Source: a bacterium (lineage in GTDB: Bacteria; Electryoneota; Electryoneia; Electryoneales; Electryoneaceae). From it: 64,000 bases of DNA. The DNA is taken from NCBI GenBank assembly GCA_019912845.1, contig JAIOHU010000194.1, positions 38,603 to 102,602 of the forward strand. Reading direction: 5' to 3'. Positions within the stretch are counted from its first letter, which is position 1. The number at the start of each line of letters is the position of its first letter. Under the pieces are notes generated by a model. The model ran no database searches. It was not told the DNA's origin and saw only the letters and a list, made by a program, of their open reading frames with translations. The position numbers were made by a program, and so were the translations under genes. Positions 1 through 64,000 of this stretch are shown one piece after another.

Positions 1-493
1 GAACAGGTTGCTATCAGCTTTGCTGAACTTGATCTGGGAATTTATCAAAATTCTGGTAATCCAGGTTTAAAACATATTCCGGCTGGATACACACGACACT
101 GAATGTACTGCAGTTGAAATAAAGACAAAGTTTTTGAAATATTTATATTAGGTCCATAACAATTAAGAAAACAGGGTGTCGGATTTCAACGTTCAACACT
201 ATCCCCGGGTTCAATCTTTTGCCGAACTGGAGTTCGGCGCTCCAAAATACGCAACGCTCCAAATCCGCGGCAACATAACAAAAAATCAATCTTTACTATC
301 TTTTATATCTTTATCATCTTGTTCCAGTGTTTTGAGGTTTTCATTTAACGGCTAATTCCTCATCCCTGATTCCTGATTGGCGAAGCCACCTGGGATCATG
401 CTGCTATCAATAGAAGGGTGAATCGAGACAGAAACTGAATAGGAAAACCTATCCCAGTGATACAAAATCACGGGCTACCTTTCAAATGTCCTC

Positions 494-2431
494 TCAATAC
501 GTCGCTTTTTTATCCCCCATCGCGAACCATTCTTCATAAATAATCTCTAAATTCGCTTCAGTCTGTTGCAGGGTGTCGCGTTTGATGTTGGCACGTTTGG
601 TGTTGCCTTTAGATTCCTCTTTTTCGATCTCAGAGGATAGCCGTTCACGTTGCTCCTCAAGTCTTTCGATCTCCTTCTCAAGAAAATCAAATCGTTCTTT
701 ATTGAATTTTAACTTGCGGAAACTTCGAACTCTGTTGCTTTTCTTTGTGTCAACGTTCTCTTCGACAATTTTTTCTTTAGACCTCTTTTTCTCTTCTGTA
801 TAGGCTTCAAAGAAATCCGAGAAATTTCCCTCGTACTGGACGATCTGAGGTGGATTGATATAGAGCACCAGCTCCACCATTTTATCGAGGAAATAGCGAT
901 CGTGGCTGATAACAAATATGGTGCCCTCGAACTCCTCCAAGGCATCTTCTACAACTTCACGGCTGCGGATATCAAGGTGGTTGGTAGGTTCATCCAGCAG
1001 GAGGAAATTTGGGTGACGGATCATCAGGGTTGCCAGTTGCAGACGTGCCTTTTCACCACCGGAAAGCACCGAAACCGGTTTATCGAGATCATCACGCGAG
1101 AAGAGAAAACGGTAGAGCAATCCCTCCGCCTCATTTCGAAGCAGACCACCCAGACGCATCGCTTCTTCGACCAGCGAATTCCCAAATTCGAGGTTCTGAC
1201 CCATTTGCGTGAAATAGCCGATTTTCATCGACTTTCCCACACGCAGGGTCATATTCTCCCAACGTCCCTCTGAAATAATATCATTGAAGAGGGTAGTTTT
1301 TCCTGTGCCATTTGCACCAACTAAAGCAACTTTATCTCCCTGGGCGATACGGAAGGTGGCATTTTCAATCAGCAGTTTGTCGTCACCATAGTCGCGTGAA
1401 TACTCATTCACATCAAGAGCGATATCACCTTTGGTACGTACCCCACCGAAACGAATACCCATCTTACGTTTATCCTCACGGATACGTTCGCCCGCGTCCA
1501 CTTCCATCTTTTCGATGCGACGTTCGAATTGTTTCGCAGTACGTGCCAATCGAGGATTATCATACACATCAGCCCAGCTTTTCAAACGATGAATCTGGAA
1601 TTGAAGACGTGCCCGCTCCTTCTCCATCCGTTTAACAGCACTTTCAGCTTTCTCGATACGAAGCAGTTTTTCGGCACGATAGGCTGAATAGTTTCCGGAA
1701 TACTCCTCTATTTTACCATAGTCCAACTCCCACATCTTACGGCAGGTGTTGTCCAGCAGGTAGCGGTTATGTGAGACCAGGATGAAAGCGTTTCGGGAGG
1801 CTTTGAGGACATTCTCCAGCCAATCCAACCCCTCAAAATCGAGGTGATTGCCTGGCTCATCCAGCAGCATGATGTCTGGATCCTGTACAAGAATACGTGC
1901 GAGACCGATTATATTTCGTTCACCACCAGAAAATGTGGAAATATCTCGTTCCCAATCGAATCGCTTGATTCCAAGCCCATCAAGCACACCTTCTACCTTC
2001 GCATCCGCTTTCCAGCCATCCCGTGTGTCAAAGATATCGTGCAGGTAAGCGTAACGATCCATCAGACGTTTATAATTATCCTGATCCTCTTCTAAGGAGG
2101 GATCAGCCAACTCTACTTCGATCTGCCGTAATTCCTCCTCTATAGAGTCGAGGGCTGCAATCCCCTCTCTTACCTCTTCATATAAAGTACGTCCAGGATG
2201 ATAGAGTGGGTCTTGCTTTAAGTATGCGATCCGAACGCCAGTAGTAGTAACAATATGCCCGTCTGTTGCCTCTTCGCTGCCTTCCAGCAGGCGTAGCAGG
2301 GTTGTTTTGCCAACACCATTTCGTCCAACCAGTCCGATGTGATCGCCACGGTTGATCTCTGTGGAGACAGAACGCAGGACTTCCTGGGCGGCGTATGATT
2401 TATGGAGATTATTTATTGTAAGCAGGCTCAT
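494..2431 (-). CDS. ABC-F family ATPase with two ABC domains and a C-terminal coiled-coil tail (Uup/EttA-like translation or DNA-associated factor)
   Basis: Two Walker A motifs (GRNGVGKTT, GANGTGKTT) and two LSGGE signature motifs. Two Walker B DEP motifs. No transmembrane domain. Lys/Glu-rich coiled-coil C-terminus. Confidence 0.85.
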   Translation of the reverse strand: MSLLTINNLHKSYAAQEVLRSVSTEINRGDHIGLVGRNGVGKTTLLRLLEGSEEATDGHIVTTTGVRIAYLKQDPLYHPGRTLYEEVREGIAALDSIEEELRQIEVELADPSLEEDQDNYKRLMDRYAYLHDIFDTRDGWKADAKVEGVLDGLGIKRFDWERDISTFSGGERNIIGLARILVQDPDIMLLDEPGNHLDFEGLDWLENVLKASRNAFILVSHNRYLLDNTCRKMWELDYGKIEEYSGNYSAYRAEKLLRIEKAESAVKRMEKERARLQFQIHRLKSWADVYDNPRLARTAKQFERRIEKMEVDAGERIREDKRKMGIRFGGVRTKGDIALDVNEYSRDYGDDKLLIENATFRIAQGDKVALVGANGTGKTTLFNDIISEGRWENMTLRVGKSMKIGYFTQMGQNLEFGNSLVEEAMRLGGLLRNEAEGLLYRFLFSRDDLDKPVSVLSGGEKARLQLATLMIRHPNFLLLDEPTNHLDIRSREVVEDALEEFEGTIFVISHDRYFLDKMVELVLYINPPQIVQYEGNFSDFFEAYTEEKKRSKEKIVEENVDTKKSNRVRSFRKLKFNKERFDFLEKEIERLEEQRERLSSEIEKEESKGNTKRANIKRDTLQQTEANLEIIYEEWFAMGDKKATY

Positions 2432-3020
2432 AATGATTCTGATGCGGTTTGAAAACCACCTGAAAGTTTAATTAAACTCAGCTAGTGCGGTCATCCCTGA
2501 TCTTCAGTTTGACTGCCAAATTGTAATCATACCTCATGCTCACTTCAAGTGGAGGTGATCCCTCATCCTCCCCCTTATGCATCAATGTATACCAATGCTG
2601 GCTTAAAAAATCAAACAAAACCTCGGCATGGCTAATCACTGAAGGCTTCAGGAAAATAGCATAAAACTCTCCTCCAGAGGCATTTTGTGAAAATAATGAA
2701 AGATTCTGCCTGGAATCTTCAAAATATCAATTTCAGAGTTAAAGTGAATGGTTCTCGATCTCTACTTTAATTTATTAGTGTATAGATAACAAGAGTTTAC
2801 ATATCGTTCTTCTCTAAAAAAACACTCCTAAGAAATTATAGCTTCAGGTTTAAGTTTTTTGAGTTTCCTGGCAAACTTCAAGTTAGTGCTAAGCTTTATG
2901 TTGCCAGTTTTATCTCAAATATTTCGCTTACTTTAACTTTTAACACCTTGTTTTCTTAAGGATTAATAAAAAAACTTAAAGTAAATGGTAAAGTTTACTT
3001 GTTAATGTGCTACTTTAAAT

Positions 3021-3047
3021 TAAAGTTACTATCAATCAATCCGATAA
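3021..3047 (+). promoter_or_regulatory. Sigma-28 (FliA)-type promoter upstream of the flagellin gene
   Basis: TAAAGTTA, 11-12 nt spacer, then tCCGATAA. This is a near-perfect match to the TAAAGTTT-N11-GCCGATAA consensus, ~70 nt upstream of the flagellin ATG in an AT-rich leader. Confidence 0.5.
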
Positions 3048-3116
3048 AGTTAATGTCAGGGAACGAAATAAGTTCGCAAGAGATCTTAAGCCCTACATTA
3101 GCAAGAGAGGTATGTC

Positions 3117-3953
3117 ATGAGTACAAGAATCAACCACAACATTCTCTCCATGACAGCGCAGAGAAACATGTGGGTCACCCAGAATGATATGGAGACTTCG
3201 ATCAATCGTTTGTCTTCAGGTCTTCGTGTTAATTATGCATGGGAAGATCCCGCAGGTCTCGCAGTCAGTGAAAGAATGCGTGCGCAAATTTCATCCATGG
3301 TTGAAGCAGAACGTAACGCCAACTATGATGTAAACTTGCTCGCAACTGCTGAAGGTGCGATGATGGTTATCGACGAAAAGTTGAACCGGATGCGTGCCCT
3401 ATCAGTACAGGCTTCAAATGGTGCCTTAACTTCTACCGATCGCGGTTACATCGACGTTGAATTCCAACAGTTGAAATCCGAGATCACAAGAATCGCTGAG
3501 ACCACCAATTACAACGGCTTGAACCTGATTGACGGTTCTTTCAGTTCCGGAACAGGGATCAAGTTCCACATCGGCACGTACAACACTGCCAACCAGGATT
3601 ACTACTATGTCAACATCAACAGTATGACAGCTGCATCCCTCGGGTTGGGATCAGCCAATCTGTTGACTACGACTACAGCTCAGTCTGCAATCCTGTCGCT
3701 CGACTCTGCGATCAACTCAAAAGACTCAGAGCGTACTCGAGTAGGTTCGTACGTGGAACGTCTGCAGAATACAATTCTTAACCTGCAGATCAGCCGTGAA
3801 AATGCGCAGGCGTCCGAATCTCAAATTCGTGACGCGGACATCGCCGAAGAGATGAGTAATTTCGTTCGTTCCCAGATTCTCTTCCAGACCGGCACATCGA
3901 TGCTGGCACAGGCGAATATGATTCCGCAGATCGTCTCTGGATTGGTCGGTTAG
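3117..3953 (+). CDS. fliC: Flagellin, short D0/D1-only type (278 aa)
   Basis: N-terminal flagellin signature (INHN...RLSSGLRVNYAWEDPAGLAVSERMRAQI) and C-terminal D0 helix (QILFQTGTSMLAQANMIPQIVSGL). AGAGAGG ribosome-binding site 8 nt upstream. Confidence 0.85.
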   Translation: MSTRINHNILSMTAQRNMWVTQNDMETSINRLSSGLRVNYAWEDPAGLAVSERMRAQISSMVEAERNANYDVNLLATAEGAMMVIDEKLNRMRALSVQASNGALTSTDRGYIDVEFQQLKSEITRIAETTNYNGLNLIDGSFSSGTGIKFHIGTYNTANQDYYYVNINSMTAASLGLGSANLLTTTTAQSAILSLDSAINSKDSERTRVGSYVERLQNTILNLQISRENAQASESQIRDADIAEEMSNFVRSQILFQTGTSMLAQANMIPQIVSGLVG

Positions 3954-3986
3954 TCGTAGCAAAGACGCTTGATCACGTCAGAATGG

Positions 3987-4026
3987 AAAACCTCATCCCT
4001 CTCAAAGGGATGAGGTTTTGTTTTCC
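3987..4026 (+). terminator. Rho-independent terminator after the flagellin gene
   Basis: 12 bp perfect stem AACCTCATCCCT / AGGGATGAGGTT with loop ctcaa, followed by a TTTTGTTTT run. Confidence 0.65.
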
Positions 4027-4290
4027 AGACATTTAGCATTCAGCATACACAGAGTCGAATTATTCCTGAAGTCGTTCAAGTTAATACCCCTTTCAATTCC
4101 AGATACAATCCATCAATCAAATATAAGCAAAGAACCAGAGGAGCACTCGTGGAAGGTTTGCCCTATCTGTTTTGGGGAACATTTCGCTTGTTATCGGTTG
4201 AAATTCCTTATATTCTCTAGTGTATTGAAATTGATAGAAGTATCTACGCTTTTCGCTGGAAAGCGTTTAGCAGCATAAGGGGAGGAATGA

Positions 4291-5289
4291 ATGAACATTC
4301 CGTATAAACATGTGAATATTGGTGGTGAAATATTTCGCGTACCAGATTTAGGCAAGATGTTTGGTGGCTGGTGGGTGATTATTCTCATCGTTATTGCACT
4401 CTGGATGGCTAGCGGTATTTATATCGTTGGTCCTGACGAAGAAGGGGTCATACGTACCTTCGGCAAGATGACGAGGATTCATTCGCCGGGCTTGCACTAC
4501 CATTTTCCATATCCTATCGAGCAGGTATTAAAGCCTAAGGTCACGGAAGTAAAACGTATTGAGATAGGATTTCGCAGTAGACGGGGAGGTCAGCCTCTGG
4601 ATGTTCCGGAAGAATCGCTGATGCTCACCGGAGGGCTGAATATCGTCGATATGGATTTCATCGTGCAATATAAAATTCAGGATCCGGTGAAATACTTGTT
4701 CTTCGTGCGTGATGTTCCGACCACCATGCGTATCGCCGCGGAAGCAGTGATTCGCCAGGTTGTTGGAAAACACAAAATTGATGAGGTATTAACAACTGGA
4801 AAAGGTGAGCTTCAGGCTGAAGCATTGCAATCACTGCAATCTATCCTGAACAGTTACGAGATCGGTGTGACGGTCACCCAGATTCAGCTCAAAGATGTCT
4901 GGCCTCCCAATGAGGTCGAGGATGCATTCCGTGAGGTTGCTTCTGCGAAAGAGGACCGTGCACGGTTGATTAATGAAGCACAGGGATATGAAAACAAATT
5001 GATTCCCAAGACGCGCGGTGAAGCGGCTGAGCAGGTTAAACAAGCAGAAGCGTATGCCGCAGAACGTGTCACACGTGCAGAGGGTGATGCAGCTAATTTC
5101 CTCGCAGTGTTGGAGCAGTATAGACGATCACCGAATGTGACAAGGAAACGTATGCTTTTGGAAACACTTGAAATTATTCTCCCGCGATTTAATAAGTATA
5201 TCCTGGACAGCAAAAATGGAGACCTGATAAATGTGGTTGGTTCTTCGCTTGCAAAAGAACCGAGTAGTGTGAAAGGGGGTTCACGATGA
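4291..5289 (+). CDS. hflK: HflK, SPFH/band-7 membrane protease modulator
   Basis: N-terminal transmembrane segment, SPFH domain, Ala/Glu-rich C-terminal coiled coil. Directly followed, with a 4 nt overlap, by an hflC-like paralog. Confidence 0.8.
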   Translation: MNIPYKHVNIGGEIFRVPDLGKMFGGWWVIILIVIALWMASGIYIVGPDEEGVIRTFGKMTRIHSPGLHYHFPYPIEQVLKPKVTEVKRIEIGFRSRRGGQPLDVPEESLMLTGGLNIVDMDFIVQYKIQDPVKYLFFVRDVPTTMRIAAEAVIRQVVGKHKIDEVLTTGKGELQAEALQSLQSILNSYEIGVTVTQIQLKDVWPPNEVEDAFREVASAKEDRARLINEAQGYENKLIPKTRGEAAEQVKQAEAYAAERVTRAEGDAANFLAVLEQYRRSPNVTRKRMLLETLEIILPRFNKYILDSKNGDLINVVGSSLAKEPSSVKGGSR

Positions 5290-6143
5290 CAAAGACCATG
5301 CGAACTCTTATAGGGATAGTAATTGCTGTATTCCTGGTATCACTGGTTACTTATACAGTGGATGAAACCGAGCAGGTTATTATTCTTCAATTTGGTAAAC
5401 CGGTGGGTATGGTGAATAACGCTGGCTTGAAATTCAAGTTGCCGCCACCTTTTAATACGATTGAGCGATTTGAAAAAAGATTGCTCATTTATGATAGCCC
5501 TCCAAACATTGTGGTCACACAAGACAAGAAAAACCTGGTCGTAGATTCGTATGCCAGGTGGCAAATTGTTGATCCATTGCTTTTCCGGCAGACTGTACGT
5601 ACAGAGTCGGGAGCACAGGCTCGTCTCGACGATATTATCTATTCCGATCTTCTCCAGGAATTAGGGCAGCACGAGATGGAAGAAGTTGTAAGTGAAAATC
5701 GTGAAGACATCATGGTAGCTGTTACCAGATATGCAAATGAAAAGGCTAAAGATTTCGGGCTGGAAATCCTGGATGTTCGCATCAAACGTACCGACCTCCC
5801 TCGTGAAAATGAAGATGCTATTTTCCGTAGAATGAGAGCGGAACGGATGCGTATTGCAAATCTCTACCGGTCTGAAGGTGAAGAGGAAGCTCTCAAGATT
5901 CGGGCTGAAGCGGACAAGCAGATTAAAGTTATCATGGCGGATGCTTACAAAGAATCCCAGATTCTTCGCGGTGAAGCAGAGGCCATTGCGGTGAAAACAT
6001 ACGCCGATGCTTTCAACAAGGATCCAGATTTTTACGAATTCTTTAGAACACTTCAGATGTACGAGAACGCTTTAGATGAGAATACAACTCTCGTATTGCC
6101 GCCTGATTCGGAGGTATACAAATACCTGAAATCGAGCAAATGA
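5286..6143 (+). CDS. hflC: HflC, SPFH/band-7 membrane protein
   Basis: N-terminal transmembrane segment and SPFH domain. Paired with the upstream hflK by an ATGA overlap. Confidence 0.8.
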   Translation: MTKTMRTLIGIVIAVFLVSLVTYTVDETEQVIILQFGKPVGMVNNAGLKFKLPPPFNTIERFEKRLLIYDSPPNIVVTQDKKNLVVDSYARWQIVDPLLFRQTVRTESGAQARLDDIIYSDLLQELGQHEMEEVVSENREDIMVAVTRYANEKAKDFGLEILDVRIKRTDLPRENEDAIFRRMRAERMRIANLYRSEGEEEALKIRAEADKQIKVIMADAYKESQILRGEAEAIAVKTYADAFNKDPDFYEFFRTLQMYENALDENTTLVLPPDSEVYKYLKSSK

Positions 6144-8980
6144 ACAATTCGTATATACGAAAATTACGCTGGTTAAATTTTTCCGTCAACCGGTTTGGAA
6201 CATTGCATGGCGATTTTCAGCTTGCACCAGACCGGTTAACGGTATTGCACGGTGAAAATGAAGCGGGTAAAAGTACATTTGTTGCTGCGCTTCTGGCTGT
6301 CTTATACGGTTTATCTGACCAGGAGGCAGGTGTGCGTCCACAAAGGACGCATTTCCTGCCCTGGGAGGGTGACAGTTTTAAGGCTACTCTCGGGTTTGGC
6401 TGGAATGACCGCATTTTCAGGATCGATCGGAACTTCAGGGATCAAACAGTTCATTTGATGACTGAGTCTGGTGAAAATTCCGATCATCTGGTGAGCGAAC
6501 ATGGTAATATGGATGGCATCGGATATCTGCTCACTGGTGGCTTTACACCTGAAGTCTTCATTAAAAGTTTTATCGTACCACAAGAACAGGCTGCCCTGAT
6601 TTCGAGCCCGGGGGAACTGGCAGAAAAAGTCCAAGCATTGACACGGATTTCACCCGGAAGTTCAGCGACTCAATCAGCACGTCAAATTCTCCAAGAGCTT
6701 ATAGGATCAGCAGAAAATTCTGAGGGAGAGGGTACTTCCATTCTCACAGAGAAATATCGCCTCTCCCAAAATATGACGAAGTTACTCGAAGAGCATGCGT
6801 CACTGGTACAGCTCAAGAAAGAAGCAGACCATGTTGTGCGTGATCTGATAGCTCTCGAAAATGAACGAGTAACGCTGAAAACTCGTTTGAAAAGCATTCG
6901 TCGTGGTATTTTACTGAATGAAAAGAAAGACCTTGAATCCCGCCATGATGATATCCTGAATCACACAAAACGTCTTGAGACGCTTCAGGAGGAAGAGGCG
7001 GAATACAAGGATGCCGCACATATCACTTCCAACCTTGAGAAAAAGTTTACCCAGGTTTATGAACGATATCGGGAAGCTGCCGCTACTGCTGAAGGTGCTG
7101 TTCAGGAACGGCAGAAACGGCATGACACGTTTGAATCTGAAAAAGGTAAGATAACAGAATTCTCAAATCTTACTGAATTTGAAATCGAAGAGCTGGATGA
7201 TCTCAGCCAGAATCTTCATCTTTGGAAAAATCTGAACGAAAAACGAGCACGTATTGAAGAGGAATTGGATAAAGAGAAGGAGAACCTGGCAGGACGAGGT
7301 ATCTTTGCCAGACGACTTGAACTTGTTCAGGCGAACTTCCAGATACTTTCGGAAGAAACTCTCCTGGAATATGATCGGCTGGTAGCCGAGCACGATCAAG
7401 CTGAAGCGGAACTAAGGCAAGCTGATGAACGGGTTGCCAAAACCCAACTACCAAAACGAAAAATACGACTGACTCCTTTTGCCATAAGCATCGCATTGAT
7501 TGCGCTGATCGCAGCAATAGGCTCGGCATTGGAGTGGAAACTCGCACAAAATGAACTGGCTGCATTGATGGTTACCAGTGTAGCTGTAATTCTTGTTGTG
7601 GTGCTTGGTGTGCTAGAACATGTAACTTTCCAGCATTCAGCTCGTCAATCCAAACGTGAGCTTTCAGAATCTGAGAAAAAGTTAACCAGGATAGAAAAAA
7701 ATCTCGACTCACTGGCGATTTCAATAAATTTAAAAAATCACGATGAATTACGAAGTTTGCTGTCGGACTCACGCGATCTCTCCGGTGTCGGCAGCAAGTA
7801 TTTTGAGGTTAAAGCAGTCCATGATGATGCGCTTCACGAGCTTGAGTCCGTTGGTGAAAAGATACGTCCCTACCTTGAGGAAGCTGGTGTTATCGGTGAA
7901 GGTGAAATGCCAACCAGGGGCGAAGTGGACGGTTTTGCAGTGCATGTTGCCAATTATCGCAAGGCATTGGAAAAATATCGGTATGTAGAGAATCTTTATA
8001 CGAGTTCATTGGAAGAAGAACGTCGGGCTGCAGACAGAGTGGCTGGCTTCTGGAACGAGTTACAATCGATCTTCACAGAAGCAAAAATCACAGAGCGGGA
8101 AGAAGTTGAACAAGCAGCTAAAGAGTTTAATGTACTGAGTAGCCGTGCTCAACATTACCGAGATATCAGTGAGCAAATCACAACGCTACAGTCTGACGCT
8201 GGCGAAGAGGGAATGCTGAACGCTCTGAAATCCCGCCTTGAGGATACATACCGATACCTTGCCCAATTGGATGATGTAGCTGCAGAACCGGGGACAGTCA
8301 TTCAGCTTCATGAGCTCGAGGAGCAGCTTCAGGACAGACTGCATGAACTGACCCGTGATCTTTCCGATGAACGGGCGCACTTGACTATGCTACAACAGAA
8401 AATTTACCCGGCAATTCATCGTGCTGAACATCAACTAGCTTCAACTCGGAAATTGATGGAAGAAATTGAAATTAAAATCCATGCTCTAACTATTGCCGCA
8501 GATACCTTAAAAAATATAGAGAGCGACGTATTCGATAAGCTCTCGACCATGCTGAACGAAAAACTGCAACCGATTCTCGCTGAACTTGTGCCAAGATGGA
8601 GTGAAGCAACATTTGACAAAGACCTGAACCTGACAGCAAAGGATCGTCAAACAGGAAAAAGCATTTCAGCAGCGAAAGTGCAAAGATTATTGTCTGCAGG
8701 TGCCAGAGATTCGATCTTCCTGGGAGCGAGGTTGGCATTGAGCGACTATCTCGCTGGCGGCTATGTGGATGCACCGTACATCTTCGACGAACCTTTCGCT
8801 CACCTGGATGACAACCGATTCCGTACCGGAATGGATATGCTGATACGTCAGGTGAAAAATGGAAAGCAGGTGATCGTGTTGACCTGCCACAGTGGAAGGC
8901 ACAGAGAGTGGCTGGATCATCTGAACGTTGAGTTAAGGGATTCGGTACAAATGATGGAAATTGAGAGGGAGCTGGCATGA
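6140..8980 (+). CDS. Membrane-anchored Rad50/SbcC-like coiled-coil ATPase (YhaN/SbcE-like)
   Basis: N-terminal P-loop (GENEAGKST) and Q-loop (PQEQ). C-terminal Walker B (YIFDEPFAHLD), H-loop (LTCH) and a degenerate signature (LSAGARD). About 700 aa of coiled coil is interrupted by two hydrophobic helices (AISIALIALIAAIGSAL and LMVTSVAVILVVVLGVL) where a zinc hook would normally sit. 4 nt overlaps with both neighbouring genes. Confidence 0.7.
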   Translation: MNNSYIRKLRWLNFSVNRFGTLHGDFQLAPDRLTVLHGENEAGKSTFVAALLAVLYGLSDQEAGVRPQRTHFLPWEGDSFKATLGFGWNDRIFRIDRNFRDQTVHLMTESGENSDHLVSEHGNMDGIGYLLTGGFTPEVFIKSFIVPQEQAALISSPGELAEKVQALTRISPGSSATQSARQILQELIGSAENSEGEGTSILTEKYRLSQNMTKLLEEHASLVQLKKEADHVVRDLIALENERVTLKTRLKSIRRGILLNEKKDLESRHDDILNHTKRLETLQEEEAEYKDAAHITSNLEKKFTQVYERYREAAATAEGAVQERQKRHDTFESEKGKITEFSNLTEFEIEELDDLSQNLHLWKNLNEKRARIEEELDKEKENLAGRGIFARRLELVQANFQILSEETLLEYDRLVAEHDQAEAELRQADERVAKTQLPKRKIRLTPFAISIALIALIAAIGSALEWKLAQNELAALMVTSVAVILVVVLGVLEHVTFQHSARQSKRELSESEKKLTRIEKNLDSLAISINLKNHDELRSLLSDSRDLSGVGSKYFEVKAVHDDALHELESVGEKIRPYLEEAGVIGEGEMPTRGEVDGFAVHVANYRKALEKYRYVENLYTSSLEEERRAADRVAGFWNELQSIFTEAKITEREEVEQAAKEFNVLSSRAQHYRDISEQITTLQSDAGEEGMLNALKSRLEDTYRYLAQLDDVAAEPGTVIQLHELEEQLQDRLHELTRDLSDERAHLTMLQQKIYPAIHRAEHQLASTRKLMEEIEIKIHALTIAADTLKNIESDVFDKLSTMLNEKLQPILAELVPRWSEATFDKDLNLTAKDRQTGKSISAAKVQRLLSAGARDSIFLGARLALSDYLAGGYVDAPYIFDEPFAHLDDNRFRTGMDMLIRQVKNGKQVIVLTCHSGRHREWLDHLNVELRDSVQMMEIERELA

Positions 8981-10158
8981 GTATTCGTATACTTCAGGCT
9001 TCTGGTCTCAAGCTGGGTGCACCAGTGCTGCCATCAGGACACGGCTTTAGTGAGGATATCGTACGTCAACGCGAAGCTCTCCAGAATAGCCTGCTGAGCA
9101 GAATCGTAACAATTGCACAGGATCAAAATGTTGATTTATTGATCCTTAATGGTGATTTATTCGATTTTTCATCATTTTGCCTTCCAACAATACGTTCAGT
9201 TATCTCCACCCTTAACACTATTCAGGAGACGGCAGTTGTTATTGTTCCTGGTGTGTCGGACAACTTGAGCGAACTAAGCCCTTACAAGGATATTGTGTCA
9301 ACTGCCCTCGGATTAAATTGGGGAGAACATCGTCATATCTTAAGCGATGTACGGTATTCTAACCTCAGTATCGAAACACTCCCCGACCTTATGATTTCAT
9401 TCTATTCTGATGCTGAGAGTACTATTTTTGAATCACAACCTGCCCCCGTTGAAGGAAAGATAAACATTCTGGTTTGCCCAAGTGCAGGGAATGGCAAGGT
9501 AGATTTAAATCAATATAACAAAGCGGGTTTCCAGTGGGTTATCGTTTCCGGGAGTGGATACGAAGAGGTCTTCTCAAATGAGACTGGTGACGTTCTTGCA
9601 GTAGATTCCGGTGAAGTCTTCCAGAACAGTTTTGAGCATCCTGGGAGTGGGAAAGTGGCGGTGTATGAAGTAGATGAAAATGGGATCAAGAAAGACACCC
9701 TCGATTATCACACAATCGATCCGACAAAATTGTTAACCATTCAGGTCGATCTTCCCCTCGAATATGATGATCAGACTATAGATGATATCATTAAAACGCA
9801 GATTGAAAAGCTGGACGTCACATTTGAAGATATCTTATGGATAAAATTCACAGGGAAACATATTGAAGGTCCTTTCGCTCGCTTTGAAATAAATCAATCA
9901 TTGAACTGTAATGCGTTTTTTATCGATACGAGTTCTGTTGAATTCCCTGGATTGGAAAAGATTGCTGTAATGGGGGATGTCATTCCTGAGATTGCCGAAC
10001 GTTTTCAACTCGCTCTGGAACTTAAGCTGGAAAAAGCCGGCTTAGCCGAATCTGAAAAAGTTGCCTTGCGAACCCTGGCATATCAGTATGGGATATCAGC
10101 TCTACGGGGAAAAACCCCTTATCCCTTTGGGGAAAGTAGTAAAAAGAGCACCGATTAA
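8977..10158 (+). CDS. Mre11/SbcD-like calcineurin-fold phosphoesterase with degenerate metal-binding motifs (YhaO/SbcF-like, probably inactive)
   Basis: The N-terminus is collinear with SbcD, but motif I reads ILQASGLKLG where SbcD has ILHTSDWHLG. Motif II GDLFD is retained. Motif III is GVSD instead of GNHD. Translationally coupled to the ATPase. Confidence 0.55.
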   Translation: MSIRILQASGLKLGAPVLPSGHGFSEDIVRQREALQNSLLSRIVTIAQDQNVDLLILNGDLFDFSSFCLPTIRSVISTLNTIQETAVVIVPGVSDNLSELSPYKDIVSTALGLNWGEHRHILSDVRYSNLSIETLPDLMISFYSDAESTIFESQPAPVEGKINILVCPSAGNGKVDLNQYNKAGFQWVIVSGSGYEEVFSNETGDVLAVDSGEVFQNSFEHPGSGKVAVYEVDENGIKKDTLDYHTIDPTKLLTIQVDLPLEYDDQTIDDIIKTQIEKLDVTFEDILWIKFTGKHIEGPFARFEINQSLNCNAFFIDTSSVEFPGLEKIAVMGDVIPEIAERFQLALELKLEKAGLAESEKVALRTLAYQYGISALRGKTPYPFGESSKKSTD

Positions 10159-10257
10159 GAAGAAGAAATCATTTGGATTCGTTAACACGGTTTTGCACGC
10201 TGAACAATACCTTCTAATTTGATTATTAAACTTCAAGTGCAGGAATAAATTACAATT

Positions 10258-11016
10258 ATGATGAGCAATGAGCCAACATCTCTTCCCGATTCAGGAAGCA
10301 CACCAACATCCAAACTCAAACAAATAAGACAGTGGTTCCTGACCGGTCTGGTCTTCCTTGGTCCTTTGGTTTTGACGATCTGGATTGTCATAAAACTGTT
10401 TCTGCTCACAGACAGTATACTTGGTAAACCAATCCGCCTTTTTCTCGCAGAAGTATTGGACCTTCAGTATTTCAAAGAGGGGACGATTTATGGAATTGGC
10501 TTTTTTGTTTTAATGGGAATCATTTTGTTAGCGGGATGGTTTGCACGTCAATACCTCGGAGTTCGGGTTGCGGGTGTCATCAAATCAACGGTGCAGAGAA
10601 TTCCGTTGGTGAACAAAGTTTACCTCGCGATCTTTCAGATATCCGAAGCGTTACTCGGTGGTCAAAAGGAAGTATTCAAGCAGGCTGTTTTGATAGAATA
10701 TCCACGTAAAGGAACTTACTGCATTGGATTTATGACACAGGATACTCGCGGTCCCATTCAAGATGCCATAAAAGAAGATGTAATCAGTATATTTTTACCC
10801 ACTACTCCAAATCCAACTTCTGGATTCCTTTTGTTTTATCCCAAGACAGATGTGGTACTGTTGCACGTGTCAGTTGCTGAAGCGCTCAAACTTATCATTT
10901 CTGCAGGTGCTGTTGTACCTGAATCACAACGTGGGAGACCTGTTACTGCCAGCCAGGCTGGAATTATTTTTGATCCGCCCGGTTCACCTCCCAATGACAA
11001 GGAGGGGAAGGCGTGA
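10258..11016 (+). CDS. DUF502 family inner-membrane protein
   Basis: Two N-terminal transmembrane helices and the conserved PTTPNPTSGFLL motif typical of DUF502/COG2928. Confidence 0.7.
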   Translation: MMSNEPTSLPDSGSTPTSKLKQIRQWFLTGLVFLGPLVLTIWIVIKLFLLTDSILGKPIRLFLAEVLDLQYFKEGTIYGIGFFVLMGIILLAGWFARQYLGVRVAGVIKSTVQRIPLVNKVYLAIFQISEALLGGQKEVFKQAVLIEYPRKGTYCIGFMTQDTRGPIQDAIKEDVISIFLPTTPNPTSGFLLFYPKTDVVLLHVSVAEALKLIISAGAVVPESQRGRPVTASQAGIIFDPPGSPPNDKEGKA

Positions 11017-12860
11017 GGAGAAGTAGGTTTAGACTACTACTCAACCTGCTTTTACTTATCTTCTCAACCGCAACAGCGGCAAATGATTCACTTTATACCC
11101 GTTTCAGCCAGGAACTGGATACACGTATTTTACAGACCAGAGGCAATTACTCAGTATCAGATTCCACCCTTCACCTCCAATCAAGTGCCTACAGTAAGAT
11201 AACCCTGCGTCAGCTTCCTGGATTTGAACCACAATGGAAACGAGACCTCGGGCTGTCGCTCACTTCCACCAGATTTCTATCCCGGAATTTTGATCTTCTT
11301 TTTGAACTTGAAGGCAGTAATTTTCAGGATCAGGAAGCTCCGGAAAGAGTGCAGAAAGGCGGTGTCTCGCTGCATCCTTATGATCTCCGTCCACTCACTG
11401 ATGGTTCACGTCTGGTGACCGGTCAGAACAGTAAAATTACACGGGGTGTCTTGCGTGGAGGAGTATCATACAACCGATCAACGACCCTGCGAAGTACAAT
11501 GCTGGTGGGAGGAGCGTACGATGAGGAGCTGAAAGGTTCAGGTTCCGGTCCATCCATGCGAGGTGATTTTAAACTCCGTCCAATTGATGACCAGAATATC
11601 CAATTCGGCGGGAACGGTTATATCAATTTGTATGACGACCGACGATATCATGATCTCACATTAGATAATTCAATCGTTCGTGATTTTGGTGATGCAACTG
11701 ACCTTTTTGAAGCAAGCTGGCGCAATCGAAGAAGCGATATTTACCTGGGGCTGGAGGGAAATATCGTCAGTCGTGTACATGATGAACTCAGCTTGAGGAA
11801 TCGTCTCAGCACTCCTTTGAGTGAGGACATGAATGGGGTTTACGACCTTGATTTTCGTCGGTCTAATGTCTCCTATCGTGGTGTTGGTCCTGGTGAAAGC
11901 AGGGAGAATGATCTGGTACATCGTCTCGCCTGGATTTATGCACCATCAATCTGGCAGACCATGCTGCAATACAATTTTGCCGTTGAGGATCGGGACTATG
12001 GCGGCACCTTGACGCTGGGAAGAAGGCAGGAGCTGGAGTTGATTACATCCCGAAATAGCGACAAAGACAGCCTGACAGTAAAACTGGGCACAGAAAAACG
12101 ACGTTATGACTCCCCCGACAGCCTTGAAACCAATGACAGAGATCGCCTGGTTCATCATGCTGAGCTGGTTGGTGGGAGATGGCTGACCCCCTGGGTCTAC
12201 ACAGCAGTTGAAATTTCAGTAATACTTGACCATCTTGTATACATTAAGCAGGAACGTTCAGCGGACAATCACTGGAATCGCGTTATCGCATTACGACCTA
12301 TTGTACAATGGTTTCCTGCTGACGGATGGAACAACACAGCTTCTTTTGAAGTTTTAGCTAACTACAGCGTATATGATTTTGAGAGCATGGATGCACGCTC
12401 CGGGATTCGTAGTCGGGTGTTTAGAAGATGGTCTGCTGCCGACACTCTGACCCTCCCCCTGGGAGGACGTGTTCAATTGTCTCTATCCGGACGATATGAT
12501 CTTGAGGAACGGGGAAGGATTATCTGGGATGATTTTGTCCAGGACCTTTCCGACAAAGCCCGGGTGGGATTCGCTGCCACTCACCTTGAATATATATTTC
12601 TCTCAAGACTTCTCTTGAAAATTGGTTACCGTTATCAGAAACGAGTGGAAGAAAGCTTTGAACAAAGCGATATTGTTTTGCAGCAAAATCAGACAGATCG
12701 AACTTATATCAAACGAGGTCCCTCGCTTCGAGTACAAACCTTGTTCAACAGATCATGGCGATTGCTGGTAGATGGAGATTTTCAAACGATTGATGACAAC
12801 CAACGTGAATCTACTGAAACCCTTAATACGGTTTACGTCACCCTTGTTTACCAGTGGTAG
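11013..12860 (+). CDS. Secreted outer-membrane beta-barrel protein, hypothetical
   Basis: Signal peptide (LLLNLLLLIFSTATAAND). Alternating beta-strand-like pattern. C-terminal aromatic residue (YQW). 4 nt overlap with the DUF502 gene. Confidence 0.5.
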   Translation: MRRSRFRLLLNLLLLIFSTATAANDSLYTRFSQELDTRILQTRGNYSVSDSTLHLQSSAYSKITLRQLPGFEPQWKRDLGLSLTSTRFLSRNFDLLFELEGSNFQDQEAPERVQKGGVSLHPYDLRPLTDGSRLVTGQNSKITRGVLRGGVSYNRSTTLRSTMLVGGAYDEELKGSGSGPSMRGDFKLRPIDDQNIQFGGNGYINLYDDRRYHDLTLDNSIVRDFGDATDLFEASWRNRRSDIYLGLEGNIVSRVHDELSLRNRLSTPLSEDMNGVYDLDFRRSNVSYRGVGPGESRENDLVHRLAWIYAPSIWQTMLQYNFAVEDRDYGGTLTLGRRQELELITSRNSDKDSLTVKLGTEKRRYDSPDSLETNDRDRLVHHAELVGGRWLTPWVYTAVEISVILDHLVYIKQERSADNHWNRVIALRPIVQWFPADGWNNTASFEVLANYSVYDFESMDARSGIRSRVFRRWSAADTLTLPLGGRVQLSLSGRYDLEERGRIIWDDFVQDLSDKARVGFAATHLEYIFLSRLLLKIGYRYQKRVEESFEQSDIVLQQNQTDRTYIKRGPSLRVQTLFNRSWRLLVDGDFQTIDDNQRESTETLNTVYVTLVYQW

Positions 12861-12867
12861 ATCAAAC

Positions 12868-14229
12868 TTGCTCCGCGCTCTATCCCAGCTAAGCTATGCA
12901 CTAATTCTCGTTCTCTTTATTCCCTGCATCTCTTCCGCACAATCCACTCCCGCGGTTATTGATACCATCATCATAGAAGGCAATCGCACGACAAAATCGT
13001 TTGTCATTCTCAGCGAAATGAAGTTAAGCTCGGGAATGGTTGCAACACCTGAGTTGATCGATCAGGACAAGCAACGCTTGGAATCATTAGGATTATTCAG
13101 CCGTGTAGAACTCTATCCTGGAACTATCGGTAATGAACAGGCATTAATTGTCGAAGTCACTGAGCTCTGGTATATCTGGCCTGGTATCTACCTCGAAATT
13201 GATGAAGAAGAAATTGAAAATCTGCAACGAACCGCGTATGGTGGTCATATCAATCACGATAATTTCCGTGGAAGACGTGAACACCTTTCCCTGATCGGGT
13301 TTACCGGCTACCGACGTGGTGGGCAGGCTCGTTGGAAAATCCCCTATCTGTTTTCCACAAGAGAGTGGGGTATGAATGTTGAGATGAAGTGGATGGAGGA
13401 GGATGAACCTGGGATTCTGGCAGAACGTGAGGATATAACCTCGCTGTCACGTTCACTTAGAGCCAGCCTGGGAAGAAGACTAAATCTGGAATCCAGCTAC
13501 TCGATCAGCAGTTCCATCGAAGAGCGTCAGTTTTACGAACGAAATGTTGAGAATGGCAGTGAATATGTTGAGCCGGATACAGACAACGATATTCTTTTCG
13601 AGCTGACCGGTGGTTACCACTATGATACACGCTATTATAACCCCTGGCCTACACAGGGGGTCAACCTCGATATCTCCTTTAGCGTTTCAAATAGTCTGAA
13701 CAGTGGAGATGTTTTATATGTCCGTCCCCTGCTTTCGCTCTCGGCGTACAAATTGGTCGCTCCACGGATTTATCTGGCTGGCAGAATTTACAGTCTGGCG
13801 ACTTTTGGCAGCTCTCCGGTTTTTCGTCGCTACATCATCAACAGACTGAAATCTGTGCGAACCTCAGCAGAACGGAGTCTGGAAGGGGATCGTGCTCTGT
13901 TGCTGCAGTCAGAAGTACGATATGACATCATCGATCGAACCTATCTAACCCTCTGGGCACCGTGGAAACTGCAACGTTACACCCGTAACCTCAAATTTGG
14001 TGTTTCCGTTGCAACCTTTGTTGACTATGGTGTCGTAGATGGTGTACACGGTATATATGATCCAGCGAATAAGCCAGACCGTTATTATGCGGGGTGGGAA
14101 GCGGCGTACGGCGCGGCATTGGTCTTTCATGTGCCCTATCGGGATATCATAAGATTCGAAGTATCTCGAAGCGCACGTTTTCCCGACAGTGGTTACCTTT
14201 TCAAGCTTCGGATTGGACCTGCTTTTTAG
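12868..14229 (+). CDS. Omp85/BamA-superfamily outer-membrane protein with a single POTRA domain
   Basis: POTRA-like segment (IIIEGNRTTKSFVILSEMKLSSGMV...LESLGLFSRVEL) followed by a beta-barrel region. The proposed TTG start at 12868 places the signal peptide (LRALSQLSYALILVLFIPCISSAQ) at the N-terminus. The ATG at 12772 would put 58 aa ahead of the signal peptide. Confidence 0.55.
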   Translation: MLRALSQLSYALILVLFIPCISSAQSTPAVIDTIIIEGNRTTKSFVILSEMKLSSGMVATPELIDQDKQRLESLGLFSRVELYPGTIGNEQALIVEVTELWYIWPGIYLEIDEEEIENLQRTAYGGHINHDNFRGRREHLSLIGFTGYRRGGQARWKIPYLFSTREWGMNVEMKWMEEDEPGILAEREDITSLSRSLRASLGRRLNLESSYSISSSIEERQFYERNVENGSEYVEPDTDNDILFELTGGYHYDTRYYNPWPTQGVNLDISFSVSNSLNSGDVLYVRPLLSLSAYKLVAPRIYLAGRIYSLATFGSSPVFRRYIINRLKSVRTSAERSLEGDRALLLQSEVRYDIIDRTYLTLWAPWKLQRYTRNLKFGVSVATFVDYGVVDGVHGIYDPANKPDRYYAGWEAAYGAALVFHVPYRDIIRFEVSRSARFPDSGYLFKLRIGPAF

Positions 14230-14410
14230 TTCATACTGGAGCGCCACACTCCAGTGTGGCAATTTCTTTGGCTTTTGACAAGTCCAAATTCAACCATCAA
14301 ACCATGCAAGTTGTTCCCCAAGCGGTGTTTTAGGGTCTTCTAAACTCCAAGAAATCCATAGTTTTATAGGTTTTTGCGTTGCCACGAACGGTTTAACCCT
14401 CACTGCTAAT

Positions 14411-14641
14411 TTACAGAAAACTGTTCAAAACATCTGTGCTCATATCAGCTTGGTGAAGTATGCTTTTCAGGGTTCCTTTTTTCAAGTCTTTATTGTGATA
14501 TGGAACGGTAACTGTAAGTTCTGGTCGTTCTGGATGAACCAGAGAGATGTGACTGCCTTGCTGATAGTCAACCTCAAACCCAGCTTTTCTAAGGGCACGA
14601 AGTAATTGTCTTGGTGTGATAACGGGAAGTTTTGGACTCAT
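14411..14641 (-). CDS. hicA: HicA toxin (YcfA-like mRNA interferase)
   Basis: 76 aa with PRQLLRALRKAGFEV...QGSHISLVHP, the hallmark of HicA/YcfA. Confidence 0.8.
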   Translation of the reverse strand: MSPKLPVITPRQLLRALRKAGFEVDYQQGSHISLVHPERPELTVTVPYHNKDLKKGTLKSILHQADMSTDVLNSFL

Positions 14642-14644
14642 CTC

Positions 14645-14881
14645 CTACACCGCCACTGCCAACTTATCGCGTAGTGGCATAGATTCTTGTATATCTTCAG
14701 GTATGGGTAATCCCCGTTTTATTAGTGATGCAATATGGCAACGGATTGCATCTTTTGCCATCTCTTTTGCTTCATCAAGGGTATCCCCTTCGGTGACCAG
14801 TCCCGGCAACGCAGGAATCGTGACAATATATCCGCCTTCCTCTGCCAGTTCAAAGATCGCCGTATATTCCTTTTCTACCAT
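14645..14881 (-). CDS. hicB: HicB-type antitoxin (UPF0150 fold, no DNA-binding extension)
   Basis: 78 aa, YTAIFE...EEGGYIVTIPALPGLVTEGDTLDEAKEMAKDAI pattern of HicB. Lies 3 nt upstream of hicA on the same strand. Confidence 0.7.
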   Translation of the reverse strand: MVEKEYTAIFELAEEGGYIVTIPALPGLVTEGDTLDEAKEMAKDAIRCHIASLIKRGLPIPEDIQESMPLRDKLAVAV

Positions 14882-14986
14882 AGTATTCTCCGTAGGCGAT
14901 AGTAATCATCCTATTAATATAGCAAATGATTGATTGTTTGAACAGATGTTACCAGAAACAAGATCAGAATCGATAAGGTTATTCCC

Positions 14987-15460
14987 ATCCACAATTTCCG
15001 CAATATCCGTGGGTGTTGCGGGAAAACCACAATAATTTGATCCCCTTGCGTAGAAAGATTTGCGTAGCCCTGCGATGTAGCGAAGCGAAACCCGGGGAAC
15101 AGAGGTGCCCTTAACTCAGGGTGGCCCGGGGATGAGAGCAATTCTACTCCACAAAGTGACGAATGTATAGACTTTCAAAACCCCAATATCATTTGTATTC
15201 ATACTCATCCCCGGGTTTCATTCTTTAAGGAGTGTCTCTCTCCAGTCTGGCTTGATCCACCCCGCGTCATGCCAGCATGCTTTTAGCTGGTATCCAGGAG
15301 TAAAATGAATATCCCCGTGTTCCGCAATATCCGAAGATGTTGCGGGAAAATCATTCATCCATTTTATAATAGAAGTGTGCAATTGAATTTGTCCCTTATA
15401 CCCGATGCAAAACATCGGGGCATCTTGGTGAATCACCCCAAGCCAAATCCCAAAAACATC
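14987..15460. repeat. Cluster of genome-specific intergenic hairpin repeat modules (D, CCGCAA hairpin, F and E modules)
   Basis: Module D (tgcgtagccc...gaagcgaaacccgggga...ggggatgagagcaattctact...catactcatccccggg) matches 45581-45730 and 45941-46090. The hairpin cccgatgcaaaacatcgggg matches 45792-45810. Module F at 15263-15299 matches 62995-63031. Confidence 0.6.
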
Positions 15461-15833
15461 ATTTATTTCCCGCAATTCATTGAATTTGTCACAATAGTAG
15501 TGGTATATATTAATGTAGAAACCAACTCGTGTGAAGTGTTCGTTCTGGTACGGGTAACTATTAGGGGGAAATCTTCTTTGTCTTCTATGAAAGGGGCTGA
15601 CACGCCCCTTTCGATCCCCAAAATGATCCAATCGGGTATTTTTGCTAAGATATTTAACGGGAATAAGCGCGATACCTGTAGCAAGCTACAGGTCATCCGT
15701 CGCGAATATTTAATTCGTTGAATGATATAGGATTTATATAAACAAGCCATTGACTTTATTGTGGATCAAGAGTAAACTATTTACAAGATTGCAAAGGATT
15801 ATTGGAATCAGTTATTATTTGCGGGGGTATTTT

Positions 15834-18800
15834 ATGAATCGGATCAAAAGAATATTCACAGTGATCTGCATCCTATTATCATTTGGCAGTAGTATGGCGC
15901 AGGATAGTCTGAACATTAGCATGCTGGGTAGTTTATACAACAATTGGGATCTATCTGCTGATCTTTTTATCGTCGATACTTTGGTGTTTATCGCAACAAC
16001 TGGTAGTGGTTTAAGGATTTTAGACATCCGTAATCCTGGTTCTCTTAATGAGCTTGGTTTTTGTTATACGCCGAGCAATGCCTACGATGTCGCAGTTGCT
16101 GGTGAATATGCATATATCGCAGATGGAAGCGAAGGGCTTTGTGTTGTTAACGTGAGTGATCTGGAAAATCCAGTAGTCGTTGGTTCATTCGATGAACCCG
16201 AGTGGGTTGAAGGTGTGGCAGTTCATGGAGGGTATGCTTACCTGACAGATTTTTATCAAGGAATGTGGATAGTTGATATCAGTGATCCGCAGAATCCTTT
16301 TCAGGTTAGCTATATAATTTCCCCCGATCATTCGCAGGATATCGCAGTTGTTGAAGATTACGCCTATGTCGCCATCTGGGATGAGGGATTATGGATAGTT
16401 GATATCAGTGATCCGGAAAACCCTGAAGAAGTTGCAACCCTCAGAACCCGTGATTCAGCTCGGGATGTTACTGTGTTTGACGGTTTTGCTTACATAGCTG
16501 ATAACGAAGCGGGTCTCTTTATCGCTGATGTAACTGATCCCGAAAATCCCATCGAAGTTGGCTCCTATGATACTCATGGTCGTACCAGAGGTGTAGCTGT
16601 CACAGAGAACTACTCATTTATCGCAGACAGTCGGGGAATGCGAGTGATTGATATCACCCAGTTGGAAAACCCTCTGGAGGTCGGATTTTACGATTCAATG
16701 TCTCGTACCACCAGCCTTGTCATCTCAGATTGGATCGCTTTTATTTCTGATGAGGTTGGTGGCCTTCGAGTTGTTAATGTACACGATCCTGAACAACCCA
16801 TTGAAATAGGCAGTTATGACACACCAGCATGGGCACGAGAGGTAGTGGTACAGGGAGAATATGCTTTTATCGCGCATGATGAAGGTGGGCTTCGAGTAGT
16901 TGATATAAGGAATGGAGAGAATCTGTTCGAAGCAGCATTCCTCACTTTTCGTCGACCAGCAATGAATATTGATTTGCAGGGGGATTACGTATATGTGGGT
17001 ACTTCTGATTGGGAGCGGGAAGAAGGCGGTCTTAGAATTGTCGATATCAGCAACCCAGTTGCACCTGATGAAACTGCTTTTTTCGATCTAGAAGAGGTGG
17101 TCAGTGATCTTGCAGTTTCAGAAGGGATCGCATTTGTCGCTACAAATGAAACTGATCTTCATATCTTGGATGTATCTGATCCCGAAAATCCATCAGAAAT
17201 CAGCCAACTTTACCTGCAGGGAAATGCTAGCAGTGTTGCAGTTGAAGGAAATTTTGCTTACGTCGTAGCTGCTGGTCTCAGGGTGGTTGATGTAGGCGAC
17301 ATTCAAAATCCTGTCGAAGTAGGGTTTTACAATCCGGTTGGCAACAATATTAGACATGTTGCTGTTTCGGGAGATATAGCTTACATTGCTGAGAGAGGTC
17401 TCAAAGTATTAGATGTCAGTAATCCAGAAAACCTCGTCGAAATTGGGGCGTTCAACGCACCAGGATCAATCCGGAATATTACTGTTGTAGACAGTTATGT
17501 GTTTGTCGCTTATTCCTGGAAACTTAGCACATCCGGTGGATGTCTACGTGTGATTGATGTCAGTGACCCAACACACCCAGAACAAACGGGATTTTACAAA
17601 ACTCCAGGTATTGCAAACAATGTTTGTGCCGTAAACCAGTTCGCTTATGTGGCGGATTCCTACCATTTTGAAGTTTATGACTGTTCCTATGCAATTGATT
17701 GGCCGGATACTGCCAGTGTATCTGGAATCGTAATTGATGAAGAAACCAGTGAGGTTATCTCCGGAGCTGTAGTGTCTTTCGATGAACATCAAACTTCCAC
17801 AAATGAAAATGGTGAATACAACTTCACCCTCCTTTCTCCTGATAATTATTCTGTAGATGCTTATGCTCTGGACTACGAACCATTTCATGCTGGAAGAGTA
17901 CAGCTTGAATCTGGGGAGAACACTTATAATTTTTCTATGCGAAAGAATGAAAGTTTAAATATCGAAATCCTCTCGATGATCGAGTCTCACTACTACAACG
18001 AAGCTGTGGCAATCGAAGGCGATTTTGCATATGTGGCGGATCAGGATTCAGGATTACGCGTTATTGATGTTTCTGATCCGCAATTCCCAAGAGAAATTGG
18101 TTTTTTTCCCGCAAATGACGCATTTCGCGGTGTCGTTGTGTCAAATGGTTACGCTTATCTTGCTGACCACGGAGCAGGATTTCGTATTGCTGATGTCAGT
18201 GATCCAGAAATTCCTGTTGCAGCAGGATCTCTTGCCACGCCAAACCGAGCAAATAAAGTCGTCGTAGAGGGAGATTATGCATACATAGCAAATACCTATG
18301 ACGGTTTGCGTATTGTCAATGTGAGTGATGCGGCAAATCCTGTGGAAATAGGTGTCTGCAATACACCTGACTGTGCGCTTGATGTAGTAGTCGGGGAAGG
18401 TTTCGCGTATATCGCGGATTATAATGAAGGTTTACGGGTGATCGATATTCATGATCCAGCAATTCCGGTTGAAATCGGCTATTTTACAACAGATGATGAA
18501 TGCGCAATTTGCGTTACTGTTGATGGGAATTATGCCTATGTTGGATATGGTATGGATGGGCTTCGCGTCCTTGATATTAGAAATCCGGCTAACCCTGTAG
18601 AAATTAGCCATTATCAAACACCGGGTCGTGTCTACTGCATCAAAGTTGTTGAAAACTTTGCTTTTATTGCTGATTTTTACGATGGATTAAGAGTGCTCGA
18701 TATCAGCGATCCCACCAATATTGCAGAAACAGGTTTTTATAATACGCCAGGAACAGCCCAATGGGTCGAAATTGAAGGTAACCTTGCGTATGTCGCTGAT

Positions 18801-19151
18801 CGAAATCACCTCGAAATTTTCGACTGTTCAAACGCTATGATTGAGAACATTGCACCAAACATTGATGAAATAAGTTTACCACATGATTTTTTTGTCAGCA
18901 ATGCTTACCCAAATCCTTTTAACAGTACAGTAACTGTTACTGTTGGATTGTCCGAAAACGGAATGATTACGTTACGTCTTTTTAATATCCTTGGACAGGT
19001 AAAGTTTGAATCAACACAGAGATTCAACGCTGGATATCATCGTTTGAGTCTTGACGATGAACAGACTTTTGACGTTGTGAGTGGGATCTATTTCCTGCAG
19101 GTGCAGGTTGGTGGAGTGAACGAAGTGCAGAAGGTGATTTTGTTGAGGTAG
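15834..19151 (+). CDS. T9SS cargo protein: two LVIVD-repeat beta-propellers separated by a CarboxypepD_reg-like domain, T9SS C-terminal sorting domain
   Basis: Signal peptide, then ~20 repeats of the LVIVD motif (GLRVIDISDPENPVEVG). A CarbopepD_reg-like segment (SGIVIDEETSEVISGAVVSF...ENGEYNF). C-terminal domain YPNPFNSTVTVTV...IYFLQVQVGG...KVILLR. The first ATG after the long leader is 15834. Confidence 0.8.
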   Translation: MNRIKRIFTVICILLSFGSSMAQDSLNISMLGSLYNNWDLSADLFIVDTLVFIATTGSGLRILDIRNPGSLNELGFCYTPSNAYDVAVAGEYAYIADGSEGLCVVNVSDLENPVVVGSFDEPEWVEGVAVHGGYAYLTDFYQGMWIVDISDPQNPFQVSYIISPDHSQDIAVVEDYAYVAIWDEGLWIVDISDPENPEEVATLRTRDSARDVTVFDGFAYIADNEAGLFIADVTDPENPIEVGSYDTHGRTRGVAVTENYSFIADSRGMRVIDITQLENPLEVGFYDSMSRTTSLVISDWIAFISDEVGGLRVVNVHDPEQPIEIGSYDTPAWAREVVVQGEYAFIAHDEGGLRVVDIRNGENLFEAAFLTFRRPAMNIDLQGDYVYVGTSDWEREEGGLRIVDISNPVAPDETAFFDLEEVVSDLAVSEGIAFVATNETDLHILDVSDPENPSEISQLYLQGNASSVAVEGNFAYVVAAGLRVVDVGDIQNPVEVGFYNPVGNNIRHVAVSGDIAYIAERGLKVLDVSNPENLVEIGAFNAPGSIRNITVVDSYVFVAYSWKLSTSGGCLRVIDVSDPTHPEQTGFYKTPGIANNVCAVNQFAYVADSYHFEVYDCSYAIDWPDTASVSGIVIDEETSEVISGAVVSFDEHQTSTNENGEYNFTLLSPDNYSVDAYALDYEPFHAGRVQLESGENTYNFSMRKNESLNIEILSMIESHYYNEAVAIEGDFAYVADQDSGLRVIDVSDPQFPREIGFFPANDAFRGVVVSNGYAYLADHGAGFRIADVSDPEIPVAAGSLATPNRANKVVVEGDYAYIANTYDGLRIVNVSDAANPVEIGVCNTPDCALDVVVGEGFAYIADYNEGLRVIDIHDPAIPVEIGYFTTDDECAICVTVDGNYAYVGYGMDGLRVLDIRNPANPVEISHYQTPGRVYCIKVVENFAFIADFYDGLRVLDISDPTNIAETGFYNTPGTAQWVEIEGNLAYVADRNHLEIFDCSNAMIENIAPNIDEISLPHDFFVSNAYPNPFNSTVTVTVGLSENGMITLRLFNILGQVKFESTQRFNAGYHRLSLDDEQTFDVVSGIYFLQVQVGGVNEVQKVILLR

Positions 19152-19383
19152 GGTAAAAGCTGGCTCGGGGCTTTGGGCTTCTGGCTTTTAGAAGACTTTA
19201 ACACCCTTCTCAACATCAACTACATCAGTGCTGGCGCACTGAGTCTTGTCTGGTTCCCCGCCTACGCGGGGATGACGAGGCGGACAAGGCTTTGGGCTAT
19301 TGGCTTCGGTTCCGCACGCAACTTCTTCAGATGTCGCAGAACGAAGAGTAACTGGGAGGCACGATGTAAACGGAAAAAATTGC

Positions 19384-19600
19384 TTCCTGGATCCCGGCCC
19401 AACTCATCACCGGGATGACGCGGGGTGTGATGCCACACTGGAATAGATCGGCTTAGAATTTCAAGGGAATTATTAGACTTGGGATAAATCCCAAGCCAGA
19501 ATAAATGCCAAACTGGAGTGTGGCGCTCCAGGGCGGGGTGGTGTAGTCTTCTGCTCCCCGGGTTCCGCTGCGCTACACCACAGGGCTACACCAATCTCCC
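19384..19600. repeat. Intergenic repeat cluster: module A stem-loop, module B hairpin, module C, inverted module D
   Basis: Module A (19384-19440) recurs at 30061, 40090 and 48871. Modules B and C (19449-19531) recur at 48759-48946. 19552-19600 is the reverse complement of module D. Confidence 0.6.
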
Positions 19601-19777
19601 CGAGGCATAAAGTATGTAAACTTGAAATTATAGTCCATTTACTTGCTGTTACATTGATATTGTTCTAAATTGTACTCTAATGTGTCAGCGAAATACCTGG
19701 GGGTTGATTAAGGCTGTCAGTAATACTCCCTGCCCCGTTTTCGTTCATTTGGATACCTTACGGAATTGGAGTCCATC

Positions 19778-21919
19778 ATGATCTATCCTACTCGAAAAAT
19801 CCTGTTTACCATCTTCTGCCTCACTTCCCTTCTTATAAGTTCAACACTGCTTTTCGCACAGGAAGGCATAGAGCTGTTGTCAACCATTGAGAATGAATCG
19901 TGGGAACGTGTCTGGGATGTTACCTACGAGGACAATTTGCTGTATGTATGTGCCGCATCGGAAGGTATGTTTATTTATAATGTTGAGGATCTGGAAAACC
20001 CCGAATTATTGGGTGAGTTCACCACCGGAGCGACAATGAGGCAGGTGACAATCAAATCTGAATATGCCTATATCGCTGCCGCCAGTCAGGGGATGTATGT
20101 TGTGGATATCAGCACACCCACCAATCCCGTGTTGCGTTCTCAACTTGAAATCGACGAATTCACCTGGACAATTGATGTTCATGGCAACATGGCGTATGCC
20201 ACCGAGTTCGGTGATATCTATGCGATTGATATTTCCGACCCGGACGACCCGGAAATTCTATCTGTCATTGATGCACGTTGCTGTCAGAGGAAGGCACTGA
20301 TCAGGGATGGAATCTCTTACTCGCCATCCGAAAATTGGGGTTTCCAAACCATTGATGTTTCCGACATTTTCAATCCTGTTCAACTGGACATGGAACGTGA
20401 GTACAGTGGGACAGCGTATGATGTAGCGTTGCAGGGGGACTATGCTTATGTCGCATATGCACGACAAGGCATTCTCGTGTACGACATTTCCGATCCGTCA
20501 GATATCTTTGTCGCCGGACGAACCTGGGAATATAACAACATTTTCGGGATAGATGTTCAGGATGGGTATGCTTACTTTACCAATAGTTCAAATGGTATAT
20601 CTGTGCTGGATATCAGCAATCCTGTTGATCCTGCACCAGTCGGATCACATGATGTTGAGGGTGTAATATACGGACTCGCCATAAATCCACCCTATGCATT
20701 CATACCTGCAGGAAACACTGTATCAATCTTTGATTGTTCGGAAGCGATCGGTTATGATGACCAGGAAGAGGTAAACATCCCTCTTGCAACAAATCGTTAC
20801 GAACTGGTTTCCATGCCTCGTCTCCCCTTAGACCTCTTCGCAATCAACTTGTTCGAAGATATCCCCCATCTTGCTATCGTACAAAACGAGCAGGGGCAGG
20901 TTCATATACCTGACCTGATCGACGCCGATTGGATGGTGAATCCTACCGAAGCCTACATGATTTATACAAGCGAAGAGAGCGAATGGGTCTATACAGGTAC
21001 AACCATCCGTGCCGACCATGAGTTCAACCTCCAACCTGATACCTGGAATTGGATTGGCTATCCCTTCACTGACGAAATGCTGGTAGAACAAGCGATGGAA
21101 CCGATTTATGATGAGCTGGAAATTATTCTCAATGATGACGGTGAGATTTTCATTCCTGATCCGGATTTTAACATCAACACCATGGGGAATATGACACCCG
21201 GCGAAGGTTATCGTGTCTTTGTAAATGAGGAAGTCGACCTGGAGTATCCAGAGGAACTCGAACGTGCCGGAGCTTTTACAACGGAAAAATGGAATATCCC
21301 TGAAATTGAAGATACTCCTCATGCGACAGGTTTGCCCTGGGTTGTCCTGGTGACGCTGGACGAAAGTATGAAACAGCAGGCAGCGGTTATCGAACTCTAT
21401 GACGGCAACGTTTTGGTCGGCAGAGCTGCTGTGCTCGAAGACAAACCGGTCACGCCGGTAACAGCATGGCAGGCGATCCCGGAGCATGATATTCCAGGCT
21501 TTTTCCCCGGAAATCCGATCAGTGTGAAAGTGTTGGATGAAAGCGGTGAAGTCGTTGGTGAATCAGGGAGTGCAAACGTCAGCTCATCAGCTTTTGGTAA
21601 AGGTCCTTATGCTGAAATCACGGTATCTGCAATCGAGAATGAATCTGAACTCCCACTCGAACTTTCCATGGGCAAAGCCTATCCGAACCCGTTTAATCCG
21701 TCGATCACTGTTCCATTTACCCTGCCGGAAAAAATGGAAGTCAGTTTGAGTTTATACAATATCGTTGGGCAGCTGGTAGCGGAATTGAACCAGGGAGTGC
21801 TGGATCGAGGTCACCATGAATTGGTCTTCGAAGCTGTGAACCAGACTTCCGGTGTCTATTTCCTCGTCTTGAAAGCTGGCGAACATCACGCCATGCAGAA
21901 GGTGATTTTGTTGAAGTAG
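19778..21919 (+). CDS. T9SS cargo protein: N-terminal LVIVD beta-propeller, non-propeller C-terminal half, T9SS C-terminal domain
   Basis: Signal peptide plus LVIVD repeats, then a domain shared with the C-terminal half of the 51153-54188 protein. C-terminal domain AYPNPFNPSITVPFTLPEKM...VYFLVLKAGEHHAMQKVILLK. ATG at 19778; the listed ORF uses an upstream TTG at 19766. Confidence 0.8.
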   Translation: MIYPTRKILFTIFCLTSLLISSTLLFAQEGIELLSTIENESWERVWDVTYEDNLLYVCAASEGMFIYNVEDLENPELLGEFTTGATMRQVTIKSEYAYIAAASQGMYVVDISTPTNPVLRSQLEIDEFTWTIDVHGNMAYATEFGDIYAIDISDPDDPEILSVIDARCCQRKALIRDGISYSPSENWGFQTIDVSDIFNPVQLDMEREYSGTAYDVALQGDYAYVAYARQGILVYDISDPSDIFVAGRTWEYNNIFGIDVQDGYAYFTNSSNGISVLDISNPVDPAPVGSHDVEGVIYGLAINPPYAFIPAGNTVSIFDCSEAIGYDDQEEVNIPLATNRYELVSMPRLPLDLFAINLFEDIPHLAIVQNEQGQVHIPDLIDADWMVNPTEAYMIYTSEESEWVYTGTTIRADHEFNLQPDTWNWIGYPFTDEMLVEQAMEPIYDELEIILNDDGEIFIPDPDFNINTMGNMTPGEGYRVFVNEEVDLEYPEELERAGAFTTEKWNIPEIEDTPHATGLPWVVLVTLDESMKQQAAVIELYDGNVLVGRAAVLEDKPVTPVTAWQAIPEHDIPGFFPGNPISVKVLDESGEVVGESGSANVSSSAFGKGPYAEITVSAIENESELPLELSMGKAYPNPFNPSITVPFTLPEKMEVSLSLYNIVGQLVAELNQGVLDRGHHELVFEAVNQTSGVYFLVLKAGEHHAMQKVILLK

Positions 21920-22031
21920 ATCTGGCTATGAGACAAGTTTATGTGTTTTCATGAAGAAATTGCTTATATGTTAGTTAAGCATTTCTGAATGTAATTTTAA
22001 CACAAAATGTAAAGATAAGGCAGAAGGTATA

Positions 22032-24200
22032 ATGAAAAGAATGATGGTTACTTTGACAATTATAGTGTGCCTAAGTTCGATAGGTTCCGCTTATTCTCAG
22101 GATAGTCTTAATGTCAACATGGTTAAGCAATATTACAGCAACTGGGATTATGCCAGTGATATTGCCGTATCAGGAGAATTTGCATTTGTAACGACATTGA
22201 GAACTGGTTTGAGTGTTCTGGACATTCGCGATCGACACAATCCCGTTGAGGTTGCAAGATGCAGAACAGTTGGTAGGGCTGGAAACATCACTATCCAAGG
22301 TGAACTCGCCTATATTGGCGATTCCCGAGATGGTTGGTTATCAGTTATTGATATAAGTTCACCACAAAATCCACTAGAAATTGGACAATTCCAGTTTGAC
22401 GAACCTATCACAGATGTTGTCATTGAGGGAGACTTTGCTTTTCTCGCCTGTCGCCAAAGTGGTTTGATAGTTGTGGATGTAAGTAATCCAACTGATCCCA
22501 CAATTGTTGATATATACGATACTCCTGGAAATGTCTCTAAAATAGCAATAGCGGGAAATTGTGCGTTTGTGACAGATTCAGATAGCGTACGAATAATCAG
22601 TATTTCTGATGTGATGAATATGGAAGAGTTAGCTGCATTTCCTGCGATACCTTCAGATGTTCATGTCGACAATGGTATCGCCTATGTTTCAGATTGGTCA
22701 GGAGGAATGCATATTATTGATGTAAGCGAACCTGCAAACCCTGTGGAAATGAGTTACTTTATTACTCCACCAAACGCTACGAGCGTTAGTGTTTCAGGAA
22801 ACCTGGTCTATCTTACGCTTGACAATACCGATGTCGATCTCGTGATCATTGATGTTACTGACCCATATAATGCTCTTCAACTTGAAGGTCTTGTAACGAC
22901 AAATAGAACTGAAAATGTTGCTATTGTTGATAATTTTTCCTTTCTAGCTGAAGGGTATGCAGGAATTCAAGTATTTGATGTCACCGAACCTACAGATCCT
23001 TTGCCGGTTGGAGCATATGACCCGTGGGGAAGACTTACAAGAATTGAAAAGAGAGATAGCTTGTTGTTCATTGGAGGGGTAAAAGATACAGACAATACTG
23101 GTGTTTTACGTATCTTGAACATTGGAGATCCAGATCATCCCGTTGAGTTGGGGGAATGCAACCTACCGGGCAGTCCCAAGGAAATTGTGATATCTAATAG
23201 TTACCTATATATAGCTAATGACCATAGCGGACTGTCAGTTATAAACATAGAAGATCTATTAAATCCACAACTAATGGCTTCACTAGGTACAGCACATCGT
23301 GCATATGATGTTTCAATTTTTGAGGGCTGTGCCTACGTTGCAGATTTTGTCGGAGGTTTACGTATTATTGATATTTTAGATCCCTCAAACCCTTCTGAAG
23401 TCACATCCATTGAAACAATCCAAAGCACAAATGCTGTTGAAGTCTTGGACAATATGGCTTACCTAACAGACGAGGATATAGGACTGATTGTTTTTGATAT
23501 AAACGATCCCGAGCATCCGTTGGAAATGGACCGCTATACAAGTCCCCAAAGTGCGACTGATGTAGCAATTTCAAATGGATTTGCGTATGTCGCAAGCGGT
23601 AATCACCTATATATAGTGGACATTAGTGATCCGGAAAATCTTTCTGAAATCTCTATATTTGATAATTCTGGTGAGATAGATGGCGTAACAATTTCAAATG
23701 GATTTGCGTATTTGACGGAAAAAGATGAAGGATATCTTTATATTCTTGATGTACAGGACCCAGCAAATCCAGTTGAGGCTGGCTATTATAACACACCTGG
23801 GGAAGCTTGGGATTTAGTAGTTTCGGATCAAATTGTATTTGTAGCTGACAATAATTACCTGGATGTATTAGACTGTACAGAGGCAATTGAATGGACTGGA
23901 GTTTACGATCAATGGTCATCGCTTCCCTTGGAGGCTATTGTTCAACAAGCATATCCTAATCCATCAAATTCAACAATTACGATACCGTTTGACACTTTCA
24001 ATCCAACACAATTGGAAATCGCAATTTTTAATGTTCTGGGATTACAGGTATTCTCGGCTATTCAAGGATATGGTACCGGACATCATCGATTTGTACTCGA
24101 TTGCAATCAACCTGGACTAAATTTAGTAAGTGGTACATACTTTCTGAAATTCAAAATGAAGGAAAGTACCTTTACCAGGAAGATTACCTTGCTGAAATAG
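22032..24200 (+). CDS. T9SS cargo protein with LVIVD beta-propeller repeats
   Basis: Signal peptide plus QDSLNVNM start, repeated IIDVSxPxNPVE units, C-terminal sorting domain ending TFTRKITLLK. Ribosome-binding site AAGG upstream. Confidence 0.8.
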   Translation: MKRMMVTLTIIVCLSSIGSAYSQDSLNVNMVKQYYSNWDYASDIAVSGEFAFVTTLRTGLSVLDIRDRHNPVEVARCRTVGRAGNITIQGELAYIGDSRDGWLSVIDISSPQNPLEIGQFQFDEPITDVVIEGDFAFLACRQSGLIVVDVSNPTDPTIVDIYDTPGNVSKIAIAGNCAFVTDSDSVRIISISDVMNMEELAAFPAIPSDVHVDNGIAYVSDWSGGMHIIDVSEPANPVEMSYFITPPNATSVSVSGNLVYLTLDNTDVDLVIIDVTDPYNALQLEGLVTTNRTENVAIVDNFSFLAEGYAGIQVFDVTEPTDPLPVGAYDPWGRLTRIEKRDSLLFIGGVKDTDNTGVLRILNIGDPDHPVELGECNLPGSPKEIVISNSYLYIANDHSGLSVINIEDLLNPQLMASLGTAHRAYDVSIFEGCAYVADFVGGLRIIDILDPSNPSEVTSIETIQSTNAVEVLDNMAYLTDEDIGLIVFDINDPEHPLEMDRYTSPQSATDVAISNGFAYVASGNHLYIVDISDPENLSEISIFDNSGEIDGVTISNGFAYLTEKDEGYLYILDVQDPANPVEAGYYNTPGEAWDLVVSDQIVFVADNNYLDVLDCTEAIEWTGVYDQWSSLPLEAIVQQAYPNPSNSTITIPFDTFNPTQLEIAIFNVLGLQVFSAIQGYGTGHHRFVLDCNQPGLNLVSGTYFLKFKMKESTFTRKITLLK

Positions 24201-24500
24201 AACAATAGCACGGAATCTTGTATTCCGAGAAAAAGGTTCCCTGAGTCGACGCAAGCGATCAAATTGAAATTGTATTGGTGAATTAATGTTTCGCTACTAG
24301 AGAGACGATTCCGACAAGTGGACAACCTGAACCACTTCAATCGGCCATCAGAGGTGAAGACAATCCAAATTGATGTGAGAATCTTAAGCTGTTGAGATGT
24401 ATGATTAGGTTCAATCGGAATCGCTCTGAATCTTTTCCCTGGGATGCAAGTTCCCTGGCTACGCTTACTAGAACGAACAGCTACATGATAGTAATAGTTT

Positions 24501-27500
24501 ATGAGGAGATCAGTTTTGAAACTATTCACTGCGTTGTTAATGTCAATAATTCTTTTCTGCACAACAGCCTCTGTTTTTGGTCAAGACAGCTTGAACATAA
24601 ACATTATCTCCAGGCTGGATACTCCTGGATGGGCAAGAAGTATCGCAGTATCAAATGGACATGCCTTCGTTGCAGACAGTGCGAATGGAGTTCGAATTAT
24701 TAATGTTGAAGATAGGACTAACCCATGGCACGTAGGAGTATTTGACCCACTTTCTGAAGCATTTGAAGTGAATGTCTCCGAGGACATTCTCTATGTAACA
24801 ACTCGTTCCGGTGTTCACATACTGAGTTTGGATAATCCCGCAACCCCGGAAGAGATCAGTGTATACGAAAACGGACAATTTGGAACTATTCAAGTTCAAG
24901 ATGGGATTGCCTACCTGTCATATGGTCGGAACCTTAGAATTGTTGATGTGACGGATCCTGAAAATCCAACATTCATTTCTGATTGTGGGGTTGTAGCTTC
25001 TCCCCTTGGAATCGACATTTCAGAGGAATATGCCTATTTGGCGTGCAACAATGATGGTGGACTTAGGATTATTGATATCTCCGACCTCTTTAACCCCGTT
25101 GCGATGGGGTTCTATGATACCATTGGATGGGCGAATGATGTTGCGGTTGATGGTGATATCGCTTGTGTTGCTGATGGACCACGCGGTTTGCATTTGATCG
25201 ACATAAGCAATCCTGATTCTCCCCAATTAATCAGTAGCGTTGATTTGCCTGGCTATTCACGACGCGTTCAGATTATTCAAAATCACGCAATTGTAGCAGC
25301 GAGTGGCGGCGGGTTGCGAATCGTAGATTTCAGTGACCCTGAAGACCCCATGATAACAGGGTTCTACAGAACACCTGGCGGTGCAGAAAGTATATATGCA
25401 AAATCAATACGCTTATGTAGCTGATAATATTTATTTCGATATTTTCGATTGTTCCGATGCACTGCTTGATCCTGGACCTGCAAATGTTTTCGGTGTTGTC
25501 ACAGATAGCATTAATGCGCACCCAATACCAAATGCGACTGTTAGATTTAATCTAAACGAAACAGTTACTGATGAGAATGGAGAATATTCCCTGGTTGATT
25601 TGGAGTTTGGTGAATATAATATCAGGGTATCAGCAAATGGTTATCAAGATTTCATCCAGAACGGAGTATATATTTGGCCGGGCGATAATTTTTTAGACTT
25701 TGATCTACGTTATTCAGATAGTCTCAACATTAATATGTTGTGCCTATTGGATACTCCAGACAATTCACATGCTGTTGCTTTCAGTGATAGTTATGCCTTT
25801 ATCGCATCAGAAGAAGCTGGATTGGTTGTTGTCGATGTAAGTGACCCTGAAAATGCTACTGTCATAAGTACATTCGATACTCCAGATTGGGCAAATGGAA
25901 TTGATGTGGTAGATGGATATGCCTATGTCGCAGATGCAGAATCAGGTTTAAGAATAATAGATGTAACTGACCCTGAAAATCCTGCTGAGATTGGAGTTTA
26001 TAACACACCCGGTTATTGCCACGATGTAATCGTTATAGACAATATTGCTTATGTAGCTGATCGATTTGGTGGGCTCAGAGTTCTTGATGTAAGTGATCCT
26101 GCGCATCCGGTTCAAATTGGTGTTTACAACACAAATGACATGGCACATAGTATTGATTATTCTGATGGTTACGTGTATATCGGAAGCATTTATAGCAGAA
26201 TTCATATTATCAATGTTTCAGATCCCGCAAATCCCCAACAAGTAAGTTCAATTAATATGAACCGAACTGATGATATCACTGTCAGCCAAGGTTTCCTGTA
26301 TGTAGCTGCCAGAAGTGATGGTTTAGTAATATTTGATGTCACGGATCCTGCAAATCCGAGAGAGATGGGAAATTATGATGCGAGCGGTTCAGTCTCTGGT
26401 GTCGAGTATGTTGATGGATACGCATTCTTGACTGCTTCCTGGGCTGGTGGATTCCATGTTGTTAACGTATTCAATCCTGAAAATCCCTATCAGACAGGAT
26501 ATTATGATACCCCGGCACAAGCATTTGATGTGGTCGTTGAGGATAACCTTGCTTATGTAGCTGATTATCATAGTTTCCAAATTTATGATTGCACAGAAGC
26601 TACACCAGAAATATTACCAGCTTCGGTTTCAGGCAGAGTTAGTGATAGCGGAACTGATCAAGGGATTGTGCATGCTGAAGTAAGATTTGGAAATCGATCT
26701 GCATACACTGACCTTGATGGTAATTATCAACTCCACGATTTGGGGTCAGTGAACTATGATGTGAGAATTACTGCAACTGGATATCGTGGTTTTACACAGG
26801 AAAATTTCCAGGTATTGGAGGGTGAAAACGAGTTTAATGCAGTACTGATCTTGGATGACAGTCTAAATGTGAATCGAATTTCAATTTTAGAATCTCCACA
26901 AGTAGCACGAAATGTATTTGGAACAAGTGAACATCTTTTTATTGCAGATAGTATTGATGGACTCAGGATTTTCGATATATCGGATCCTGTGAATCCAAAT
27001 CAAATTGGAGTTACAGAAACTATCACAGGCGCCTGGGATGTTGAATTCATCAATATTACAACATTTGCATTATCCAGTTCCGATGGAATTCATATAATTG
27101 ATCCACAAATTAGGATGTCACCTGTTGAAGTTGGATTTATTGAAACTGCTGGAGACGCCTACGGTATCGAATCAATGGATCATTTCCTTTTAGTCGCCTC
27201 GGGTACAGATGGTTTGCTGATTATTGATGTGGCAGACAGGAATAACCCTGTGGTGGTGGGGTCGATAGAGACTACTGGTTTTGCCTGGGATGTTTCGGTT
27301 CAAGGAAATACCGCTCTGATTGCGGACGGTGCTGATGGAGGTGTCCGTCTGATTAATATTGAAAACCCTGCAGATCCTGTTGAAATAGGGTTTATTGTTA
27401 CTGAGGGATCGGCTCTTGGAATTGTAGTAGATGATGATCTTGCTTATGTCGCCGATGGAATAGCTGGATTGAAGATTATCGATATGAGTAACGTAGAAAT

Positions 27501-28053
27501 GCCAGCAATTATTGCGTCCTATGCTGTACCAGGCATATCAACCAATGTGTTTCTTGAAAATGGAGTTCTCTACCTTGCATCACAGTTTGCCGGTTTACGA
27601 ATTATTGATATAGAGGATCCTGAAAATCTGCATGAGAGCGGATACTACACGACTGAAGGGAATGCATTGGCAGTAGCGGCTCGAGAAGAATTCGCCTATG
27701 TCGCTGCGGGTGAATTTCTCGAAATTTACGATTGTTCCAGCGCGCTTGGCTGGAATCCTGTGCAAAACCGAACTGATCTTGTCCCACCTTCTACAATCGC
27801 TCTGGAGCCAGCCTATCCGAACCCGTTTAATCCGTCGATCACTGTGCCATTTACCCTGCCGGAAAAGATGGATGTACGTTTGAGACTGTACAATATCATC
27901 GGGCAGCAGGTGGCTGAATTAAATCAGGGAGTGCTGGATCGAGGTCACCATGAATTGGTCTTCGAAGCTGTGAACCAGACTTCCGGTGTTTATTTCATCG
28001 TGTTGGAAGCGGGTGAACATCAAGCCATGCAGAAGGTGATACTGCTAAAATAG
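24501..28053 (+). pseudogene. T9SS cargo LVIVD-propeller gene (~1180 aa if joined) interrupted by a +1 frameshift in an A4 run at 25400-25403
   Basis: ORF 24501-25424 (signal peptide plus first propeller) and ORF 25381-28053 (CarbopepD_reg, propeller, CarbopepD_reg, propeller, C-terminal domain) join seamlessly if one A is removed. The joined protein has the paralog pattern TPGxAxx...AYVADxxxxxIFDCSDA. The joined architecture matches the 15834-19151 paralog. Confidence 0.6.
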
Positions 28054-28121
28054 ATCAATATGCCGGATTAAAATAACTCTGTTGGGAATCAAATACTGCC
28101 GATTAATTCAGCGTAAAAATT

Positions 28122-28150
28122 AAGGCGTCGACCAATTTCGACGCCTTAAG
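28122..28150. terminator. Perfect 10 bp inverted repeat (AAGGCGTCGA-ccaattt-TCGACGCCTT) downstream of the frameshifted cargo gene
   Basis: Strong hairpin ~70 nt after the stop at 28053. No U-tract on the + strand (TTTTTAC follows on the minus strand), so the terminator role is tentative. Confidence 0.35.
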
Positions 28151-28657
28151 GGTACTGGAGGGAGAGAATATGCGCTGGTATTCCCTTCGTTGAAGGGAAA
28201 CTCGTAAGATTATATTTTTGTTGAAACCGCTGCTCTGCGTAGGATCAGAAAAACACTTTCCATCACCACTATTCCGATAAGACTAATGAGTAACAGTGCC
28301 ATTTTCTAATCTACCTGTTAATTGTCATTATTCCTGCATTCAATTTCATTTAAGTTATTAGCAACCACTATGCCAAAGTATGTCCAGCTATTCACAGCTT
28401 TGCATAGAACGCTGTTTCTCTGCCTGAACAGGTTACGAACAAAAGGTTTGGCTATTTATTTCGGTAACAATAATGAAAAGCAGAATCTTGAATTTCTTAT
28501 GATTTTCAAAGTTACCTCGGATCGCTCCTGCATTTGACTACTCAGCCACAAATAAAATTGTAGCGGTTTGCTACTGTTTTTATCATTGGAGGAATATCCA
28601 ATTTCTTGTTCCACCTCTCTGGAGATTCTATTTTAAAGGCAAACTTGGAGGAGGAAA

Positions 28658-29179
28658 ATGCAACATATCGAAATACCGGAATCATGGGATAAAACAGTCG
28701 CAGTTTTCGGCGGAAGTGACTGGGATGTGGAGAGTGACAACTGGACTTTGGGAATTGAGATCGGACGTTTGCTGGGACGGCTCGGTTTAAAGGTCGTGAA
28801 CGGTGGCTATTCCGGCTGTATGGAAGCTGTCAGCATCGGGGCGAAGGATACCGGCAGCACGACAATAGGTGTCCTGCATACATCGCCAGAAGAAAAACAA
28901 GCAAACGATTATATAGATGAATATATCCTGGCATCGGATTACCTCGACCGTATGCGAATTCTGATGAGTGTTCCTATCGCGGTTGTCCTTCCAGGAAAAA
29001 GCGGGACGTTAGCGGAGGCTGCCGCATCCTATGCATTATTAAAACGCAACCCGGAACGTAAACTGATGATCTTCGCGCCCTATTGGGAGGATAAACTTCG
29101 TCCGATGTTCGAACAGTTTGAAGGAAACGAAATCCTGCCCGAAGGTTTGCACTGGTTTAACGATCCTGTTGAATTGTAG
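28658..29179 (+). CDS. LOG/TIGR00725-like Rossmann-fold protein
   Basis: GG-rich nucleotide-binding motifs (VVNGGYSGCMEAVSIGA, VVLPGKSGTLAEAA) resembling the PGGxGTxxE motif of the LOG family. Strong ribosome-binding site GGAGGAGG. Confidence 0.5.
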   Translation: MQHIEIPESWDKTVAVFGGSDWDVESDNWTLGIEIGRLLGRLGLKVVNGGYSGCMEAVSIGAKDTGSTTIGVLHTSPEEKQANDYIDEYILASDYLDRMRILMSVPIAVVLPGKSGTLAEAAASYALLKRNPERKLMIFAPYWEDKLRPMFEQFEGNEILPEGLHWFNDPVEL

Positions 29180-29190
29180 CTGGATAACTT

Positions 29191-30003
29191 ATGTCTCTCA
29201 ACAAGATCAGAATAAAGGTAACCCTGCTGTGTGCAATCCTGCTTGGTACTCTTATTTCAATTGGATGCAAAGAGGCAGAACCCAAATTCACCCTGCTGGT
29301 CAGCGGTAACGCGCATGGTCTGGTTGACCCATGTGATTGCGAGCTTGGTCATTTGGGAGGGCTGGCTAAACGTGCGACACTCTTCCAAAAACTTGACAAG
29401 GGAAATTCTGCAATTCGTATCGAAACCGGTGGGATCGTGGATGAACTCACTGATTCAACGCGGCTTCCCTCAATCAATGAAGCACTCGATTTACTAGAAT
29501 ATGATTTCATGCTGCCATCCCAGCAGGACAGCCTGCTTTTTCATTCATCCCTGCCTTCTTCACCACTTCCTTGGACTTGGATAAAAAATCCGAATCCTCA
29601 AATGACAAAAGTTAACAACACCACAGTTTCGATTTACGGATTCCGGGATGATTGGATCACTGAAGAATCCATATCCAGGCTGCAAAATAGTCCACCAACA
29701 TCTGATATAATAATTTGGCTTACCTATCTTGAAAAAATTGATCCAGGGGAACTTCTTGTTCAGTTGAAAAACATCACGCCTGACCTTATCCTTGAAGGAA
29801 ACATTGAGTACACCAATCCTGCACCTGACACAATTCAAGGAATACCAGTCCTGCGTTGCGGTGCGGAGGGGATGGATGTTCTTGAGGTTGATGTTTTCAG
29901 AGTTGGTGAAGGCTTCCAGTTTAAACCAACCTGGCACCAGGTGGATGATAAGGTAGAAGAAGCAGCAGATGTAAAACAGGTGCTTATGACGCAGAAGAAA
30001 TAA
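29191..30003 (+). CDS. Hypothetical lipoprotein
   Basis: Signal peptide with lipobox (LISIGC). 12 nt downstream of the LOG-like gene. No recognisable domain. Confidence 0.45.
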   Translation: MSLNKIRIKVTLLCAILLGTLISIGCKEAEPKFTLLVSGNAHGLVDPCDCELGHLGGLAKRATLFQKLDKGNSAIRIETGGIVDELTDSTRLPSINEALDLLEYDFMLPSQQDSLLFHSSLPSSPLPWTWIKNPNPQMTKVNNTTVSIYGFRDDWITEESISRLQNSPPTSDIIIWLTYLEKIDPGELLVQLKNITPDLILEGNIEYTNPAPDTIQGIPVLRCGAEGMDVLEVDVFRVGEGFQFKPTWHQVDDKVEEAADVKQVLMTQKK

Positions 30004-30145
30004 AATTTTGCACGGAAGTCGTATTTATTTTGTCTAACATATTATAACATCAATTTCTTACTGGATCCCGGCCCAACACATCACCGGGATGACGCGAAGA
30101 AACGATACTATCGAGAACCTTACAACTTGAAGAGCAAGGATCATC

Positions 30146-31177
30146 TTGAAACCAGTAAATATTATCATAGCCATTGCAATCGGAATAATCCTCGGGATCG
30201 CTGGATTTGCGTTTATTTACCTGAATGGCGAAAGTGCCCACCCCGATCGCGAAGGAGATGTCCTGATCACGATCCCCCAGGGTGCTTCAGCGTATTCAGT
30301 GGGCTATACCATGCGTGACAGTACCCTCATAAACGATGTCCGGCGTTTTATCTGGCACTTGAAATTCCGTGGTATGACCAGTGATCTGCAGGCTGGAACA
30401 TTCAGACTTCCACGTTCCGCATCCATGAAGGAAATGGCGAATATCCTGGCGTACGGTGAGGAAGCGCGAGTCCTGGTGACCATCCCTGAAGGGTGGAGCT
30501 CCATGTTGATCGCTGGAGAACTTCAGAGGCAGGGAGTATGTGACAGTGTTGAGTTTATGGCTGCGGTACTTGATACAAACACGATTGCGAAAGCAGGGTT
30601 TGGCAAGCACGGGGCAGAGGGGTTTCTTTTCCCGGAAAGTTATTCTCTGCCATATACTCATCCCGCGGAAAAAGTTGTCGCCCAGATGCTGGAAACATTT
30701 ACAGCTAAAACTGGCACTGAATGGCTAAGCGAGGCAAAAATAGATAGACTGGGGCTGCATGGTATCGTTACTCTCGCGAGTATCATTCAGGGTGAGATGC
30801 AGTTGAATGAGGAGGGTGGTGATATTTCTGCGGTGTACCGAAATCGTCTGAAACAAAACATGAAGCTGCAGGCAGACCCGACCATTCAATACATTGTAAA
30901 AGGTGCTCCGAGACGTTTATTGTTATCAGACCTGAAAATTGATTCGCCTTACAATACTTACAAGTATAAGGGTTTGCCACCGGGACCGATCAACAACCCT
31001 GGACTGGTTGCACTGAAAGCAGCGATCAATCCTGCCGAGAAAAACTGGATATTTATGGTGGCACGTGGCGATGGTGGGCATACCTTCACCACCAACTGGC
31101 AGGATCATCTCAAAGCAAAAGAGCGGCTCGATGCCATTAGACGGCAGGTCGCTCGTAATGAACAAAATCAAGGCTGA
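30146..31177 (+). CDS. mltG: Endolytic murein transglycosylase MltG (YceG family)
   Basis: N-terminal transmembrane anchor plus the conserved DPTIQYI and YKGLPPGPINNPG motifs of YceG/MltG. Confidence 0.85.
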   Translation: MKPVNIIIAIAIGIILGIAGFAFIYLNGESAHPDREGDVLITIPQGASAYSVGYTMRDSTLINDVRRFIWHLKFRGMTSDLQAGTFRLPRSASMKEMANILAYGEEARVLVTIPEGWSSMLIAGELQRQGVCDSVEFMAAVLDTNTIAKAGFGKHGAEGFLFPESYSLPYTHPAEKVVAQMLETFTAKTGTEWLSEAKIDRLGLHGIVTLASIIQGEMQLNEEGGDISAVYRNRLKQNMKLQADPTIQYIVKGAPRRLLLSDLKIDSPYNTYKYKGLPPGPINNPGLVALKAAINPAEKNWIFMVARGDGGHTFTTNWQDHLKAKERLDAIRRQVARNEQNQG

Positions 31178-31180
31178 AAA

Positions 31181-33430
31181 TTGTCATCATATCATATAGA
31201 CCCATTGAAGGGATTGAACGGTCAGCAACTGCAAGCAGTTGAAGCGACTGAAGGAGCGGTTCTGGTGCTTGCTGGTGCGGGAAGTGGTAAAACGCGTGTC
31301 CTTGCACACCGCATCGCCCATATTATTCAAAAGGGAGATGCGAAACCCTGGCAAATCCTGGCAGTAACCTTTACCAATAAAGCTGCGAATGAATTACGTG
31401 AACGTGTTGCTGCTATCGCGCCAGACGGAAATCAAGTTGCTGCCGGCACCTTTCACTCGATGATGCTGAGACTGCTTCGACGTGAGCATAAAGCTGCCGG
31501 TTTCCCACAGGATTTTACAGTTTTTGATAGCGATGACTCAAAGCGGCTGGTAAAAATCATCCTGAACGAGATGAATGAAGATCGCTTCCGTCCCAATTAT
31601 GTCCACTCCGCGATCAGTCGCTTGAAGAATGATTTTATACCGCCAGATCAATGTGCTGAAGAAGCTCAGACTCCTCGTGACACAATGATCGCAAATGTGT
31701 ATAAGGAGTACCAGGAAAAAATCGCTCGTTTTGCTGCGATGGATTTTGATGATTTACTCAGCCGTCCCATCGAAGTATTCCGTAATCATCCTATGGTGCT
31801 GAATTTCTGGTCAAATCGATGGCGTTATATCCTCGTGGATGAATTTCAGGATACCAACCGTGTGCAATTTGAACTGGTACAAACTATCGCAGGTCCTCGA
31901 GGAAACCTGTTTGTGGTTGGTGATGATGATCAATCCATCTACAGTTGGCGTGGGGCACGTGTCGAAAACATCTTCCAGTTCAAGGAAAAATTTGATGGCG
32001 CACAGATTTTCCGGCTTGAACGGAATTATCGCAGCACCCAACCGATACTTGATCTCGCACATTCAGTTGTTTCCAACAGCATACAACGTGAAGCTAAAAA
32101 GCTCTGGACTGAACGTACCGATGGCAAAAAACCAACTGCGATTGGTCTGACCACGGATATCGACGAAGTGCGAGAAGTTGTAGACCGTATCGCACGTGAA
32201 GTAATGAGTGGCAAACGCTCTTATAAGGATTTTGCGATTCTCTATCGTACAAATGACCAGTCCCAGCTCTTTGAAGATGCGCTTCGGGCGAGACGTTTCC
32301 CCTACCAGGTAATTGGTGCACTGAAATTTCTCGACAGAAAAGAAATACGAGATATCCTGGGATACTGGAAACTGATTCTGAATCCACGTGACGATGTCGC
32401 ATTGAGACGTATTGTAAAAGAACCGCCCCGTGGAATCGGCGATACCACGATTGACAAGCTGGTAAAATGGGCGCGTGAAAATGACTCTTCGCTAACCGAG
32501 GCGTTGTCAAAGGCGCATCAGGTTCCAGGGTTGAACAGTAGAGCGGTGAATACGTGCAGGAAGTTTGGTGCTGAACTGGAAAAATGGCGTGAAGGATTGA
32601 AGGAAAAGGATCTCGGCGTCTGGGCGCAACAGATGATCGAAGAAACAGGCTATCTGGAACGTCTCGAAAAAGAGGGGAGCTTTGAAGCAGAGGGGAGAAT
32701 TGGTAACCTCGAACGTCTGGTGTCAAGTATTACTGCACACGCGGAAGAGAATGATACCGGATTACGTGGATATCTGGAAGAAGTGACGCTTGCGACAGAT
32801 GTAGATCGAATGGATGATAGCGCGGACAGTGTTTTTCTGATGACCCTGCACGCTTCCAAAGGGCTTGAATTCCCAATTGTTTTTGTGACCGGTCTTGAAG
32901 CTGGTTTATTCCCGCTGGAAAATCAGGAACAACAGGTGGAGAACATGGATGAGGAACGTCGATTGTTCTACGTTGGTGTAACTCGAGCCGAGGATGAGCT
33001 ATTCCTGACCTATGCCAAGCAGCGTAGACGTTGGGGGCAGACTCGTTACACCACAGTGAGTAATTTCTTGCGTGAAATCCCAAAGGAAAGCGTAAATTGG
33101 GAAGGACTGCACCCCTACAGTGAAAACCAGGTTCGTACCATGTCCCTCGATATGTTTCAGTCTGGCGGCGGCTGGGATTCGTCCACACGAAATACGAGCG
33201 CAAGTAACAGCGCATCAATACGTGCTACTGGCAGGGCGAGGGTTAATCCGGATGATATTCCAGCGATTCATGTTGGAGATCTGGTTGAGCATGAACGTTA
33301 TGGACAGGGTATTGTAGCGACACTGACACGTTTCCGTGAGACACACAAGGTGACAGTGCAATTTGATCACGGCTTCCAGACCTTTGTACAGGATAAGGCG
33401 AGATTACAGCCTGTGAAGAAATTCAAGTGA
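31181..33430 (+). CDS. pcrA: ATP-dependent DNA helicase PcrA/UvrD (superfamily 1A) with a C-terminal Tudor-like tail
   Basis: Helicase motif I (AGAGSGKTRVL), the DEFQDTN box and YRSTQ motifs. ~100 aa C-terminal extension typical of PcrA. Confidence 0.85.
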   Translation: MSSYHIDPLKGLNGQQLQAVEATEGAVLVLAGAGSGKTRVLAHRIAHIIQKGDAKPWQILAVTFTNKAANELRERVAAIAPDGNQVAAGTFHSMMLRLLRREHKAAGFPQDFTVFDSDDSKRLVKIILNEMNEDRFRPNYVHSAISRLKNDFIPPDQCAEEAQTPRDTMIANVYKEYQEKIARFAAMDFDDLLSRPIEVFRNHPMVLNFWSNRWRYILVDEFQDTNRVQFELVQTIAGPRGNLFVVGDDDQSIYSWRGARVENIFQFKEKFDGAQIFRLERNYRSTQPILDLAHSVVSNSIQREAKKLWTERTDGKKPTAIGLTTDIDEVREVVDRIAREVMSGKRSYKDFAILYRTNDQSQLFEDALRARRFPYQVIGALKFLDRKEIRDILGYWKLILNPRDDVALRRIVKEPPRGIGDTTIDKLVKWARENDSSLTEALSKAHQVPGLNSRAVNTCRKFGAELEKWREGLKEKDLGVWAQQMIEETGYLERLEKEGSFEAEGRIGNLERLVSSITAHAEENDTGLRGYLEEVTLATDVDRMDDSADSVFLMTLHASKGLEFPIVFVTGLEAGLFPLENQEQQVENMDEERRLFYVGVTRAEDELFLTYAKQRRRWGQTRYTTVSNFLREIPKESVNWEGLHPYSENQVRTMSLDMFQSGGGWDSSTRNTSASNSASIRATGRARVNPDDIPAIHVGDLVEHERYGQGIVATLTRFRETHKVTVQFDHGFQTFVQDKARLQPVKKFK

Positions 33431-33481
33431 TATAGGATAATATCGAACCACTCAGTGGTTCACTTCTGGCGGAATTCAATA

Positions 33482-36400
33482 ATGAGAGCATTTTTAGTCT
33501 GTATTGCCATTCTAATCAGTTTGTTTTATATCTCTGCTCCATTCGCCCAGGCACCCTCTGCACTTCAAGCTGAAGAAGACTTTGTCTACGCCAAAAAACT
33601 GTTCGATGACAGCCATTACGACCTCTCTGCGGCAGCATTTGCGTTATATTTTTCAACCTATCCTGATGACGCCCACACAATCGACGCCCTCTACTACACC
33701 GCTGAATCATACTTCAAAATGAAAGACTATGAAGCGGCTCGAATTCACTACCAACGTCTTCTCCTCGAGTATCCAAATTCTTCACGAGCCCTGCCAGCAC
33801 TGAAATCCATTGCCTCTTGTTATGAAAAACTGGACAACAGGGAGATGTATGTACGTACCCTCATGCGTATCCCTCTTTTCTTCCCAACGTCCCCCGAAAT
33901 TCCTCAAATTCTGCTTCAAGTGGCGGATTTTTATATTGCAGAAGGCGAGTGGAACGAGGCTGAAATTCCCTTGCAACAGATAATCAACCAGTACAAAGAT
34001 TCACCGCAGTATCTTCCTGCCAAACTGGGTTGGGCGAAGTTGCTCTTTAATCGTCATCAGTTCGAGCAAGCCCTCGCTGAAGCAAAAAAAATTGCACAAA
34101 AAGAAGACTCACCGGAAATTTCAGCAGAAGCATACTACCTGGAATCGCAGTGCCTGCAGTCGCAGGGACGAACTATTGAAGCGATTGCACCAATGGAAAT
34201 TATCATTGAAAACTACAAACAGGTATCTATACGACCAAAAGCACTTTCCGCCTTGGGGAAATTTTATCTTGAAACTCACCAGTTGGAGCGTGCCTTTGAG
34301 GTACTTTCTGAAGCCACCGCCACAGAATCCAACCCGGAAATTGCGGATATCGCACGAATTCACCTGGTAGACGTTCTGTTTCTGCTCGGTGAATACACTG
34401 CCTTATTCGAAGAACTGAATCAGGTAACAGAACAATCCAGTCCTGAAGTTCTATTTCGTAAGGGATTGATTCTCGAAAAAATGCAAAGGATAGAGGAAGC
34501 TGGTGCTGTTTATCTGCAATGTTCGGAAGTAGATGATTCGGAGTTCTCCGCTTCCGCAATTTGGCAAGCGGCGGAAATTCTCAAAACTTTAGAGCTGGCA
34601 AAACGCTCCAGTGACCAATTCCTGAAGGCTGAGTCTCTATTCGAGAACGAGCAGGAAAAAGCGGAGGTGCGTTATCAAGCTGCACTTGTTCGATTCCAGG
34701 AGGATGATTCGAGTTGTGTAGCACTTCTGACCGATTTTTCTGAGACTTATCTGATTTCACCCCGCATTGATGACATGTATTACCTGCGAGCAGAGGCGGA
34801 GGTCAGACTTGGAAGGTTACCCAGTGCGTTGCTTGATTTTGAAAGGGTTGTTGAGGATTATCCATTCAGCCCGTATGCTGTGAAAGCCAGTTTACGGCTT
34901 ACTCTTCTCAAAAATCATCAGCTTCAAGCGAGCGACCCCACAAACATCATCGCCGACCTGTTAACTGAATATGCACTTGGCAATACCGGACCCGAACTGG
35001 CACTTGAGCTTGGCAAGGTCTACTTCCACGATTATCACGATTATGATCGAGCCGTTCAGCTTTTCCAGAAGGTGTACGATGATCCCGTCGCCAATGCCGA
35101 CGACCGCCTGAAAGCACAATACCTGCTGGTTGATGCCTGGTGGGAACGATTTGAACGTGAGCAACTCTGGCAGCAACTTGGTATGCCGACGGATATTGTA
35201 AAGGTGGCAAATGAAACAGTTGAAAATCTGACGGCACTTCGTAACCAAATCAACACAAAGGATGCGATAGATAAAATTGACTTACGTGTCATACAGGCGG
35301 TTGAGACCAAGCTGGAAGGCGAACCGAAAGTACGTTACGCCCGTACCGCCTGGCATGATTTTCTCCTCAAACACGAAACACACCCGGATAACGCCTACGC
35401 TATGAACCGTCTCGCCTGTGCGTATTCACAGAAACTTCCTGAAGATGAAAAAGTAGGACCGGATCAGGCGATTCGATACTGGGAAGAGGTGATAGCAACC
35501 TACCCGGGCAGTAACGAATCCGAAAACGCACAACTCGCGTTGGCAGATTATTACCTCACTAAGGGTGAGCTCAAAAAAGCACAAAATCATTACGAAAGCC
35601 TTGCGCAGGAGGGCACAGGTGAAGAAAGGGTGCAGGCGATCAGACGGTTGCTGGATATGCCGGATTTGCCGTCAAATAGAAAAATTACACTGATACGAAC
35701 CTTACTTCGAGATGCGTGGTATCATCCAGACACAGCATCGCTTCATTTTACCCTGGCGGAGTTGTTGATTGAGGAGAAACAATATCAAGCGGCTTTAATT
35801 GAGTTGAGTGAACATCGAAGAGGGTCATCTCCGGGTAATCCCGGTCTGACAATCCTTCAACCAAGAGATGCAGAACAACTGATCGCCTATGCCAGAGCGT
35901 ATGGTGGGAACGATAACCCCAAAATGGCAATGACCTTCTATCGTGCTTACCTGGAGCAGTTCCCAGAAGGATATGACGCCGTCGAATGCCATCGCAGGTT
36001 GGCAGCATACCTGAAAAAACAGGAAAATGACGACGCAGCGATGCACCATCTCGAAGCCCTCGAAGCCTTGGATGTTGATGACTCCATTCGTCTGGAAGCT
36101 CAGGCGGAAAGATGCCGTTTGTATTTCAGGCAGGAAGAATATCCCCAGGCACGTCAACTGGCAAAACAGCTCGCAATAGATTTCACCAACTCTGACAGTG
36201 CTTTTTATTACAGTCAGCTTGCGACAGTCTGTCTCTATCGCTTGAGCATGCCCGACGATGCACGTCAGGAAGCACAACAACTACGCAAGGATTACAAAGA
36301 CCGTGATGATATCGATAATGCCACAGCCCGTTTCTACCTCGAACGGGGACGGTATCATTCACGTTACAAAGAATACGAATCTGCACAGAAAGCATTTGAG

Positions 36401-37168
36401 ACAGTCATCGAATCCTTCGAGGATAGTCCCTGGGTTATCGAGGCGAAGTATGAACTGGCACGTGACTATCTGATCCGTAACATGTACGAAGAGGGGTTAG
36501 CGATCCTGACCACCCTTCCCGATCAATATCCGAATCATCCGATACTCGGTTTGGTATATGTCATTCTGGCTGGGTATTACATCGAAAGCGGGAATTTTTC
36601 TGATGGGGTCTCAACATACGAACGTGTGCTTCGGGATGAACAATATGAAAACCTCTGGCGAACAGTTTATCCATTGCAGATCAAAGCATACCGTCAAGCA
36701 AGTTTTTACGCTGGCGCACTTAAAACCACTAAAGAATACCTGGAGAAATTCCCGGACGCACCAGATGCGTTCCACCGTAAAATGGATATGGGGCAATTTT
36801 ATCTTGCGCTCGAGGAATATGACCTTGCCCGTTCACAATATGAAGCACTGAAGCCCTACGCTGACATTGAAAATGAAGCTGCCTGCCAGTTTTATATCGC
36901 TGAAACACTGGAAAAACAGGGACGGTTAAAAGAAGCAATCATCGAGTACATGAAGGTTGATTATATCGGTAAACCTACCAAACTGAACTGGGTAATCACC
37001 GCCTGGTATAACGCCGGTCGTTGCTATGAAAAACTCGATAAAGCTGAAAAAGCAGAAGAGATGTATCGCCGTATCGTTGTTCAAGAGGGTTTGGGTAGTG
37101 TCTTCGGACGGAAAGCTCAGGAGCAGATTGATAGATTGAAAGCGATGCAGGCGGGGAATTCCAATTAG
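33482..37168 (+). CDS. Large secreted TPR-repeat protein (~1228 aa)
   Basis: Signal peptide (MRAFLVCIAILISLFYISAPFAQA), then dozens of 34-residue TPR-like units with the W/Y-LG-Y-A-P pattern. No catalytic motif recognised. Confidence 0.7.
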   Translation: MRAFLVCIAILISLFYISAPFAQAPSALQAEEDFVYAKKLFDDSHYDLSAAAFALYFSTYPDDAHTIDALYYTAESYFKMKDYEAARIHYQRLLLEYPNSSRALPALKSIASCYEKLDNREMYVRTLMRIPLFFPTSPEIPQILLQVADFYIAEGEWNEAEIPLQQIINQYKDSPQYLPAKLGWAKLLFNRHQFEQALAEAKKIAQKEDSPEISAEAYYLESQCLQSQGRTIEAIAPMEIIIENYKQVSIRPKALSALGKFYLETHQLERAFEVLSEATATESNPEIADIARIHLVDVLFLLGEYTALFEELNQVTEQSSPEVLFRKGLILEKMQRIEEAGAVYLQCSEVDDSEFSASAIWQAAEILKTLELAKRSSDQFLKAESLFENEQEKAEVRYQAALVRFQEDDSSCVALLTDFSETYLISPRIDDMYYLRAEAEVRLGRLPSALLDFERVVEDYPFSPYAVKASLRLTLLKNHQLQASDPTNIIADLLTEYALGNTGPELALELGKVYFHDYHDYDRAVQLFQKVYDDPVANADDRLKAQYLLVDAWWERFEREQLWQQLGMPTDIVKVANETVENLTALRNQINTKDAIDKIDLRVIQAVETKLEGEPKVRYARTAWHDFLLKHETHPDNAYAMNRLACAYSQKLPEDEKVGPDQAIRYWEEVIATYPGSNESENAQLALADYYLTKGELKKAQNHYESLAQEGTGEERVQAIRRLLDMPDLPSNRKITLIRTLLRDAWYHPDTASLHFTLAELLIEEKQYQAALIELSEHRRGSSPGNPGLTILQPRDAEQLIAYARAYGGNDNPKMAMTFYRAYLEQFPEGYDAVECHRRLAAYLKKQENDDAAMHHLEALEALDVDDSIRLEAQAERCRLYFRQEEYPQARQLAKQLAIDFTNSDSAFYYSQLATVCLYRLSMPDDARQEAQQLRKDYKDRDDIDNATARFYLERGRYHSRYKEYESAQKAFETVIESFEDSPWVIEAKYELARDYLIRNMYEEGLAILTTLPDQYPNHPILGLVYVILAGYYIESGNFSDGVSTYERVLRDEQYENLWRTVYPLQIKAYRQASFYAGALKTTKEYLEKFPDAPDAFHRKMDMGQFYLALEEYDLARSQYEALKPYADIENEAACQFYIAETLEKQGRLKEAIIEYMKVDYIGKPTKLNWVITAWYNAGRCYEKLDKAEKAEEMYRRIVVQEGLGSVFGRKAQEQIDRLKAMQAGNSN

Positions 37169-37300
37169 GAATTAATTTGATACGTGGGAAGTTAGGAGTT
37201 AGTGTGTCGTCCAGAAATAGGTTGACAGTATTCCGCAACATCCGTAGATGTTGCGGTTGGGTAGCAACTGGATATTCTGAATAGATTATAAGACGGTAAA

Positions 37301-38827
37301 ATGAAAAGAATTTTCTGGCATAGTCGCTGGTTCATGCTGGTAAACCTGGTGCTTCTGCTCATGAACTCCACCATTTTTTCACAAATCCATATTTCTGGCG
37401 AGATCAGCGGCGTTCTCGAAGATACACTCTATATCATAGATGACGACATCACTTTGCGTGGATTTGATACTTTGACAATATCAGGCGGTGCAGAGTTGGA
37501 GTTCATGCCGGACACTTACTTTGCGATTTATGGACGTTTGATCACGGATGGTGCGGAAGGTGATACGATTCGGTTTAGGTCTCATCTGGCAGATTCTACC
37601 TGGCGAGGCATTAACTTCAGGACAGGTGGTAGAGGTGATTTTAACTACTGTCTGATCAGGGATGCCCATATTGGAATACAGGGATGGATGGGTGGAGAAA
37701 TCCGAAACTGTGTGTTTATTTATAATGATGGCGCCATGGGAAGCGCTGCCGACAGGATTTATGATAGTATAGTTCGACACAATAGGCAGGGAATTAATGC
37801 AAATGGAACTGAAGAATTTCCTGATTCTGTTATAAATTGTGATGCTTCCTACAATAGAGACTATGGCATTAATGCTAGCGGGGCAATAATTAAGAACTGT
37901 ATCATATCTTATAATGGATCCGATCCAGAAGTGGATGGCGTTGGGATATCAGCGTCTAGCCATACGGTAGTTGATTCCTGTATGATCTTCCAAAACAGGT
38001 GTTCTCGAGGTGGTGTTTATCTTTCAAATGGATCTACAATTAAAAATTCAATGATATTTGCTAACCAGGGTGAAATTGGTGGAGGAATTACCACTCATCT
38101 TAGCGGTTGTTTAGTTGATAAATGTACGATTATTGGAAACAACGTTATTTCACACCTTTCTATTGGATCCGGTGTGTGGATGGAAGGGTACAATGATGTT
38201 TTAACAAACAGTATTGTAGCATATAACACCGGATATCTTACTAATGGAGTAGATCATCATTATGTTAGAGAAGAAAATATTGTGACCTATAATCTGATTT
38301 ATGGTAATGACAACAGGCAATACCGCCAGATGGATACCACCGAATATTATTTATACCGCAACCTCAATGAGACCCCATGCGACTCATTGTTCAATATATA
38401 CCTCGACCCCAGACTGTTAGACATCGAAAATAATATATTTGAACTAACTGCAGATTCACCCTGTATTGATGCAGGTGATCCTGACCACCTTTATGATCCG
38501 GATAATACCATTACTGATATAGGCTATCATTATTATCCCCACGAAAGTATTGTTAAAAAATCGAATCTTGAGAATCAAATCGTGAGCATTTTTGATGTCT
38601 ATCCAAATCCATTCAATCAGAATCTGAAGGTGAACATTTTAACGGATGATCTTCTACCGGATGCTGAGCTGAAAATTTATGATCTGCTCGGAAGACAATT
38701 GATATCAGCTAAAATTAACAATCCCAGGCAAAGTTATAACTTCGAAGGTTTTTGCTCTGGCACTTATTTTATTAGAGTAACACAGGGGAACTACCAGGAG
38801 AGTAGAACTGTCTATCATATCAAATAA
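37301..38827 (+). CDS. Secreted right-handed beta-helix (pectin-lyase-fold) protein with T9SS C-terminal sorting domain
   Basis: Signal peptide. Repeated parallel beta-helix rungs (NCDASYNRDYGINASGAIIKNCIISYNGS...). C-terminal domain VYPNPFNQNLKVNI...GTYFIRVTQGN...TVYHIK. Confidence 0.7.
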   Translation: MKRIFWHSRWFMLVNLVLLLMNSTIFSQIHISGEISGVLEDTLYIIDDDITLRGFDTLTISGGAELEFMPDTYFAIYGRLITDGAEGDTIRFRSHLADSTWRGINFRTGGRGDFNYCLIRDAHIGIQGWMGGEIRNCVFIYNDGAMGSAADRIYDSIVRHNRQGINANGTEEFPDSVINCDASYNRDYGINASGAIIKNCIISYNGSDPEVDGVGISASSHTVVDSCMIFQNRCSRGGVYLSNGSTIKNSMIFANQGEIGGGITTHLSGCLVDKCTIIGNNVISHLSIGSGVWMEGYNDVLTNSIVAYNTGYLTNGVDHHYVREENIVTYNLIYGNDNRQYRQMDTTEYYLYRNLNETPCDSLFNIYLDPRLLDIENNIFELTADSPCIDAGDPDHLYDPDNTITDIGYHYYPHESIVKKSNLENQIVSIFDVYPNPFNQNLKVNILTDDLLPDAELKIYDLLGRQLISAKINNPRQSYNFEGFCSGTYFIRVTQGNYQESRTVYHIK

Positions 38828-39011
38828 TAGCTCTTCTCTACTTTATTTGGGTGGCTACCTAATTAATAGTGATACCATAGTCATTGAGAACGAAGTGAAA
38901 CAATCTATCTTGTTGCTAATTTCAGATTGCTTCGTCGCTTCGCTTCCTCGCAATGACTAGCAACCATAAATTCTGATAACAAACAATATATTTCATAATT
39001 GAAGAACTCGT

Positions 39012-39884
39012 ATGGGACTCTTAGAAGTAGTTGGAAGAAAATGGCTGGAGCGTCATGTTTATGAGGCACTTGCTGAAGACCTGGGTGAAGCTGGCGATAT
39101 AACTGCGCTTGCAAGTGTACCCACTGGTCAGAGTGGTTCTGCAAAAGTCATCACCAAACAGGAGGGGGTATTGGCAGGTGCAGACTGGGCAGTTGTCTGT
39201 GGTGAACTTACCAAACCGGCGGTGGAGTGGCATTTTCTAAAGGCTGATGGCGAACGTGTTCATAAAGGGGAGACCGTCGCTGAGGTAACTGGTTTGATGC
39301 ATGGCATCCTCATCTCGGAACGAACCGCTCTGAATGGATTACAACACTACTCGGGTATCGCCACCATGGCAGCGAGGGCAATGGAATTGGTCAAGGGTAC
39401 CAATGCGAAGGTGCTGGATACACGTAAGACCTTTCCGGGGCAACGTCTCGCAGAAAAATATGCAGTGCGTATGGGTGGGGCATTTAATCATCGTGCAGGT
39501 TTATATGATGAATTCCTGATCAAGGAAAATCATATTGCATCTGCTGGTGGGATTATGCAGGCACTGCAAGCAGCTAAAAAATGGCGGAACGAAAATGCGG
39601 CTGGAAGTCACATTCCCATTGAGATCGAAGTGACAAATCTTGCAGAACTCGAACTCGCACTAGACGAACAACCCGACTATATCCTGCTCGATAATTTTTC
39701 CAACGACGCACTGAAAAAAGCGGTTTCGATGAGACGAGGAGCCTGTCTTCTGGAGGCGAGTGGAGGAATTACGCTGCAGAACCTCCGTGAAGTCGCCGAA
39801 ACCGGAGTAGATCGAATTTCGCTCGGTGCTTTGACTCATTCAGTAATTCCACTGGATCTTTCGCTTCTGGTTGTAGAAGCATGA
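39012..39884 (+). CDS. nadC: Nicotinate-nucleotide pyrophosphorylase (quinolinate phosphoribosyltransferase)
   Basis: Conserved LDTRKTFPGQRLAEKYAVRMGGAFNHRAGLYD...LIKENH core of NadC. 290 aa. Confidence 0.85.
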   Translation: MGLLEVVGRKWLERHVYEALAEDLGEAGDITALASVPTGQSGSAKVITKQEGVLAGADWAVVCGELTKPAVEWHFLKADGERVHKGETVAEVTGLMHGILISERTALNGLQHYSGIATMAARAMELVKGTNAKVLDTRKTFPGQRLAEKYAVRMGGAFNHRAGLYDEFLIKENHIASAGGIMQALQAAKKWRNENAAGSHIPIEIEVTNLAELELALDEQPDYILLDNFSNDALKKAVSMRRGACLLEASGGITLQNLREVAETGVDRISLGALTHSVIPLDLSLLVVEA

Positions 39885-40324
39885 GCCGTCCAGTATTGAC
39901 AATCGGAATCACCGGCTTTATCGGAGGGTATCTCTGGAAAAACCATTGGATTGATTAATATTATCAGAGGGATTGGTGCTGGATTTATCCAGGGTGTACA
40001 CCTTCCTAGCTGTCCGAGAATGAAAATTTTAGATTATTCTGAAAAATTGCGGATATGTTATGTTTTCTAACATGTAATAATATCAACACCTTCCTGGATT
40101 CCGGCTCAACTCATCACCGGAATGACGAGGGCGATAGAACCAATATTTGAATTATTAAACTTTGGACAAGTCCAAAGCCAATAATCAAGGTGTGCGAGAT
40201 AGCCTGCTACGTCATCAGCCTTGCGCAAAGTATTTTGAAAACCCCTTTGCCTGGTATTGAAGCGTGAATTTGTAATGTCTACCTTCGATATCACAAATTG
40301 AGCCGATCACAAGGAATTTGAAAT

Positions 40325-40789
40325 ATGGTTACAAAAATTCAACGTGTTGTAGAAGAACTGATTGAACTTGGTGAGGTGATGCCAAGCCACACCTGGTATG
40401 AAGAAATCGTCAGCAAATTACGGGATGAAATTCCCACCTACTCTTGGGTTGGTTTTTACTGGGTAACTGGTGATCATCTTATCCTGGGCGCCTGGGATGG
40501 TCCCGAAGCCACCGAGCATGTGCGTATCAACATTGGCGAGGGAATATGCGGTCAGGCGGCGAGCACTGGTGAGACGGTAATTGTAGATGATGTAAATGAA
40601 CATTCAAACTACCTTGCCTGTTTCCCATCCACAAAAAGTGAGATTGTTGTCCCTATTTTCAAAGGTGGTGAAGTAATTGGCGAGCTCGACATCGATGGTG
40701 ATAAGGAAGGTGCATTCACCAGCGAGGATCAAAGGCAACTCGAACGTCTCGCTCAAGCGATCGCAGATCAGATGAAGTCCGAGGGTTGA
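40325..40789 (+). CDS. GAF-domain protein (free methionine-R-sulfoxide reductase-like)
   Basis: 154 aa single GAF domain with WVGFY...GEGICGQAA...SEIVVPIF pattern. Confidence 0.7.
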   Translation: MVTKIQRVVEELIELGEVMPSHTWYEEIVSKLRDEIPTYSWVGFYWVTGDHLILGAWDGPEATEHVRINIGEGICGQAASTGETVIVDDVNEHSNYLACFPSTKSEIVVPIFKGGEVIGELDIDGDKEGAFTSEDQRQLERLAQAIADQMKSEG

Positions 40790-40792
40790 TCC

Positions 40793-41620
40793 TTGCCAGA
40801 ACTGCCGGAAGTTGAAACAATTGTAAGAGCACTTCGTCCAGTGCTGACGGGTAAAACGATTTTGCAGGCAGAATTTCTCCACCCGAGAACCACACCCCAC
40901 ACCCCGCCAGCTCGACTGAAAGAAGCATTGAAGAACAACCGGATTGTTGCAGTTAGCAGGCGCGGCAAGTACATCCTGGTTCACTTGGAGAACAAACCGG
41001 ATATGGTTGTCCATTTACGGATGTCCGGTAAATTACTACTAAATAAAGAGTCGCTCTCTGATCCTCACTTGAGGGCTTTTTTTCGTCTTTCAGAAAACAT
41101 CGTACTCAATTTTGTCGATACTCGCACTTTTGGGTTTCTCTATCTTCTGGAAGAACCGATCCCCGAAGGGTTTCGCTCTTTGGGTGTTGAACCCTTATCT
41201 TCATCCTTTAGCGCGAAACGATTAGCAGAATTGTTTCGTAATCGTAAATCACCGGTAAAAGCATTGCTCCTGCGTCAGGACTTGATTGCAGGTATTGGAA
41301 ATATTTACGCTTCGGAAGCGTGCTGGATCGCGAAAGTTCACCCCGCGACATTTGGTGGTGAACTTGAAGAGAAGCAGCTCAAAGCACTTCACCGAGCGGT
41401 GAGGAAGGTGTTACGACAGGCTGTTGATCTAATGGGTACGACCCTGAATGATTTCAGACGTCCCGATGGCACACCCGGCGAATATGGCAATGCATTGCTG
41501 GTGTATGGAAGAAAAGGTGAACCGTGCCCACGGTGCGGTCAAACGATAGAACGGATTGTTCAAAATGGCAGAAGCAGTTTTCTTTGCCCCAACTGCCAAC
41601 ACGAGACGCGCGGCGGTTGA
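40793..41620 (+). CDS. mutM: Formamidopyrimidine-DNA glycosylase
   Basis: N-terminal MPELPEVE catalytic Pro/Glu, H2TH region and C-terminal CPRCG...C zinc finger. Confidence 0.85.
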   Translation: MPELPEVETIVRALRPVLTGKTILQAEFLHPRTTPHTPPARLKEALKNNRIVAVSRRGKYILVHLENKPDMVVHLRMSGKLLLNKESLSDPHLRAFFRLSENIVLNFVDTRTFGFLYLLEEPIPEGFRSLGVEPLSSSFSAKRLAELFRNRKSPVKALLLRQDLIAGIGNIYASEACWIAKVHPATFGGELEEKQLKALHRAVRKVLRQAVDLMGTTLNDFRRPDGTPGEYGNALLVYGRKGEPCPRCGQTIERIVQNGRSSFLCPNCQHETRGG

Positions 41621-41663
41621 GGGTACAATCGATCTCCCTGATAGCAGTGAGGTAACATGGGCG

Positions 41664-42347
41664 ATGTCACGTCGTGAATTTGGTCCCATGTCATTCAAAG
41701 GTCGTCCCGACTGGGATATCACCCATAACCGTATGTCCTTTCTCCGTTTATTTAATCTGAAGATTGATAAAGTTGTGGCACCTCAACTGGTTCACGGCAA
41801 TAATGTTGAAGTAGTTACGGAGAAAGATGTTCGAAAGGGTGCACGTGAGATGCACACCGGCATCCCTGACACTGATGGTTTGGTGACACAAGATGCAAAT
41901 GTGATCTTGTTTACCACACATGCTGACTGTCCGTCAGTCTGGTTGGTTGCTCCTGAGTCGGGATGGATTGGGCTTGCACACTCCGGTTGGCAGGGTTTGT
42001 TGAATGGTGTGGTGGATAATTTGATATTGGCAATTCCTGAGTCGGATCGAAACAATTTGAAATTAGGTATTGGTCCCGGAATTTCGGCACAAAACTATGA
42101 AATCGGTGAAGAGGTCGCTGAAAAATTCCGCAGCCATGAGACCCTGCGTTCTGCGCTCGTCGAAAACGACGATAAAATTTATCTCGACCTGCAAAAAGGA
42201 ATTCGTCTTATTGGTGAAAGCCATGGCACAATTGTAGACTCATCTCCCTGGCTTTGCACCCATGAAAATGAATTTCTAAGTTCTTATAGACGTGATGGCG
42301 AAAATTTTGCTCCCATGGGAGCGTTTATAACCAGAATCAAGGTCTGA
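41664..42347 (+). CDS. pgeF: YfiH/PgeF (DUF152) purine-nucleoside phosphorylase / peptidoglycan-editing-factor family protein
   Basis: Conserved HGNNV, THADCPSV and AHSGWQG motifs. The start was moved to 41664 to avoid a 65 nt overlap with mutM; 41556 is also possible. Confidence 0.65.
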   Translation: MSRREFGPMSFKGRPDWDITHNRMSFLRLFNLKIDKVVAPQLVHGNNVEVVTEKDVRKGAREMHTGIPDTDGLVTQDANVILFTTHADCPSVWLVAPESGWIGLAHSGWQGLLNGVVDNLILAIPESDRNNLKLGIGPGISAQNYEIGEEVAEKFRSHETLRSALVENDDKIYLDLQKGIRLIGESHGTIVDSSPWLCTHENEFLSSYRRDGENFAPMGAFITRIKV

Positions 42348-42349
42348 CT

Positions 42350-43876
42350 ATGTTCAGCAAACTCTGGACAATGGCGTTGGAAGGGATTGATGCCAGCCTG
42401 GTAGAGGTGGAAACCCAACTCGAAGGCGGATTTGAGGGGATTACCATCGTTGGGCTTGCCGGCGCATCGGTACGTGAATCAAAAGACCGTGTGAGTGCTG
42501 CGATCAGAAATTCCGGCTTCATCTATCCACGTAAGAAGATCACCATCAACCTTGCGCCCGCAGACAAACGCAAAGAGGGTAGCGCATTTGATCTACCGAT
42601 TGCGTTGGGGCAACTGGCGGCTACTGGTCAAATACGAAATGATGACCTTGATCGATTTGTCTGCCTCGGTGAACTGGCGCTGGATGGACGACTTCGGCAT
42701 GTACGTGGAGTCTTACCTTCTGCACTAGCGGTTCGCAAACTCGGTAATAAAGCGATTATTGTTCCAGAATCCAATGCCGACGAGGCAGCGGTTGCGGAAG
42801 GGGTGGATGTTTATCCTATGGCGAACCTGCGGGATGTCGTTGATTTCCTCAACGGCGATGATCAGGTTGATCCCTATACAATAAATCTGCGAGAACTTTT
42901 CGCCGAACGTCAGCAATATGATGTCGATTTTTCAGAGGTAAAAGGGCAGGATCGCGCAAAACGTGCGCTTGAAATCGCTGCCGCCGGGGGACATAATGTG
43001 CTGTTAATCGGTCCTCCCGGTTCAGGGAAAACGATGTTATCGCGTCGGTTACCGACGATTCTACCCCCTCCCACATTAGATGAAGCTCTTGAGACAACTC
43101 AGATTCATTCGGTCGCCGGAACACTTAGAGAAGAAACCGCACTCATGGCAGTGCGTCCCTTCCGCAGCCCGCATCATACCATTTCCGATGCAGGGCTAAT
43201 TGGAGGAGGCACGATACCGATTCCGGGTGAGGTAAGCCTTTCACACCGCGGTGTCCTCTTTCTGGATGAACTACCTGAATTTGGAAAAACAACCCTCGAT
43301 TCATTACGTCAGCCATTGGAAGATGGGGAAGTAGTAATCGCACGTGTGGCTATGACAACACGTTTCCCCGCTCGTTTCCTCCTGATTGCCGCCATGAACC
43401 CCTGTCCCTGCGGATTTCTGGGCGATTCAAACCGAGAGTGTGTCTGTTCAATCAACCAGGTAAGAGCCTATCGTGCGCGGATTTCTGGTCCGTTGCTGGA
43501 CAGGATTGATTTGCATGTCTCTGTGCCAGCAGTAAAAGCTGAGGAATTGAGCCTGAAGAGTGAAGGTGAACCTTCTTCGAGTATGAGGGATCGTGTCATG
43601 AACGCTCGCAATATCCAGCTCGCTCGATTCCAGGATGCTGGAATCTTTTCAAATGGCGAAATGGTATCCAGGCATGTACGCAATTATGCAAAGGTATCTG
43701 ATGGAGCTGAAAAAATGCTTCAAGAGGCGATTAAACGGCTCGGTTTATCAGCGAGAGCACATTTCCGTTCCATGAAAGTTGCCCGTACCATTGCGGATAT
43801 GGCAGGGCATGAGGAAGTACAGGAGGATGATATCCTGGAAGCTGTTGGATTCCGTGAACTTGATCGTGAGGTTTAG
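42350..43876 (+). CDS. comM: YifB/ComM family Mg-chelatase-like AAA+ ATPase
   Basis: N-terminal Lon-like domain (MALEGIDASLVEVE). Walker A (GPPGSGKT), Walker B (VLFLDELPEF). C-terminal Mg-chelatase subunit-like region. Confidence 0.8.
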   Translation: MFSKLWTMALEGIDASLVEVETQLEGGFEGITIVGLAGASVRESKDRVSAAIRNSGFIYPRKKITINLAPADKRKEGSAFDLPIALGQLAATGQIRNDDLDRFVCLGELALDGRLRHVRGVLPSALAVRKLGNKAIIVPESNADEAAVAEGVDVYPMANLRDVVDFLNGDDQVDPYTINLRELFAERQQYDVDFSEVKGQDRAKRALEIAAAGGHNVLLIGPPGSGKTMLSRRLPTILPPPTLDEALETTQIHSVAGTLREETALMAVRPFRSPHHTISDAGLIGGGTIPIPGEVSLSHRGVLFLDELPEFGKTTLDSLRQPLEDGEVVIARVAMTTRFPARFLLIAAMNPCPCGFLGDSNRECVCSINQVRAYRARISGPLLDRIDLHVSVPAVKAEELSLKSEGEPSSSMRDRVMNARNIQLARFQDAGIFSNGEMVSRHVRNYAKVSDGAEKMLQEAIKRLGLSARAHFRSMKVARTIADMAGHEEVQEDDILEAVGFRELDREV

Positions 43877-43878
43877 CA

Positions 43879-45453
43879 GTGCAAGAATATACGGGTAATC
43901 TTTTTACACAACTTACAAACCGGATAAAGAGAGGTGATTCTGCCAGTTCTATCAAATGGCGTTCGAATAATCTCTCCTGGTCACAAGTTGAACAGGCTGC
44001 AAGGAAGGTAGCTGGTGGACTGGTCAAACTTGGGGTCAAGCCGGGAGACAGGGTTGCTTTAATGCTTCCCAATGTACCTCCCTATCTCTTCATTAAGTTT
44101 GGGGTTCACCTGATGGGAGGGATTTTAGTGCCGATTCACATCCTGACCAGAGGCCCTGAATTGGGGTATCAGCTTGAAGATTGCGAAGCGAAAGTTTTGT
44201 TCACCTGGAGTGGGTATGAGGAAGTTGCCCTGGAAGGAATCGAGCAAACAGAATCACTTCAGCATCAAATTCAAATTGGGTGCAGTAATTCGGACACCTG
44301 TATCGATTTTAATGAGTGGTTGAGCGAGTGTGAGCCTTTTGACGGCGAGCCTGTTGGTGGTGATGACGATATTGCTTTGATCCGTTATACCGCAGGTGTT
44401 ACGGGACGACCTAAGGGTGCCATGATCACTCACAAGAACCTGATTTTCGGGAGTCGAGAAACCCAACGTATCCTGCGTCTGAGTGCGAAAGATCGTCTCT
44501 TGACCACCATACCGTTTTACCATCCTTTCGGCGACAGTCTGCAGATTCACCTTGCCCTTGAGTCGCGATCGGATATCATCATGCTATCTCGTTTTGACCC
44601 GGAGGAGACCTACGACCTGATCAATCATGGAGAGGTTGATGTTATCATCGGTCTTCCTGTCCACTTCAGTACACTCTGTGAAGCTGCGGAGGATGCGGAA
44701 CCTGAAGAGAAGCATTTACGTTTTGCAGTCAGTGGTGGTGGACCGCTCGATATGGAAGTGATCCAGGGCTTTGAATCCATATTTGACAGCAAAGTTGCCA
44801 GTGTGTACGGTACCTGTGAAACCAGTCCGACCATTGCAGTAAATGCGCCTCACCGTGAGGAAAGCCCGCGTGAATCCTGGGGTCGTCCAATTTCTGGCAT
44901 GGATATCCAGATCGTCAATGTTCAGAATGAAGCGGTTCCAATCGGTGAAGTTGGAGAAATTATTGTAAAGGGAGCGGGTGTTTTTGCTGGATACTGGAAC
45001 CGTCCCGGTGCAACCGCGATGACCATCGACGCTGATGGCTGGTTCCACACTGAAGACCTCGGACGTGTAGATCTGAATGGTTATCTGTATGGCATGGGCA
45101 GGATGCATGATCGTATCAATAAGGGCGGATTTTCAGTATATCCTCGTGAAATCGAAGGAATAATCGACGCCCACCCTACTGTACGCATTAGTGCTGTGAT
45201 AGGCATTCCTGACGCTGTTTACGGTGAGGAAATCATTGCTTATGTCGTTCCACGCTCAGGGCAGCATGTAGATACCGATGAAATTATACGCTATTGCATG
45301 GCTCATCTGGCGCGTTACAAAGCACCCAAGCATATCAATATTGTGGAAGAATTGCCACGTTCCCCCAATGGTGTAATTTTGCGACGAGCCTTACGTGAAT
45401 CAGCAACAGGAAATCTACACTCACAGCCACAATCCATCGAAGGGGATGTGTAG
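43879..45453 (+). CDS. AMP-dependent acyl-CoA synthetase/ligase
   Basis: AMP-binding motif YTAGVTGRPKGAMITH, later YGTCET and a C-terminal lysine motif region. Confidence 0.8.
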   Translation: MQEYTGNLFTQLTNRIKRGDSASSIKWRSNNLSWSQVEQAARKVAGGLVKLGVKPGDRVALMLPNVPPYLFIKFGVHLMGGILVPIHILTRGPELGYQLEDCEAKVLFTWSGYEEVALEGIEQTESLQHQIQIGCSNSDTCIDFNEWLSECEPFDGEPVGGDDDIALIRYTAGVTGRPKGAMITHKNLIFGSRETQRILRLSAKDRLLTTIPFYHPFGDSLQIHLALESRSDIIMLSRFDPEETYDLINHGEVDVIIGLPVHFSTLCEAAEDAEPEEKHLRFAVSGGGPLDMEVIQGFESIFDSKVASVYGTCETSPTIAVNAPHREESPRESWGRPISGMDIQIVNVQNEAVPIGEVGEIIVKGAGVFAGYWNRPGATAMTIDADGWFHTEDLGRVDLNGYLYGMGRMHDRINKGGFSVYPREIEGIIDAHPTVRISAVIGIPDAVYGEEIIAYVVPRSGQHVDTDEIIRYCMAHLARYKAPKHINIVEELPRSPNGVILRRALRESATGNLHSQPQSIEGDV

Positions 45454-45458
45454 TCGCA

Positions 45459-46178
45459 GGAGCGCCACACTCCAGTGTAGCATTTTATATTCTGGCTTGG
45501 GATTTATCCCAAGTCTAATAAATCCATCGACGTATTTTTCAATGCTTTTATCTAAGGACTTCACCTCAGCGTGGTGAGATTTGCGTAGCCCCGACGTGCT
45601 GCGAAGCGAAACCCGGGGAGCAGAAGCGTCCTTCTCTCAGGGTGGCAAGGGGATGAGAGCAATTCTACTGATAAATAGCAATGAATTGAAAAACGTTTAA
45701 GAACTGAATTGTTTTTTGTATTTCATACTCATCCTCGGGTATTATTCATCCACTCTAAAATTGAAACTTGCACAAGAATTTGTCACTTAAACCCGATGCA
45801 AAGCATCGGGCCATCTTTGGAGCGGCACACTCCAGTGTAGCATTTTTTATTCTGGCTTGGGATTTATCCCAAGTCTAATAAATCCATCGACGTATTTTTC
45901 AATGCTTTTATCTAAGGACTTCACCACAGCGTGGTGAGATTTGCGTAGCCCCGAGGTGCAGCGAAGCGTAACCCGGGGAGCAAAGGCGTCCTTCTCTCAG
46001 GGTGGCCCGGGGATGAGAGCAATTCTACTGATAAATAGCAATGAATTGAAAAACGTTTAAGAACTGAATTGTTTTTTGTATTTCATACTCATCCCCGGGT
46101 ATTATTCATCCACTCTAAAATTGAAACTTGCACTAGAATTTGTCACTTAAACCCGATGCAAAGCATCGGGCCATCTTG
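45459..46178. repeat. Perfect-phase tandem duplication, 2 x 360 bp, of a composite intergenic repeat (modules C, inverted B, D, E)
   Basis: The sequence from 45459 (ggagcgccacactccagtgtagc...) recurs from 45819 with only a few substitutions. Copy boundaries are at 45459, 45819 and 46178. Confidence 0.85.
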
Positions 46179-46537
46179 GTGGAACGACGTACTCCAGAGT
46201 ATCCCCAAGCCACCCACAAAATAATATCATCTTTTTCCAGCAATTCATTGAATTTGTCACAATTATAATGGTATATTTTATTGCAGGCACCAACATCGTG
46301 TGATGTATTCGGTTTGCCGTACTTGTATATTTGACTGCTGGGGGAACCTTTCTGTGCTTCTGTGAAAGGGTGGCTGACACGCCCCCCTTTCGATCTCCCT
46401 CATCATCGAGAAGGTATATTTGTGAAAAACTCTCTCATAATCAATATGAGACCTGTAGTAAGAGCTACAGGCCACCCATCGTTTTCAATCACTCTCAACG
46501 CTCTCAGCAACACACTTAATTTAGGGGCTGCAATAGA

Positions 46538-48745
46538 ATGAAATTCATCCTCGCTTTTTTCGTGCTTTTTCCTTCATTCATATTTGCACAGGACAGTCTG
46601 AACATGAGCCTGCTGAAGCACTTCCAGACCTACGAACCGTTTGCCTGTGATGTTACCTCGATTGATAACTACGTTTATGTCGCAAATCATATCGATGGCA
46701 TTGTTATCGTGGATATCTCTAATCCTCAAGAACCTGATGATTTTACAAAAGTTCCTGTTCCTACAAATTGCTTTAACCTGTTTATTCTTGATCCGTACCT
46801 GTATGTAAGTGGTTTCCATAGTGATAATCCTGAAAATCAATCCGGTCTCTATATATTTAATATTGAAAACAGGGAAGAACCGGAATTTATTACTCGCTAC
46901 GAGCAGCAGTCTTCTTATATGGTGAATGTAGGTGAAACTCTTTTTACAGCAAACCCCTGGTACATTACCATCCTCAACCTGGAAAATAGAACTCAGCCAG
47001 ATACCCTGGCGCGAATTGGACGCGAGAATAGTTTATATTATGAGAACTCAATACACGTAGCGAACTCACACCTCTTCATCATCAACAGAGAACACATTCT
47101 AAAATGTTTTAATGTTGTAGATCCAGCGAATCCCCAACTGGTGGATACGTTACATCTTGAAACAGGTGCGAACGACTTGACTTCCATGGGTTCTACACTC
47201 TTGGTGGGTAATAGTGAAAATGGAATCACCACAATTGATATTTCGAATCCAGCCGAACTAACCAGAATCAATAACTTCGAAGTGTACAGTCCTGTTAGAC
47301 ATGTAGGTACGGTAAGCGATCACTTTGCGCTGTCAGTCCACAGGGAGGAACGTGATGATTGGCCGGACAGCCTTTATGTATTTGATATACTGGACAATGG
47401 TGATATTGATGTTCTTGGCAGCCACTATCTTCAGAATTTTACAGGTGTATTGTTATACGAACAAGCGGGAAACCTGCTGTTTCTGGCAGATGATTATTTG
47501 CGAATTGTTGATGTAAGCGATTTAGCCAACATGGTGGAATTGGGTACAACTCAACAACCTATACAATTCTTGTCCACAGTTGTTATCGGTGATCGTTACT
47601 ATGGAATGCTTGATGGATATATCTGGATTATTGATATATCAAACCGTGATGAAATCGAAATCCTGGGAAAAAAACCTGTAAATCACCGGGCGTTCAGTGA
47701 TCGTGCCAGAAATGCCCTGGCCACAGATGGCACCAATCTCTGGATTGGTTGTGCTGGTTGTTGGTTGTATAAAGCTGAAGTATTGCAGGATGCACCCTGG
47801 GTGACACTCGTTGATTCAGTAAACCTTTATACAGACGAAGACACCTTCGCCCCTGTTATTCATGTGGAGAGTGAATCCAATACCCTTTACTACAGCGAAC
47901 ATACTGAAAATCTTTGTGCGATTGATTTGTCTACATTTGAAATCAGTCAAATCTACAATACCCATGGGATAATATCCGATATTGAACATCAGGATGATCT
48001 TCTTTTTGTCACAATTCTTCAAGATTCCATTTATATATTCGATAAAAGTGATGCTATGCTTCCTGTTCTTTCATCTACCATTTACCATGATGGTGTTGGT
48101 TTGCCAGGAAGCGTGGTTACTGTCGAAAACAGTCTATATTACAATTATTTATATGGAATTCGAAAATATGATATATCGAATCCATTTGATCCCATTATGA
48201 TTGGGAATTACACCCCCCCCTACATCAGGACGAGTATTATTCTGGATAAAGTTGGTGAGTACGTAGTTTATAACAATATATCAGGAGTAGACTACTTATT
48301 CGTGCTCGATTTAACAAGTGATGATCCTGCTGAATGGCAACCTGTCGCCTGGCACCGAGCCAGTATAGCCGGTATATGGACTTTTACTGTCAGCGATAAT
48401 CTCCTTCTAGCAGAAAATTATATCTACCAAGTTTCAGATGAGCTTAATCCAGTAAAGGAGATAGATGAGGAAGTTGGGTTACCAGGTAATATCACCCTCT
48501 CAACCTCACCCAATCCGTTCAATGAAACTATTCAGATTACCTTTACTTTGCCCCATAGAACAAATGTAGATATTGCGTTATATGATCTTTTAGGCAGGGA
48601 AATAGCTTCTATTGTACAGGACAGAGTCTTTGATGTTGGGAAATACAATTATTCCTGGTCTCCATCCATATCGTCCGGGATATATTTTGTTCGACTGGAA
48701 GGTAACGGAGTATCAATTAATCAGAAGATAATATATCTGAAGTGA
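46538..48745 (+). CDS. T9SS cargo protein with degenerate beta-propeller repeats and T9SS C-terminal domain
   Basis: Signal peptide plus QDSLNMSL start. Repeated IVDISNP-like units. C-terminal domain SPNPFNETIQITFTLPHRTNVDIALYDLLGREIA...GIYFVRLEGNGVSINQKIIYLK. Confidence 0.75.
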   Translation: MKFILAFFVLFPSFIFAQDSLNMSLLKHFQTYEPFACDVTSIDNYVYVANHIDGIVIVDISNPQEPDDFTKVPVPTNCFNLFILDPYLYVSGFHSDNPENQSGLYIFNIENREEPEFITRYEQQSSYMVNVGETLFTANPWYITILNLENRTQPDTLARIGRENSLYYENSIHVANSHLFIINREHILKCFNVVDPANPQLVDTLHLETGANDLTSMGSTLLVGNSENGITTIDISNPAELTRINNFEVYSPVRHVGTVSDHFALSVHREERDDWPDSLYVFDILDNGDIDVLGSHYLQNFTGVLLYEQAGNLLFLADDYLRIVDVSDLANMVELGTTQQPIQFLSTVVIGDRYYGMLDGYIWIIDISNRDEIEILGKKPVNHRAFSDRARNALATDGTNLWIGCAGCWLYKAEVLQDAPWVTLVDSVNLYTDEDTFAPVIHVESESNTLYYSEHTENLCAIDLSTFEISQIYNTHGIISDIEHQDDLLFVTILQDSIYIFDKSDAMLPVLSSTIYHDGVGLPGSVVTVENSLYYNYLYGIRKYDISNPFDPIMIGNYTPPYIRTSIILDKVGEYVVYNNISGVDYLFVLDLTSDDPAEWQPVAWHRASIAGIWTFTVSDNLLLAENYIYQVSDELNPVKEIDEEVGLPGNITLSTSPNPFNETIQITFTLPHRTNVDIALYDLLGREIASIVQDRVFDVGKYNYSWSPSISSGIYFVRLEGNGVSINQKIIYLK

Positions 48746-48758
48746 CACAGGAATAGCT

Positions 48759-48946
48759 CGGCTTAGATATTCAAGGGAATTATTAGACTTGGGATAAATC
48801 CCAAGCCAAAATACATGCCGCCCATGCGGAGAATGCTTGTCCATAATTCCAAAATCTACAATATCAATTGCTTCCTGGATCCCGGCCCAACTCATCACCG
48901 GGATGACGCGGGGTGTGATGACACACTATGGAGTGTGGCGCTCCAG
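48759..48946. repeat. Intergenic repeat cluster (modules B, A, C) between convergent genes
   Basis: Near-identical to 19384-19531 but with the module order changed. Confidence 0.6.
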
Positions 48947-48956
48947 TGTAAATGTT

Positions 48957-51056
48957 CTAATTGAATAGCAGCCAGCGCACTCCCCAGATTTCATCACGGT
49001 GTGTATATGGGAAACCGGGAATGGGTTCGTAGTAGGCACTCAGGAGATTGTTTGTACCCCAGTAAACTTCGAAGTTGGAGATTGTAACACTCGCAAGTCC
49101 ATTGAGGAAGATTTTTGATTCCTGAAAAATTGCACTTTCCGTAATATCCAGGGAACGGTAAGTATAGCTATCCCAGTAATTTGCAGTAAATGACGCCTTT
49201 ACAAGCAAATGTCCGTCGAAAAAGTGATCGTTATATCGTGCACTGCCCCAGCCCCAGTTTGAAGGAATCGCAGTATCATCTCGTTTCAGATTACTCCATG
49301 TATAGGCACCAGCCAGCGAGAAGGGTCCCCATAGGTCTAGCCAGCCATCAGCGGTTACTTCCAACCCTTGAATATCCTTGTCCTGATATGCTGTCCAGGT
49401 ATTGTCCTCAAGTTGCCGATAACGGATTGGCGATAAATACTGCCGTTGACCAAGCATAATTCGGATAGACCGATCCTGCTTTTGACGATATATACTTCCG
49501 GCACCGAGAAAAATCCCGCCGACAGGAAGAAGGTCGGGATTTCCCTCGTATACGCTTGATGAATCTGGAACGTATAAGGGTTCAAGAGTACGTGGGGGTG
49601 AATGCAAAGCCCAGTAACCGTAGCTTTCATCCAGTCCCGGCAACCTCCACCCCATGTTCGCGCTGCCAAGAAGTGCGAATCCGAGACTGTCACCATACTC
49701 GATATTCATGGTAAAAGCGGGACGTCCGATCAGAGGAGTCTCCCGTGAATCACGCTGATCATTTGAGCGGCTTATTTCCGCCCGAAGCATCGTGGTGTAA
49801 GATAATTTTTCATACCGAGCATTGTTTCCGACGCTCATACCCAGTTGATCACGTTCTCCTTTTGGTTCAACTTTTTTCGGTAGTTCGCCAAAACGTGCGC
49901 CAGATTTCGCGAGATCAAGCTGGAGATAGCTGCGGTTTTGTTTCCAACTTTTTTCTCCTCGCATTCTGCCACCAAGCTGGAAGCCATCCTCACCTCGATA
50001 ATAATAGCCTCGGTTATTACGAGTATACCAGGCTGCAATCTCATAGTAGGTGGAATCGTTCTGTAGCCCACTCCTCCAGATGAGGTCGAGGTCATTACGG
50101 TGAATGCTATTTGCATTGTTGGTGTAGGGACGACCATAATCGAGTCGAGTCTGCATCCAGTAGGCTCCAAATCGCCCAAAATTGCCCATGTTCTGTTCAC
50201 CGCCCAGACGCAACAGACTCGTGTTGGCATACGAATTCAAACGATAGCCTTCGTACTCCCCGATGTTTACACCGAGGTGGTAACGAAATGCGGGAGTTAA
50301 CGATTGCGCGATGCGCCAGTCTGCATGACCCAGACCGTAAAAACCTTGACGGTGTACGATACGTGCTTCAGGTATAACAGGATATTGCTGTGGAGTATGT
50401 AAGGTATAAGCAGGACCAGAGGTCATCCAACCTGCGGGATGATTTCCTTGAAACAAATCAACAGTTTCAAGCTCCTCCGGTGCGAAGGCACTAAGGTCTG
50501 CGCTTCCGGTAATCGGATCAAGATAGGGTCGCCCGCGATAGACAAAGGCGACATCCCGTGCACTCATTCCCGGTGGGATCATGTACGCGGGTTGGGCATA
50601 TAGTGCCGGACTGTATGGATAGGCACCCGGCAATATTGATATGATATCACCAACATCTTTGTAGCCCTGACGTGTCCATGATTTACGATCGAGGCGTATT
50701 CCAGCAGTTACGACAGGTGGCAGGGGAAGTGTATCCAGCACAAGAATAACTTCAGGAAGGTGACCTCTATGTTCACTTACGAGGGAACTGTCTGCGACCA
50801 GAGTGGAGTCCGAGATAACTGGGTTCAGTGAATCGGGGAGTGTATCCAGAGAATCGCTGCGTACGCTGTCCGGTTGCACCGGGTTCACTATAAGCGAATC
50901 GGGATTTTCCTGCCCGAACCCGCATGTTGCGACGAACAGGATTGCCAGTATCAGCAGGCTGAGATCGCGAAAACTGAAAACGATCTTGCACGAACCGTTT
51001 GAAGAGAACTTTTCTGTTCTTTGTTTCAGATTTATCTGTTCAACCATTATAAGCAC
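48957..51056 (-). CDS. Outer-membrane protein, TonB-dependent-receptor-like (plug-like segment plus beta-barrel), hypothetical
   Basis: Signal peptide/anchor. Plug-like segment (DVGDIISILPGAY...ELETVDLFQGN). Long beta-rich region. C-terminal RWLLFN. Confidence 0.45.
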   Translation of the reverse strand: MLIMVEQINLKQRTEKFSSNGSCKIVFSFRDLSLLILAILFVATCGFGQENPDSLIVNPVQPDSVRSDSLDTLPDSLNPVISDSTLVADSSLVSEHRGHLPEVILVLDTLPLPPVVTAGIRLDRKSWTRQGYKDVGDIISILPGAYPYSPALYAQPAYMIPPGMSARDVAFVYRGRPYLDPITGSADLSAFAPEELETVDLFQGNHPAGWMTSGPAYTLHTPQQYPVIPEARIVHRQGFYGLGHADWRIAQSLTPAFRYHLGVNIGEYEGYRLNSYANTSLLRLGGEQNMGNFGRFGAYWMQTRLDYGRPYTNNANSIHRNDLDLIWRSGLQNDSTYYEIAAWYTRNNRGYYYRGEDGFQLGGRMRGEKSWKQNRSYLQLDLAKSGARFGELPKKVEPKGERDQLGMSVGNNARYEKLSYTTMLRAEISRSNDQRDSRETPLIGRPAFTMNIEYGDSLGFALLGSANMGWRLPGLDESYGYWALHSPPRTLEPLYVPDSSSVYEGNPDLLPVGGIFLGAGSIYRQKQDRSIRIMLGQRQYLSPIRYRQLEDNTWTAYQDKDIQGLEVTADGWLDLWGPFSLAGAYTWSNLKRDDTAIPSNWGWGSARYNDHFFDGHLLVKASFTANYWDSYTYRSLDITESAIFQESKIFLNGLASVTISNFEVYWGTNNLLSAYYEPIPGFPYTHRDEIWGVRWLLFN

Positions 51057-51152
51057 AATTCAAATTTACCCTGTTTGAATCATGCAAGGTAATGAATTTC
51101 AGTAACAAAATCAGTAGGACTAGATTGCTAAATTGCGATCTTCCATGAAGTG

Positions 51153-54100
51153 CTATCTTACGAGTACGATTTTCATAGATCTGCTTTCACCCTTGAAGCT
51201 CAAGGTTACGATATAGATTCCACTGACTAGATTGTTCGCTTGTTTCGTAGATTGAACCAGATATCGATTAACTCCCGCAGGGTAATGCTTTGATTCTTTG
51301 AACACAACTTGACCCTGAATATTATAGACAATCAAACTCACATCACCTTCACCAGGCAATGTGAAGGGAATTGTCACTGCTGGATTGAAAGGTTGTGGAT
51401 ATGGATTTGAGACTGTGAATTTCTCGGGCAAGTTGCTGTTGTTTGTATTCACGAGAGTAATGTGACCATAGGGATTACCGAAGTACTTTACCTGCTTACT
51501 CGTAGTTAAACTGTTACCTTCGTCATCCAGCCCACGAATGGTTACTGCTTCTCCTGTTTGTGCCCCAGTAAATTTGTCGGCGCTATTTTTTCCCCAGACA
51601 ACAAGCGGTACCAACGATTGTCCTTCCATCGGGATTGCACTACCAATCAGTTCGCCGTTCGTATTGCGCGCTTCCAGCAATGCGATACCATCCATCGATG
51701 ATTCTCCAGCCACTTCAACAAGGACAATCCATGGAATTCCCGTTGGTGAAACACCTGGCGATACTGCTGTGGGAAGAGGTTCGGCTATTGTCGTTCTTGC
51801 TAATTGTTCAGGTTGTGGATAGTTGAAGGTGATATCAGCATTGGCGAATACCATCAACCCGCGTCCTGGATGCATATCACCCAGCGTATTGATAAACCCT
51901 GGTATCCATGCCCCACCCTCAACGTCAGTTGCGATGATTATCGCACCTTCCACTTCAGCTAGAGCAGTGGAGGCATCGATGTTTTGCTGGTAAAGATGTC
52001 CCAGCCAGTTCCAGCGATTAGCAGCTAATGAATAGGTGAAATCCGTTGGTAGCTCTTCTCCTTGTACTACCCAGGCGGAAGGTTCTTCGCAGAACAATTG
52101 ATATGCCTCAGACAGGTCAACAGTACCAATGGTGTTGATACCCAATTCCGGAAGTAGAATTCCACCGTCATCATTTTGGGCGATATTAAGATTTTGAATT
52201 GATCCAAATACATCCTCCGCATTCAGGAATGCTGGTCTCACTGGGGAGGTAACCAGTTCATAAAATCTACTTCGCAATGGAAGTTCGAGTTGCTCATTAC
52301 CATGTTGACCATCCACTTCTATTGTTCTTACCGAAGCGACACGGATTTTTTCTGAGATTATTGCAAATTCTCCTGCTAAAGCAGTCTTTCTGATATTATC
52401 CCCACGTGCACGATGACCAATCATGATAGGTTCATCAGCATTTGTAACATCAAATACTTCTATTATAGTCTGATCTTGAGTAACCCATAGAGCACCGTTT
52501 TGATAGTCCAGATCAGCCACAAATGCAATGCTGGTTGGCTCAATTGTTGAACGTATCACTGGATCAGCCGGATTTGTTATGTCAATTACCCAAACGCCTT
52601 GTTGCAAGTTGCTGATATAGACTCTATCTGCTGACATGGTTATTGGACCATAAGGTCCTTCCAGTTCGAGAGATCCCACTAGCTGTGGATTCGTACGATC
52701 ATGAGTGTCATAAAGTAGAAGCCCATCTTCATCATCCAGGAAAGCAACCATCTCTCCGAACGTAGCAATTCGTCTGATGAAGGAAGGTGCCTGAATTTCT
52801 GCAATAATTTGATAACGCGGACCTGGAACAAGGTCATACACTTCTACCTGTTCTTCTGTGGATACAAACAATAACCCGTTGCCAATCGCATGTGAATGAA
52901 AAGCTTGGATTCCCCAGGAATACAATTGTTCGAGGTTATCCGGATGTGTAACATCAATTACACGCATCCGTCCGGAGTTTGACGAATACGATCCTGCGAA
53001 CAGATAATTATTGTAGTGATCAAATCCTGAAATTCTGTGATTCGTGTACCCGATTGAGTCTTGTTCCACAAGGTCCTGTGGAATTGAAATATCTATTGTT
53101 CGAATCGCATGGGTTTGATAGTCGTGCAAAAAAGCATAATTACCGATAATATCAATTTCCTTGACCAATCCAACTGTCAAATAACTTCCTGCAACTTGTG
53201 GATTATCCGGTGCTGTATAGTCGATCACATATAATCCAAAAGGACCTGAACCGTCCCAGAAGGCGAAATAAGCGTAACCATCCTTTGCCACAACACCTTC
53301 CCAGTAGGGACGGTAATATTCCTGATTTTCGAGCATTCCAATCAGGTTTACTGTTGGAGGCTCTGAGATGTTGACAACTGATATCTGGTGAGGTCCATCA
53401 GAAATGATCCCCATAGGATAGTCGATGGCCATCCCAAGTGCATGATGAGGATCATAACCTCCAATTCCAACTAAACTGATATTGGCAGGATCAGACACAT
53501 CAAATATCTGAACATCATCATCAGTTACATAAAGTAAATCATTGTGAAGTAATACTTCACAGGCATGACCAAGCGTTGCATTAATACTCGCAATTTCCAC
53601 AGGTGCATTAATTTCGGATATATCGTATACAAACAGATCACCATCCGTTGCTACATACAGATAAGGATAATCTGTTAGTAGTTCTGTCTGGCGACTCTCA
53701 GCTATCCTTCTATTGACAACAAGTTGAGGTACAGCGGGGACACTCACGTCATAAATTACTAAACCATCTTCGTAGGTAATCGCATAGTTTTCCCAGAGAT
53801 TTATATCCTTGATCCACGATACACTCTCAGGACCACGAAAGACATTTACAGGGTCATAGGGATTGCTGATATCGAATATCTCCAGACGGGACGAAACCAC
53901 ATAAAGCCATGGGAAATCAACTACAGGCGAACAGAAACCAGCTGCATTCTCTGTAAAAGCCACACTGATCCCGGAAGGATTTTCAGGATCACTTACATCG
54001 TAAAGATAAACATTTTCACCATGACCACCCTGGTATACGATTGTATCATTTTTCGTGATGTCATAAGTTCTATAGATACTGAAGAGTAAAGCATCAACTG

Positions 54101-54188
54101 TTGGTATATCCGGTTGTGCGTTACCAGGCAAAGGGAATAAAAGAGTGATATAGATAGACACGACCAAAATATTAAGAAGTATTTTCAT
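51153..54188 (-). CDS. T9SS cargo protein (~1011 aa): LVIVD propeller region, shared non-propeller domain, T9SS C-terminal domain
   Basis: Signal peptide (MKILLNILVVSIYITLLFPLPGNAQ) and LVIVD-type repeats. The middle domain is homologous to the C-terminal half of the 19778-21919 protein. C-terminal domain NPYPQPFNPAVTIPFTLPGEGDVSLIVYNIQGQ...KIVLVR. Confidence 0.8.
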   Translation of the reverse strand: MKILLNILVVSIYITLLFPLPGNAQPDIPTVDALLFSIYRTYDITKNDTIVYQGGHGENVYLYDVSDPENPSGISVAFTENAAGFCSPVVDFPWLYVVSSRLEIFDISNPYDPVNVFRGPESVSWIKDINLWENYAITYEDGLVIYDVSVPAVPQLVVNRRIAESRQTELLTDYPYLYVATDGDLFVYDISEINAPVEIASINATLGHACEVLLHNDLLYVTDDDVQIFDVSDPANISLVGIGGYDPHHALGMAIDYPMGIISDGPHQISVVNISEPPTVNLIGMLENQEYYRPYWEGVVAKDGYAYFAFWDGSGPFGLYVIDYTAPDNPQVAGSYLTVGLVKEIDIIGNYAFLHDYQTHAIRTIDISIPQDLVEQDSIGYTNHRISGFDHYNNYLFAGSYSSNSGRMRVIDVTHPDNLEQLYSWGIQAFHSHAIGNGLLFVSTEEQVEVYDLVPGPRYQIIAEIQAPSFIRRIATFGEMVAFLDDEDGLLLYDTHDRTNPQLVGSLELEGPYGPITMSADRVYISNLQQGVWVIDITNPADPVIRSTIEPTSIAFVADLDYQNGALWVTQDQTIIEVFDVTNADEPIMIGHRARGDNIRKTALAGEFAIISEKIRVASVRTIEVDGQHGNEQLELPLRSRFYELVTSPVRPAFLNAEDVFGSIQNLNIAQNDDGGILLPELGINTIGTVDLSEAYQLFCEEPSAWVVQGEELPTDFTYSLAANRWNWLGHLYQQNIDASTALAEVEGAIIIATDVEGGAWIPGFINTLGDMHPGRGLMVFANADITFNYPQPEQLARTTIAEPLPTAVSPGVSPTGIPWIVLVEVAGESSMDGIALLEARNTNGELIGSAIPMEGQSLVPLVVWGKNSADKFTGAQTGEAVTIRGLDDEGNSLTTSKQVKYFGNPYGHITLVNTNNSNLPEKFTVSNPYPQPFNPAVTIPFTLPGEGDVSLIVYNIQGQVVFKESKHYPAGVNRYLVQSTKQANNLVSGIYIVTLSFKGESRSMKIVLVR

Positions 54189-54399
54189 GTCCGAATCCTC
54201 TAAGTAGCAAGAGTTGGTCAAGGTGCGACTTACATCAGATTACATTATTAGCAATCAGTTTGCAAATGAATTCATGTCACTTTCTAAAAATCTCGCAAGA
54301 AGTCTCTCAGGGAAAGGACGCCAGGTGAGGAAAATACTGGATTTCCCCTTGAGAAAATCAAAAAAATAACGATACCTTTAGCGTTTGGAATTTGTGGAC

Positions 54400-54432
54400 T
54401 AAAATCGCATATTCAAGTGCGATTTTCTTTTT
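54400..54432. terminator. Hairpin plus T-run immediately upstream of prfA (terminator or attenuator-like)
   Basis: AAAATCGCA-tattcaagt-GCGATTTT followed by CTTTTTG. Confidence 0.3.
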
Positions 54433-54456
54433 GTGGTTATTGAGGAATTAGAGATA

Positions 54457-55536
54457 ATGAATCAGGAATTAATAGATAAGCAGGTTATCGTTGCGAACTC
54501 ACGTCTCGCTGACGTTGAAATAAAAATGTCCGATCCCGAAGTCGTTACAGACCGTCAGGCGATGACCGATTTGGGACGAGAGCATCGTCGCCTTCGGACG
54601 ATCATTCAAGCTGCTGAAAAAGTTACCGAACTGGACGAACACCTTCAGCAATCGCGTGAATTATTGAATGAAGAGGATCAGGAAATACGTGATCTGGCAC
54701 AGGTTGAAATTGATGAGCTGACCCCACAACTGGAACGTGCTCACAACGATCTTCAACTCGCACTTATTCCGCAGGCAACAGAAGACACCCGAGACGCGAT
54801 TATCGAAATTCGTGCAGGAACTGGCGGTCAGGAAGCAGCGATCTTCGCTGGCGATTTATTCAAAATGTATCAGCGATTTGCGGAAACAAAAGGCTGGCGT
54901 CTCGAAGAGCTAAGTTCACATCCCAGTGAAATGGGTGGGTTCAAGGAGGTTGTCTTTGCGGTAAGAGGTGATGAAGCGTATGGTATTCTGAAATACGAGG
55001 GTGGAGTCCATCGTGTTCAACGAGTCCCTGAAACCGAATCACAGGGACGGATTCATACTTCTGCAGCAAGTGTTGCAGTTTTACCGGAAGCTGAAGAAGT
55101 TGATGTGGAAATTGATCCTAATGATCTCCGTATCGATGTTTATCGCAGTAGCGGACCAGGGGGTCAGTCTGTGAATACTACTGATTCTGCGGTTCGTATT
55201 ACTCATGTTCCCACCGGTCTTGTGGTTACCTGCCAGGATGAAAAGAGCCAGCATAAGAATAAAGCAAAAGCGTTAAGGGTGTTACGTGCGCGTCTCTATG
55301 AACAGGCACTGGAGGAGGAACGTGCGAAAAGATCAGCCAGCCGTAAAAGCCTGGTGGGCAGCGGTGACCGTAGTGCAAAAATAAGAACATATAATTTCCC
55401 GCAGGGACGCGTGACTGATCACCGTATCAATCTCACCCTTTACCGTTTAAATGAAATCCTTAATGGCAGTGTGGATGAAGTTCTTGAAGCATTACAACTT
55501 GCTGAGGCTGAAGAAAGACTGAAGGATATCGAGTAA
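54457..55536 (+). CDS. prfA: Peptide chain release factor 1
   Basis: GGQ motif ([18 protein letters not shown]). RF1-type [14 protein letters not shown] segment. GAGG ribosome-binding site before the ATG at 54457. Confidence 0.9.
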
Positions 55537-55628
55537 AGTTTATCTCTTTGATCTCTGGTGGAAGTCGAAGTGAGTTATCCGTAACACTTGTAAAAGCGAT
55601 AAATCGTAACCCCATATATCTAGAAAAA

Positions 55629-56567
55629 ATGAATCCTGTTCCCTTGCAATCCTCGCCCAAAAAATTAATCGATTTCCTTCAACTCAGTGCGGAGTATCTG
55701 CAGCAAAAAGGGATAGAATCCGCACGTCTGGAAGCTGAACTCCTGCTCGCTGATTTGCTCGGTTGTAAAAGAATAGACCTCTATCTTGATTTTAATCGTC
55801 CCCTGACAAAACTAGAAAGAGAGAATCTCAGAGATCGGATAGCAAGACGAGGCAGACAAATTCCACTGCAATATATAACCGGAAAAACAGACTTTTTTGG
55901 AAGAAATTTTCTCTGCCGTGAGGGGGTTTTCATCCCTCGACCAGAGACCGAACGTCTCATAGAGATTGCGAAAGAAGCAGGCAAGAATAAACGATTCAAG
56001 CGAGTGCTTGAGGTCGGTAGCGGTACTGGGGTTATCGGGCTGACATTGCTGCATGAAAATATCGCAGAGATGGTTATTGCTATTGATATTTCAGAGAAGG
56101 CTTTCAAATTATCCGCCGAAAATGCGGAACACACTGGACTGATTCCAGTTTATAATGATGAAGCTAAAGTGGTGTTTGAATCTGCTGATGACTCAATCAG
56201 TAAATTTCAATATGAATTGCAGCATACTGGTCTGGATCATTTCGTAAGAACGTATAACTCTGAAAAATTTGACCTGATCATCTCGAATCCACCTTATATT
56301 GCAACTTCAGAGGCGCACTCATTACCAGAAACAGTGCGAAAGTTTGAACCGGACGAAGCTTTATTCAGCGGGGCAGATGGACTTGATTTTTACCGGAGCC
56401 TAAGGAGCGTGTTGCAGAATTTGCTTTACACACCTGGAGTATTCCTGGGGGAAATCGGCGAAAAACAAGGCGATTCTGTTCAGTCGATTTTCAGATCTCT
56501 TGGAAATACAACTATTCATCAAGATTACAATGATCGTGATCGTATTTTAATGCTTGATTTACTCTAA
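55629..56567 (+). CDS. prmC: Release factor glutamine N5-methyltransferase PrmC/HemK
   Basis: Class I SAM-methyltransferase motifs (VLEVGSGTGVIGL) and the NPPY motif (ISNPPYI). Lies directly downstream of prfA. Confidence 0.8.
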   Translation: MNPVPLQSSPKKLIDFLQLSAEYLQQKGIESARLEAELLLADLLGCKRIDLYLDFNRPLTKLERENLRDRIARRGRQIPLQYITGKTDFFGRNFLCREGVFIPRPETERLIEIAKEAGKNKRFKRVLEVGSGTGVIGLTLLHENIAEMVIAIDISEKAFKLSAENAEHTGLIPVYNDEAKVVFESADDSISKFQYELQHTGLDHFVRTYNSEKFDLIISNPPYIATSEAHSLPETVRKFEPDEALFSGADGLDFYRSLRSVLQNLLYTPGVFLGEIGEKQGDSVQSIFRSLGNTTIHQDYNDRDRILMLDLL

Positions 56568-56582
56568 AATTGATCGTTCAAA

Positions 56583-57182
56583 ATGAAAAATATAACAATC
56601 GTATTGTATATATCATTCCTTTTCATATTCTTGTGCTGCTGGGCAGGTTGCTCGGAAAACGAGCAGTCGAAAGAAGAAGTGGGAGTTATAGAAACATCAT
56701 TGGGTGAAATTGTTCTGCGATTTTACCCCGAATCTGCACCAATGCATGTTGAACGTGTGAAGGCTATAATTGCTTCGGGCGAATATAATAATGTGCAGTT
56801 CCATCGTGTGATTCCCGGTTTTGTGGTACAGGCGGGCGACCCTACAACAGCCGATTCAAAAACTCAGAGACGTGAATATGGAAAAAATGGTACGGGTGTT
56901 ACGCTCCCTGCTGAATTCAATGAATTAAAACATCTACCTGGAAGAGTTGGAATGGCAAGGGGAGATCATGATATCAATTCCGCAGACAGCCAGTGGTATA
57001 TCTGTCTTGATACCCTCGCACATCTGGATGGACGATATACGATCTTTGCTGAAGTGATAGAGGGAATGGATGTAGTCCATAAGATCGCGTCCGTAGAAAC
57101 CGATGCACATGATATTCCTTTGGAACCGGTGCGAATAAATTCTGTAAAGTTAAGTAGTTACAAAGATGCAGTGGGCGAATGA
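56583..57182 (+). CDS. Cyclophilin-type peptidyl-prolyl cis-trans isomerase, probable lipoprotein
   Basis: FHRVIPGFVVQAGDPT and later cyclophilin signature residues. Signal peptide with lipobox (WAGCS). Confidence 0.8.
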   Translation: MKNITIVLYISFLFIFLCCWAGCSENEQSKEEVGVIETSLGEIVLRFYPESAPMHVERVKAIIASGEYNNVQFHRVIPGFVVQAGDPTTADSKTQRREYGKNGTGVTLPAEFNELKHLPGRVGMARGDHDINSADSQWYICLDTLAHLDGRYTIFAEVIEGMDVVHKIASVETDAHDIPLEPVRINSVKLSSYKDAVGE

Positions 57183-58825
57183 AAAAAGTTTTCTCACATC
57201 CAACCTCTAACTATTTGCTTACCTATAATCAAAAAACTGTTTATGGTGTCGTCTTCTATTGCCTGTTCATTCTGCTTCAATTTGCTCCAAATCCTGCATT
57301 TTCAACACTTATTCAAGTTGTGGATAATCGCGCAATCGTGGAGTATGGCGATCATAATCGTGGAGATCATTTTCAGGATACACTCACCTTCTTCCAAGAT
57401 TCTGAAAGTGAAAGGATTCTGATTCGCCCCATCGATGCTGAGGTTACTTGTGATTGCATAACGGTTGATGTTCGTCCTGATTCCAGTAAAACCTATCCGA
57501 ATGGTTACCTTCTGCTGAATTTTGACGTATTGCAAGAGGAACCGGATGGTCTTTGCGAGAAAATCGTCTATGTGTTTCATGATGGCGAGGAAAGTGATCT
57601 TTTCAGATTAACCGTGACAGTCAATGTGCTTCCTGGTGGAGAAAAACCATCTCAATCTTCCAGTAATAAGCTCACTTCTCCCCCTAAAAAAGACACAAAT
57701 TTTAGCGAACAATATTCTTCTATCTCTCGAATCTATTCACCTTCTGATGCCTTGAAGATTCTATTCTTCTACTCTCCCGGATGCCAGAGTTGTCAACGAG
57801 TTAAAGATATTGTACTGCCAGAACTGACAAACAAATATGCAGAGAAAATTGATATTATCCAGATCAGCATTGATGAAACAGATGGATATGCCCTACTTCT
57901 TGCCATGCGTGAACAATATGGCGTAAGCAATCGTCACAGTCCTTTCACTATGTTTATTGGGGAAGAAGCAATCCAGGGCAGGAAGGATCTGTTTGAACGT
58001 GCAGATCGGGCTGTTCAAGTATCACTGACAAACCGAATACAAACTATCATTCCCCAAATGAAAGAAAGCTCTGAGATTAAGACACGACGAGCATTTCAGT
58101 CATTTTCATTCTGGGCTGTGCTGGGTGCGGGTTTGATTGACGGGCTAAACCCCTGCGCATTCGCGACCATTGTATTCTTCATCAGTTTGCTGGGGTATGC
58201 CGGCTCTACCAAACGTCAAATGATGATTGTCGGCATCGGTTTTACGATTTCTGTATTTGCGGTCTATCTATTGTTGGGGCTTGGTGCTTTCCGGGCATTG
58301 CAAGCACTGTCAATTTATGGTTTCATCTCTAAAAGTATCTACTTTCTCACTTTCCTCCTCCTCGTTATACTATTTGTTCTCGCACTGCGTGATACAATTC
58401 GTTACTACCAGACAGGCGGTCGCACCGATGATCAGATATTACAGTTAGGGAAAAAAACCAAGCGTCGTATTCACAGTGTGATGCGAAAGGGGATAAAAAC
58501 TCAGAACCTGCTTCTCGGAGCAATCTCAATCGGTGCGCTTGTTTCACTATTTGAGGCTGCATGCACCGGGCAGGTTTATCTCCCAACCATTGTACTGATG
58601 CTCAACGATCCTATCCTGAGCGGGAATGCGTTACTTTACCTGGTGCTCTATAACGTGATGTTCATCACGCCCTTGATTGTGGTTTTCCTACTAGCATACT
58701 TTGGAGTTGCCTCGGAAAGATTTGCAGAGTGGAGTCGAGAACATTTTGGGGTTACACGCATTGCCTTAACCGGATTGTTTCTCTTACTCGGTATACTGAT
58801 GGCGTACGAATGGCTCCAAATTTGA
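57179..58825 (+). CDS. DsbD/CcdA-like thiol:disulfide reductase with N-terminal domain and CxxC thioredoxin fold preceding the transmembrane core
   Basis: Signal peptide. ~170 aa N-terminal domain. Thioredoxin-like FFYSPGCQSCQRVK motif. Multi-pass transmembrane region with a GLIDGLNPCAFATIVFF motif typical of CcdA/DsbD beta domain, and a second Cys (FEAACTGQVYLP). 4 nt overlap with the upstream PPIase gene. Confidence 0.6.
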   Translation: MKKVFSHPTSNYLLTYNQKTVYGVVFYCLFILLQFAPNPAFSTLIQVVDNRAIVEYGDHNRGDHFQDTLTFFQDSESERILIRPIDAEVTCDCITVDVRPDSSKTYPNGYLLLNFDVLQEEPDGLCEKIVYVFHDGEESDLFRLTVTVNVLPGGEKPSQSSSNKLTSPPKKDTNFSEQYSSISRIYSPSDALKILFFYSPGCQSCQRVKDIVLPELTNKYAEKIDIIQISIDETDGYALLLAMREQYGVSNRHSPFTMFIGEEAIQGRKDLFERADRAVQVSLTNRIQTIIPQMKESSEIKTRRAFQSFSFWAVLGAGLIDGLNPCAFATIVFFISLLGYAGSTKRQMMIVGIGFTISVFAVYLLLGLGAFRALQALSIYGFISKSIYFLTFLLLVILFVLALRDTIRYYQTGGRTDDQILQLGKKTKRRIHSVMRKGIKTQNLLLGAISIGALVSLFEAACTGQVYLPTIVLMLNDPILSGNALLYLVLYNVMFITPLIVVFLLAYFGVASERFAEWSREHFGVTRIALTGLFLLLGILMAYEWLQI

Positions 58826-58889
58826 TTGTGCGATTGTCTGTACCCATGAGAAATCCTTAATCCATCAACATATTTCTGATTTAGAACAA

Positions 58890-61800
58890 TTGTTCACGGG
58901 AGGAAATCAGGAAGTGATAAAGCCACGAGGAAATCTGTATTTTGGCACAAATCTATTGATCGCATTTCTCTCTATTTTCCTCAGTATTTCGACTTGTTAT
59001 TCTCACCATTATGGAAATATCCGTGTAAGCGGTGATTCAGACTATCCACCCTATGAATTCCTCAATAAAGATGGTGAACCGGATGGTTTTACTGTTGATT
59101 TGCTGAAAGCCATCGCCTCCAATCTGAACACCAGTGTTGAAATTAATCTGGATACATGGCAAAGGGTTATTGATAGACTTCGAGCTGGTGAAATTGATAT
59201 GATTTCCGGCTTATATTATTCTCTTGAACGTGATTCTCTTTTCGATTTTTCAACCCCTCATCTTTCAGTCAACCATGCTATTTTTGTTCGAGAAGATTCT
59301 CCCATCAACACTTTAGATGATATTCTTGACCAGACAATTATCGTGCAGGAGGGGGATATCATGCACGAATTTCTGTCTAATACCTCGCTTTTTCACGGTG
59401 AAATTGTTCTCGCGGAGAACCAGATAGAAGCATTTCATCTTTTGCTGGATGGTGTTGGTGATGCTGCACTACTCGCGAAATTACAGGCGATCTATTTCGG
59501 ACATCAGCATAAACACCTGGGTTACCGTTTCATAGATGTTCACTCCCTCGAACGCGACTACTGCTTTGCTGTTCAGGAGGGGAACGACAGTCTGATTACA
59601 ATCCTGAATGAGGGTTTGACCTACCTGAAAGCTACCGGGGAATATCAACAGATTTACAATAAATGGTTTGGTGTTTACGAACAAGGACAAACCCGACAGA
59701 CACTGGTGCGGATTTTAAGCTTCATCCTTGTACCCATCATCATTCTCATTCTTGGCATTTTAATATGGAATTGGTCACTCAAAAAAACTGTTCGGGCACG
59801 GACTGCTGACCTCAAATATCAACTGGAAGAAAGAGTTCGGACAGAAAAATCATTACGTCAATCAGAAAATAAGTGGCGCACTTTAGTAAAATACGCACCA
59901 GACATCATAATGATATTGCAATTGGACGGCACAATCGACTTCATTAACAAAACTGAAGGAAAATATTTTAAAGAAGAGTCGGTTGGAAATAATATATTTG
60001 ATCTGATTGACACCGACTATCGTGAAGAAGTGTTTGCTTTGATGGAACGAGTAAAAAAAACAGGGGAAGCGCAAACCCTTGAGCTGCCAATTCGTGATCT
60101 GGAAGGTGTTACTCACTGGTGGTTGAATAGATTGGGACCAGTAAAAGAAAATGGCGGGGCAACAAAACTGCTATGTATCAGCACTGACAACACAAAATCT
60201 CACCTGATAGCGAATGCACTTAAACAAGAACATGATCGCGCCCAAAATTACCTGGATATCGCTGGAGTTATTATCGTGGCACTCGACACAGATGGGTGCA
60301 TATCCCTGATAAATCGCAAGGGCTGTGAAATCCTGGGGTACCGCGAAGAGGAATTACTAGGTAAGAACTGGTTCGAAAAGATCATTCCCGAAAGCAAACG
60401 TGCTGATTTAAAGGCATATTTTTCTGAGTTAGTGGAAGCTACAGATCCACCAGTAAATGACGGCGAAAATCCAGTACTCACAAAAGATGGCGAAGAGAAA
60501 ATCATTCATTGGTACAACAGTCTGATACGTAACGAAAATGGTAAAATTATCGGTTCACTCAGTTCTGGAGAGGATGTTACTCGTCAGATTCAAATGCAGT
60601 TTGCGTTGGAAACCAGCGAAAAACGATACCGCCACCTGTTCGAAAAGAGTGTAGCCGGAATTTATGGTACTTCCCCTGATGGGACAATTAATGAGTGCAA
60701 TGACGCATTCGCCCGGATGCTTGGCTTTGATTCACCACAAGAAGTCCTGAGCTTAAATGCATACGATTTGTTTTACACGGAACGCGATCGAGAGAGTTTT
60801 CTGGAAGTACTCCTCACTGAAGGTACTGTTAGAAATTACGAGAGTAGACTGAAAAGCAAAGAGGGAAAACCAGTTGATATTCTCGAAAATGCAGTCGTCA
60901 TCACAAATAATACTGGCAGTCCGGTTGAGATTCAAGGTACCTGCATAAATATTTCAATGCGTAAAAGTACTGAAAGAGAGCTTCAACAATCGGAAAAAAG
61001 ATACCGTATGGTAGTCGAGAGTGCCAGTGAGATTATTTATATGGTTGATCGGAAGGGTAATTTTACCTTTGCCAATCAAGCTGGGCTTCGATTCACTGGT
61101 TATTCAATAGAGGAACTGAATAATTTCAAATACGAAGAGCTCATCCTGGATGAACACAGAGCCATGGTCAGACGGCACTACACCCGTCAACTCCTCCACA
61201 AAACACCATCAACATATCTGGAATTTCCATTTGAGAGAAAAGATGGACAGATAAAGTGGATTGGGCAAAATACCTCCCTCCGGCTTGAAAATGATAAAGT
61301 CGCAGGTTTTGATGTTATTGCCAGAGATATCACGCAACGAAAGAATGCTGAAGAGGCGATGAGAATCAGTGAACAACGTTTTCGTGATATATTTGAACAA
61401 TCAAACGATCTGATTTATGTAATTCAGGAGGGTAAGTTTAAGCTGGTTAATCCTGTGATGGCACGTACAATGGGATTTTCTGCCGAGAAGATGACCGATC
61501 CATCATTTTCAATGATTGAATTAATTGCAGATGAGAGCAAAGAGTTTATCCGAGATCGCCTGGACAATTTTGATGATTCCAATTCTGCGAGCTATGAACT
61601 CAAAACGATTTCAAATACTGGTGAAAGACGAGAGTTTGAAGTTAACCTCAGCCCAATCCGTTGGGAAGGAAAACCTGCCAAACTAGGCATCGCACGTGAT
61701 GTGACCGAGAAGAAGATGATGGAAGCCAAACTCATGCAGTCCCAGAAAATGGAAGCTATTGGCAGGCTGGCAGGTGGGGTTGCGCATGATTTCAATAACC

Positions 61801-62873
61801 TTCTGACTGCAATTACGGGCAATGTTGAACTGGTACGAATGCAGGTGGATGAAGAAAAGACATATTACCCAAACCTCCTCGATATCCGAAAAACTGCCGA
61901 CCGTGCAGCCAATTTAACCAAACAACTCCTCGCTTTCAGCCGACGGCAGGTTCTCGCACCCAAAATAATCAACCTGAATCAGGTTTTATCCGATATGGAA
62001 TTTATGCTCACCAAGATCATCGGTGAACAAATCGAATTGAGTACCTACTACGATGACGATCTCCCTGCTGTAAAAGCCGATCCTTCCCAGCTTGAACAGG
62101 TTATTCTGAATCTCGTCGTAAACGCCCGTGATGCCATGCCTCGAGGTGGCAAATTAACCCTGGAAACGACAAATGTTCTTCAGGGGAAAATGTCGTCCAA
62201 ATTGAAAGAAAGGTTGTTGTCTGGTGATTATGTGATGCTGGCAGTGTCTGACACTGGTGTAGGTATGTCCGAAAAACTGAAAAATCAGATATTTGAACCA
62301 TTTTTTACCACCAAGGAACAGGGAAAAGGGACTGGATTTGGTCTGGCGACTGTTTACGGTATCATCAAACAAAGCGGTGGTGAGATTACTGTATTCAGCG
62401 AGGAGGGTAAGGGGACAACCATGAAAGTTTACCTGCCTCGTTCCCTTGAGGTGAGTGAATACACGCGTCCATCTCTTTCAGCGGACAGCAGTGAAAATCC
62501 GACAGGTTCCGAGACGATTCTTGTAGTTGAAGATGACGAGGATGTCCGTGAACTAGTGATTCAGGCGTTAGAGTTTTTCGGGTATCATGTGCTTCACGCT
62601 ACCTCAGGAAAACGTGCACTGAAACTTTGTCTGGAAATGGAATCGCCAGTCGACCTGATCGTAACCGATATCATTATGCCCGAGATGAACGGTGATGAAT
62701 TTGTGCTCGAATTGCGTAAATTCTGGCAGAATGTACCTGTGTTGTTTATGTCTGGATACACCGAGACCGCCCTGGTTAACAAAGGCGAACTACCTCCCAA
62801 TACCCCCTACCTCCAGAAACCATTTCGACCACATATCCTGGCGCAAAAAATCCGTCAACTACTCGATCAGTAA
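58890..62873 (+). CDS. Hybrid sensor histidine kinase: periplasmic solute-binding-like domain, transmembrane helix, at least four PAS/PAC domains, HisKA, HATPase_c, receiver
   Basis: SBP_bac_3-like N-terminus between two transmembrane helices. Repeated PAS cores. H-box (GRLAGGVAHDFNNLL). N, G1 and G2 boxes (DTGVGM...GKGTGFGLA). Receiver domain with ILVVEDD...VTDIIMPEMNG. Confidence 0.8.
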   Translation: MFTGGNQEVIKPRGNLYFGTNLLIAFLSIFLSISTCYSHHYGNIRVSGDSDYPPYEFLNKDGEPDGFTVDLLKAIASNLNTSVEINLDTWQRVIDRLRAGEIDMISGLYYSLERDSLFDFSTPHLSVNHAIFVREDSPINTLDDILDQTIIVQEGDIMHEFLSNTSLFHGEIVLAENQIEAFHLLLDGVGDAALLAKLQAIYFGHQHKHLGYRFIDVHSLERDYCFAVQEGNDSLITILNEGLTYLKATGEYQQIYNKWFGVYEQGQTRQTLVRILSFILVPIIILILGILIWNWSLKKTVRARTADLKYQLEERVRTEKSLRQSENKWRTLVKYAPDIIMILQLDGTIDFINKTEGKYFKEESVGNNIFDLIDTDYREEVFALMERVKKTGEAQTLELPIRDLEGVTHWWLNRLGPVKENGGATKLLCISTDNTKSHLIANALKQEHDRAQNYLDIAGVIIVALDTDGCISLINRKGCEILGYREEELLGKNWFEKIIPESKRADLKAYFSELVEATDPPVNDGENPVLTKDGEEKIIHWYNSLIRNENGKIIGSLSSGEDVTRQIQMQFALETSEKRYRHLFEKSVAGIYGTSPDGTINECNDAFARMLGFDSPQEVLSLNAYDLFYTERDRESFLEVLLTEGTVRNYESRLKSKEGKPVDILENAVVITNNTGSPVEIQGTCINISMRKSTERELQQSEKRYRMVVESASEIIYMVDRKGNFTFANQAGLRFTGYSIEELNNFKYEELILDEHRAMVRRHYTRQLLHKTPSTYLEFPFERKDGQIKWIGQNTSLRLENDKVAGFDVIARDITQRKNAEEAMRISEQRFRDIFEQSNDLIYVIQEGKFKLVNPVMARTMGFSAEKMTDPSFSMIELIADESKEFIRDRLDNFDDSNSASYELKTISNTGERREFEVNLSPIRWEGKPAKLGIARDVTEKKMMEAKLMQSQKMEAIGRLAGGVAHDFNNLLTAITGNVELVRMQVDEEKTYYPNLLDIRKTADRAANLTKQLLAFSRRQVLAPKIINLNQVLSDMEFMLTKIIGEQIELSTYYDDDLPAVKADPSQLEQVILNLVVNARDAMPRGGKLTLETTNVLQGKMSSKLKERLLSGDYVMLAVSDTGVGMSEKLKNQIFEPFFTTKEQGKGTGFGLATVYGIIKQSGGEITVFSEEGKGTTMKVYLPRSLEVSEYTRPSLSADSSENPTGSETILVVEDDEDVRELVIQALEFFGYHVLHATSGKRALKLCLEMESPVDLIVTDIIMPEMNGDEFVLELRKFWQNVPVLFMSGYTETALVNKGELPPNTPYLQKPFRPHILAQKIRQLLDQ

Positions 62874-62994
62874 ATAACAGGTACTCGGTGATAAGGTCAC
62901 ATTGGGATTTCCTGAATTCTCATTTTAGTGTATTTCGGTTCATACTATTACATTTGTATTGATTCTATTGCGGTTCTCTCAAGTATTGTTAGAT

Positions 62995-63031
62995 CGCGTC
63001 ATGCCAGCGTGGGGTTAGCTGGCATCCAGGA
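62995..63031. repeat. Module F hairpin repeat (CATGCCAGC...GCTGGCAT), second copy
   Basis: cgcgtcatgccagcgtggggttagctggcatccagga matches 15263-15299. Confidence 0.5.
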
Positions 63032-63207
63032 AGGTAATAGTATTATTGATTTCAGGACTGATTGGAAGGCGGTAATCAGAACAACACGAACATATAGCCG
63101 TTTAGTATGAGACAATAATTCCAAAAATCAGTATAAGTAAAAACAGGGAAGCGTTTCAGCTTCCCTATTTCGTAAATCGTACAATTCACAACTTGAATTC
63201 CAGAGTT

Positions 63208-64000
63208 TTATTCACCCTTGAATTCCGCTTTCCGTTTCTCCAGGAAGGCAGTCGTACCCTCTTTGAAATCAGAAGTAGTACACACCATACCAAAGAGATC
63301 TGCTTCTACTTTCTGTCCTTCGGTAAGCGTCATGCCTGCGCCACGTCTCGCAGCTTCGATGGCAAAGCGAACAGCGATGGGTGCCTTATTGGTAATACTG
63401 GCAACCTTTTTCTGCACAGCTTCCATGAAACCATCCATGTCAGCCTGCTTCCGTCCCTTATCGTCGAGCTCAGGCTCGCCGGCATCATTGGTTTTCCAGG
63501 CATCAAAGACAGCGTTCACCAGACCAATATCGAGGGCACGTTTTGAGTTGATCATTTCGCCGTTTGCCAGCAACTCAACAGCGTTTCCATAGCCTACGAT
63601 CCGCATCAGACGTTGTGTTCCACCGTATCCCGGGATCAAGCCAAGATTTACTTCCGGTTGCCCGAAACGGGCACTTGAATGTGCGTAACGAATATGGCAC
63701 GCCATCGCCAGTTCACAACCACCACCCAGAGCAAAACCATTCACCGCAGCTATGACAGGCTTATCAAGACCCGCGATATGGTTCATTACATGCTGACCAT
63801 AAGTTGCAAAGGCTTTCGCTTCCATGGGATTCAATTTTGCCAGTTCACCGATATCAGCACCAGCGACAAAAGATTTCCCACCCGCACCTGTCAGGATAAT
63901 CGCACGGACTTCAGAATCGTTATTCGCCTCGCGTACGGCTTTGTCGAGTTCCTGAACCGTTGCAACATTAAGAGCGTTCAATACTTTGGGACGATTGATC
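63208..64000 (-). CDS. Enoyl-CoA hydratase/crotonase family protein, 5' end beyond the window
   Basis: Crotonase-fold motifs (ILTGAGGKSFVAGADI, GGGCELAMACH). The reading frame continues past nt 64000 (INRPKVLNALN...). Confidence 0.75.
   Translation of the reverse strand, partial: INRPKVLNALNVATVQELDKAVREANNDSEVRAIILTGAGGKSFVAGADIGELAKLNPMEAKAFATYGQHVMNHIAGLDKPVIAAVNGFALGGGCELAMACHIRYAHSSARFGQPEVNLGLIPGYGGTQRLMRIVGYGNAVELLANGEMINSKRALDIGLVNAVFDAWKTNDAGEPELDDKGRKQADMDGFMEAVQKKVASITNKAPIAVRFAIEAARRGAGMTLTEGQKVEADLFGMVCTTSDFKEGTTAFLEKRKAEFKGE

Follow-up and report, generated by a model that had tools for sequence, protein, structure and literature searches.

Seven exported proteins with T9SS type A sorting domains, six of them built from LVIVD propellers: probable binding scaffolds of an FCB-group bacterium

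The 64-kb stretch of bacterial DNA analysed here (the window) contains seven genes for exported proteins: A, B, C and D, which are adjacent, and E, F and G (Table 1). What might these proteins do outside the cell, by which route would they get there, and is this set of genes old or still being remodelled? The reading we regard as probable is that all seven are exported proteins with a type A T9SS sorting domain, encoded on the chromosome of an uncultured FCB-group bacterium, that the six built from LVIVD repeats are secreted or surface-bound binding scaffolds, and that the genes are old paralogues which now and then exchange modules.

The domain assignments that were originally predicted for these genes (LVIVD, CarboxypepD_reg and the type A T9SS sorting domain) all score above the curated cut-offs in HMM searches, and the T9SS tag is present in all seven proteins, at the four adjacent loci as well as at the three others. 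LVIVD (PF08309, gathering score 20.2 bits) is found in six genes (A-D, F and G), with 555 bits in 18 stretches of A, 280 in C, 84 in B, 61 in F and 45.5 in G; D scores 130 bits in its upstream and 222 bits in its downstream open reading frame, and E has no Pfam match to this family. CarboxypepD_reg (PF13620, cut-off 32.3 bits) occurs once in A (48.8 bits) and twice in D. The choice-of-anchor B family (TIGR04312, cut-off 100 bits) is exceeded by A with 183 bits; the scores elsewhere are 99.9 for the downstream frame of D, 88 for C, 42 for the upstream frame of D, 31 for B and less than 25 for F and G. The seven genes together extend over 17,953 nt or 28% of the window, not the 40 percent first estimated, and their products of 508 to 1184 residues are large rather than giant. 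A tblastn search of the window with all seven proteins found no additional fragments. The annotation of A-G as T9SS-tagged proteins, most of them with LVIVD propellers, is correct but fairly ordinary. The G+C content of C, D, F and G lies below that of the housekeeping genes.

Table 1. Location of the seven genes, their modules and the repeated block within the window
Feature	Position	Strand	Basis
Gene A, 1105 aa: signal peptide, 14 blades, CarboxypepD_reg, 7 blades, T9SS type A C-terminal domain	15834..19151	+	Pfam, NCBIfam, blade HMM
A, 14-blade unit, QDSLNIS to FEVYDCS	15900..17699	+	Blade positions, translation
A, CarboxypepD_reg-like beta-sandwich spacer	17715..17936	+	PF13620, residues 628-701
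A, third propeller, 7 blades, ESLNIE to LEIFDCS	17949..18845	+	Motif search, blade HMM, translation
A, T9SS type A C-terminal sorting domain	18906..19139	+	Por_Secre_tail 34 bits; TIGR04183 44.6 bits
Gene B, 713 aa from ATG: signal peptide, 7-blade propeller, module X, C-terminal sorting domain	19778..21919	+	LVIVD 84 bits, Por_Secre_tail 41 bits, AlphaFold
B, seven-bladed propeller without DSLN start, ending VSIFDCS	19871..20749	+	Blade HMM, AlphaFold, translation
B, module X, ~287 aa, beta-rich; same module in G	20765..21625	+	AlphaFold, B-G alignment
B, shared 247-nt block, copy 1	21676..21922	+	Repeat search of window
B, T9SS type A C-terminal sorting domain	21680..21907	+	Pfam, NCBIfam, translation
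Gene C, 722 aa: signal peptide, 14 blades (two seven-bladed propellers), C-terminal sorting domain	22032..24200	+	LVIVD 280 bits, Por_Secre_tail 41 bits, AlphaFold
Gene D, ~1184 aa if frame repaired: signal peptide, propeller, CarboxypepD_reg, propeller, CarboxypepD_reg, propeller, C-terminal sorting domain	24501..28053	+	Pfam, NCBIfam, blade HMM
D, TATATAT tract, site of frame break	25391..25397	+	Sequence, three-frame translation
D, first CarboxypepD_reg domain	25486..25686	+	PF13620, two stretches in D, 90.8 bits
D, second propeller, 7 blades, DSLNIN to FQIYDCT	25717..26604	+	Motif search, blade HMM, translation
D, second CarboxypepD_reg domain	26620..26850	+	PF13620, translation
D, third propeller, 7 blades, DSLNVN to LEIYDCS	26857..27747	+	Motif search, blade HMM, translation
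D, shared 247-nt block, copy 2, 3' end	27810..28056	+	Repeat search of window
D, T9SS type A C-terminal sorting domain	27814..28041	+	Pfam, NCBIfam, translation
Gene E, 508 aa: signal peptide, parallel beta-helix-like repeats, T9SS type A C-terminal domain; no propeller	37301..38827	+	Por_Secre_tail 42.5 bits, TIGR04183 45.7 bits
Gene F, 735 aa: signal peptide, diverged LVIVD propellers opening QDSLNMS, C-terminal sorting domain	46538..48745	+	LVIVD 61 bits, Por_Secre_tail 36 bits
Gene G, ~1011 aa from ATG: signal peptide, ~13-14 diverged blades, module X, C-terminal sorting domain	51153..54188	-	LVIVD 45.5 bits, Por_Secre_tail 29 bits, blade HMM

The LVIVD repeat is a four-stranded blade of about 42 residues, and in the propellers of the window the blades follow each other at a spacing of 40-48 residues. 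Located with a home-made blade HMM, the blades of A, B, C and D number 21, 7, 14 and 21, all multiples of seven; in F at least 8 are detected. They are predicted to close into seven-bladed propellers, present singly, as 14-blade doubles or three to a chain. The AlphaFold model of B (pLDDT 87.4) has 28 propeller strands. That of C (pLDDT 90.6) comprises 14 groups of four strands, 56 in all, followed by a beta-sandwich tail; one extra strand lies at the start and the last blade has three strands only. Foldseek searches with these two models retrieve seven-bladed and tandem propellers with TM scores of up to 0.64, and the top PDB matches of C are tandem double seven-bladed propellers. By analogy with the model of C, the 14-blade unit of A would also be a double propeller. 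Ig-like CarboxypepD_reg domains or module X serve as spacers, and the differences in domain order from gene to gene that had been pointed out are real. Not every propeller begins with DSLN(I/V)N, as had been claimed: a six-frame search of the window finds DSLN[IV][NES] five times, each time within a gene of the array family and at the start of a propeller unit, whereas the last propeller of A starts with ESLNIE and F with DSLNMS, and the motif is absent from B and G.

Gene E indeed has a different fold, as was foreseen. Its head region has no Pfam match, and over its full length the protein is 28% identical (E 5e-44) to a protein of LCP-89 in which Beta_helix/NosD and Por_Secre_tail are both present. 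Residues 291-1022 of G align with residues 35-717 of B at 27% identity (E 1e-65). The module X that these two proteins share has no match in Pfam even at E<=10 and is modelled in B with pLDDT values of ~80-95. It is matched by 2209 representative proteins at E<=1e-3, always directly ahead of a tail of about 100 residues, which is Por_Secre_tail in all ten proteins checked. Module X, about 285 residues in length, is a widespread, unnamed module, placed just ahead of the sorting domain in B and G.

The sorting domains of the seven proteins score 29.1-42.5 bits with Por_Secre_tail (PF18962, cut-off 27 bits) and 33.4-45.7 bits with TIGR04183, the type A sorting domain (cut-off 23 bits). No match stops more than 7 residues short of the C-terminus, and the PNPFN, G.Y and K..LLK motifs align in all seven tails. 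The modelled tails of C (residues 636-720) and B (646-715) have six long strands and some short ones, forming an Ig-like beta-sandwich, and a profile match to the solved sorting domain 8glj_D has an E-value of 1.6e-5. The N-termini, judged by eye, resemble signal peptides in all seven proteins: they open with charged residues and a hydrophobic segment and have small residues at -3/-1, followed by Gln. [quoted passage not shown] Many of their homologues in Calditrichaeota, Latescibacteria, Krumholzibacteriota and LCP-89 go by the name of T9SS type A sorting domain protein, and comparable cargo arrays are found in LCP-89 and in one relative with a 4.09 Mb contig. None of the T9SS core genes (SprA/Sov, PorK/L/M/N, PorU, PorV) lies within the window, and the TPR protein at 33455-37168 reaches 76 bits as PorW/SprE against a cut-off of 250. 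The sorting domain and the taxonomy both suggest that A-G are secreted by T9SS.

The passage of these proteins to the outside may be pictured as follows. The Sec signal peptide would be removed, leaving Gln at +1. The C-terminal beta-sandwich of the folded protein would then be recognised, and the T9SS would pass the protein across the outer membrane. Subsequently, cleavage would remove the sorting domain, and the protein would go free or stay bound to the cell surface. The propeller faces might act as binding platforms for polymers, particles or other proteins, not as catalysts.

No ligand or function has been described in the literature for LVIVD proteins of this kind. The conserved positions of the blades are those of the hydrophobic core and of loop residues that recur in every blade, and the positions aligned with the metal ligands of the Sphingobium phosphotriesterase vary (R, T, S, N, E, L) and are not conserved between the paralogues. 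These ligands are the ones reportedly identified by Mabanglo et al. 2016. Because the conserved positions are structural and the ligand-aligned ones variable, binding is favoured over catalysis. Homologues fuse the same propellers to extracellular partners, which are annotated by Pfam as lectin, cadherin, PKD, dockerin, cohesin and peptidases. The proteins also resemble the LVIVD cell-surface proteins (PF08309; Adindla et al. 2004, PMC2447325) and TIGR04312 in their 42-residue repeat, predicted four-strand blades and extracellular setting. Hundreds of database homologues have the same combination of LVIVD and Por_Secre_tail. Identity to proteins outside this genome is ~25-33% over whole proteins and at most 46% over single modules; chains of three propellers spaced by CarboxypepD_reg domains, and propellers joined to module X, are arrangements of a particular kind. 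A role of A-G as secreted or surface-attached binding scaffolds, and possibly as the adhesins that were first suggested, would be consistent with these observations.

The age of the genes can be judged from their modules. The propeller modules are 21-39% identical among themselves and match modules of other organisms equally well or better (up to 46%), so the genes are old paralogues and not the outcome of a recent tandem burst, and the rapid diversification that had been proposed finds no support in these values. Recent events are limited to two. One is the copying of a sorting domain between B and D, which share a 247-nt block with 89% identity (27 of 244 nt differ) and an identical run of more than 60 bases; this block comprises exactly the sorting domain and 3 nt beyond the stop codon, and its flanks in B and D are unrelated. 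The other is a 2-nt frameshift in D. Of the four adjacent propeller genes predicted, all four loci exist, but D, the fourth, is read as two overlapping open reading frames, 24501-25424 and 25381-28053, parted by a frame break. Loss of one TA unit probably caused the split, judging by the sequence: re-adding TA gives TPGGAESIYMQNQYAYVAD, as in the paralogues. The NCBI annotation covers only the downstream part of D, as an 885-aa protein, and that of B gives the same 713-aa protein as ours. Five relatives keep the gene order LDcluster4-YceG-UvrD-TPR-NadC without the array and without gene E. The array genes are thus likely to be old, strongly diverged paralogues at variable spots in an otherwise conserved gene order, between which modules are probably still exchanged on occasion.

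The locus could instead be a contingency locus, in which recent tandem duplication and domain shuffling have produced a rapidly diversifying, perhaps phase-variable surface repertoire. The differing domain order of neighbouring genes, the recent copying of the sorting-domain block, the break of D at a short TA repeat, the missing array at the same position in five relatives and the lowered G+C of C, D, F and G would all fit such a locus. We consider it rather unlikely, however, as modules of such low identity that are not each other's closest relatives point to old or saturated duplications, and as the sorting-domain block is the sole long DNA repeat that the repeat search finds. For a phase-variation switch the (TA)3-4 tract would be short, and an assembly error might also account for the break; the closest relatives sampled are so distant (UvrD at most 60%) that evolutionary rates are not measurable. 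It is quite unlikely, furthermore, that module X is a new adaptor for the secretion, processing or anchoring of diverse cargo heads, with the LVIVD double propellers acting as PorZ-like binders of glycan or lipopolysaccharide; if this were true, the two together would form a surface coat remodelled by module swaps between paralogues in a flagellated lineage outside Bacteroidota.

Another conceivable role is enzymatic: the propellers might be metal-dependent hydrolases that are secreted and are akin to the Sphingobium phosphotriesterase or to the group of selenium-binding protein and methanethiol oxidase. The family profile matches the haloalkylphosphorus hydrolase of Sphingobium sp. TCM1 (PDB 5hrm, 5ioj) with E 2e-16, and this phosphotriesterase itself folds as a propeller of seven blades and carries LVIVD-like motifs. 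In three blades of the second propeller of D, a His occupies the position that aligns with the His ligands of the enzyme, and weak SBP56 and MtoX matches occur among the propeller proteins. The enzyme, however, has a two-metal site and long insertions between its blades, which are missing from the compact blades of the window; the ligand-equivalent position varies between paralogues, and the SBP56 and MtoX scores are far under their cut-offs. Catalysis is thus very unlikely, and it keeps a small probability because the sole solved structure found by the family profile is an enzyme. An Sb-PTE-type assignment was rejected in spite of the homology. The best Foldseek E-values for C (6e-19 to 1e-18) are to the sensor domains BT4663 and BT4673 (PDB 4a2l, 3ott), which, like C, consist of a pair of seven-bladed propellers with a beta domain at the C-terminus. 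These are periplasmic sensors of Bacteroides hybrid two-component systems that bind sugars on the propeller faces (PMC5121618). The overall superposition on C is poor (TM ~0.3), and the window proteins, unlike the sensors, lack a Reg_prop Pfam match, a membrane anchor and a kinase and end in a secretion domain. According to PMC5121618, these sensors are structural relatives of PorZ, a surface component of the T9SS from which the PorU sortase receives anionic lipopolysaccharide (PMC5121618, PMC8545088). PorZ of Porphyromonas gingivalis (PDB 5m11) has the architecture of C, two consecutive seven-fold propellers and then a canonical, seven-stranded T9SS sorting domain, and its N-terminal segment provides the last strand of the last blade (PMC5121618), which is matched by the strand order of C. 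PorZ is also present among the fold matches of B, and PF21544, the family of its N-terminal propeller, is listed for many homologues. A double-propeller protein such as C might then be the PorZ counterpart of this lineage, a part of the T9SS machine rather than cargo. Against this, searches of NCBIfam and Pfam at E<=0.01 list no PorZ family for any protein of the window, and 5m11 is missing from the PDB matches of the family profile at E<=1e-3; the likeness is confined to architecture and strand order, the blades being of LVIVD type. Many gene copies of such proteins per genome, here and in the relatives, fit cargo and not a single machine part. A PorZ counterpart is extremely improbable.

The reading of A-G as exported scaffolds places the T9SS tag in a host that also has a flagellin, which the original prediction called unusual for a lineage with T9SS. 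By UvrD, the one marker protein used for placement, the closest named relative, and the only one used, is Candidatus Electryonea clarkiae (55% identity) of the FCB group. According to PMC9324843 its phylum, Candidatus Electryoneota, is flagellated, so a flagellin is nothing unusual here.

All seven of the window genes designated A to G carry a C-terminal T9SS sorting domain, which is recognized by the Pfam profile Por_Secre_tail (PF18962) and, above its cut-off, by the NCBIfam type A profile TIGR04183. The LVIVD repeat profile (PF08309; Pfam cut-off 20.2 bits) is matched far above threshold by A and C (555 and 280 bits) and by both ORFs of D (130 and 222 bits), and clearly above it by B (84 bits), F (61 bits) and G (45.5 bits). 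Pfam also places one copy of CarboxypepD_reg (PF13620) in A and two in D, and A alone among the seven passes the NCBIfam cut-off for choice-of-anchor B (TIGR04312). With these matches above the cut-offs, the finding is real and the original prediction of a propeller cargo family was right in its domain reading; the share of the window that it assigned to the cargo genes, about 40%, was too high, as A–G total 17,953 nt, or 28%. A six-frame search of the window found the motif DSLN[IV][NES] five times, exclusively in cargo genes and each time at the opening of a propeller unit. The variants ESLNIE and DSLNMS open the last propeller of A and the protein F, respectively. No additional fragments of the family were detected in the window by tblastn.

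The window is chromosomal, with a mean G+C of about 0.44, and belongs to a 104,075 bp contig of a metagenome-assembled genome (proteins MBZ02653xx). A–G are interspersed with ordinary housekeeping genes, including those for a flagellin, two SPFH proteins, an Omp85 protein, YceG, UvrD, a large TPR protein, NadC, Fpg, ComM, a release factor, PrmC, a cyclophilin and a hybrid histidine kinase. The G+C content is 0.40-0.42 in C, D, F and G, compared with 0.45-0.49 in the adjoining housekeeping genes, which may reflect either amino-acid composition or later acquisition.

Positions of the cargo genes and of other features in the window
Feature	Position	Strand	Description
A	15834-19151	+	first of four adjacent cargo genes
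B	19778-21919	+	second of four adjacent cargo genes
C	22032-24200	+	third of four adjacent cargo genes
D	24501-28053	+	fourth of four adjacent cargo genes; two ORFs
E	37301-38827		cargo gene apart from the four-gene array
F	46538-48745		cargo gene apart from the four-gene array
G	51153-54188	-	cargo gene apart from the four-gene array
Module X in B	20765-21625		~287 residues, beta-rich
Module X in G	roughly 51400-52300	-	~287 residues, beta-rich
Second propeller of D	25717-26604
Frame shift in D	25391-25397		within TATATAT
5' end of C, with the NCBI start at Met30	22032-22121
Flagellin	3117-3953
TPR protein	33455-37168		1237 aa
N-termini surveyed for Gln at +1	gene starts 12772, 15834, 19778, 22032, 24501, 33455, 37301, 46538
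N-termini surveyed for Gln at +1	gene starts 51056, 54188	-
Low-G+C intervals	22000-28000, 46000-48000, 52000-54000		C, D, F, G
Interval upstream of A	14230-15833		1.6 kb
Direct repeat upstream of A	14987-15029 / 15311-15353		43 nt, 81% identical
Palindrome	28120-28149		12-bp stem, 67 nt 3' of the D stop codon
Predicted lipoprotein	29191-30003		270 aa, between LDcluster4 and YceG
Protein between F and G	48957-51056	-	699 aa

A blade HMM trained on the repeats of the window itself counts 21 blades in A, where a spacer divides the first 14 from the last 7. By the same count B has 7, C has 14, D has 21 (7+7+7), G has about 13-14 and F has at least 8. The blades are 40-48 residues long and follow the consensus ..V.V.G.YAYVA....GL.I.D.SDP.NP. 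The AlphaFold model of C, built from 39 sequences (mean pLDDT 90.6), comprises 14 four-stranded groups (56 strands in all) and, behind them, a beta-sandwich tail. Its best fold matches in the PDB are tandem seven-bladed propellers, namely the sugar-sensing domains of BT4663 and BT4673 and tandem WD proteins, the latter with TM values of up to 0.64. In the model of B (pLDDT 87.4), 28 propeller strands are followed by about 287 residues of well-modelled, beta-rich structure and then by the tail.

The strand carrying the DSLN motif, with which each propeller unit opens, is of the type normally found after the LVIVD motif, and the last blade of each unit breaks off after three strands, at ..[IF][FY]DC[ST]. 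The strand order is the same as in PorZ, in which the final blade, once both propellers have formed, receives its fourth strand from an N-terminal segment (PMC5121618). This likeness suggests that the DSLN strand closes the propeller ring.

The LVIVD family counts thousands of members, and on what its propellers do the literature offers the original description of the repeat and a guess of attachment, nothing more. The only solved structure matched by the family profile is a Sphingobium phosphotriesterase (E 2e-16), which has LVIVD-like motifs. The enzyme differs in its long insertions, which the window blades lack, and the position aligned with its histidine ligands is variable in these blades. 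The ligands are those reportedly described by Mabanglo et al. 2016. In the second propeller of D three blades have a histidine at this position (NSHAV, YCHDV and MAHSI), and it is absent there from all other aligned blades; the three histidines may form a metal site or may be due to chance. In homologues, LVIVD propellers share a chain with various extracellular domains, among them lectin, cadherin, PKD, dockerin, cohesin and peptidase domains. The best reading of the cargo proteins is that they are secreted or surface-attached binding scaffolds. Judging from their domains and from the established behaviour of type A cargo (PMC5121618, PMC8545088, PMC11285876), they would first be exported by Sec and would then pass through the T9SS, after which the sorting domain would be removed. 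No T9SS core genes lie within the 64-kb window. The large TPR protein, whose place is conserved in each of the five relatives compared, was considered as PorW/SprE, a T9SS lipoprotein, and was rejected: its score of 76 bits is below the cut-off of 250 bits. It also has generic TPR matches, which are stronger.

Module X, the region that precedes the sorting domain in B and G, has no Pfam model that could be found, and a fold search with the whole B model returned propeller matches only, none of them placing the module. Among representative proteins, 2209 match it at E<=1e-3 and 140 of them at E<=1e-30. These matches run end to end and always lie 95-105 residues before the C-terminus; the ten that were checked all have a Por_Secre_tail but differ in their heads, which include subtilase, LVIVD, Omp28-like and Ig-like domains. 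Module X may be an unnamed domain family tied to the T9SS sorting domain and its cargo. E is not a propeller protein. Its head has no Pfam match, but E is homologous over its full length (28% identity, E 5e-44) to an LCP-89 protein with Beta_helix/NosD and Por_Secre_tail domains, encoded in a similar cargo array.

The tandem arrangement had been read as a sign of rapid diversification, a claim that the sequence comparisons do not support. Identities among the nine clear propeller modules are 21-39%, and modules from other organisms resemble each of them as closely or more so (up to 46%). As whole proteins, C is 33% identical to its best foreign homologue (from LCP-89 bacterium B3_LCP) and B about 31%. 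A recent burst of tandem duplication is rejected on these module identities, which point instead to paralogous propeller genes that are either old or saturated in their divergence. The one recent event concerns the 3' ends of B and D, which have in common a 247-nt block of 89% identity with unrelated flanks. The block opens exactly where the sorting domain does, with the codons for AYPNPFN, and extends 3 nt past the stop codon; it is the product of either gene conversion or a module swap.

The surroundings were compared in five relatives, picked via UvrD (51-60% identical). The order LDcluster4-YceG-UvrD-TPR-NadC is common to the window and all five, none of which has LVIVD genes upstream of this block or a cargo gene between TPR and NadC; in two of them an efflux operon takes the place of the array at the upstream junction. 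As neither occurs there in the relatives, the array and E sit at variable positions along a conserved backbone. The relatives have their own cargo clusters at other sites. On the 4.09 Mb contig of one relative, three genes with a choice-of-anchor B or LVIVD match and a sorting domain adjoin Laminin_G, C25 peptidase, FG-GAP and BNR cargo genes. The C25 peptidase was rejected as PorU (36 bits against a cut-off of 450).

The sole named protein among the close UvrD matches is that of Candidatus Electryonea clarkiae (55% identity), of the phylum Candidatus Electryoneota in the FCB group, and this one marker provisionally places the source in Electryoneota. The flagellin had been called unusual for a T9SS lineage. 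It is to be expected rather than odd, because flagella are reported to be encoded in members of this phylum (PMC9324843) and the T9SS is, according to a review, spread over the FCB superphylum (PMC11205867). In the window, 10 of the 11 proteins read as signal peptidase I substrates, with cleavage sites judged by eye, have Gln at +1 of the predicted cut. The genome, probably of Electryoneota, thereby follows the 'Q-rule' described for Bacteroidetes, which is patchy in the remainder of the FCB group (PMC5837995).

A–G are diverged members of a known and already automatically annotated kind of protein in a poorly studied phylum. In the NCBI annotation, B and C already go under the name of T9SS type A sorting-domain proteins, and the downstream ORF of D is entered as a carboxypeptidase regulatory-like domain protein. 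The finding itself alters no current view. It extends the catalogue of T9SS-tagged propeller cargo beyond Bacteroidota, with a little-known FCB phylum giving a large share of a chromosomal region to such proteins, and it raises two testable questions, concerning the ligands of LVIVD propellers and the role of the conserved module before the sorting domain.

Two gene models differ from the NCBI annotation. NCBI starts C at Met30 (693 aa, P0001), losing the signal peptide and the DSLN strand, whereas the longer ORF has a normal signal peptide. For D, only the downstream part is annotated, as an 885-aa protein (P0127). One TA unit added to the TATATAT tract would give TPGGAESIYMQNQYAYVAD, whose length and pattern agree with the paralogues at every residue. 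The break may stem from a genuine 2-nt deletion, from slippage or from an assembly error; a metagenome scan for either allele of the TA tract returned no match. The palindrome beyond D (TTAAGGCGTCGA...TCGACGCCTTAA) scored as terminator-like only on the minus strand, where a T run follows.

Scans of the window for Rfam families and tRNAs gave no hits, promoter sites were no more numerous than in shuffled sequence, and the terminator scan gave only a few plausible hairpins past gene ends. The interval upstream of A, which contains an imperfect direct repeat, has no convincing gene and no Rfam or tRNA match. The predicted lipoprotein, whose gene the relatives lack at that place, matches UshA-like (seleno)protein families below threshold. 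The protein encoded between F and G has a signal-peptide- or lipobox-like start, a weak TonB Plug match (E 0.012) and no sorting domain, and is possibly an outer-membrane barrel.

Follow-up and report, generated by a model that had tools for sequence, protein, structure and literature searches.

The locus and its features

The window, that is the whole 64 kb stretch of DNA that was analysed, carries on its forward strand two overlapping open reading frames, referred to here as ORF1 and ORF2. The two frames and the domains encoded across them are laid out as follows, in coordinates of the window.

24501–25424, + strand: ORF1, the 5′ fragment; 307 aa with its stop at 25422–25424, ending in ...FYRTPGGAESIYAKSIRLCS; it comprises a signal peptide, propeller 1 from blade 1 as far as strand A of blade 7, and then an out-of-frame tail, (K)SIRLCS; in GenBank it is CDS MBZ0265349.1, a 'hypothetical protein' of 302 aa with the locus tag K8I28_11855
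25381–28053, + strand: ORF2, the 3′ fragment; 890 aa from a GTG or 885 aa from the ATG at 25396, beginning VQKVYMQNQYAYVADNIYFDIFDCSDA; strands B and C of blade 7 form its start, and a signal peptide is lacking; entered in GenBank as CDS MBZ0265350.1
24501–24581, + strand: predicted Sec signal peptide, MRRSVLKLFTALLMSIILFCTTASVFG, with QDSLN next after it, as read from the sequence by eye
24582–25461, + strand: propeller 1, a 7-bladed LVIVD beta-propeller, complete only with both frames joined
25376–25407, + strand: lesion interval, with a net change of +1 nt or −2 nt relative to the intact gene
25387–25389, + strand: AAA run, a candidate site (A5 to A3) at which repair gives ...GGAEKVYMQNQYAYVAD
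25391–25397, + strand: dinucleotide tract tATATATg, a candidate site; putting one AT unit back gives ...AESIYMQNQYAYVAD and the canonical blade length
25400–25403, + strand: A4 run, gcAAAAt, the site proposed in the preliminary description of this DNA (A3 to A4, or A6 to A4)
25486–25686, + strand: CarboxypepD_reg domain 1 (Pfam PF13620, residues 31–97 of the 885 aa product)
25714–26601, + strand: propeller 2 (SDSLNINM...FQIYDCTEA), from the motif and the module alignment
26623–26853, + strand: CarboxypepD_reg domain 2, a second PF13620 stretch with approximate limits read from the sequence
26854–27747, + strand: propeller 3 (DDSLNVN...LEIYDCSSA), from the motif and the module alignment
27814–28041, + strand: T9SS type-A C-terminal sorting domain (Por_Secre_tail, PF18962, scoring 36.7 bits where 27 is the cut-off)

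The frame of ORF2 is +1 relative to that of ORF1, and the two overlap by 44 nt. Two stops at about 25351 block the ORF2 frame, and another pair at 25422–25427 blocks that of ORF1. Because these stop pairs close the two frames, the switch from one to the other is confined between them.

The same region is present in a second assembly. Specifically, the Logan contig SRR15661998_29029 (2226 nt) equals window positions 24097–26322 at 2226 of 2226 positions, junction included, and the ORF1 protein is encoded exactly on this contig from run SRR15661998, which probably represents the same reads as the metagenome-assembled genome (MAG) containing the window. The ends of the Logan contig have no repeat copies within the window.

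A single gene in two frames

In every propeller the module starts with DSLN(I/V)N, and the end of a module is marked by the motif LR.iDvsDP....tGfY.TPG.A..v....AYVAD....eiyDCs.A. Six further copies of this motif occur in the split gene and the tandem paralogues, that is, in 6/6 of the other modules. The seventh copy is divided, its left half being the end of ORF1 and its right half the start of ORF2, and it is regenerated when the two are joined. In a profile built from the six other module ends, the repaired junction scores 69–80 bits, whereas moving the frame switch out to the edges of the overlap yields 46–56 bits. Moreover, the repaired first module (298 aa) is collinear end to end with four paralogous modules of about 300 aa, at 26–35% identity, and the DNA spacings of the blade repeats over the junction (508 and 760 nt) are of the form 3n+1. 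As judged from these comparisons, ORF1 and ORF2 are the two halves of one gene, and the split in the assembled sequence is real. The preliminary description had proposed the same, namely one gene of about 1180 aa with a net +1 offset, and the module alignment, the motif and the profile scores agree on this point; alignment with the paralogues, which it had named as a check on the independence of the two frames, places ORF1 and ORF2 together on single modules of about 300 aa and does not treat them as independent genes. It had also stated that removing one A restores the paralogue motif, and this repair does so, with a junction score of 69.5 bits in the six-end profile and a stop-free open frame of 1183 aa.

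The joined gene, of about 1184 aa, encodes a signal peptide, three 7-bladed LVIVD propellers with two CarboxypepD_reg domains between them, and a T9SS C-terminal sorting domain. Accordingly, in Pfam comparisons the joined protein gives nine scoring LVIVD stretches (323 bits, cut-off 20.2), two CarboxypepD_reg domains and Por_Secre_tail at 36 bits. ORF1 alone matches LVIVD only (130 bits) and has no Por_Secre_tail, and ORF2 alone matches LVIVD (219 bits), both CarboxypepD_reg domains and Por_Secre_tail. In other words, the pair of features that characterizes a T9SS cargo is divided, with the signal peptide on ORF1 alone and the sorting domain on ORF2 alone, and the two come to lie on one polypeptide only after repair. 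Genes for the T9SS machinery were not found within the 64 kb window.

LVIVD-repeat beta-propeller surface proteins constitute a described family (Pfam PF08309; Adindla et al. 2004, PMC2447325). Like LVIVD proteins that carry PF18962, the repaired protein combines about 21 LVIVD blades, arranged in three 7-bladed propellers, with a signal peptide and Por_Secre_tail, and its intact neighbours are built likewise; unlike them, the present gene has its signal peptide and its sorting domain on different polypeptides. The signal peptide followed by QDSLN is also the start of the proteins beginning at 22032, 15834 and 46538.

Structure prediction shows where the break lies in the fold. The AlphaFold2 model of the repaired module 1 has a pLDDT of 92.7 and a pTM of 0.91, with 28 strands in 7 blades, and its best Foldseek matches are 7-bladed WD40-type propellers at a TM of about 0.8; a confident 7-blade model was obtained for the joined sequence only. 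In this model the junction sits between strands 268–274 and 277–282 of the closing blade. The N-terminal strand, NIISRLD-TPG, is in register with the fourth strand of a blade (compare AEIGVYN-TPG), so that ORF1 would contribute its last strand and its N-terminal strand to the last blade and ORF2 its first two strands, a composition that we infer from the repeat pattern together with the modelled strand list. On the model, then, the break is inside the closing blade of propeller 1, and neither half is a complete unit. The peptide predicted to span the junction of the joined frames is ...TPGGAESIYA(K)NQYAYVADNIYFDIFDCSDALLDPGPANVFGVVTDSINAHPIPNATVR, in the forms TPGGAESIYAKNQYAYVADNIYFDIFDCSDALLDPGPANVFGVVTDSINAHPIPNATVR, the same without K, or with YM replacing YAK.

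Site and size of the lesion

The position of the lesion was sought by scoring every 1-nt deletion and every 2-nt addition over the overlap against the profile from the six other module ends. Between about 25376 and 25407 the scores level out on a plateau, across which the repairs differ by only a few bits, and they drop on either side of it. On the plateau, 1-nt deletions reach 69–72 bits (69.5 for the A3 repair, in which one A of the A4 run is removed) and 2-nt additions 74–80 bits. An independent single-blade profile ranked the repairs in the same way, with the following scores for the A3 repair and for the three 2-nt repairs that were tested.

AT added in tATATATg (25391–25397): 50.3 bits
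AA added at AAA (25387–25389): 48.8 bits
AA added at AAAA (25400–25403): 47.7 bits
One A removed (A3 repair): 43.0 bits

In both profiles, therefore, adding two nucleotides beats removing one by 5–8 bits. The 2-nt additions score higher because the A3 repair makes the blade one residue short: its spacing between TPG and AYVAD is one residue shorter than in 6/6 paralogous module ends, and among the blade matches of the paralogues the spacing is modal in 49/61 and one residue shorter in 2/61. Single-base indels are the commoner mutation in general. Taken together, the comparisons would mildly favour a loss of two bases over a gain of one, and both are kept as options. Which tract was altered, A or TA, cannot be told from the motif, and the A4 run would be one possibility among several. 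The preliminary description had located the lesion in one extra A of the A4 run, a claim that the plateau at about 25376–25407 and the 5–8 bit advantage of 2-nt additions do not support over the alternatives. The paralogue motif, that is, pins the frame break to an interval of about 30 nt only, within which a 2-nt loss is preferred to the 'extra A' that is obvious to the eye.

The paralogue array and its relatives

The split gene does not stand alone in the window. It is preceded on the same strand by three tandem paralogues, all intact, and further genes of the same kind lie downstream.

15750/15834–19151, + strand: upstream paralogue with LVIVD and sorting domain
19766–21919, + strand: upstream paralogue with LVIVD and sorting domain
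22032–24200, + strand: upstream paralogue with LVIVD and sorting domain
46538–48745: further LVIVD/sorting-domain gene
51153–54221: further LVIVD/sorting-domain gene

The last 240 nt of ORF2 are 89% identical in DNA to the sorting-domain region (21676–21922) of the paralogue ending at 21919. Over this segment dS is 0.47 and dN 0.044, with dN/dS of 0.10.

An intact allele or orthologue was searched for in several collections. The repaired full-length query, run against a protein set of 5.8 billion clusters, retrieved ORF2 itself at 100% and then nothing above 36% identity. A junction-spanning query of 242 aa retrieved ORF1 only, a soft negative since the same search also missed ORF2. Among GTDB species genomes the only match was to the sorting domain, at 45%, in a Neomarinimicrobiota MAG, and JGI metagenomes gave no match either to a DNA pattern with flexible tracts or to the protein. 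No second strain turned up in these collections. A literature search on the run, the locus tag and the accession returned nothing. The neighbouring UvrD has relatives at 51–60% identity, a Candidatus Electryonea clarkiae match among them, which gives the organism a loose placement within uncultured bacteria of the FCB group, and three relatives keep the SLOG-YceG-UvrD-TPR-QRPTase block with no LVIVD gene upstream of it. Because LVIVD genes are absent before the block in these three relatives, the array is regarded as lineage-specific, with no positional orthologue of the split gene. With four tandem copies, the extra genes at 46538 and 51153 and this absence from three relatives, the LVIVD/sorting-domain family looks expendable, as far as gene content can tell.

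A recent null allele as the best explanation

The reading that best accommodates these observations is that a small indel in the codons for the last blade of propeller 1 would have broken one gene of a family of LVIVD T9SS cargo proteins that is arranged in tandem and specific to the lineage. The change would be one extra base or, slightly better supported, two bases missing from a short A or TA tract, within 25376–25407. Translation from the true start stops 7–8 codons past the lesion, at 25422–25424. The 307 aa product would consist of a signal peptide and an unclosed propeller of six and a bit blades and, having no sorting domain, would not be handled by the T9SS. The downstream product of 885–890 aa, if translated, would possess a sorting domain, no signal peptide and a start in mid-blade, and would presumably stay in the cytoplasm. 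Since both products appear unfit for export, the locus would amount to a null allele.

Several features bear on the age of the event. The lesion can be considered young because no further stop or frameshift occurs in the 3.5 kb of the gene. ORF2 is open over 890 codons and, together with the dN/dS of 0.10, this points to purifying selection on the gene until recently; these data indicate that constraint would have held for most of the time since the duplication or conversion of the sorting domain. Signs of relaxed constraint after inactivation were not seen, as the 3.5 kb are otherwise open and dN/dS is low, which fits a very recent event only.

On these grounds the locus is probably a recent frameshift null allele of one copy of the array, either a young pseudogene or the dominant inactivated variant in the sampled population. 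Of the four options listed in the preliminary description, recent pseudogenisation is thus the best fit, with the split in mid-domain, the export signals divided and no further lesions. The locus resembles the split genes and young pseudogenes of other bacteria in that adjacent ORFs on the same strand and in different frames are collinear with one full-length homologue, and in that a premature stop follows a few codons past a small indel, with no further lesions. It differs from them in being unflagged in the public record and in coming from a single MAG without relatives.

Alternative readings

The main rival to a recent null allele is an error in the consensus, by which the gene would be intact and the bases of a short A or TA tract would be miscounted in the MAG; a systematic read error or a minority intact allele would likewise be compatible with two assemblies that probably share their reads. 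The source is a metagenome-assembled genome, with the locus on a contig of 104 kb, the rest of the 3.5 kb is open with well-formed domains, and the candidate sites are short low-complexity tracts; in addition, an intact downstream frame would be equally expected from a sequencing error or from recoding. Against it, a separate k-mer assembly of SRR15661998 gives the same 2226 nt, and no other obviously split gene was found among the roughly 35 genes of the 64 kb window, in which the domain matches are full-length. The identical Logan assembly argues against an assembler artefact, within the limit that both assemblies are probably built from the same reads. Tracts of three to four bases are not error-prone on short-read platforms, which would count against an error if SRR15661998 came from one. 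Mis-assembly through repeats was also considered and rejected: the nearest copies are at most 74% identical, and there is no high-identity repeat by the junction at which a mis-join could have formed. Overall, an error in the consensus is judged unlikely while keeping some weight, and the homopolymer sequencing error listed in the preliminary description is weakened to that extent by the identical Logan assembly and the lack of other split genes.

A second group of readings holds that the break is real and is decoded or toggled, by low-level +1 recoding or by indel switching at the short A and TA tracts. Under phase variation, slipped-strand mispairing in an A or TA tract would toggle a surface protein within the population. 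The protein is predicted to be secreted or exposed at the surface and belongs to a multi-copy family, and A4, A3 and (TA)3.5 tracts lie inside the lesion interval. The locus is in this respect like the contingency loci of Neisseria, Haemophilus, Campylobacter and Bacteroides, where a gene for a surface or secreted protein is broken at repeat tracts, here short ones; unlike theirs, the present tracts, of 3–4 nt or 3.5 dinucleotide units, fall far short of what high switching rates require. At known contingency loci, homopolymers have about seven bases or more and dinucleotide tracts several units, which makes them a good deal longer than those here. A4 runs are commonplace here, with 273 in the window and 15 in the split gene, whose longest homopolymer is a single T6. 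Furthermore, the Logan contig is unbroken across the site and the searches returned no in-frame protein, both of which count as soft evidence. Phase variation is thus very improbable, and slipped-strand switching, one of the options put forward in the preliminary description, is disfavoured given tracts no longer than A4, A3 and (TA)3.5.

Programmed +1 ribosomal frameshifting, or another form of recoding, would produce the full-length protein of 1184 aa from the unaltered sequence. In its favour are only the intact downstream frame and the well-formed propeller that a +1 shift within 25376–25407 would yield; as in prfB (RF2), the downstream frame is +1 with respect to the upstream one. Unlike prfB, however, the present site lacks a CUU-U-type re-pairing codon, an in-frame stop where the shift would occur and a Shine-Dalgarno-like element 3 nt upstream. 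In particular, no codon in 25376–25407 has a tRNA able to re-pair in +1, the best case being AAA-U to AAU, and the next 0-frame codons are common (UCA 14.5 and AUA 13.5 per 1000; CGC, at 5.7 per 1000, was counted as ordinary alongside them). By the time the 0-frame stop is reached the conserved AYVAD is gone, and a prfB-like shift there scores only 46–51 bits and would not bring the motif back. The sequence GGCGGUG lies about 17 nt upstream of the AAA, compared with about 3 nt in prfB, and no Shine-Dalgarno-like stimulator stands beside the site. The fold of the downstream RNA is no better than that of shuffled sequences (z = +1.2), and a +1 shift would give the disfavoured blade that is one residue short. 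The window contains no Rfam match and no tRNA. An A4 run is, besides, too short for transcriptional slippage. The programmed +1 frameshifting envisaged in the preliminary description is consequently disfavoured, lacking a re-pairing codon, a rare or stop codon at the right place, a stimulator and a downstream structure, and any recoding is given hardly any credence.

If the break were nevertheless decoded or toggled, which is very unlikely, the full-length three-propeller cargo would be made in a subpopulation or under some conditions, and the locus would represent a surface protein with on and off states, in an uncultured lineage of the FCB group, that dispenses with a canonical slippery site or a long repeat. 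Even taken together, the regulated readings have only a slight probability.

Finally, the view that the two are independent, separately functional genes, as entered in GenBank (MBZ0265349.1 and MBZ0265350.1 being consecutive CDS, neither marked as a pseudogene), is rejected as extremely improbable, since it is contradicted by the module alignment: a single blade is cut between its strands A and B, with the N-terminus of ORF1 supplying its fourth strand; the sorting domain for secretion is at the end of ORF2, which lacks a signal peptide, and the reverse holds for ORF1; the two share 44 nt read in different frames; and the ATG at 25396 is not preceded by a clear ribosome-binding site.

Significance

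The immediate consequence concerns annotation. MBZ0265349.1 and MBZ0265350.1 are to be seen as fragments of one disrupted LVIVD/T9SS cargo gene, and the proper annotation would be one pseudogene feature or, if the reads disagree with the assembly, one intact gene. The split gene is probably a real and ordinary case, and it raises no new question. The loss of one copy through a recent null allele would fit an array of secreted propeller proteins, specific to this lineage, in which genes arise and die rapidly.

The array locus in related genomes

The four tandem genes for LVIVD-repeat proteins with T9SS sorting domains (15750-28053) are missing at the equivalent position in three relatives (contigs L003, L005 and L006), whose UvrD proteins share 55-56% identity with that of the window. 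The SLOG-YceG-UvrD-TPR-QRPTase block is retained in all three, and compared with them the window carries additional genes within this block:

29191-30003, ORF of 270 aa
37301-38827, sorting-domain protein

The 1.5 kb gap immediately upstream of the array is ORF-poor, except for one pair of genes recognized by Pfam matches:

14411-14881, minus strand, HicA toxin of 76 aa (PF07927 at 76 bits) with a HicB-like antitoxin of 78 aa (PF15919)

As for the first array gene, a signal peptide, MNRIKRIFTVICILLSFGSSMAQDSLN, starts at the ATG at 15834, and the TTG start listed at 15750 probably lies too far upstream.

Other genes of the window

Further features are the following:

3117-3953, flagellin gene (Flagellin_N and Flagellin_C)
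11013-12860 and 12772-14229, same-strand ORFs overlapping by 89 nt
40793-41620 and 41556-42347, same-strand ORFs overlapping by 65 nt
8977-10158, 11013-12860, 48957-51056 (minus strand) and 57179-58825, four sizeable ORFs (393-699 aa) for which Pfam gives no match at E <= 1e-5

The genome that carries this flagellin gene has many genes for T9SS cargo proteins with sorting domains. Both overlaps look like the product of over-extended upstream starts rather than frameshifts, as the domains are complete. A release-factor gene with PCRF and RF-1 domains in an uninterrupted frame, followed by prmC (54433-56567), is probably prfA, judging from this gene order. The naturally frameshifted prfB is not present in the 64,000-nt window and, consequently, is of no use as an internal control.

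Domains of the sorting-domain proteins

The proteins encoded at 19766-21919 and 51153-54221 (minus strand) resemble each other over some 250 aa between propeller and sorting domain (examples are ...YELVSMPRLPLDLF... and ...FYELVTSPVRPAFL...). This region has no Pfam match in either protein and may represent a shared uncharacterized domain. The sorting-domain coding ends of two LVIVD paralogues (21676-21922 and 27810-28056) show 89% DNA identity across 247 nt, with a dN/dS of 0.10, whereas the remainder of both genes is much more diverged. This suggests a recent duplication or gene conversion confined to the sorting domain.

Follow-up and report, generated by a model that had tools for sequence, protein, structure and literature searches.

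An uncultivated lineage related to Ca. Electryonea carries a 360-bp segment twice in tandem between a gene for an AMP-binding enzyme and a gene for a secreted protein, and the locus raises the question of what this segment is and how it came to be doubled. The initial annotation described it as an exact duplication and as the recent local amplification of a genome-specific REP/BIME-like or MITE-like hairpin family. This description was followed up across the whole stretch of DNA analysed (64 kb; the window). The feature is probably a true head-to-tail duplication, by slippage or recombination, of a 360-bp non-coding mosaic of REP-type modules, and its two copies have since diverged; the repeats as such are real and fairly ordinary, lineage-specific relatives of the REP and mosaic repeats of other bacteria.

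The 360-bp array and its surroundings

A single tandem array was detected by TRF in the whole window (45459-46177; period 360; 2.0 copies), with 96% matches and 0% indels. Direct comparison of 45459-45818 with 45819-46178 gave 13 substitutions and 0 indels, i.e. 96.4% identity; the units are nearly identical and in the same phase, as annotated, and the 13 substitutions make the term 'exact' wrong. The two flanking genes are those named in the annotation. The locus comprises the following features.

43879-45453: AMP-binding enzyme gene, flanking the array
45459-45818 (+): tandem unit 1, 360 bp (TRF, direct comparison)
45819-46178 (+): tandem unit 2, 360 bp (TRF, direct comparison)
46179-46201 (+): A', the closing element of the array and a third, degenerate module A (TGGAACGACGTACTCCAGAGTA), ~77% identical to A (BLAST extension, alignments)
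46202-46537 (+): upstream region of the LVIVD/T9SS gene (BLAST, alignment, promoter scan)
46538-48745: gene for an LVIVD-repeat protein with a T9SS sorting domain, flanking the array

The array is housed in a 1,084-bp intergenic spacer, and the duplicated DNA is non-coding. Unit 1 starts 5 nt past the stop codon of the AMP-binding gene, which ends at 45453. The junction between unit 1 and unit 2 is CATCTTTGGAGCGGCAC, with the breakpoint read as ...CATCGGGCCATCTT / TGGAGCGGCACACTCC... The match between the units was prolonged by BLAST (45459-45839 versus 45819-46201) and overruns 2 x 360 bp because A' comes after the array; the module order is A-unit-A-unit-A', i.e. with copies of A at the bounds of the array. 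The paralogous locus at 15.4 kb (termed locus 15 below) lacks A'.

Transversions make up 10 of the 13 substitutions between the units, 8 of them clustered at unit positions 108-190, and this transversion excess and clustering is not explained by simple neutral decay. The differences take in all four bases, and the longest run identical between both units is 86 nt. With locus 15 as the reference, the stem-weakening changes sit in unit 1, namely in the arms of module E (AAGGGGATGAG / CTCATCCTCGGG) and in the s hairpin (A->T). The whole unit, when folded as RNA, gave z = -5.2 for the plus strand and z = -6.4 for the minus strand.

No ORF longer than 51 aa was found in the unit, and alignment with the paralogous copy at locus 15 contains single-base, frame-breaking gaps; a coding reading was rejected on these two grounds. 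For a spurious ORF of 75 aa across module D of locus 15 (14917-15141, minus strand), a protein search yielded no candidate. Rfam profiles gave no match in the whole window at gathering thresholds, and sub-threshold noise only for 45300-46600. A template/variable repeat (TR/VR) pair of a DGR was also rejected, for the differences are not confined to adenines and both copies are intergenic, and so was a CRISPR. The 360-bp unit as a whole has no further occurrence in the window (BLAST, direct comparison).

A conserved upstream region common to both LVIVD genes was overlooked in the initial annotation. The similarity block (46101-46398, 73% identical to 15350-15619 by BLAST) starts inside unit 2, and comprises the last 78 bp of the unit plus 220 bp of the 360-bp downstream spacer, in common with the LVIVD gene at 15750. 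It includes a promoter-like TTGAAT-N18-TATATT at 46248-46277 (promoter scan) and a hairpin at 46364-46391 that, like another at 46452-46471, is retained at locus 15 in the alignment. The two downstream LVIVD proteins share a mere 21% identity.

Hairpin modules within and outside the array

The unit is a mosaic of modules from dispersed families, and not one element. It is composed of the hairpin modules A, B, s, D, E and F; the four modules named in the initial annotation are each present in both units, and its outside locations (190-250, 14238, 14987-15460, 19384-19600 and 48759-48946) all proved to carry modules that could be mapped there.

45457-45475 (+): module A, copy 1, CAGGAGCGCCACACTCCAG, 3 nt past a stop codon; copy 2 at 45817-45835 (+); other loci 227-245 (-), 14236-14254 (+), 19513-19531 (-) and 48928-48946 (-)
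45496-45513 (+): module B hairpin, CTTGGGATTTATCCCAAG; second copy 45856-45873; dispersed copies 19478-19495 and 48788-48805
45920-45938 (+): s hairpin, TTCACCAC AGC GTGGTGAG; unit 1 copy 45560-45578
45945-45978 (+): module D, GTAG-tagged, REP-like palindrome, GTAG directly followed by CCCCG A GGT ... ACC CGGGG; unit 1 copy 45585-45618; inverted copy downstream of a gene, 19548-19601 (-)
46006-46099 (+): module E, a 70-nt A+T-rich loop enclosed by perfect 12-bp inverted arms (CCCGGGGATGAG / CTCATCCCCGGG); unit 1 copy with degraded arms, 45646-45739 (+); second locus 15125-15215
46152-46170 (+): module F hairpin, CCCGATGCAAAGCATCGGG; copies 45792-45810 (unit 1) and 15401-15419

Modules, including those of two families (C and G) that lie outside the unit, occupy 10 of the 20 intergenic spacers in the window in varying order and orientation. 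The module counts cover the 64-kb window of the genome, and within it the observed counts of modules A, B and F were matched by none of 100 window shuffles. Compensatory stem changes were seen in three families (A, B and C).

Module A matched six times in the window versus zero times in the shuffles. In A hairpin 2, GCCACA/TGTGGC is changed in a compensatory manner to GCCGAA/TTCGGC. At three of five independent loci, A lies 3, 6 or 10 nt past a stop codon in the orientation of the gene (P ~2e-4 under uniform placement in intergenic DNA); the inverted copy at 48928-48946, for example, lies 10 nt past the stop codon of the convergent gene 48957-51056 (-). The copy at 19513-19531 has no gene upstream of it in its own orientation. 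The canonical A at 14236 is a strong hairpin (z = -4.0) and scores terminator-like; the array-internal copies are weak hairpins (z = -0.8), and none has a clear T-run behind it. All three genes that adjoin A end with TAG, versus 14 of the 37 genes in the window; this link was not significant and was dropped.

Modules B and F, like E, fold much more strongly than shuffled sequence (-13.8 kcal/mol, z = -5.1, and -13.7 kcal/mol, z = -5.2, respectively), and a compensatory variant of B was found at 40149-40181. The s hairpin (z = -3.3) occurs in the array only, with no other copy in the window, and carries a stem mismatch at unit position 108 in unit 1. Module E (z = -4.8) is always attached to D via the same linker. 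Module D comprises 34 nt, with a stem of 5+3 bp and a 1-nt bulge, and a 13-nt loop that includes an inner GCGAAGC mini-hairpin. In the alignment of its four copies, GTAG directly precedes the CCCYG stem in all four and 95% of cells are paired, with C->U giving G.U as the sole variation; no pair is changed on both sides, and the fold of D as such (z = -1.3) is not above shuffles. By their sequences, D is a GTAG-tagged, REP-like module, and A, B, s, E and F are untagged hairpins.

Three further mosaic arrays were mapped in the window.

14236-15427 (+): paralogous array upstream of the LVIVD gene 15750-19151, in the order A (14236-14254, 6 nt past a stop codon), B variant, HicA/HicB genes, G (14996-15029), D-E (15048-15223), C (15265-15297, CGTC strand +), G (15320-15353), F (15401-15419)
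19378-19601 (strand given as "."): array downstream of the LVIVD gene 15750-19151, in the order C (19378-19439), x-B(-) (19436-19509), A(-) (19513-19531), D(-) (19548-19601)
48746-48946 (-): array downstream of the LVIVD/T9SS gene 46538-48745, in the order x-B (48746-48819), CGTC-type C (48866-48927), inverted A (48928-48946)

Family C was found outside the 360-bp unit and reads CGTC, AT-stem ... stem-AT, CCA at all six of its sites, with stems of 7-8 bp and loops of 9-12 nt. Two of its stem pairs covary, and the observed covariation score was reached by none of 500 shuffles. The arrays at 15.2, 19.4 and 48.9 kb carry one C element each, and none was found within 45454-46537. The two best dispersed copies of C are 1.6% apart (BLAST), and the amplification of the unit, which had been termed recent, is so in a relative sense only, as the units are 3.6% apart. 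The window's ORFs include no RAYT (Y1_Tnp) or other transposase.

Related genomes and known repeat systems

The host is a relative of Ca. Electryonea. In its relatives (loci L005, L006/L007 and L016/L017), synteny is retained as far as the AMP-binding gene, and the YifB proteins are 72-76% identical; there, a different convergent gene follows 5-11 nt after the AMP-binding gene, without repeats. None of the modules was found in these five related loci, and the proposal of a genome-specific, dispersed hairpin family is supported in the form of a lineage-specific one. The 20-mer of module B matched three times among 185,579 representative species genomes, a set that does not include the host genome, all in unrelated taxa (Clostridia, Neptuniibacter, Anaerotignum) and taken as chance, and had 0 matches in JGI metagenome contigs. 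The A 19-mer matched five metagenome contigs and the A 17-mer three viral contigs, in each case with no similarity outside the query word; the C 18-mer had 0 matches in viral contigs, and in phages and plasmids unit 2 plus leader had no BLAST match.

GTAG- and CGTC-tagged REPs are small palindromes of intergenic DNA in which a conserved, unpaired tag adjoins the stem; they were reported from 8 phyla, form subfamilies with complementary stem changes, lie <20 bp from ORF 3' ends, and are found in clusters reiterated in tandem with flanking DNA (Di Nocera et al. 2013, PMC3733652). Those with the CGTC tag have a terminal CGTC, A-T pairs at the first two stem positions, an unpaired tail near CCA, an 8-9-bp stem and a 4-5-nt loop, with exceptions in loop length in a few families (PMC3733652). 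Those with the GTAG tag comprise 20-40 bp with a stem of 6-13 bp, and go with many copies per genome and a RAYT (Y1 transposase) gene in that genome; the window has four copies of D. Module D with its GTAG, family C with its CGTC, A-T-first stem and CCA tail, and the position of A near gene 3' ends all resemble these elements. However, the loops of C are longer (9-12 versus 4-5 nt) and its stems shorter (7-8 versus 8-9 bp), the stem of D is interrupted (5+3 bp) around a loop of 13 nt, and the majority of the unit's modules (A, B, s, E and F) have no tag. The window thus contains a family with the full CGTC signature, a GTAG family, and mosaic arrays in a lineage related to Ca. Electryonea.

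BIMEs of E. coli are extragenic, often tandem combinations of REPs in regularly alternating orientation with other short motifs (cf. PMC2817692 and PMC3333891). The array is likewise an extragenic, tandem mosaic of REP-like and other short conserved motifs, but its D copies stand head to tail, 360 bp apart and with several unrelated hairpins between them; it is therefore not a strict BIME, and of the term 'REP/BIME-like' the REP/mosaic part holds, in view of the GTAG of D, the CGTC of C and the compensatory stems. Pneumococcal BOX elements have the fixed module order boxA-boxB(n)-boxC and move as a unit (cf. PMC3049150). The array shares with them a modular architecture, tandem reiteration and strong predicted folding; however, its module order varies by locus, and one locus only is duplicated. 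MITEs and Correia elements are small, non-coding, hairpin-forming and intergenic. The unit is comparable as small hairpin-forming intergenic DNA, with 12-bp terminal inverted repeats in module E, and differs in that no target-site duplications, no terminal inverted repeats of the unit and no related transposase were seen; nor does it occur as a unit at another site in the window, and the term 'MITE-like' was not upheld for it.

The NIMEs of Neisseria are intergenic arrays of dRS3 inverted repeats and RS elements, for which a recombination role beside divergent surface-protein genes was proposed, and which had not been observed outside Neisseria at the time of that report (Bentley et al. 2007, PMC1797815). 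Shared features are the mixing of several repeat families around a CGTC-type inverted repeat, a variable repeat number, and the position of arrays to either side of genes for highly divergent surface or secreted proteins. In contrast to NIMEs, there is at most one C per array and none in the tandem unit, successive RS are not delimited by multiple dRS3-type repeats, there is no regular dRS3-RS-dRS3 periodicity, and no evidence of gene exchange was seen here.

Origin of the duplication

With copies of A at its bounds, the array suggests that direct repeats at its flanks underwent slippage or unequal recombination, and the ~77% identity of A' to A, versus 96% between the units, places this flanking direct repeat before the duplication. 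Replication slippage or unequal recombination between two copies of A that already flanked the segment would have generated A-unit-A-unit-A', with a TGGA/GGA microhomology shared at the junction, and substitutions would later have gathered in both units. By analogy with REPs, module A may act as a stem-loop at transcript 3' ends, with a role in termination or mRNA stability after stops, and the remaining modules may mostly be selfish or neutral repeat DNA that persists because the hairpins are maintained. The duplication itself would require no function. Recombination could lengthen or shorten the 360 bp of homology that it creates ~70 bp ahead of the cargo gene's promoter-like site, and the duplication might represent a copy-number-variable locus just upstream of this secreted-protein gene.

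Two functional explanations were considered, both unlikely. By analogy with NIMEs, the mosaic arrays may be recombination substrates in a distant phylum, in which inverted A-B ends and a dRS3-like CGTC REP bracket hyper-divergent, fast-evolving T9SS cargo genes as cassettes and promote their exchange; the tandem duplication would be a by-product of imprecise recombination. The LVIVD genes 15750-19151 and 46538-48745 indeed both lie between matching sets of modules in matching order, with A(-B) upstream, 3-6 nt past the preceding stop codon, and C, x-B(rc) and A(rc) downstream; the inverted A-B repeats of 39-67 bp enclose segments of 5.3 and 3.5 kb. Identity is 73-98% between the flanks versus 21% between the proteins, no homologue of the 46538 protein other than itself exceeds 22% identity, family C and Neisseria dRS3 share the CGTC type, and the relatives have the different convergent gene and no repeats at this position. 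On the other hand, each flanking array carries one C rather than many dRS3-like repeats, the tandem unit has none, spacers adjoining T9SS genes are not enriched in modules (5/11 versus 5/9 of the other spacers), no recombinase gene lies nearby, the A ends have no flanking target-site duplication, and the comparison is one of a single allele/strain. If such substrates were real, changes in array length such as 2 x 360 bp would be recombination scars, and if the arrays mediated exchange of T9SS cargo, the NIME principle would gain a second, independent example. The other explanation, equally doubtful, is a cis-regulatory RNA or sRNA, in which D-E-F and the downstream region would form a structured leader or a divergent small RNA that controls the LVIVD genes, and the duplication would double a regulatory element. 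D-E (76-78%), F and another 220 bp beyond the array (73%) keep a colinear order ahead of two paralogous genes whose proteins are 21% identical, and from its sequence this stretch could be a functional leader instead of selfish repeats; the promoter-like site (TTGAAT-N18-TATATT/TATATA) and two downstream hairpins are conserved, and the predicted folding is strong (z = -5 to -6). However, the array lies upstream of the promoter-like site and would therefore fall outside that transcript, Rfam gave no match even at permissive thresholds, D is also found inverted and downstream of a gene (19548-19601), the stem-breaking changes of unit 1 in E and the s hairpin are uncompensated, the loop of E is poorly conserved between the loci, and the leader has no similar counterpart at five other LVIVD or T9SS-tail genes of the window.

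Far less probable still are an artefact and a transposon. The assembly could have written one 360-bp segment twice or joined two strain alleles in tandem, as the source is a metagenome-assembled genome (identical protein MBZ0265363.1) and the 13 differences are unusually transversion-rich. This is highly improbable, for the differences are all substitutions with no indels, an identical run of at most 86 nt can be resolved by large-k or paired-read assembly, and the array boundaries coincide with the biological direct repeat A/A', which is older than the duplication; furthermore, a Logan unitig of SRR15661998 has unit-1-specific bases and stops exactly where its k-mers are shared with another copy, which is preceded by a different base. 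The 360-bp unit or module E could also be a non-autonomous transposon (MITE) that inserted twice. E has perfect 12-bp terminal inverted repeats and a 70-nt A+T-rich core, and locus 15 has 126 nt extra between E and F with an imperfect 7-nt direct repeat (TTCATTC/ATCATTC) at the edges. A MITE is nevertheless very unlikely: the unit has neither terminal inverted repeats nor another site in the window, E has no target-site duplication and is joined to D by the same linker throughout, no transposase gene is present in the window, and a period of exactly 360 without an indel fits a duplication rather than two independent insertions.

Two other read sets, SRR15661998 and SRR15661999, yielded Logan contigs that match 42782-45517 and 13665-15129 at 100% identity. 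The former contig stops precisely at the final 31-mer specific to unit 1; in practical terms, the repeats break short-read assemblies of the host, with this contig ending at a repeat k-mer. The latter contig (L018) stops 15 nt before the first 31-mer that is shared within the window. The position of this stop would hint at another repeat copy elsewhere, but the other end of the contig breaks inside a gene, and the stop is not counted as evidence of one.

Tandem duplication and its flanking genes

The sole tandem array in the 64-kb window was detected by Tandem Repeats Finder at 45459-46177 (period 360, 2.0 copies, 96% matches, 0 indels), within a spacer of 1,084 bp. The genes found on either side match the placement given by the initial annotation, i.e. 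between an acyl-CoA synthetase and a cargo gene.

Features of the array and its flanks
Stop codon ending at 45453: AMP-binding (acyl-CoA synthetase-type) gene
45459-45818: unit 1
45819-46178: unit 2
Directly after unit 2: A', a degenerate third copy of module A, TGGAACGACGTACTCCAGAGTA
46538-48745: gene encoding LVIVD repeats and a T9SS C-terminal sorting domain

Compared base by base, the two units differ by 13 substitutions (96.4% identity; unit positions 7, 29, 108, 137, 142, 151, 165, 167, 189, 190, 277, 316 and 360), ten of which are transversions and eight of which fall within unit positions 108-190; the longest stretch without a difference measures 86 nt. The duplication is thus in phase and real, its copies being nearly identical, as had been described; it is not 'exact'. 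The inter-unit BLAST match reaches 46201, since A' comes after unit 2. The LVIVD protein encoded at 46538 is identical to the public protein MBZ0265363.1, which is annotated with 713 aa; the longest ORF in the window has 735 aa (22 additional residues).

It is highly improbable that the duplication was created during assembly. Two other read sets yielded Logan contigs that match the window at 100% identity, SRR15661998 over 42782-45517 and SRR15661999 over 13665-15129. The SRR15661998 contig carries unit-1-specific bases and ends at exactly the last 31-mer starting with the unit-1-specific A (unit position 29), which is how a k = 31 graph behaves if there is another copy preceded by a different base. 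Furthermore, the units differ by substitutions only, with identical runs of at most 86 nt, and an older direct repeat marks the array boundaries, which argues for a real duplication with a small doubt left.

The array has the layout A-343 nt-A-343 nt-A', in which A' is ~77% identical to A, and the units are 96% identical to each other; A' is absent at locus 15, a paralogous array at ~15 kb. In the simplest reading, A and A' would already have flanked the segment as direct repeats before the duplication; slipped replication or unequal recombination between A and A', suggested by the TGGA/GGA shared at the junction, may then have duplicated the unit, and both units would have diverged afterwards. 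We infer that one array was duplicated via recombination between flanking A modules; the amplification, which had been termed recent, is so in relative terms only.

Hairpin modules and their dispersal

The unit is non-coding, since the longest ORF in the array is at most 51 aa and single-base gaps are needed to align the unit with its paralogous copy at 15 kb. It comprises the following hairpin modules.

Modules of the 360-bp unit
A: GGAGCGCCACACTCCAG..., unit positions 1-25, two overlapping hairpins possible
B: CTTGGGATTTATCCCAAG
s: hairpin TTCACCAC-AGC-GTGGTGAG, confined to this array
D: GTAG-CCCCG-A-GGT...ACC-CGGGG, GTAG adjoining the stem
E: 12-bp perfect arms CCCGGGGATGAG/CTCATCCCCGGG, with 70 A+T-rich bases between
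F: CCCGATGC-AAA-GCATCGGG

Folding was much better than that of shuffled sequence for B (z = -5.1), E (z = -4.8), F (z = -5.2) and the unit as a whole (+ strand, z = -5.2; - strand, z = -6.4), and not much better for D alone (z = -1.3) or for the A copies within the array (z = -0.8). In unit 1, both the stem of E and hairpin s are weakened by uncompensated changes.

All other module locations named by the initial annotation (190-250, 14238, 14987-15460, 19384-19600 and 48759-48946) were confirmed in the window, and in 100 shuffles of the window the match counts of A, B and F were never reached. When the intergenic spacers were compared more sensitively, two families and a variant of B were added.

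Additional modules
14996-15029, 15320-15353, 37228-37256: family G hairpins (CCGCAA..TTGCGG stems)
14272, 40149-40181: B variant
~15265-15297 (+), 19388-19420 (-), 30062-30094 (-), 40095-40127 (-), 48876-48908 (-), 62997-63028 (+): family C, six sites

At least one module is present in 10 of the 20 spacers of 60 nt or more in the window, several of which separate housekeeping genes (e.g. YceG, NadC/GAF). Module order and orientation vary by locus, for example C, x-B and A at 19.4 kb versus x-B, y, C and A at 48.8 kb (x and y, further segments downstream of LVIVD genes; x-B, x joined to B). Two direct G copies 324 bp apart flank D-E-C at locus 15, a layout that could give rise to a further tandem duplication. 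A HicA/HicB toxin-antitoxin pair (14411-14881, - strand) lies within a repeat array, between A/B (14236-14300) and G-D-E (14996 onwards). Two near-perfect palindromes (3987-4019, 33 nt; 28120-28149, 30 nt) are isolated, intergenic and unrelated to the module families.

Compensatory changes were found in several stems. The A variant at 227-245 carries two double changes (GCCACA/TGTGGC to GCCGAA/TTCGGC), the B variant CTTTGGAC..GTCCAAAG is a compensated form of CTTGGGAT..ATCCCAAG, and the C stems CCCGG, TCCGG and (A/G)CCAGC covary inside conserved flanks, with a covariation score that was reached by none of 500 shuffles. With 4-7 sequences per family, this covariation is supporting evidence, rather than proof, that the hairpins of A, B and C are maintained.

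Relation to tagged REPs and lineage specificity

Two REP superfamilies, GTAG-tagged and CGTC-tagged, have been described (Di Nocera et al. 2013, PMC3733652). In CGTC REPs, CGTC is terminal, the 8-9-bp stem opens with two complementary A-T pairs, the loop measures 4-5 nt apart from some exceptions, and the tail is CCA-like and unpaired; Neisseria dRS3 is a CGTC-1 element (PMC3733652). On its other strand, family C shows this signature (CGTC-AT-stem...stem-AT-CCA) at 6/6 sites, however its loops are longer than in the definition, at 9-12 nt, and its stems a little shorter; it is of the same class as dRS3, the host here being a relative of Ca. Electryonea. Module D resembles GTAG REPs, with GTAG directly 5' of the stem in 4/4 copies; the stem is interrupted, and no covariation was seen among these four copies.

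REPs between unidirectional or convergent genes lie <20 bp from ORF 3' ends, and REP clusters can be reiterated in tandem together with flanking DNA (PMC3733652); the tandem array is exactly of this kind. The placement of module A fits the former rule: at three of the five independent loci it is oriented like the gene and starts 3, 6 and 10 nt, respectively, past the stop codon (P ~2e-4, assuming uniform intergenic placement and a crude ORF-based gene map). The A at 14236 scores terminator-like. The designation REP/BIME-like was right in kind, the arrays being mosaics of tagged-REP-type and untagged hairpin modules, a known kind of repeat; they are not strict BIMEs, and 'MITE-like' found no support. 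A 699-aa ORF (48957-51056, - strand) without Pfam match lies between two LVIVD genes, and module A starts 10 nt after its stop.

YifB of the window shares 74-76% identity with homologues of Ca. Electryonea clarkiae, of a genus described from Ace Lake (PMC9324843), and of MAGs. Relatives share the gene order GAF-Fpg-laccase-YifB-AMP-binding, and no modules were found in their loci: other genes follow the AMP-binding gene, 5-11 nt away at L006/L007 and L016/L017 and past a 1-kb unrelated spacer at L005. Word scans covered 185,579 species genomes for B, 241 million JGI contigs for B and A, and IMG/VR for A and C; they gave zero or short matches in unrelated taxa, none beyond the query word. Neither phages nor plasmids gave a BLAST match to unit 2 plus leader. 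The absence from relatives and the chance-only word matches suggest that the module family is lineage-specific within the relatives and databases searched.

Flanks of the LVIVD/T9SS genes

Unit positions 111-289 (D-E) are 76-78% identical to 15048-15223, and unit positions 283-360 (F) plus 220 bp past the array (46101-46398, ~300 bp) are 73% identical to 15350-15619, upstream of a second LVIVD/T9SS gene (15750-19151). The two LVIVD proteins (15750-19151 and 46538-48745) share only 21% identity, and thus conservation is far higher in the non-coding flank than in the genes. A promoter-like TTGAAT-N18-TATATT (46248-46277; TATATA at locus 15) lies in the shared region, and two hairpins downstream of it (46364-46391 and 46452-46471) are kept at locus 15 in the alignment of both regions. 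Downstream of both LVIVD genes lie C, x-B(rc) and A(rc), where rc denotes inversion; with A(-B) upstream, two segments (5.3 and 3.5 kb) are therefore enclosed by inverted A-B repeats of 39-67 bp.

In Neisseria, NIME arrays flank divergent surface-protein genes and were proposed to promote their exchange (PMC1797815). The bracketing of both divergent LVIVD genes by inverted A-B repeats recalls this arrangement, and the arrays might likewise promote exchange of T9SS cargo genes; this is rather unlikely, however, as C elements number at most one per array and are absent from the tandem unit, the T9SS-adjoining spacers show no overall module enrichment, and no recombinase gene lies nearby. With the likeness incomplete on these four points, the NIME-like reading is a rival to, and not a replacement for, that of REP-type mosaic arrays. 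The conserved mosaic flanks bracketing two highly divergent T9SS cargo genes are worth following.

T9SS cargo genes are unusually dense (15750-28053, 37301-38827 and 46538-54221): seven ORFs carry a Por_Secre_tail domain, LVIVD repeats being present in six, and one more LVIVD ORF has no tail. This ORF (24501-25424) shares 44 nt with the LVIVD ORF that follows and is possibly a fragment left by a frameshift. Two LVIVD cargo genes are 89% identical over 247 nt at their 3' ends, in the T9SS sorting-domain region (21676-21922 and 27810-28056), with no DNA-level similarity in the rest of these genes; gene conversion or an exchange of domains may lie behind this.
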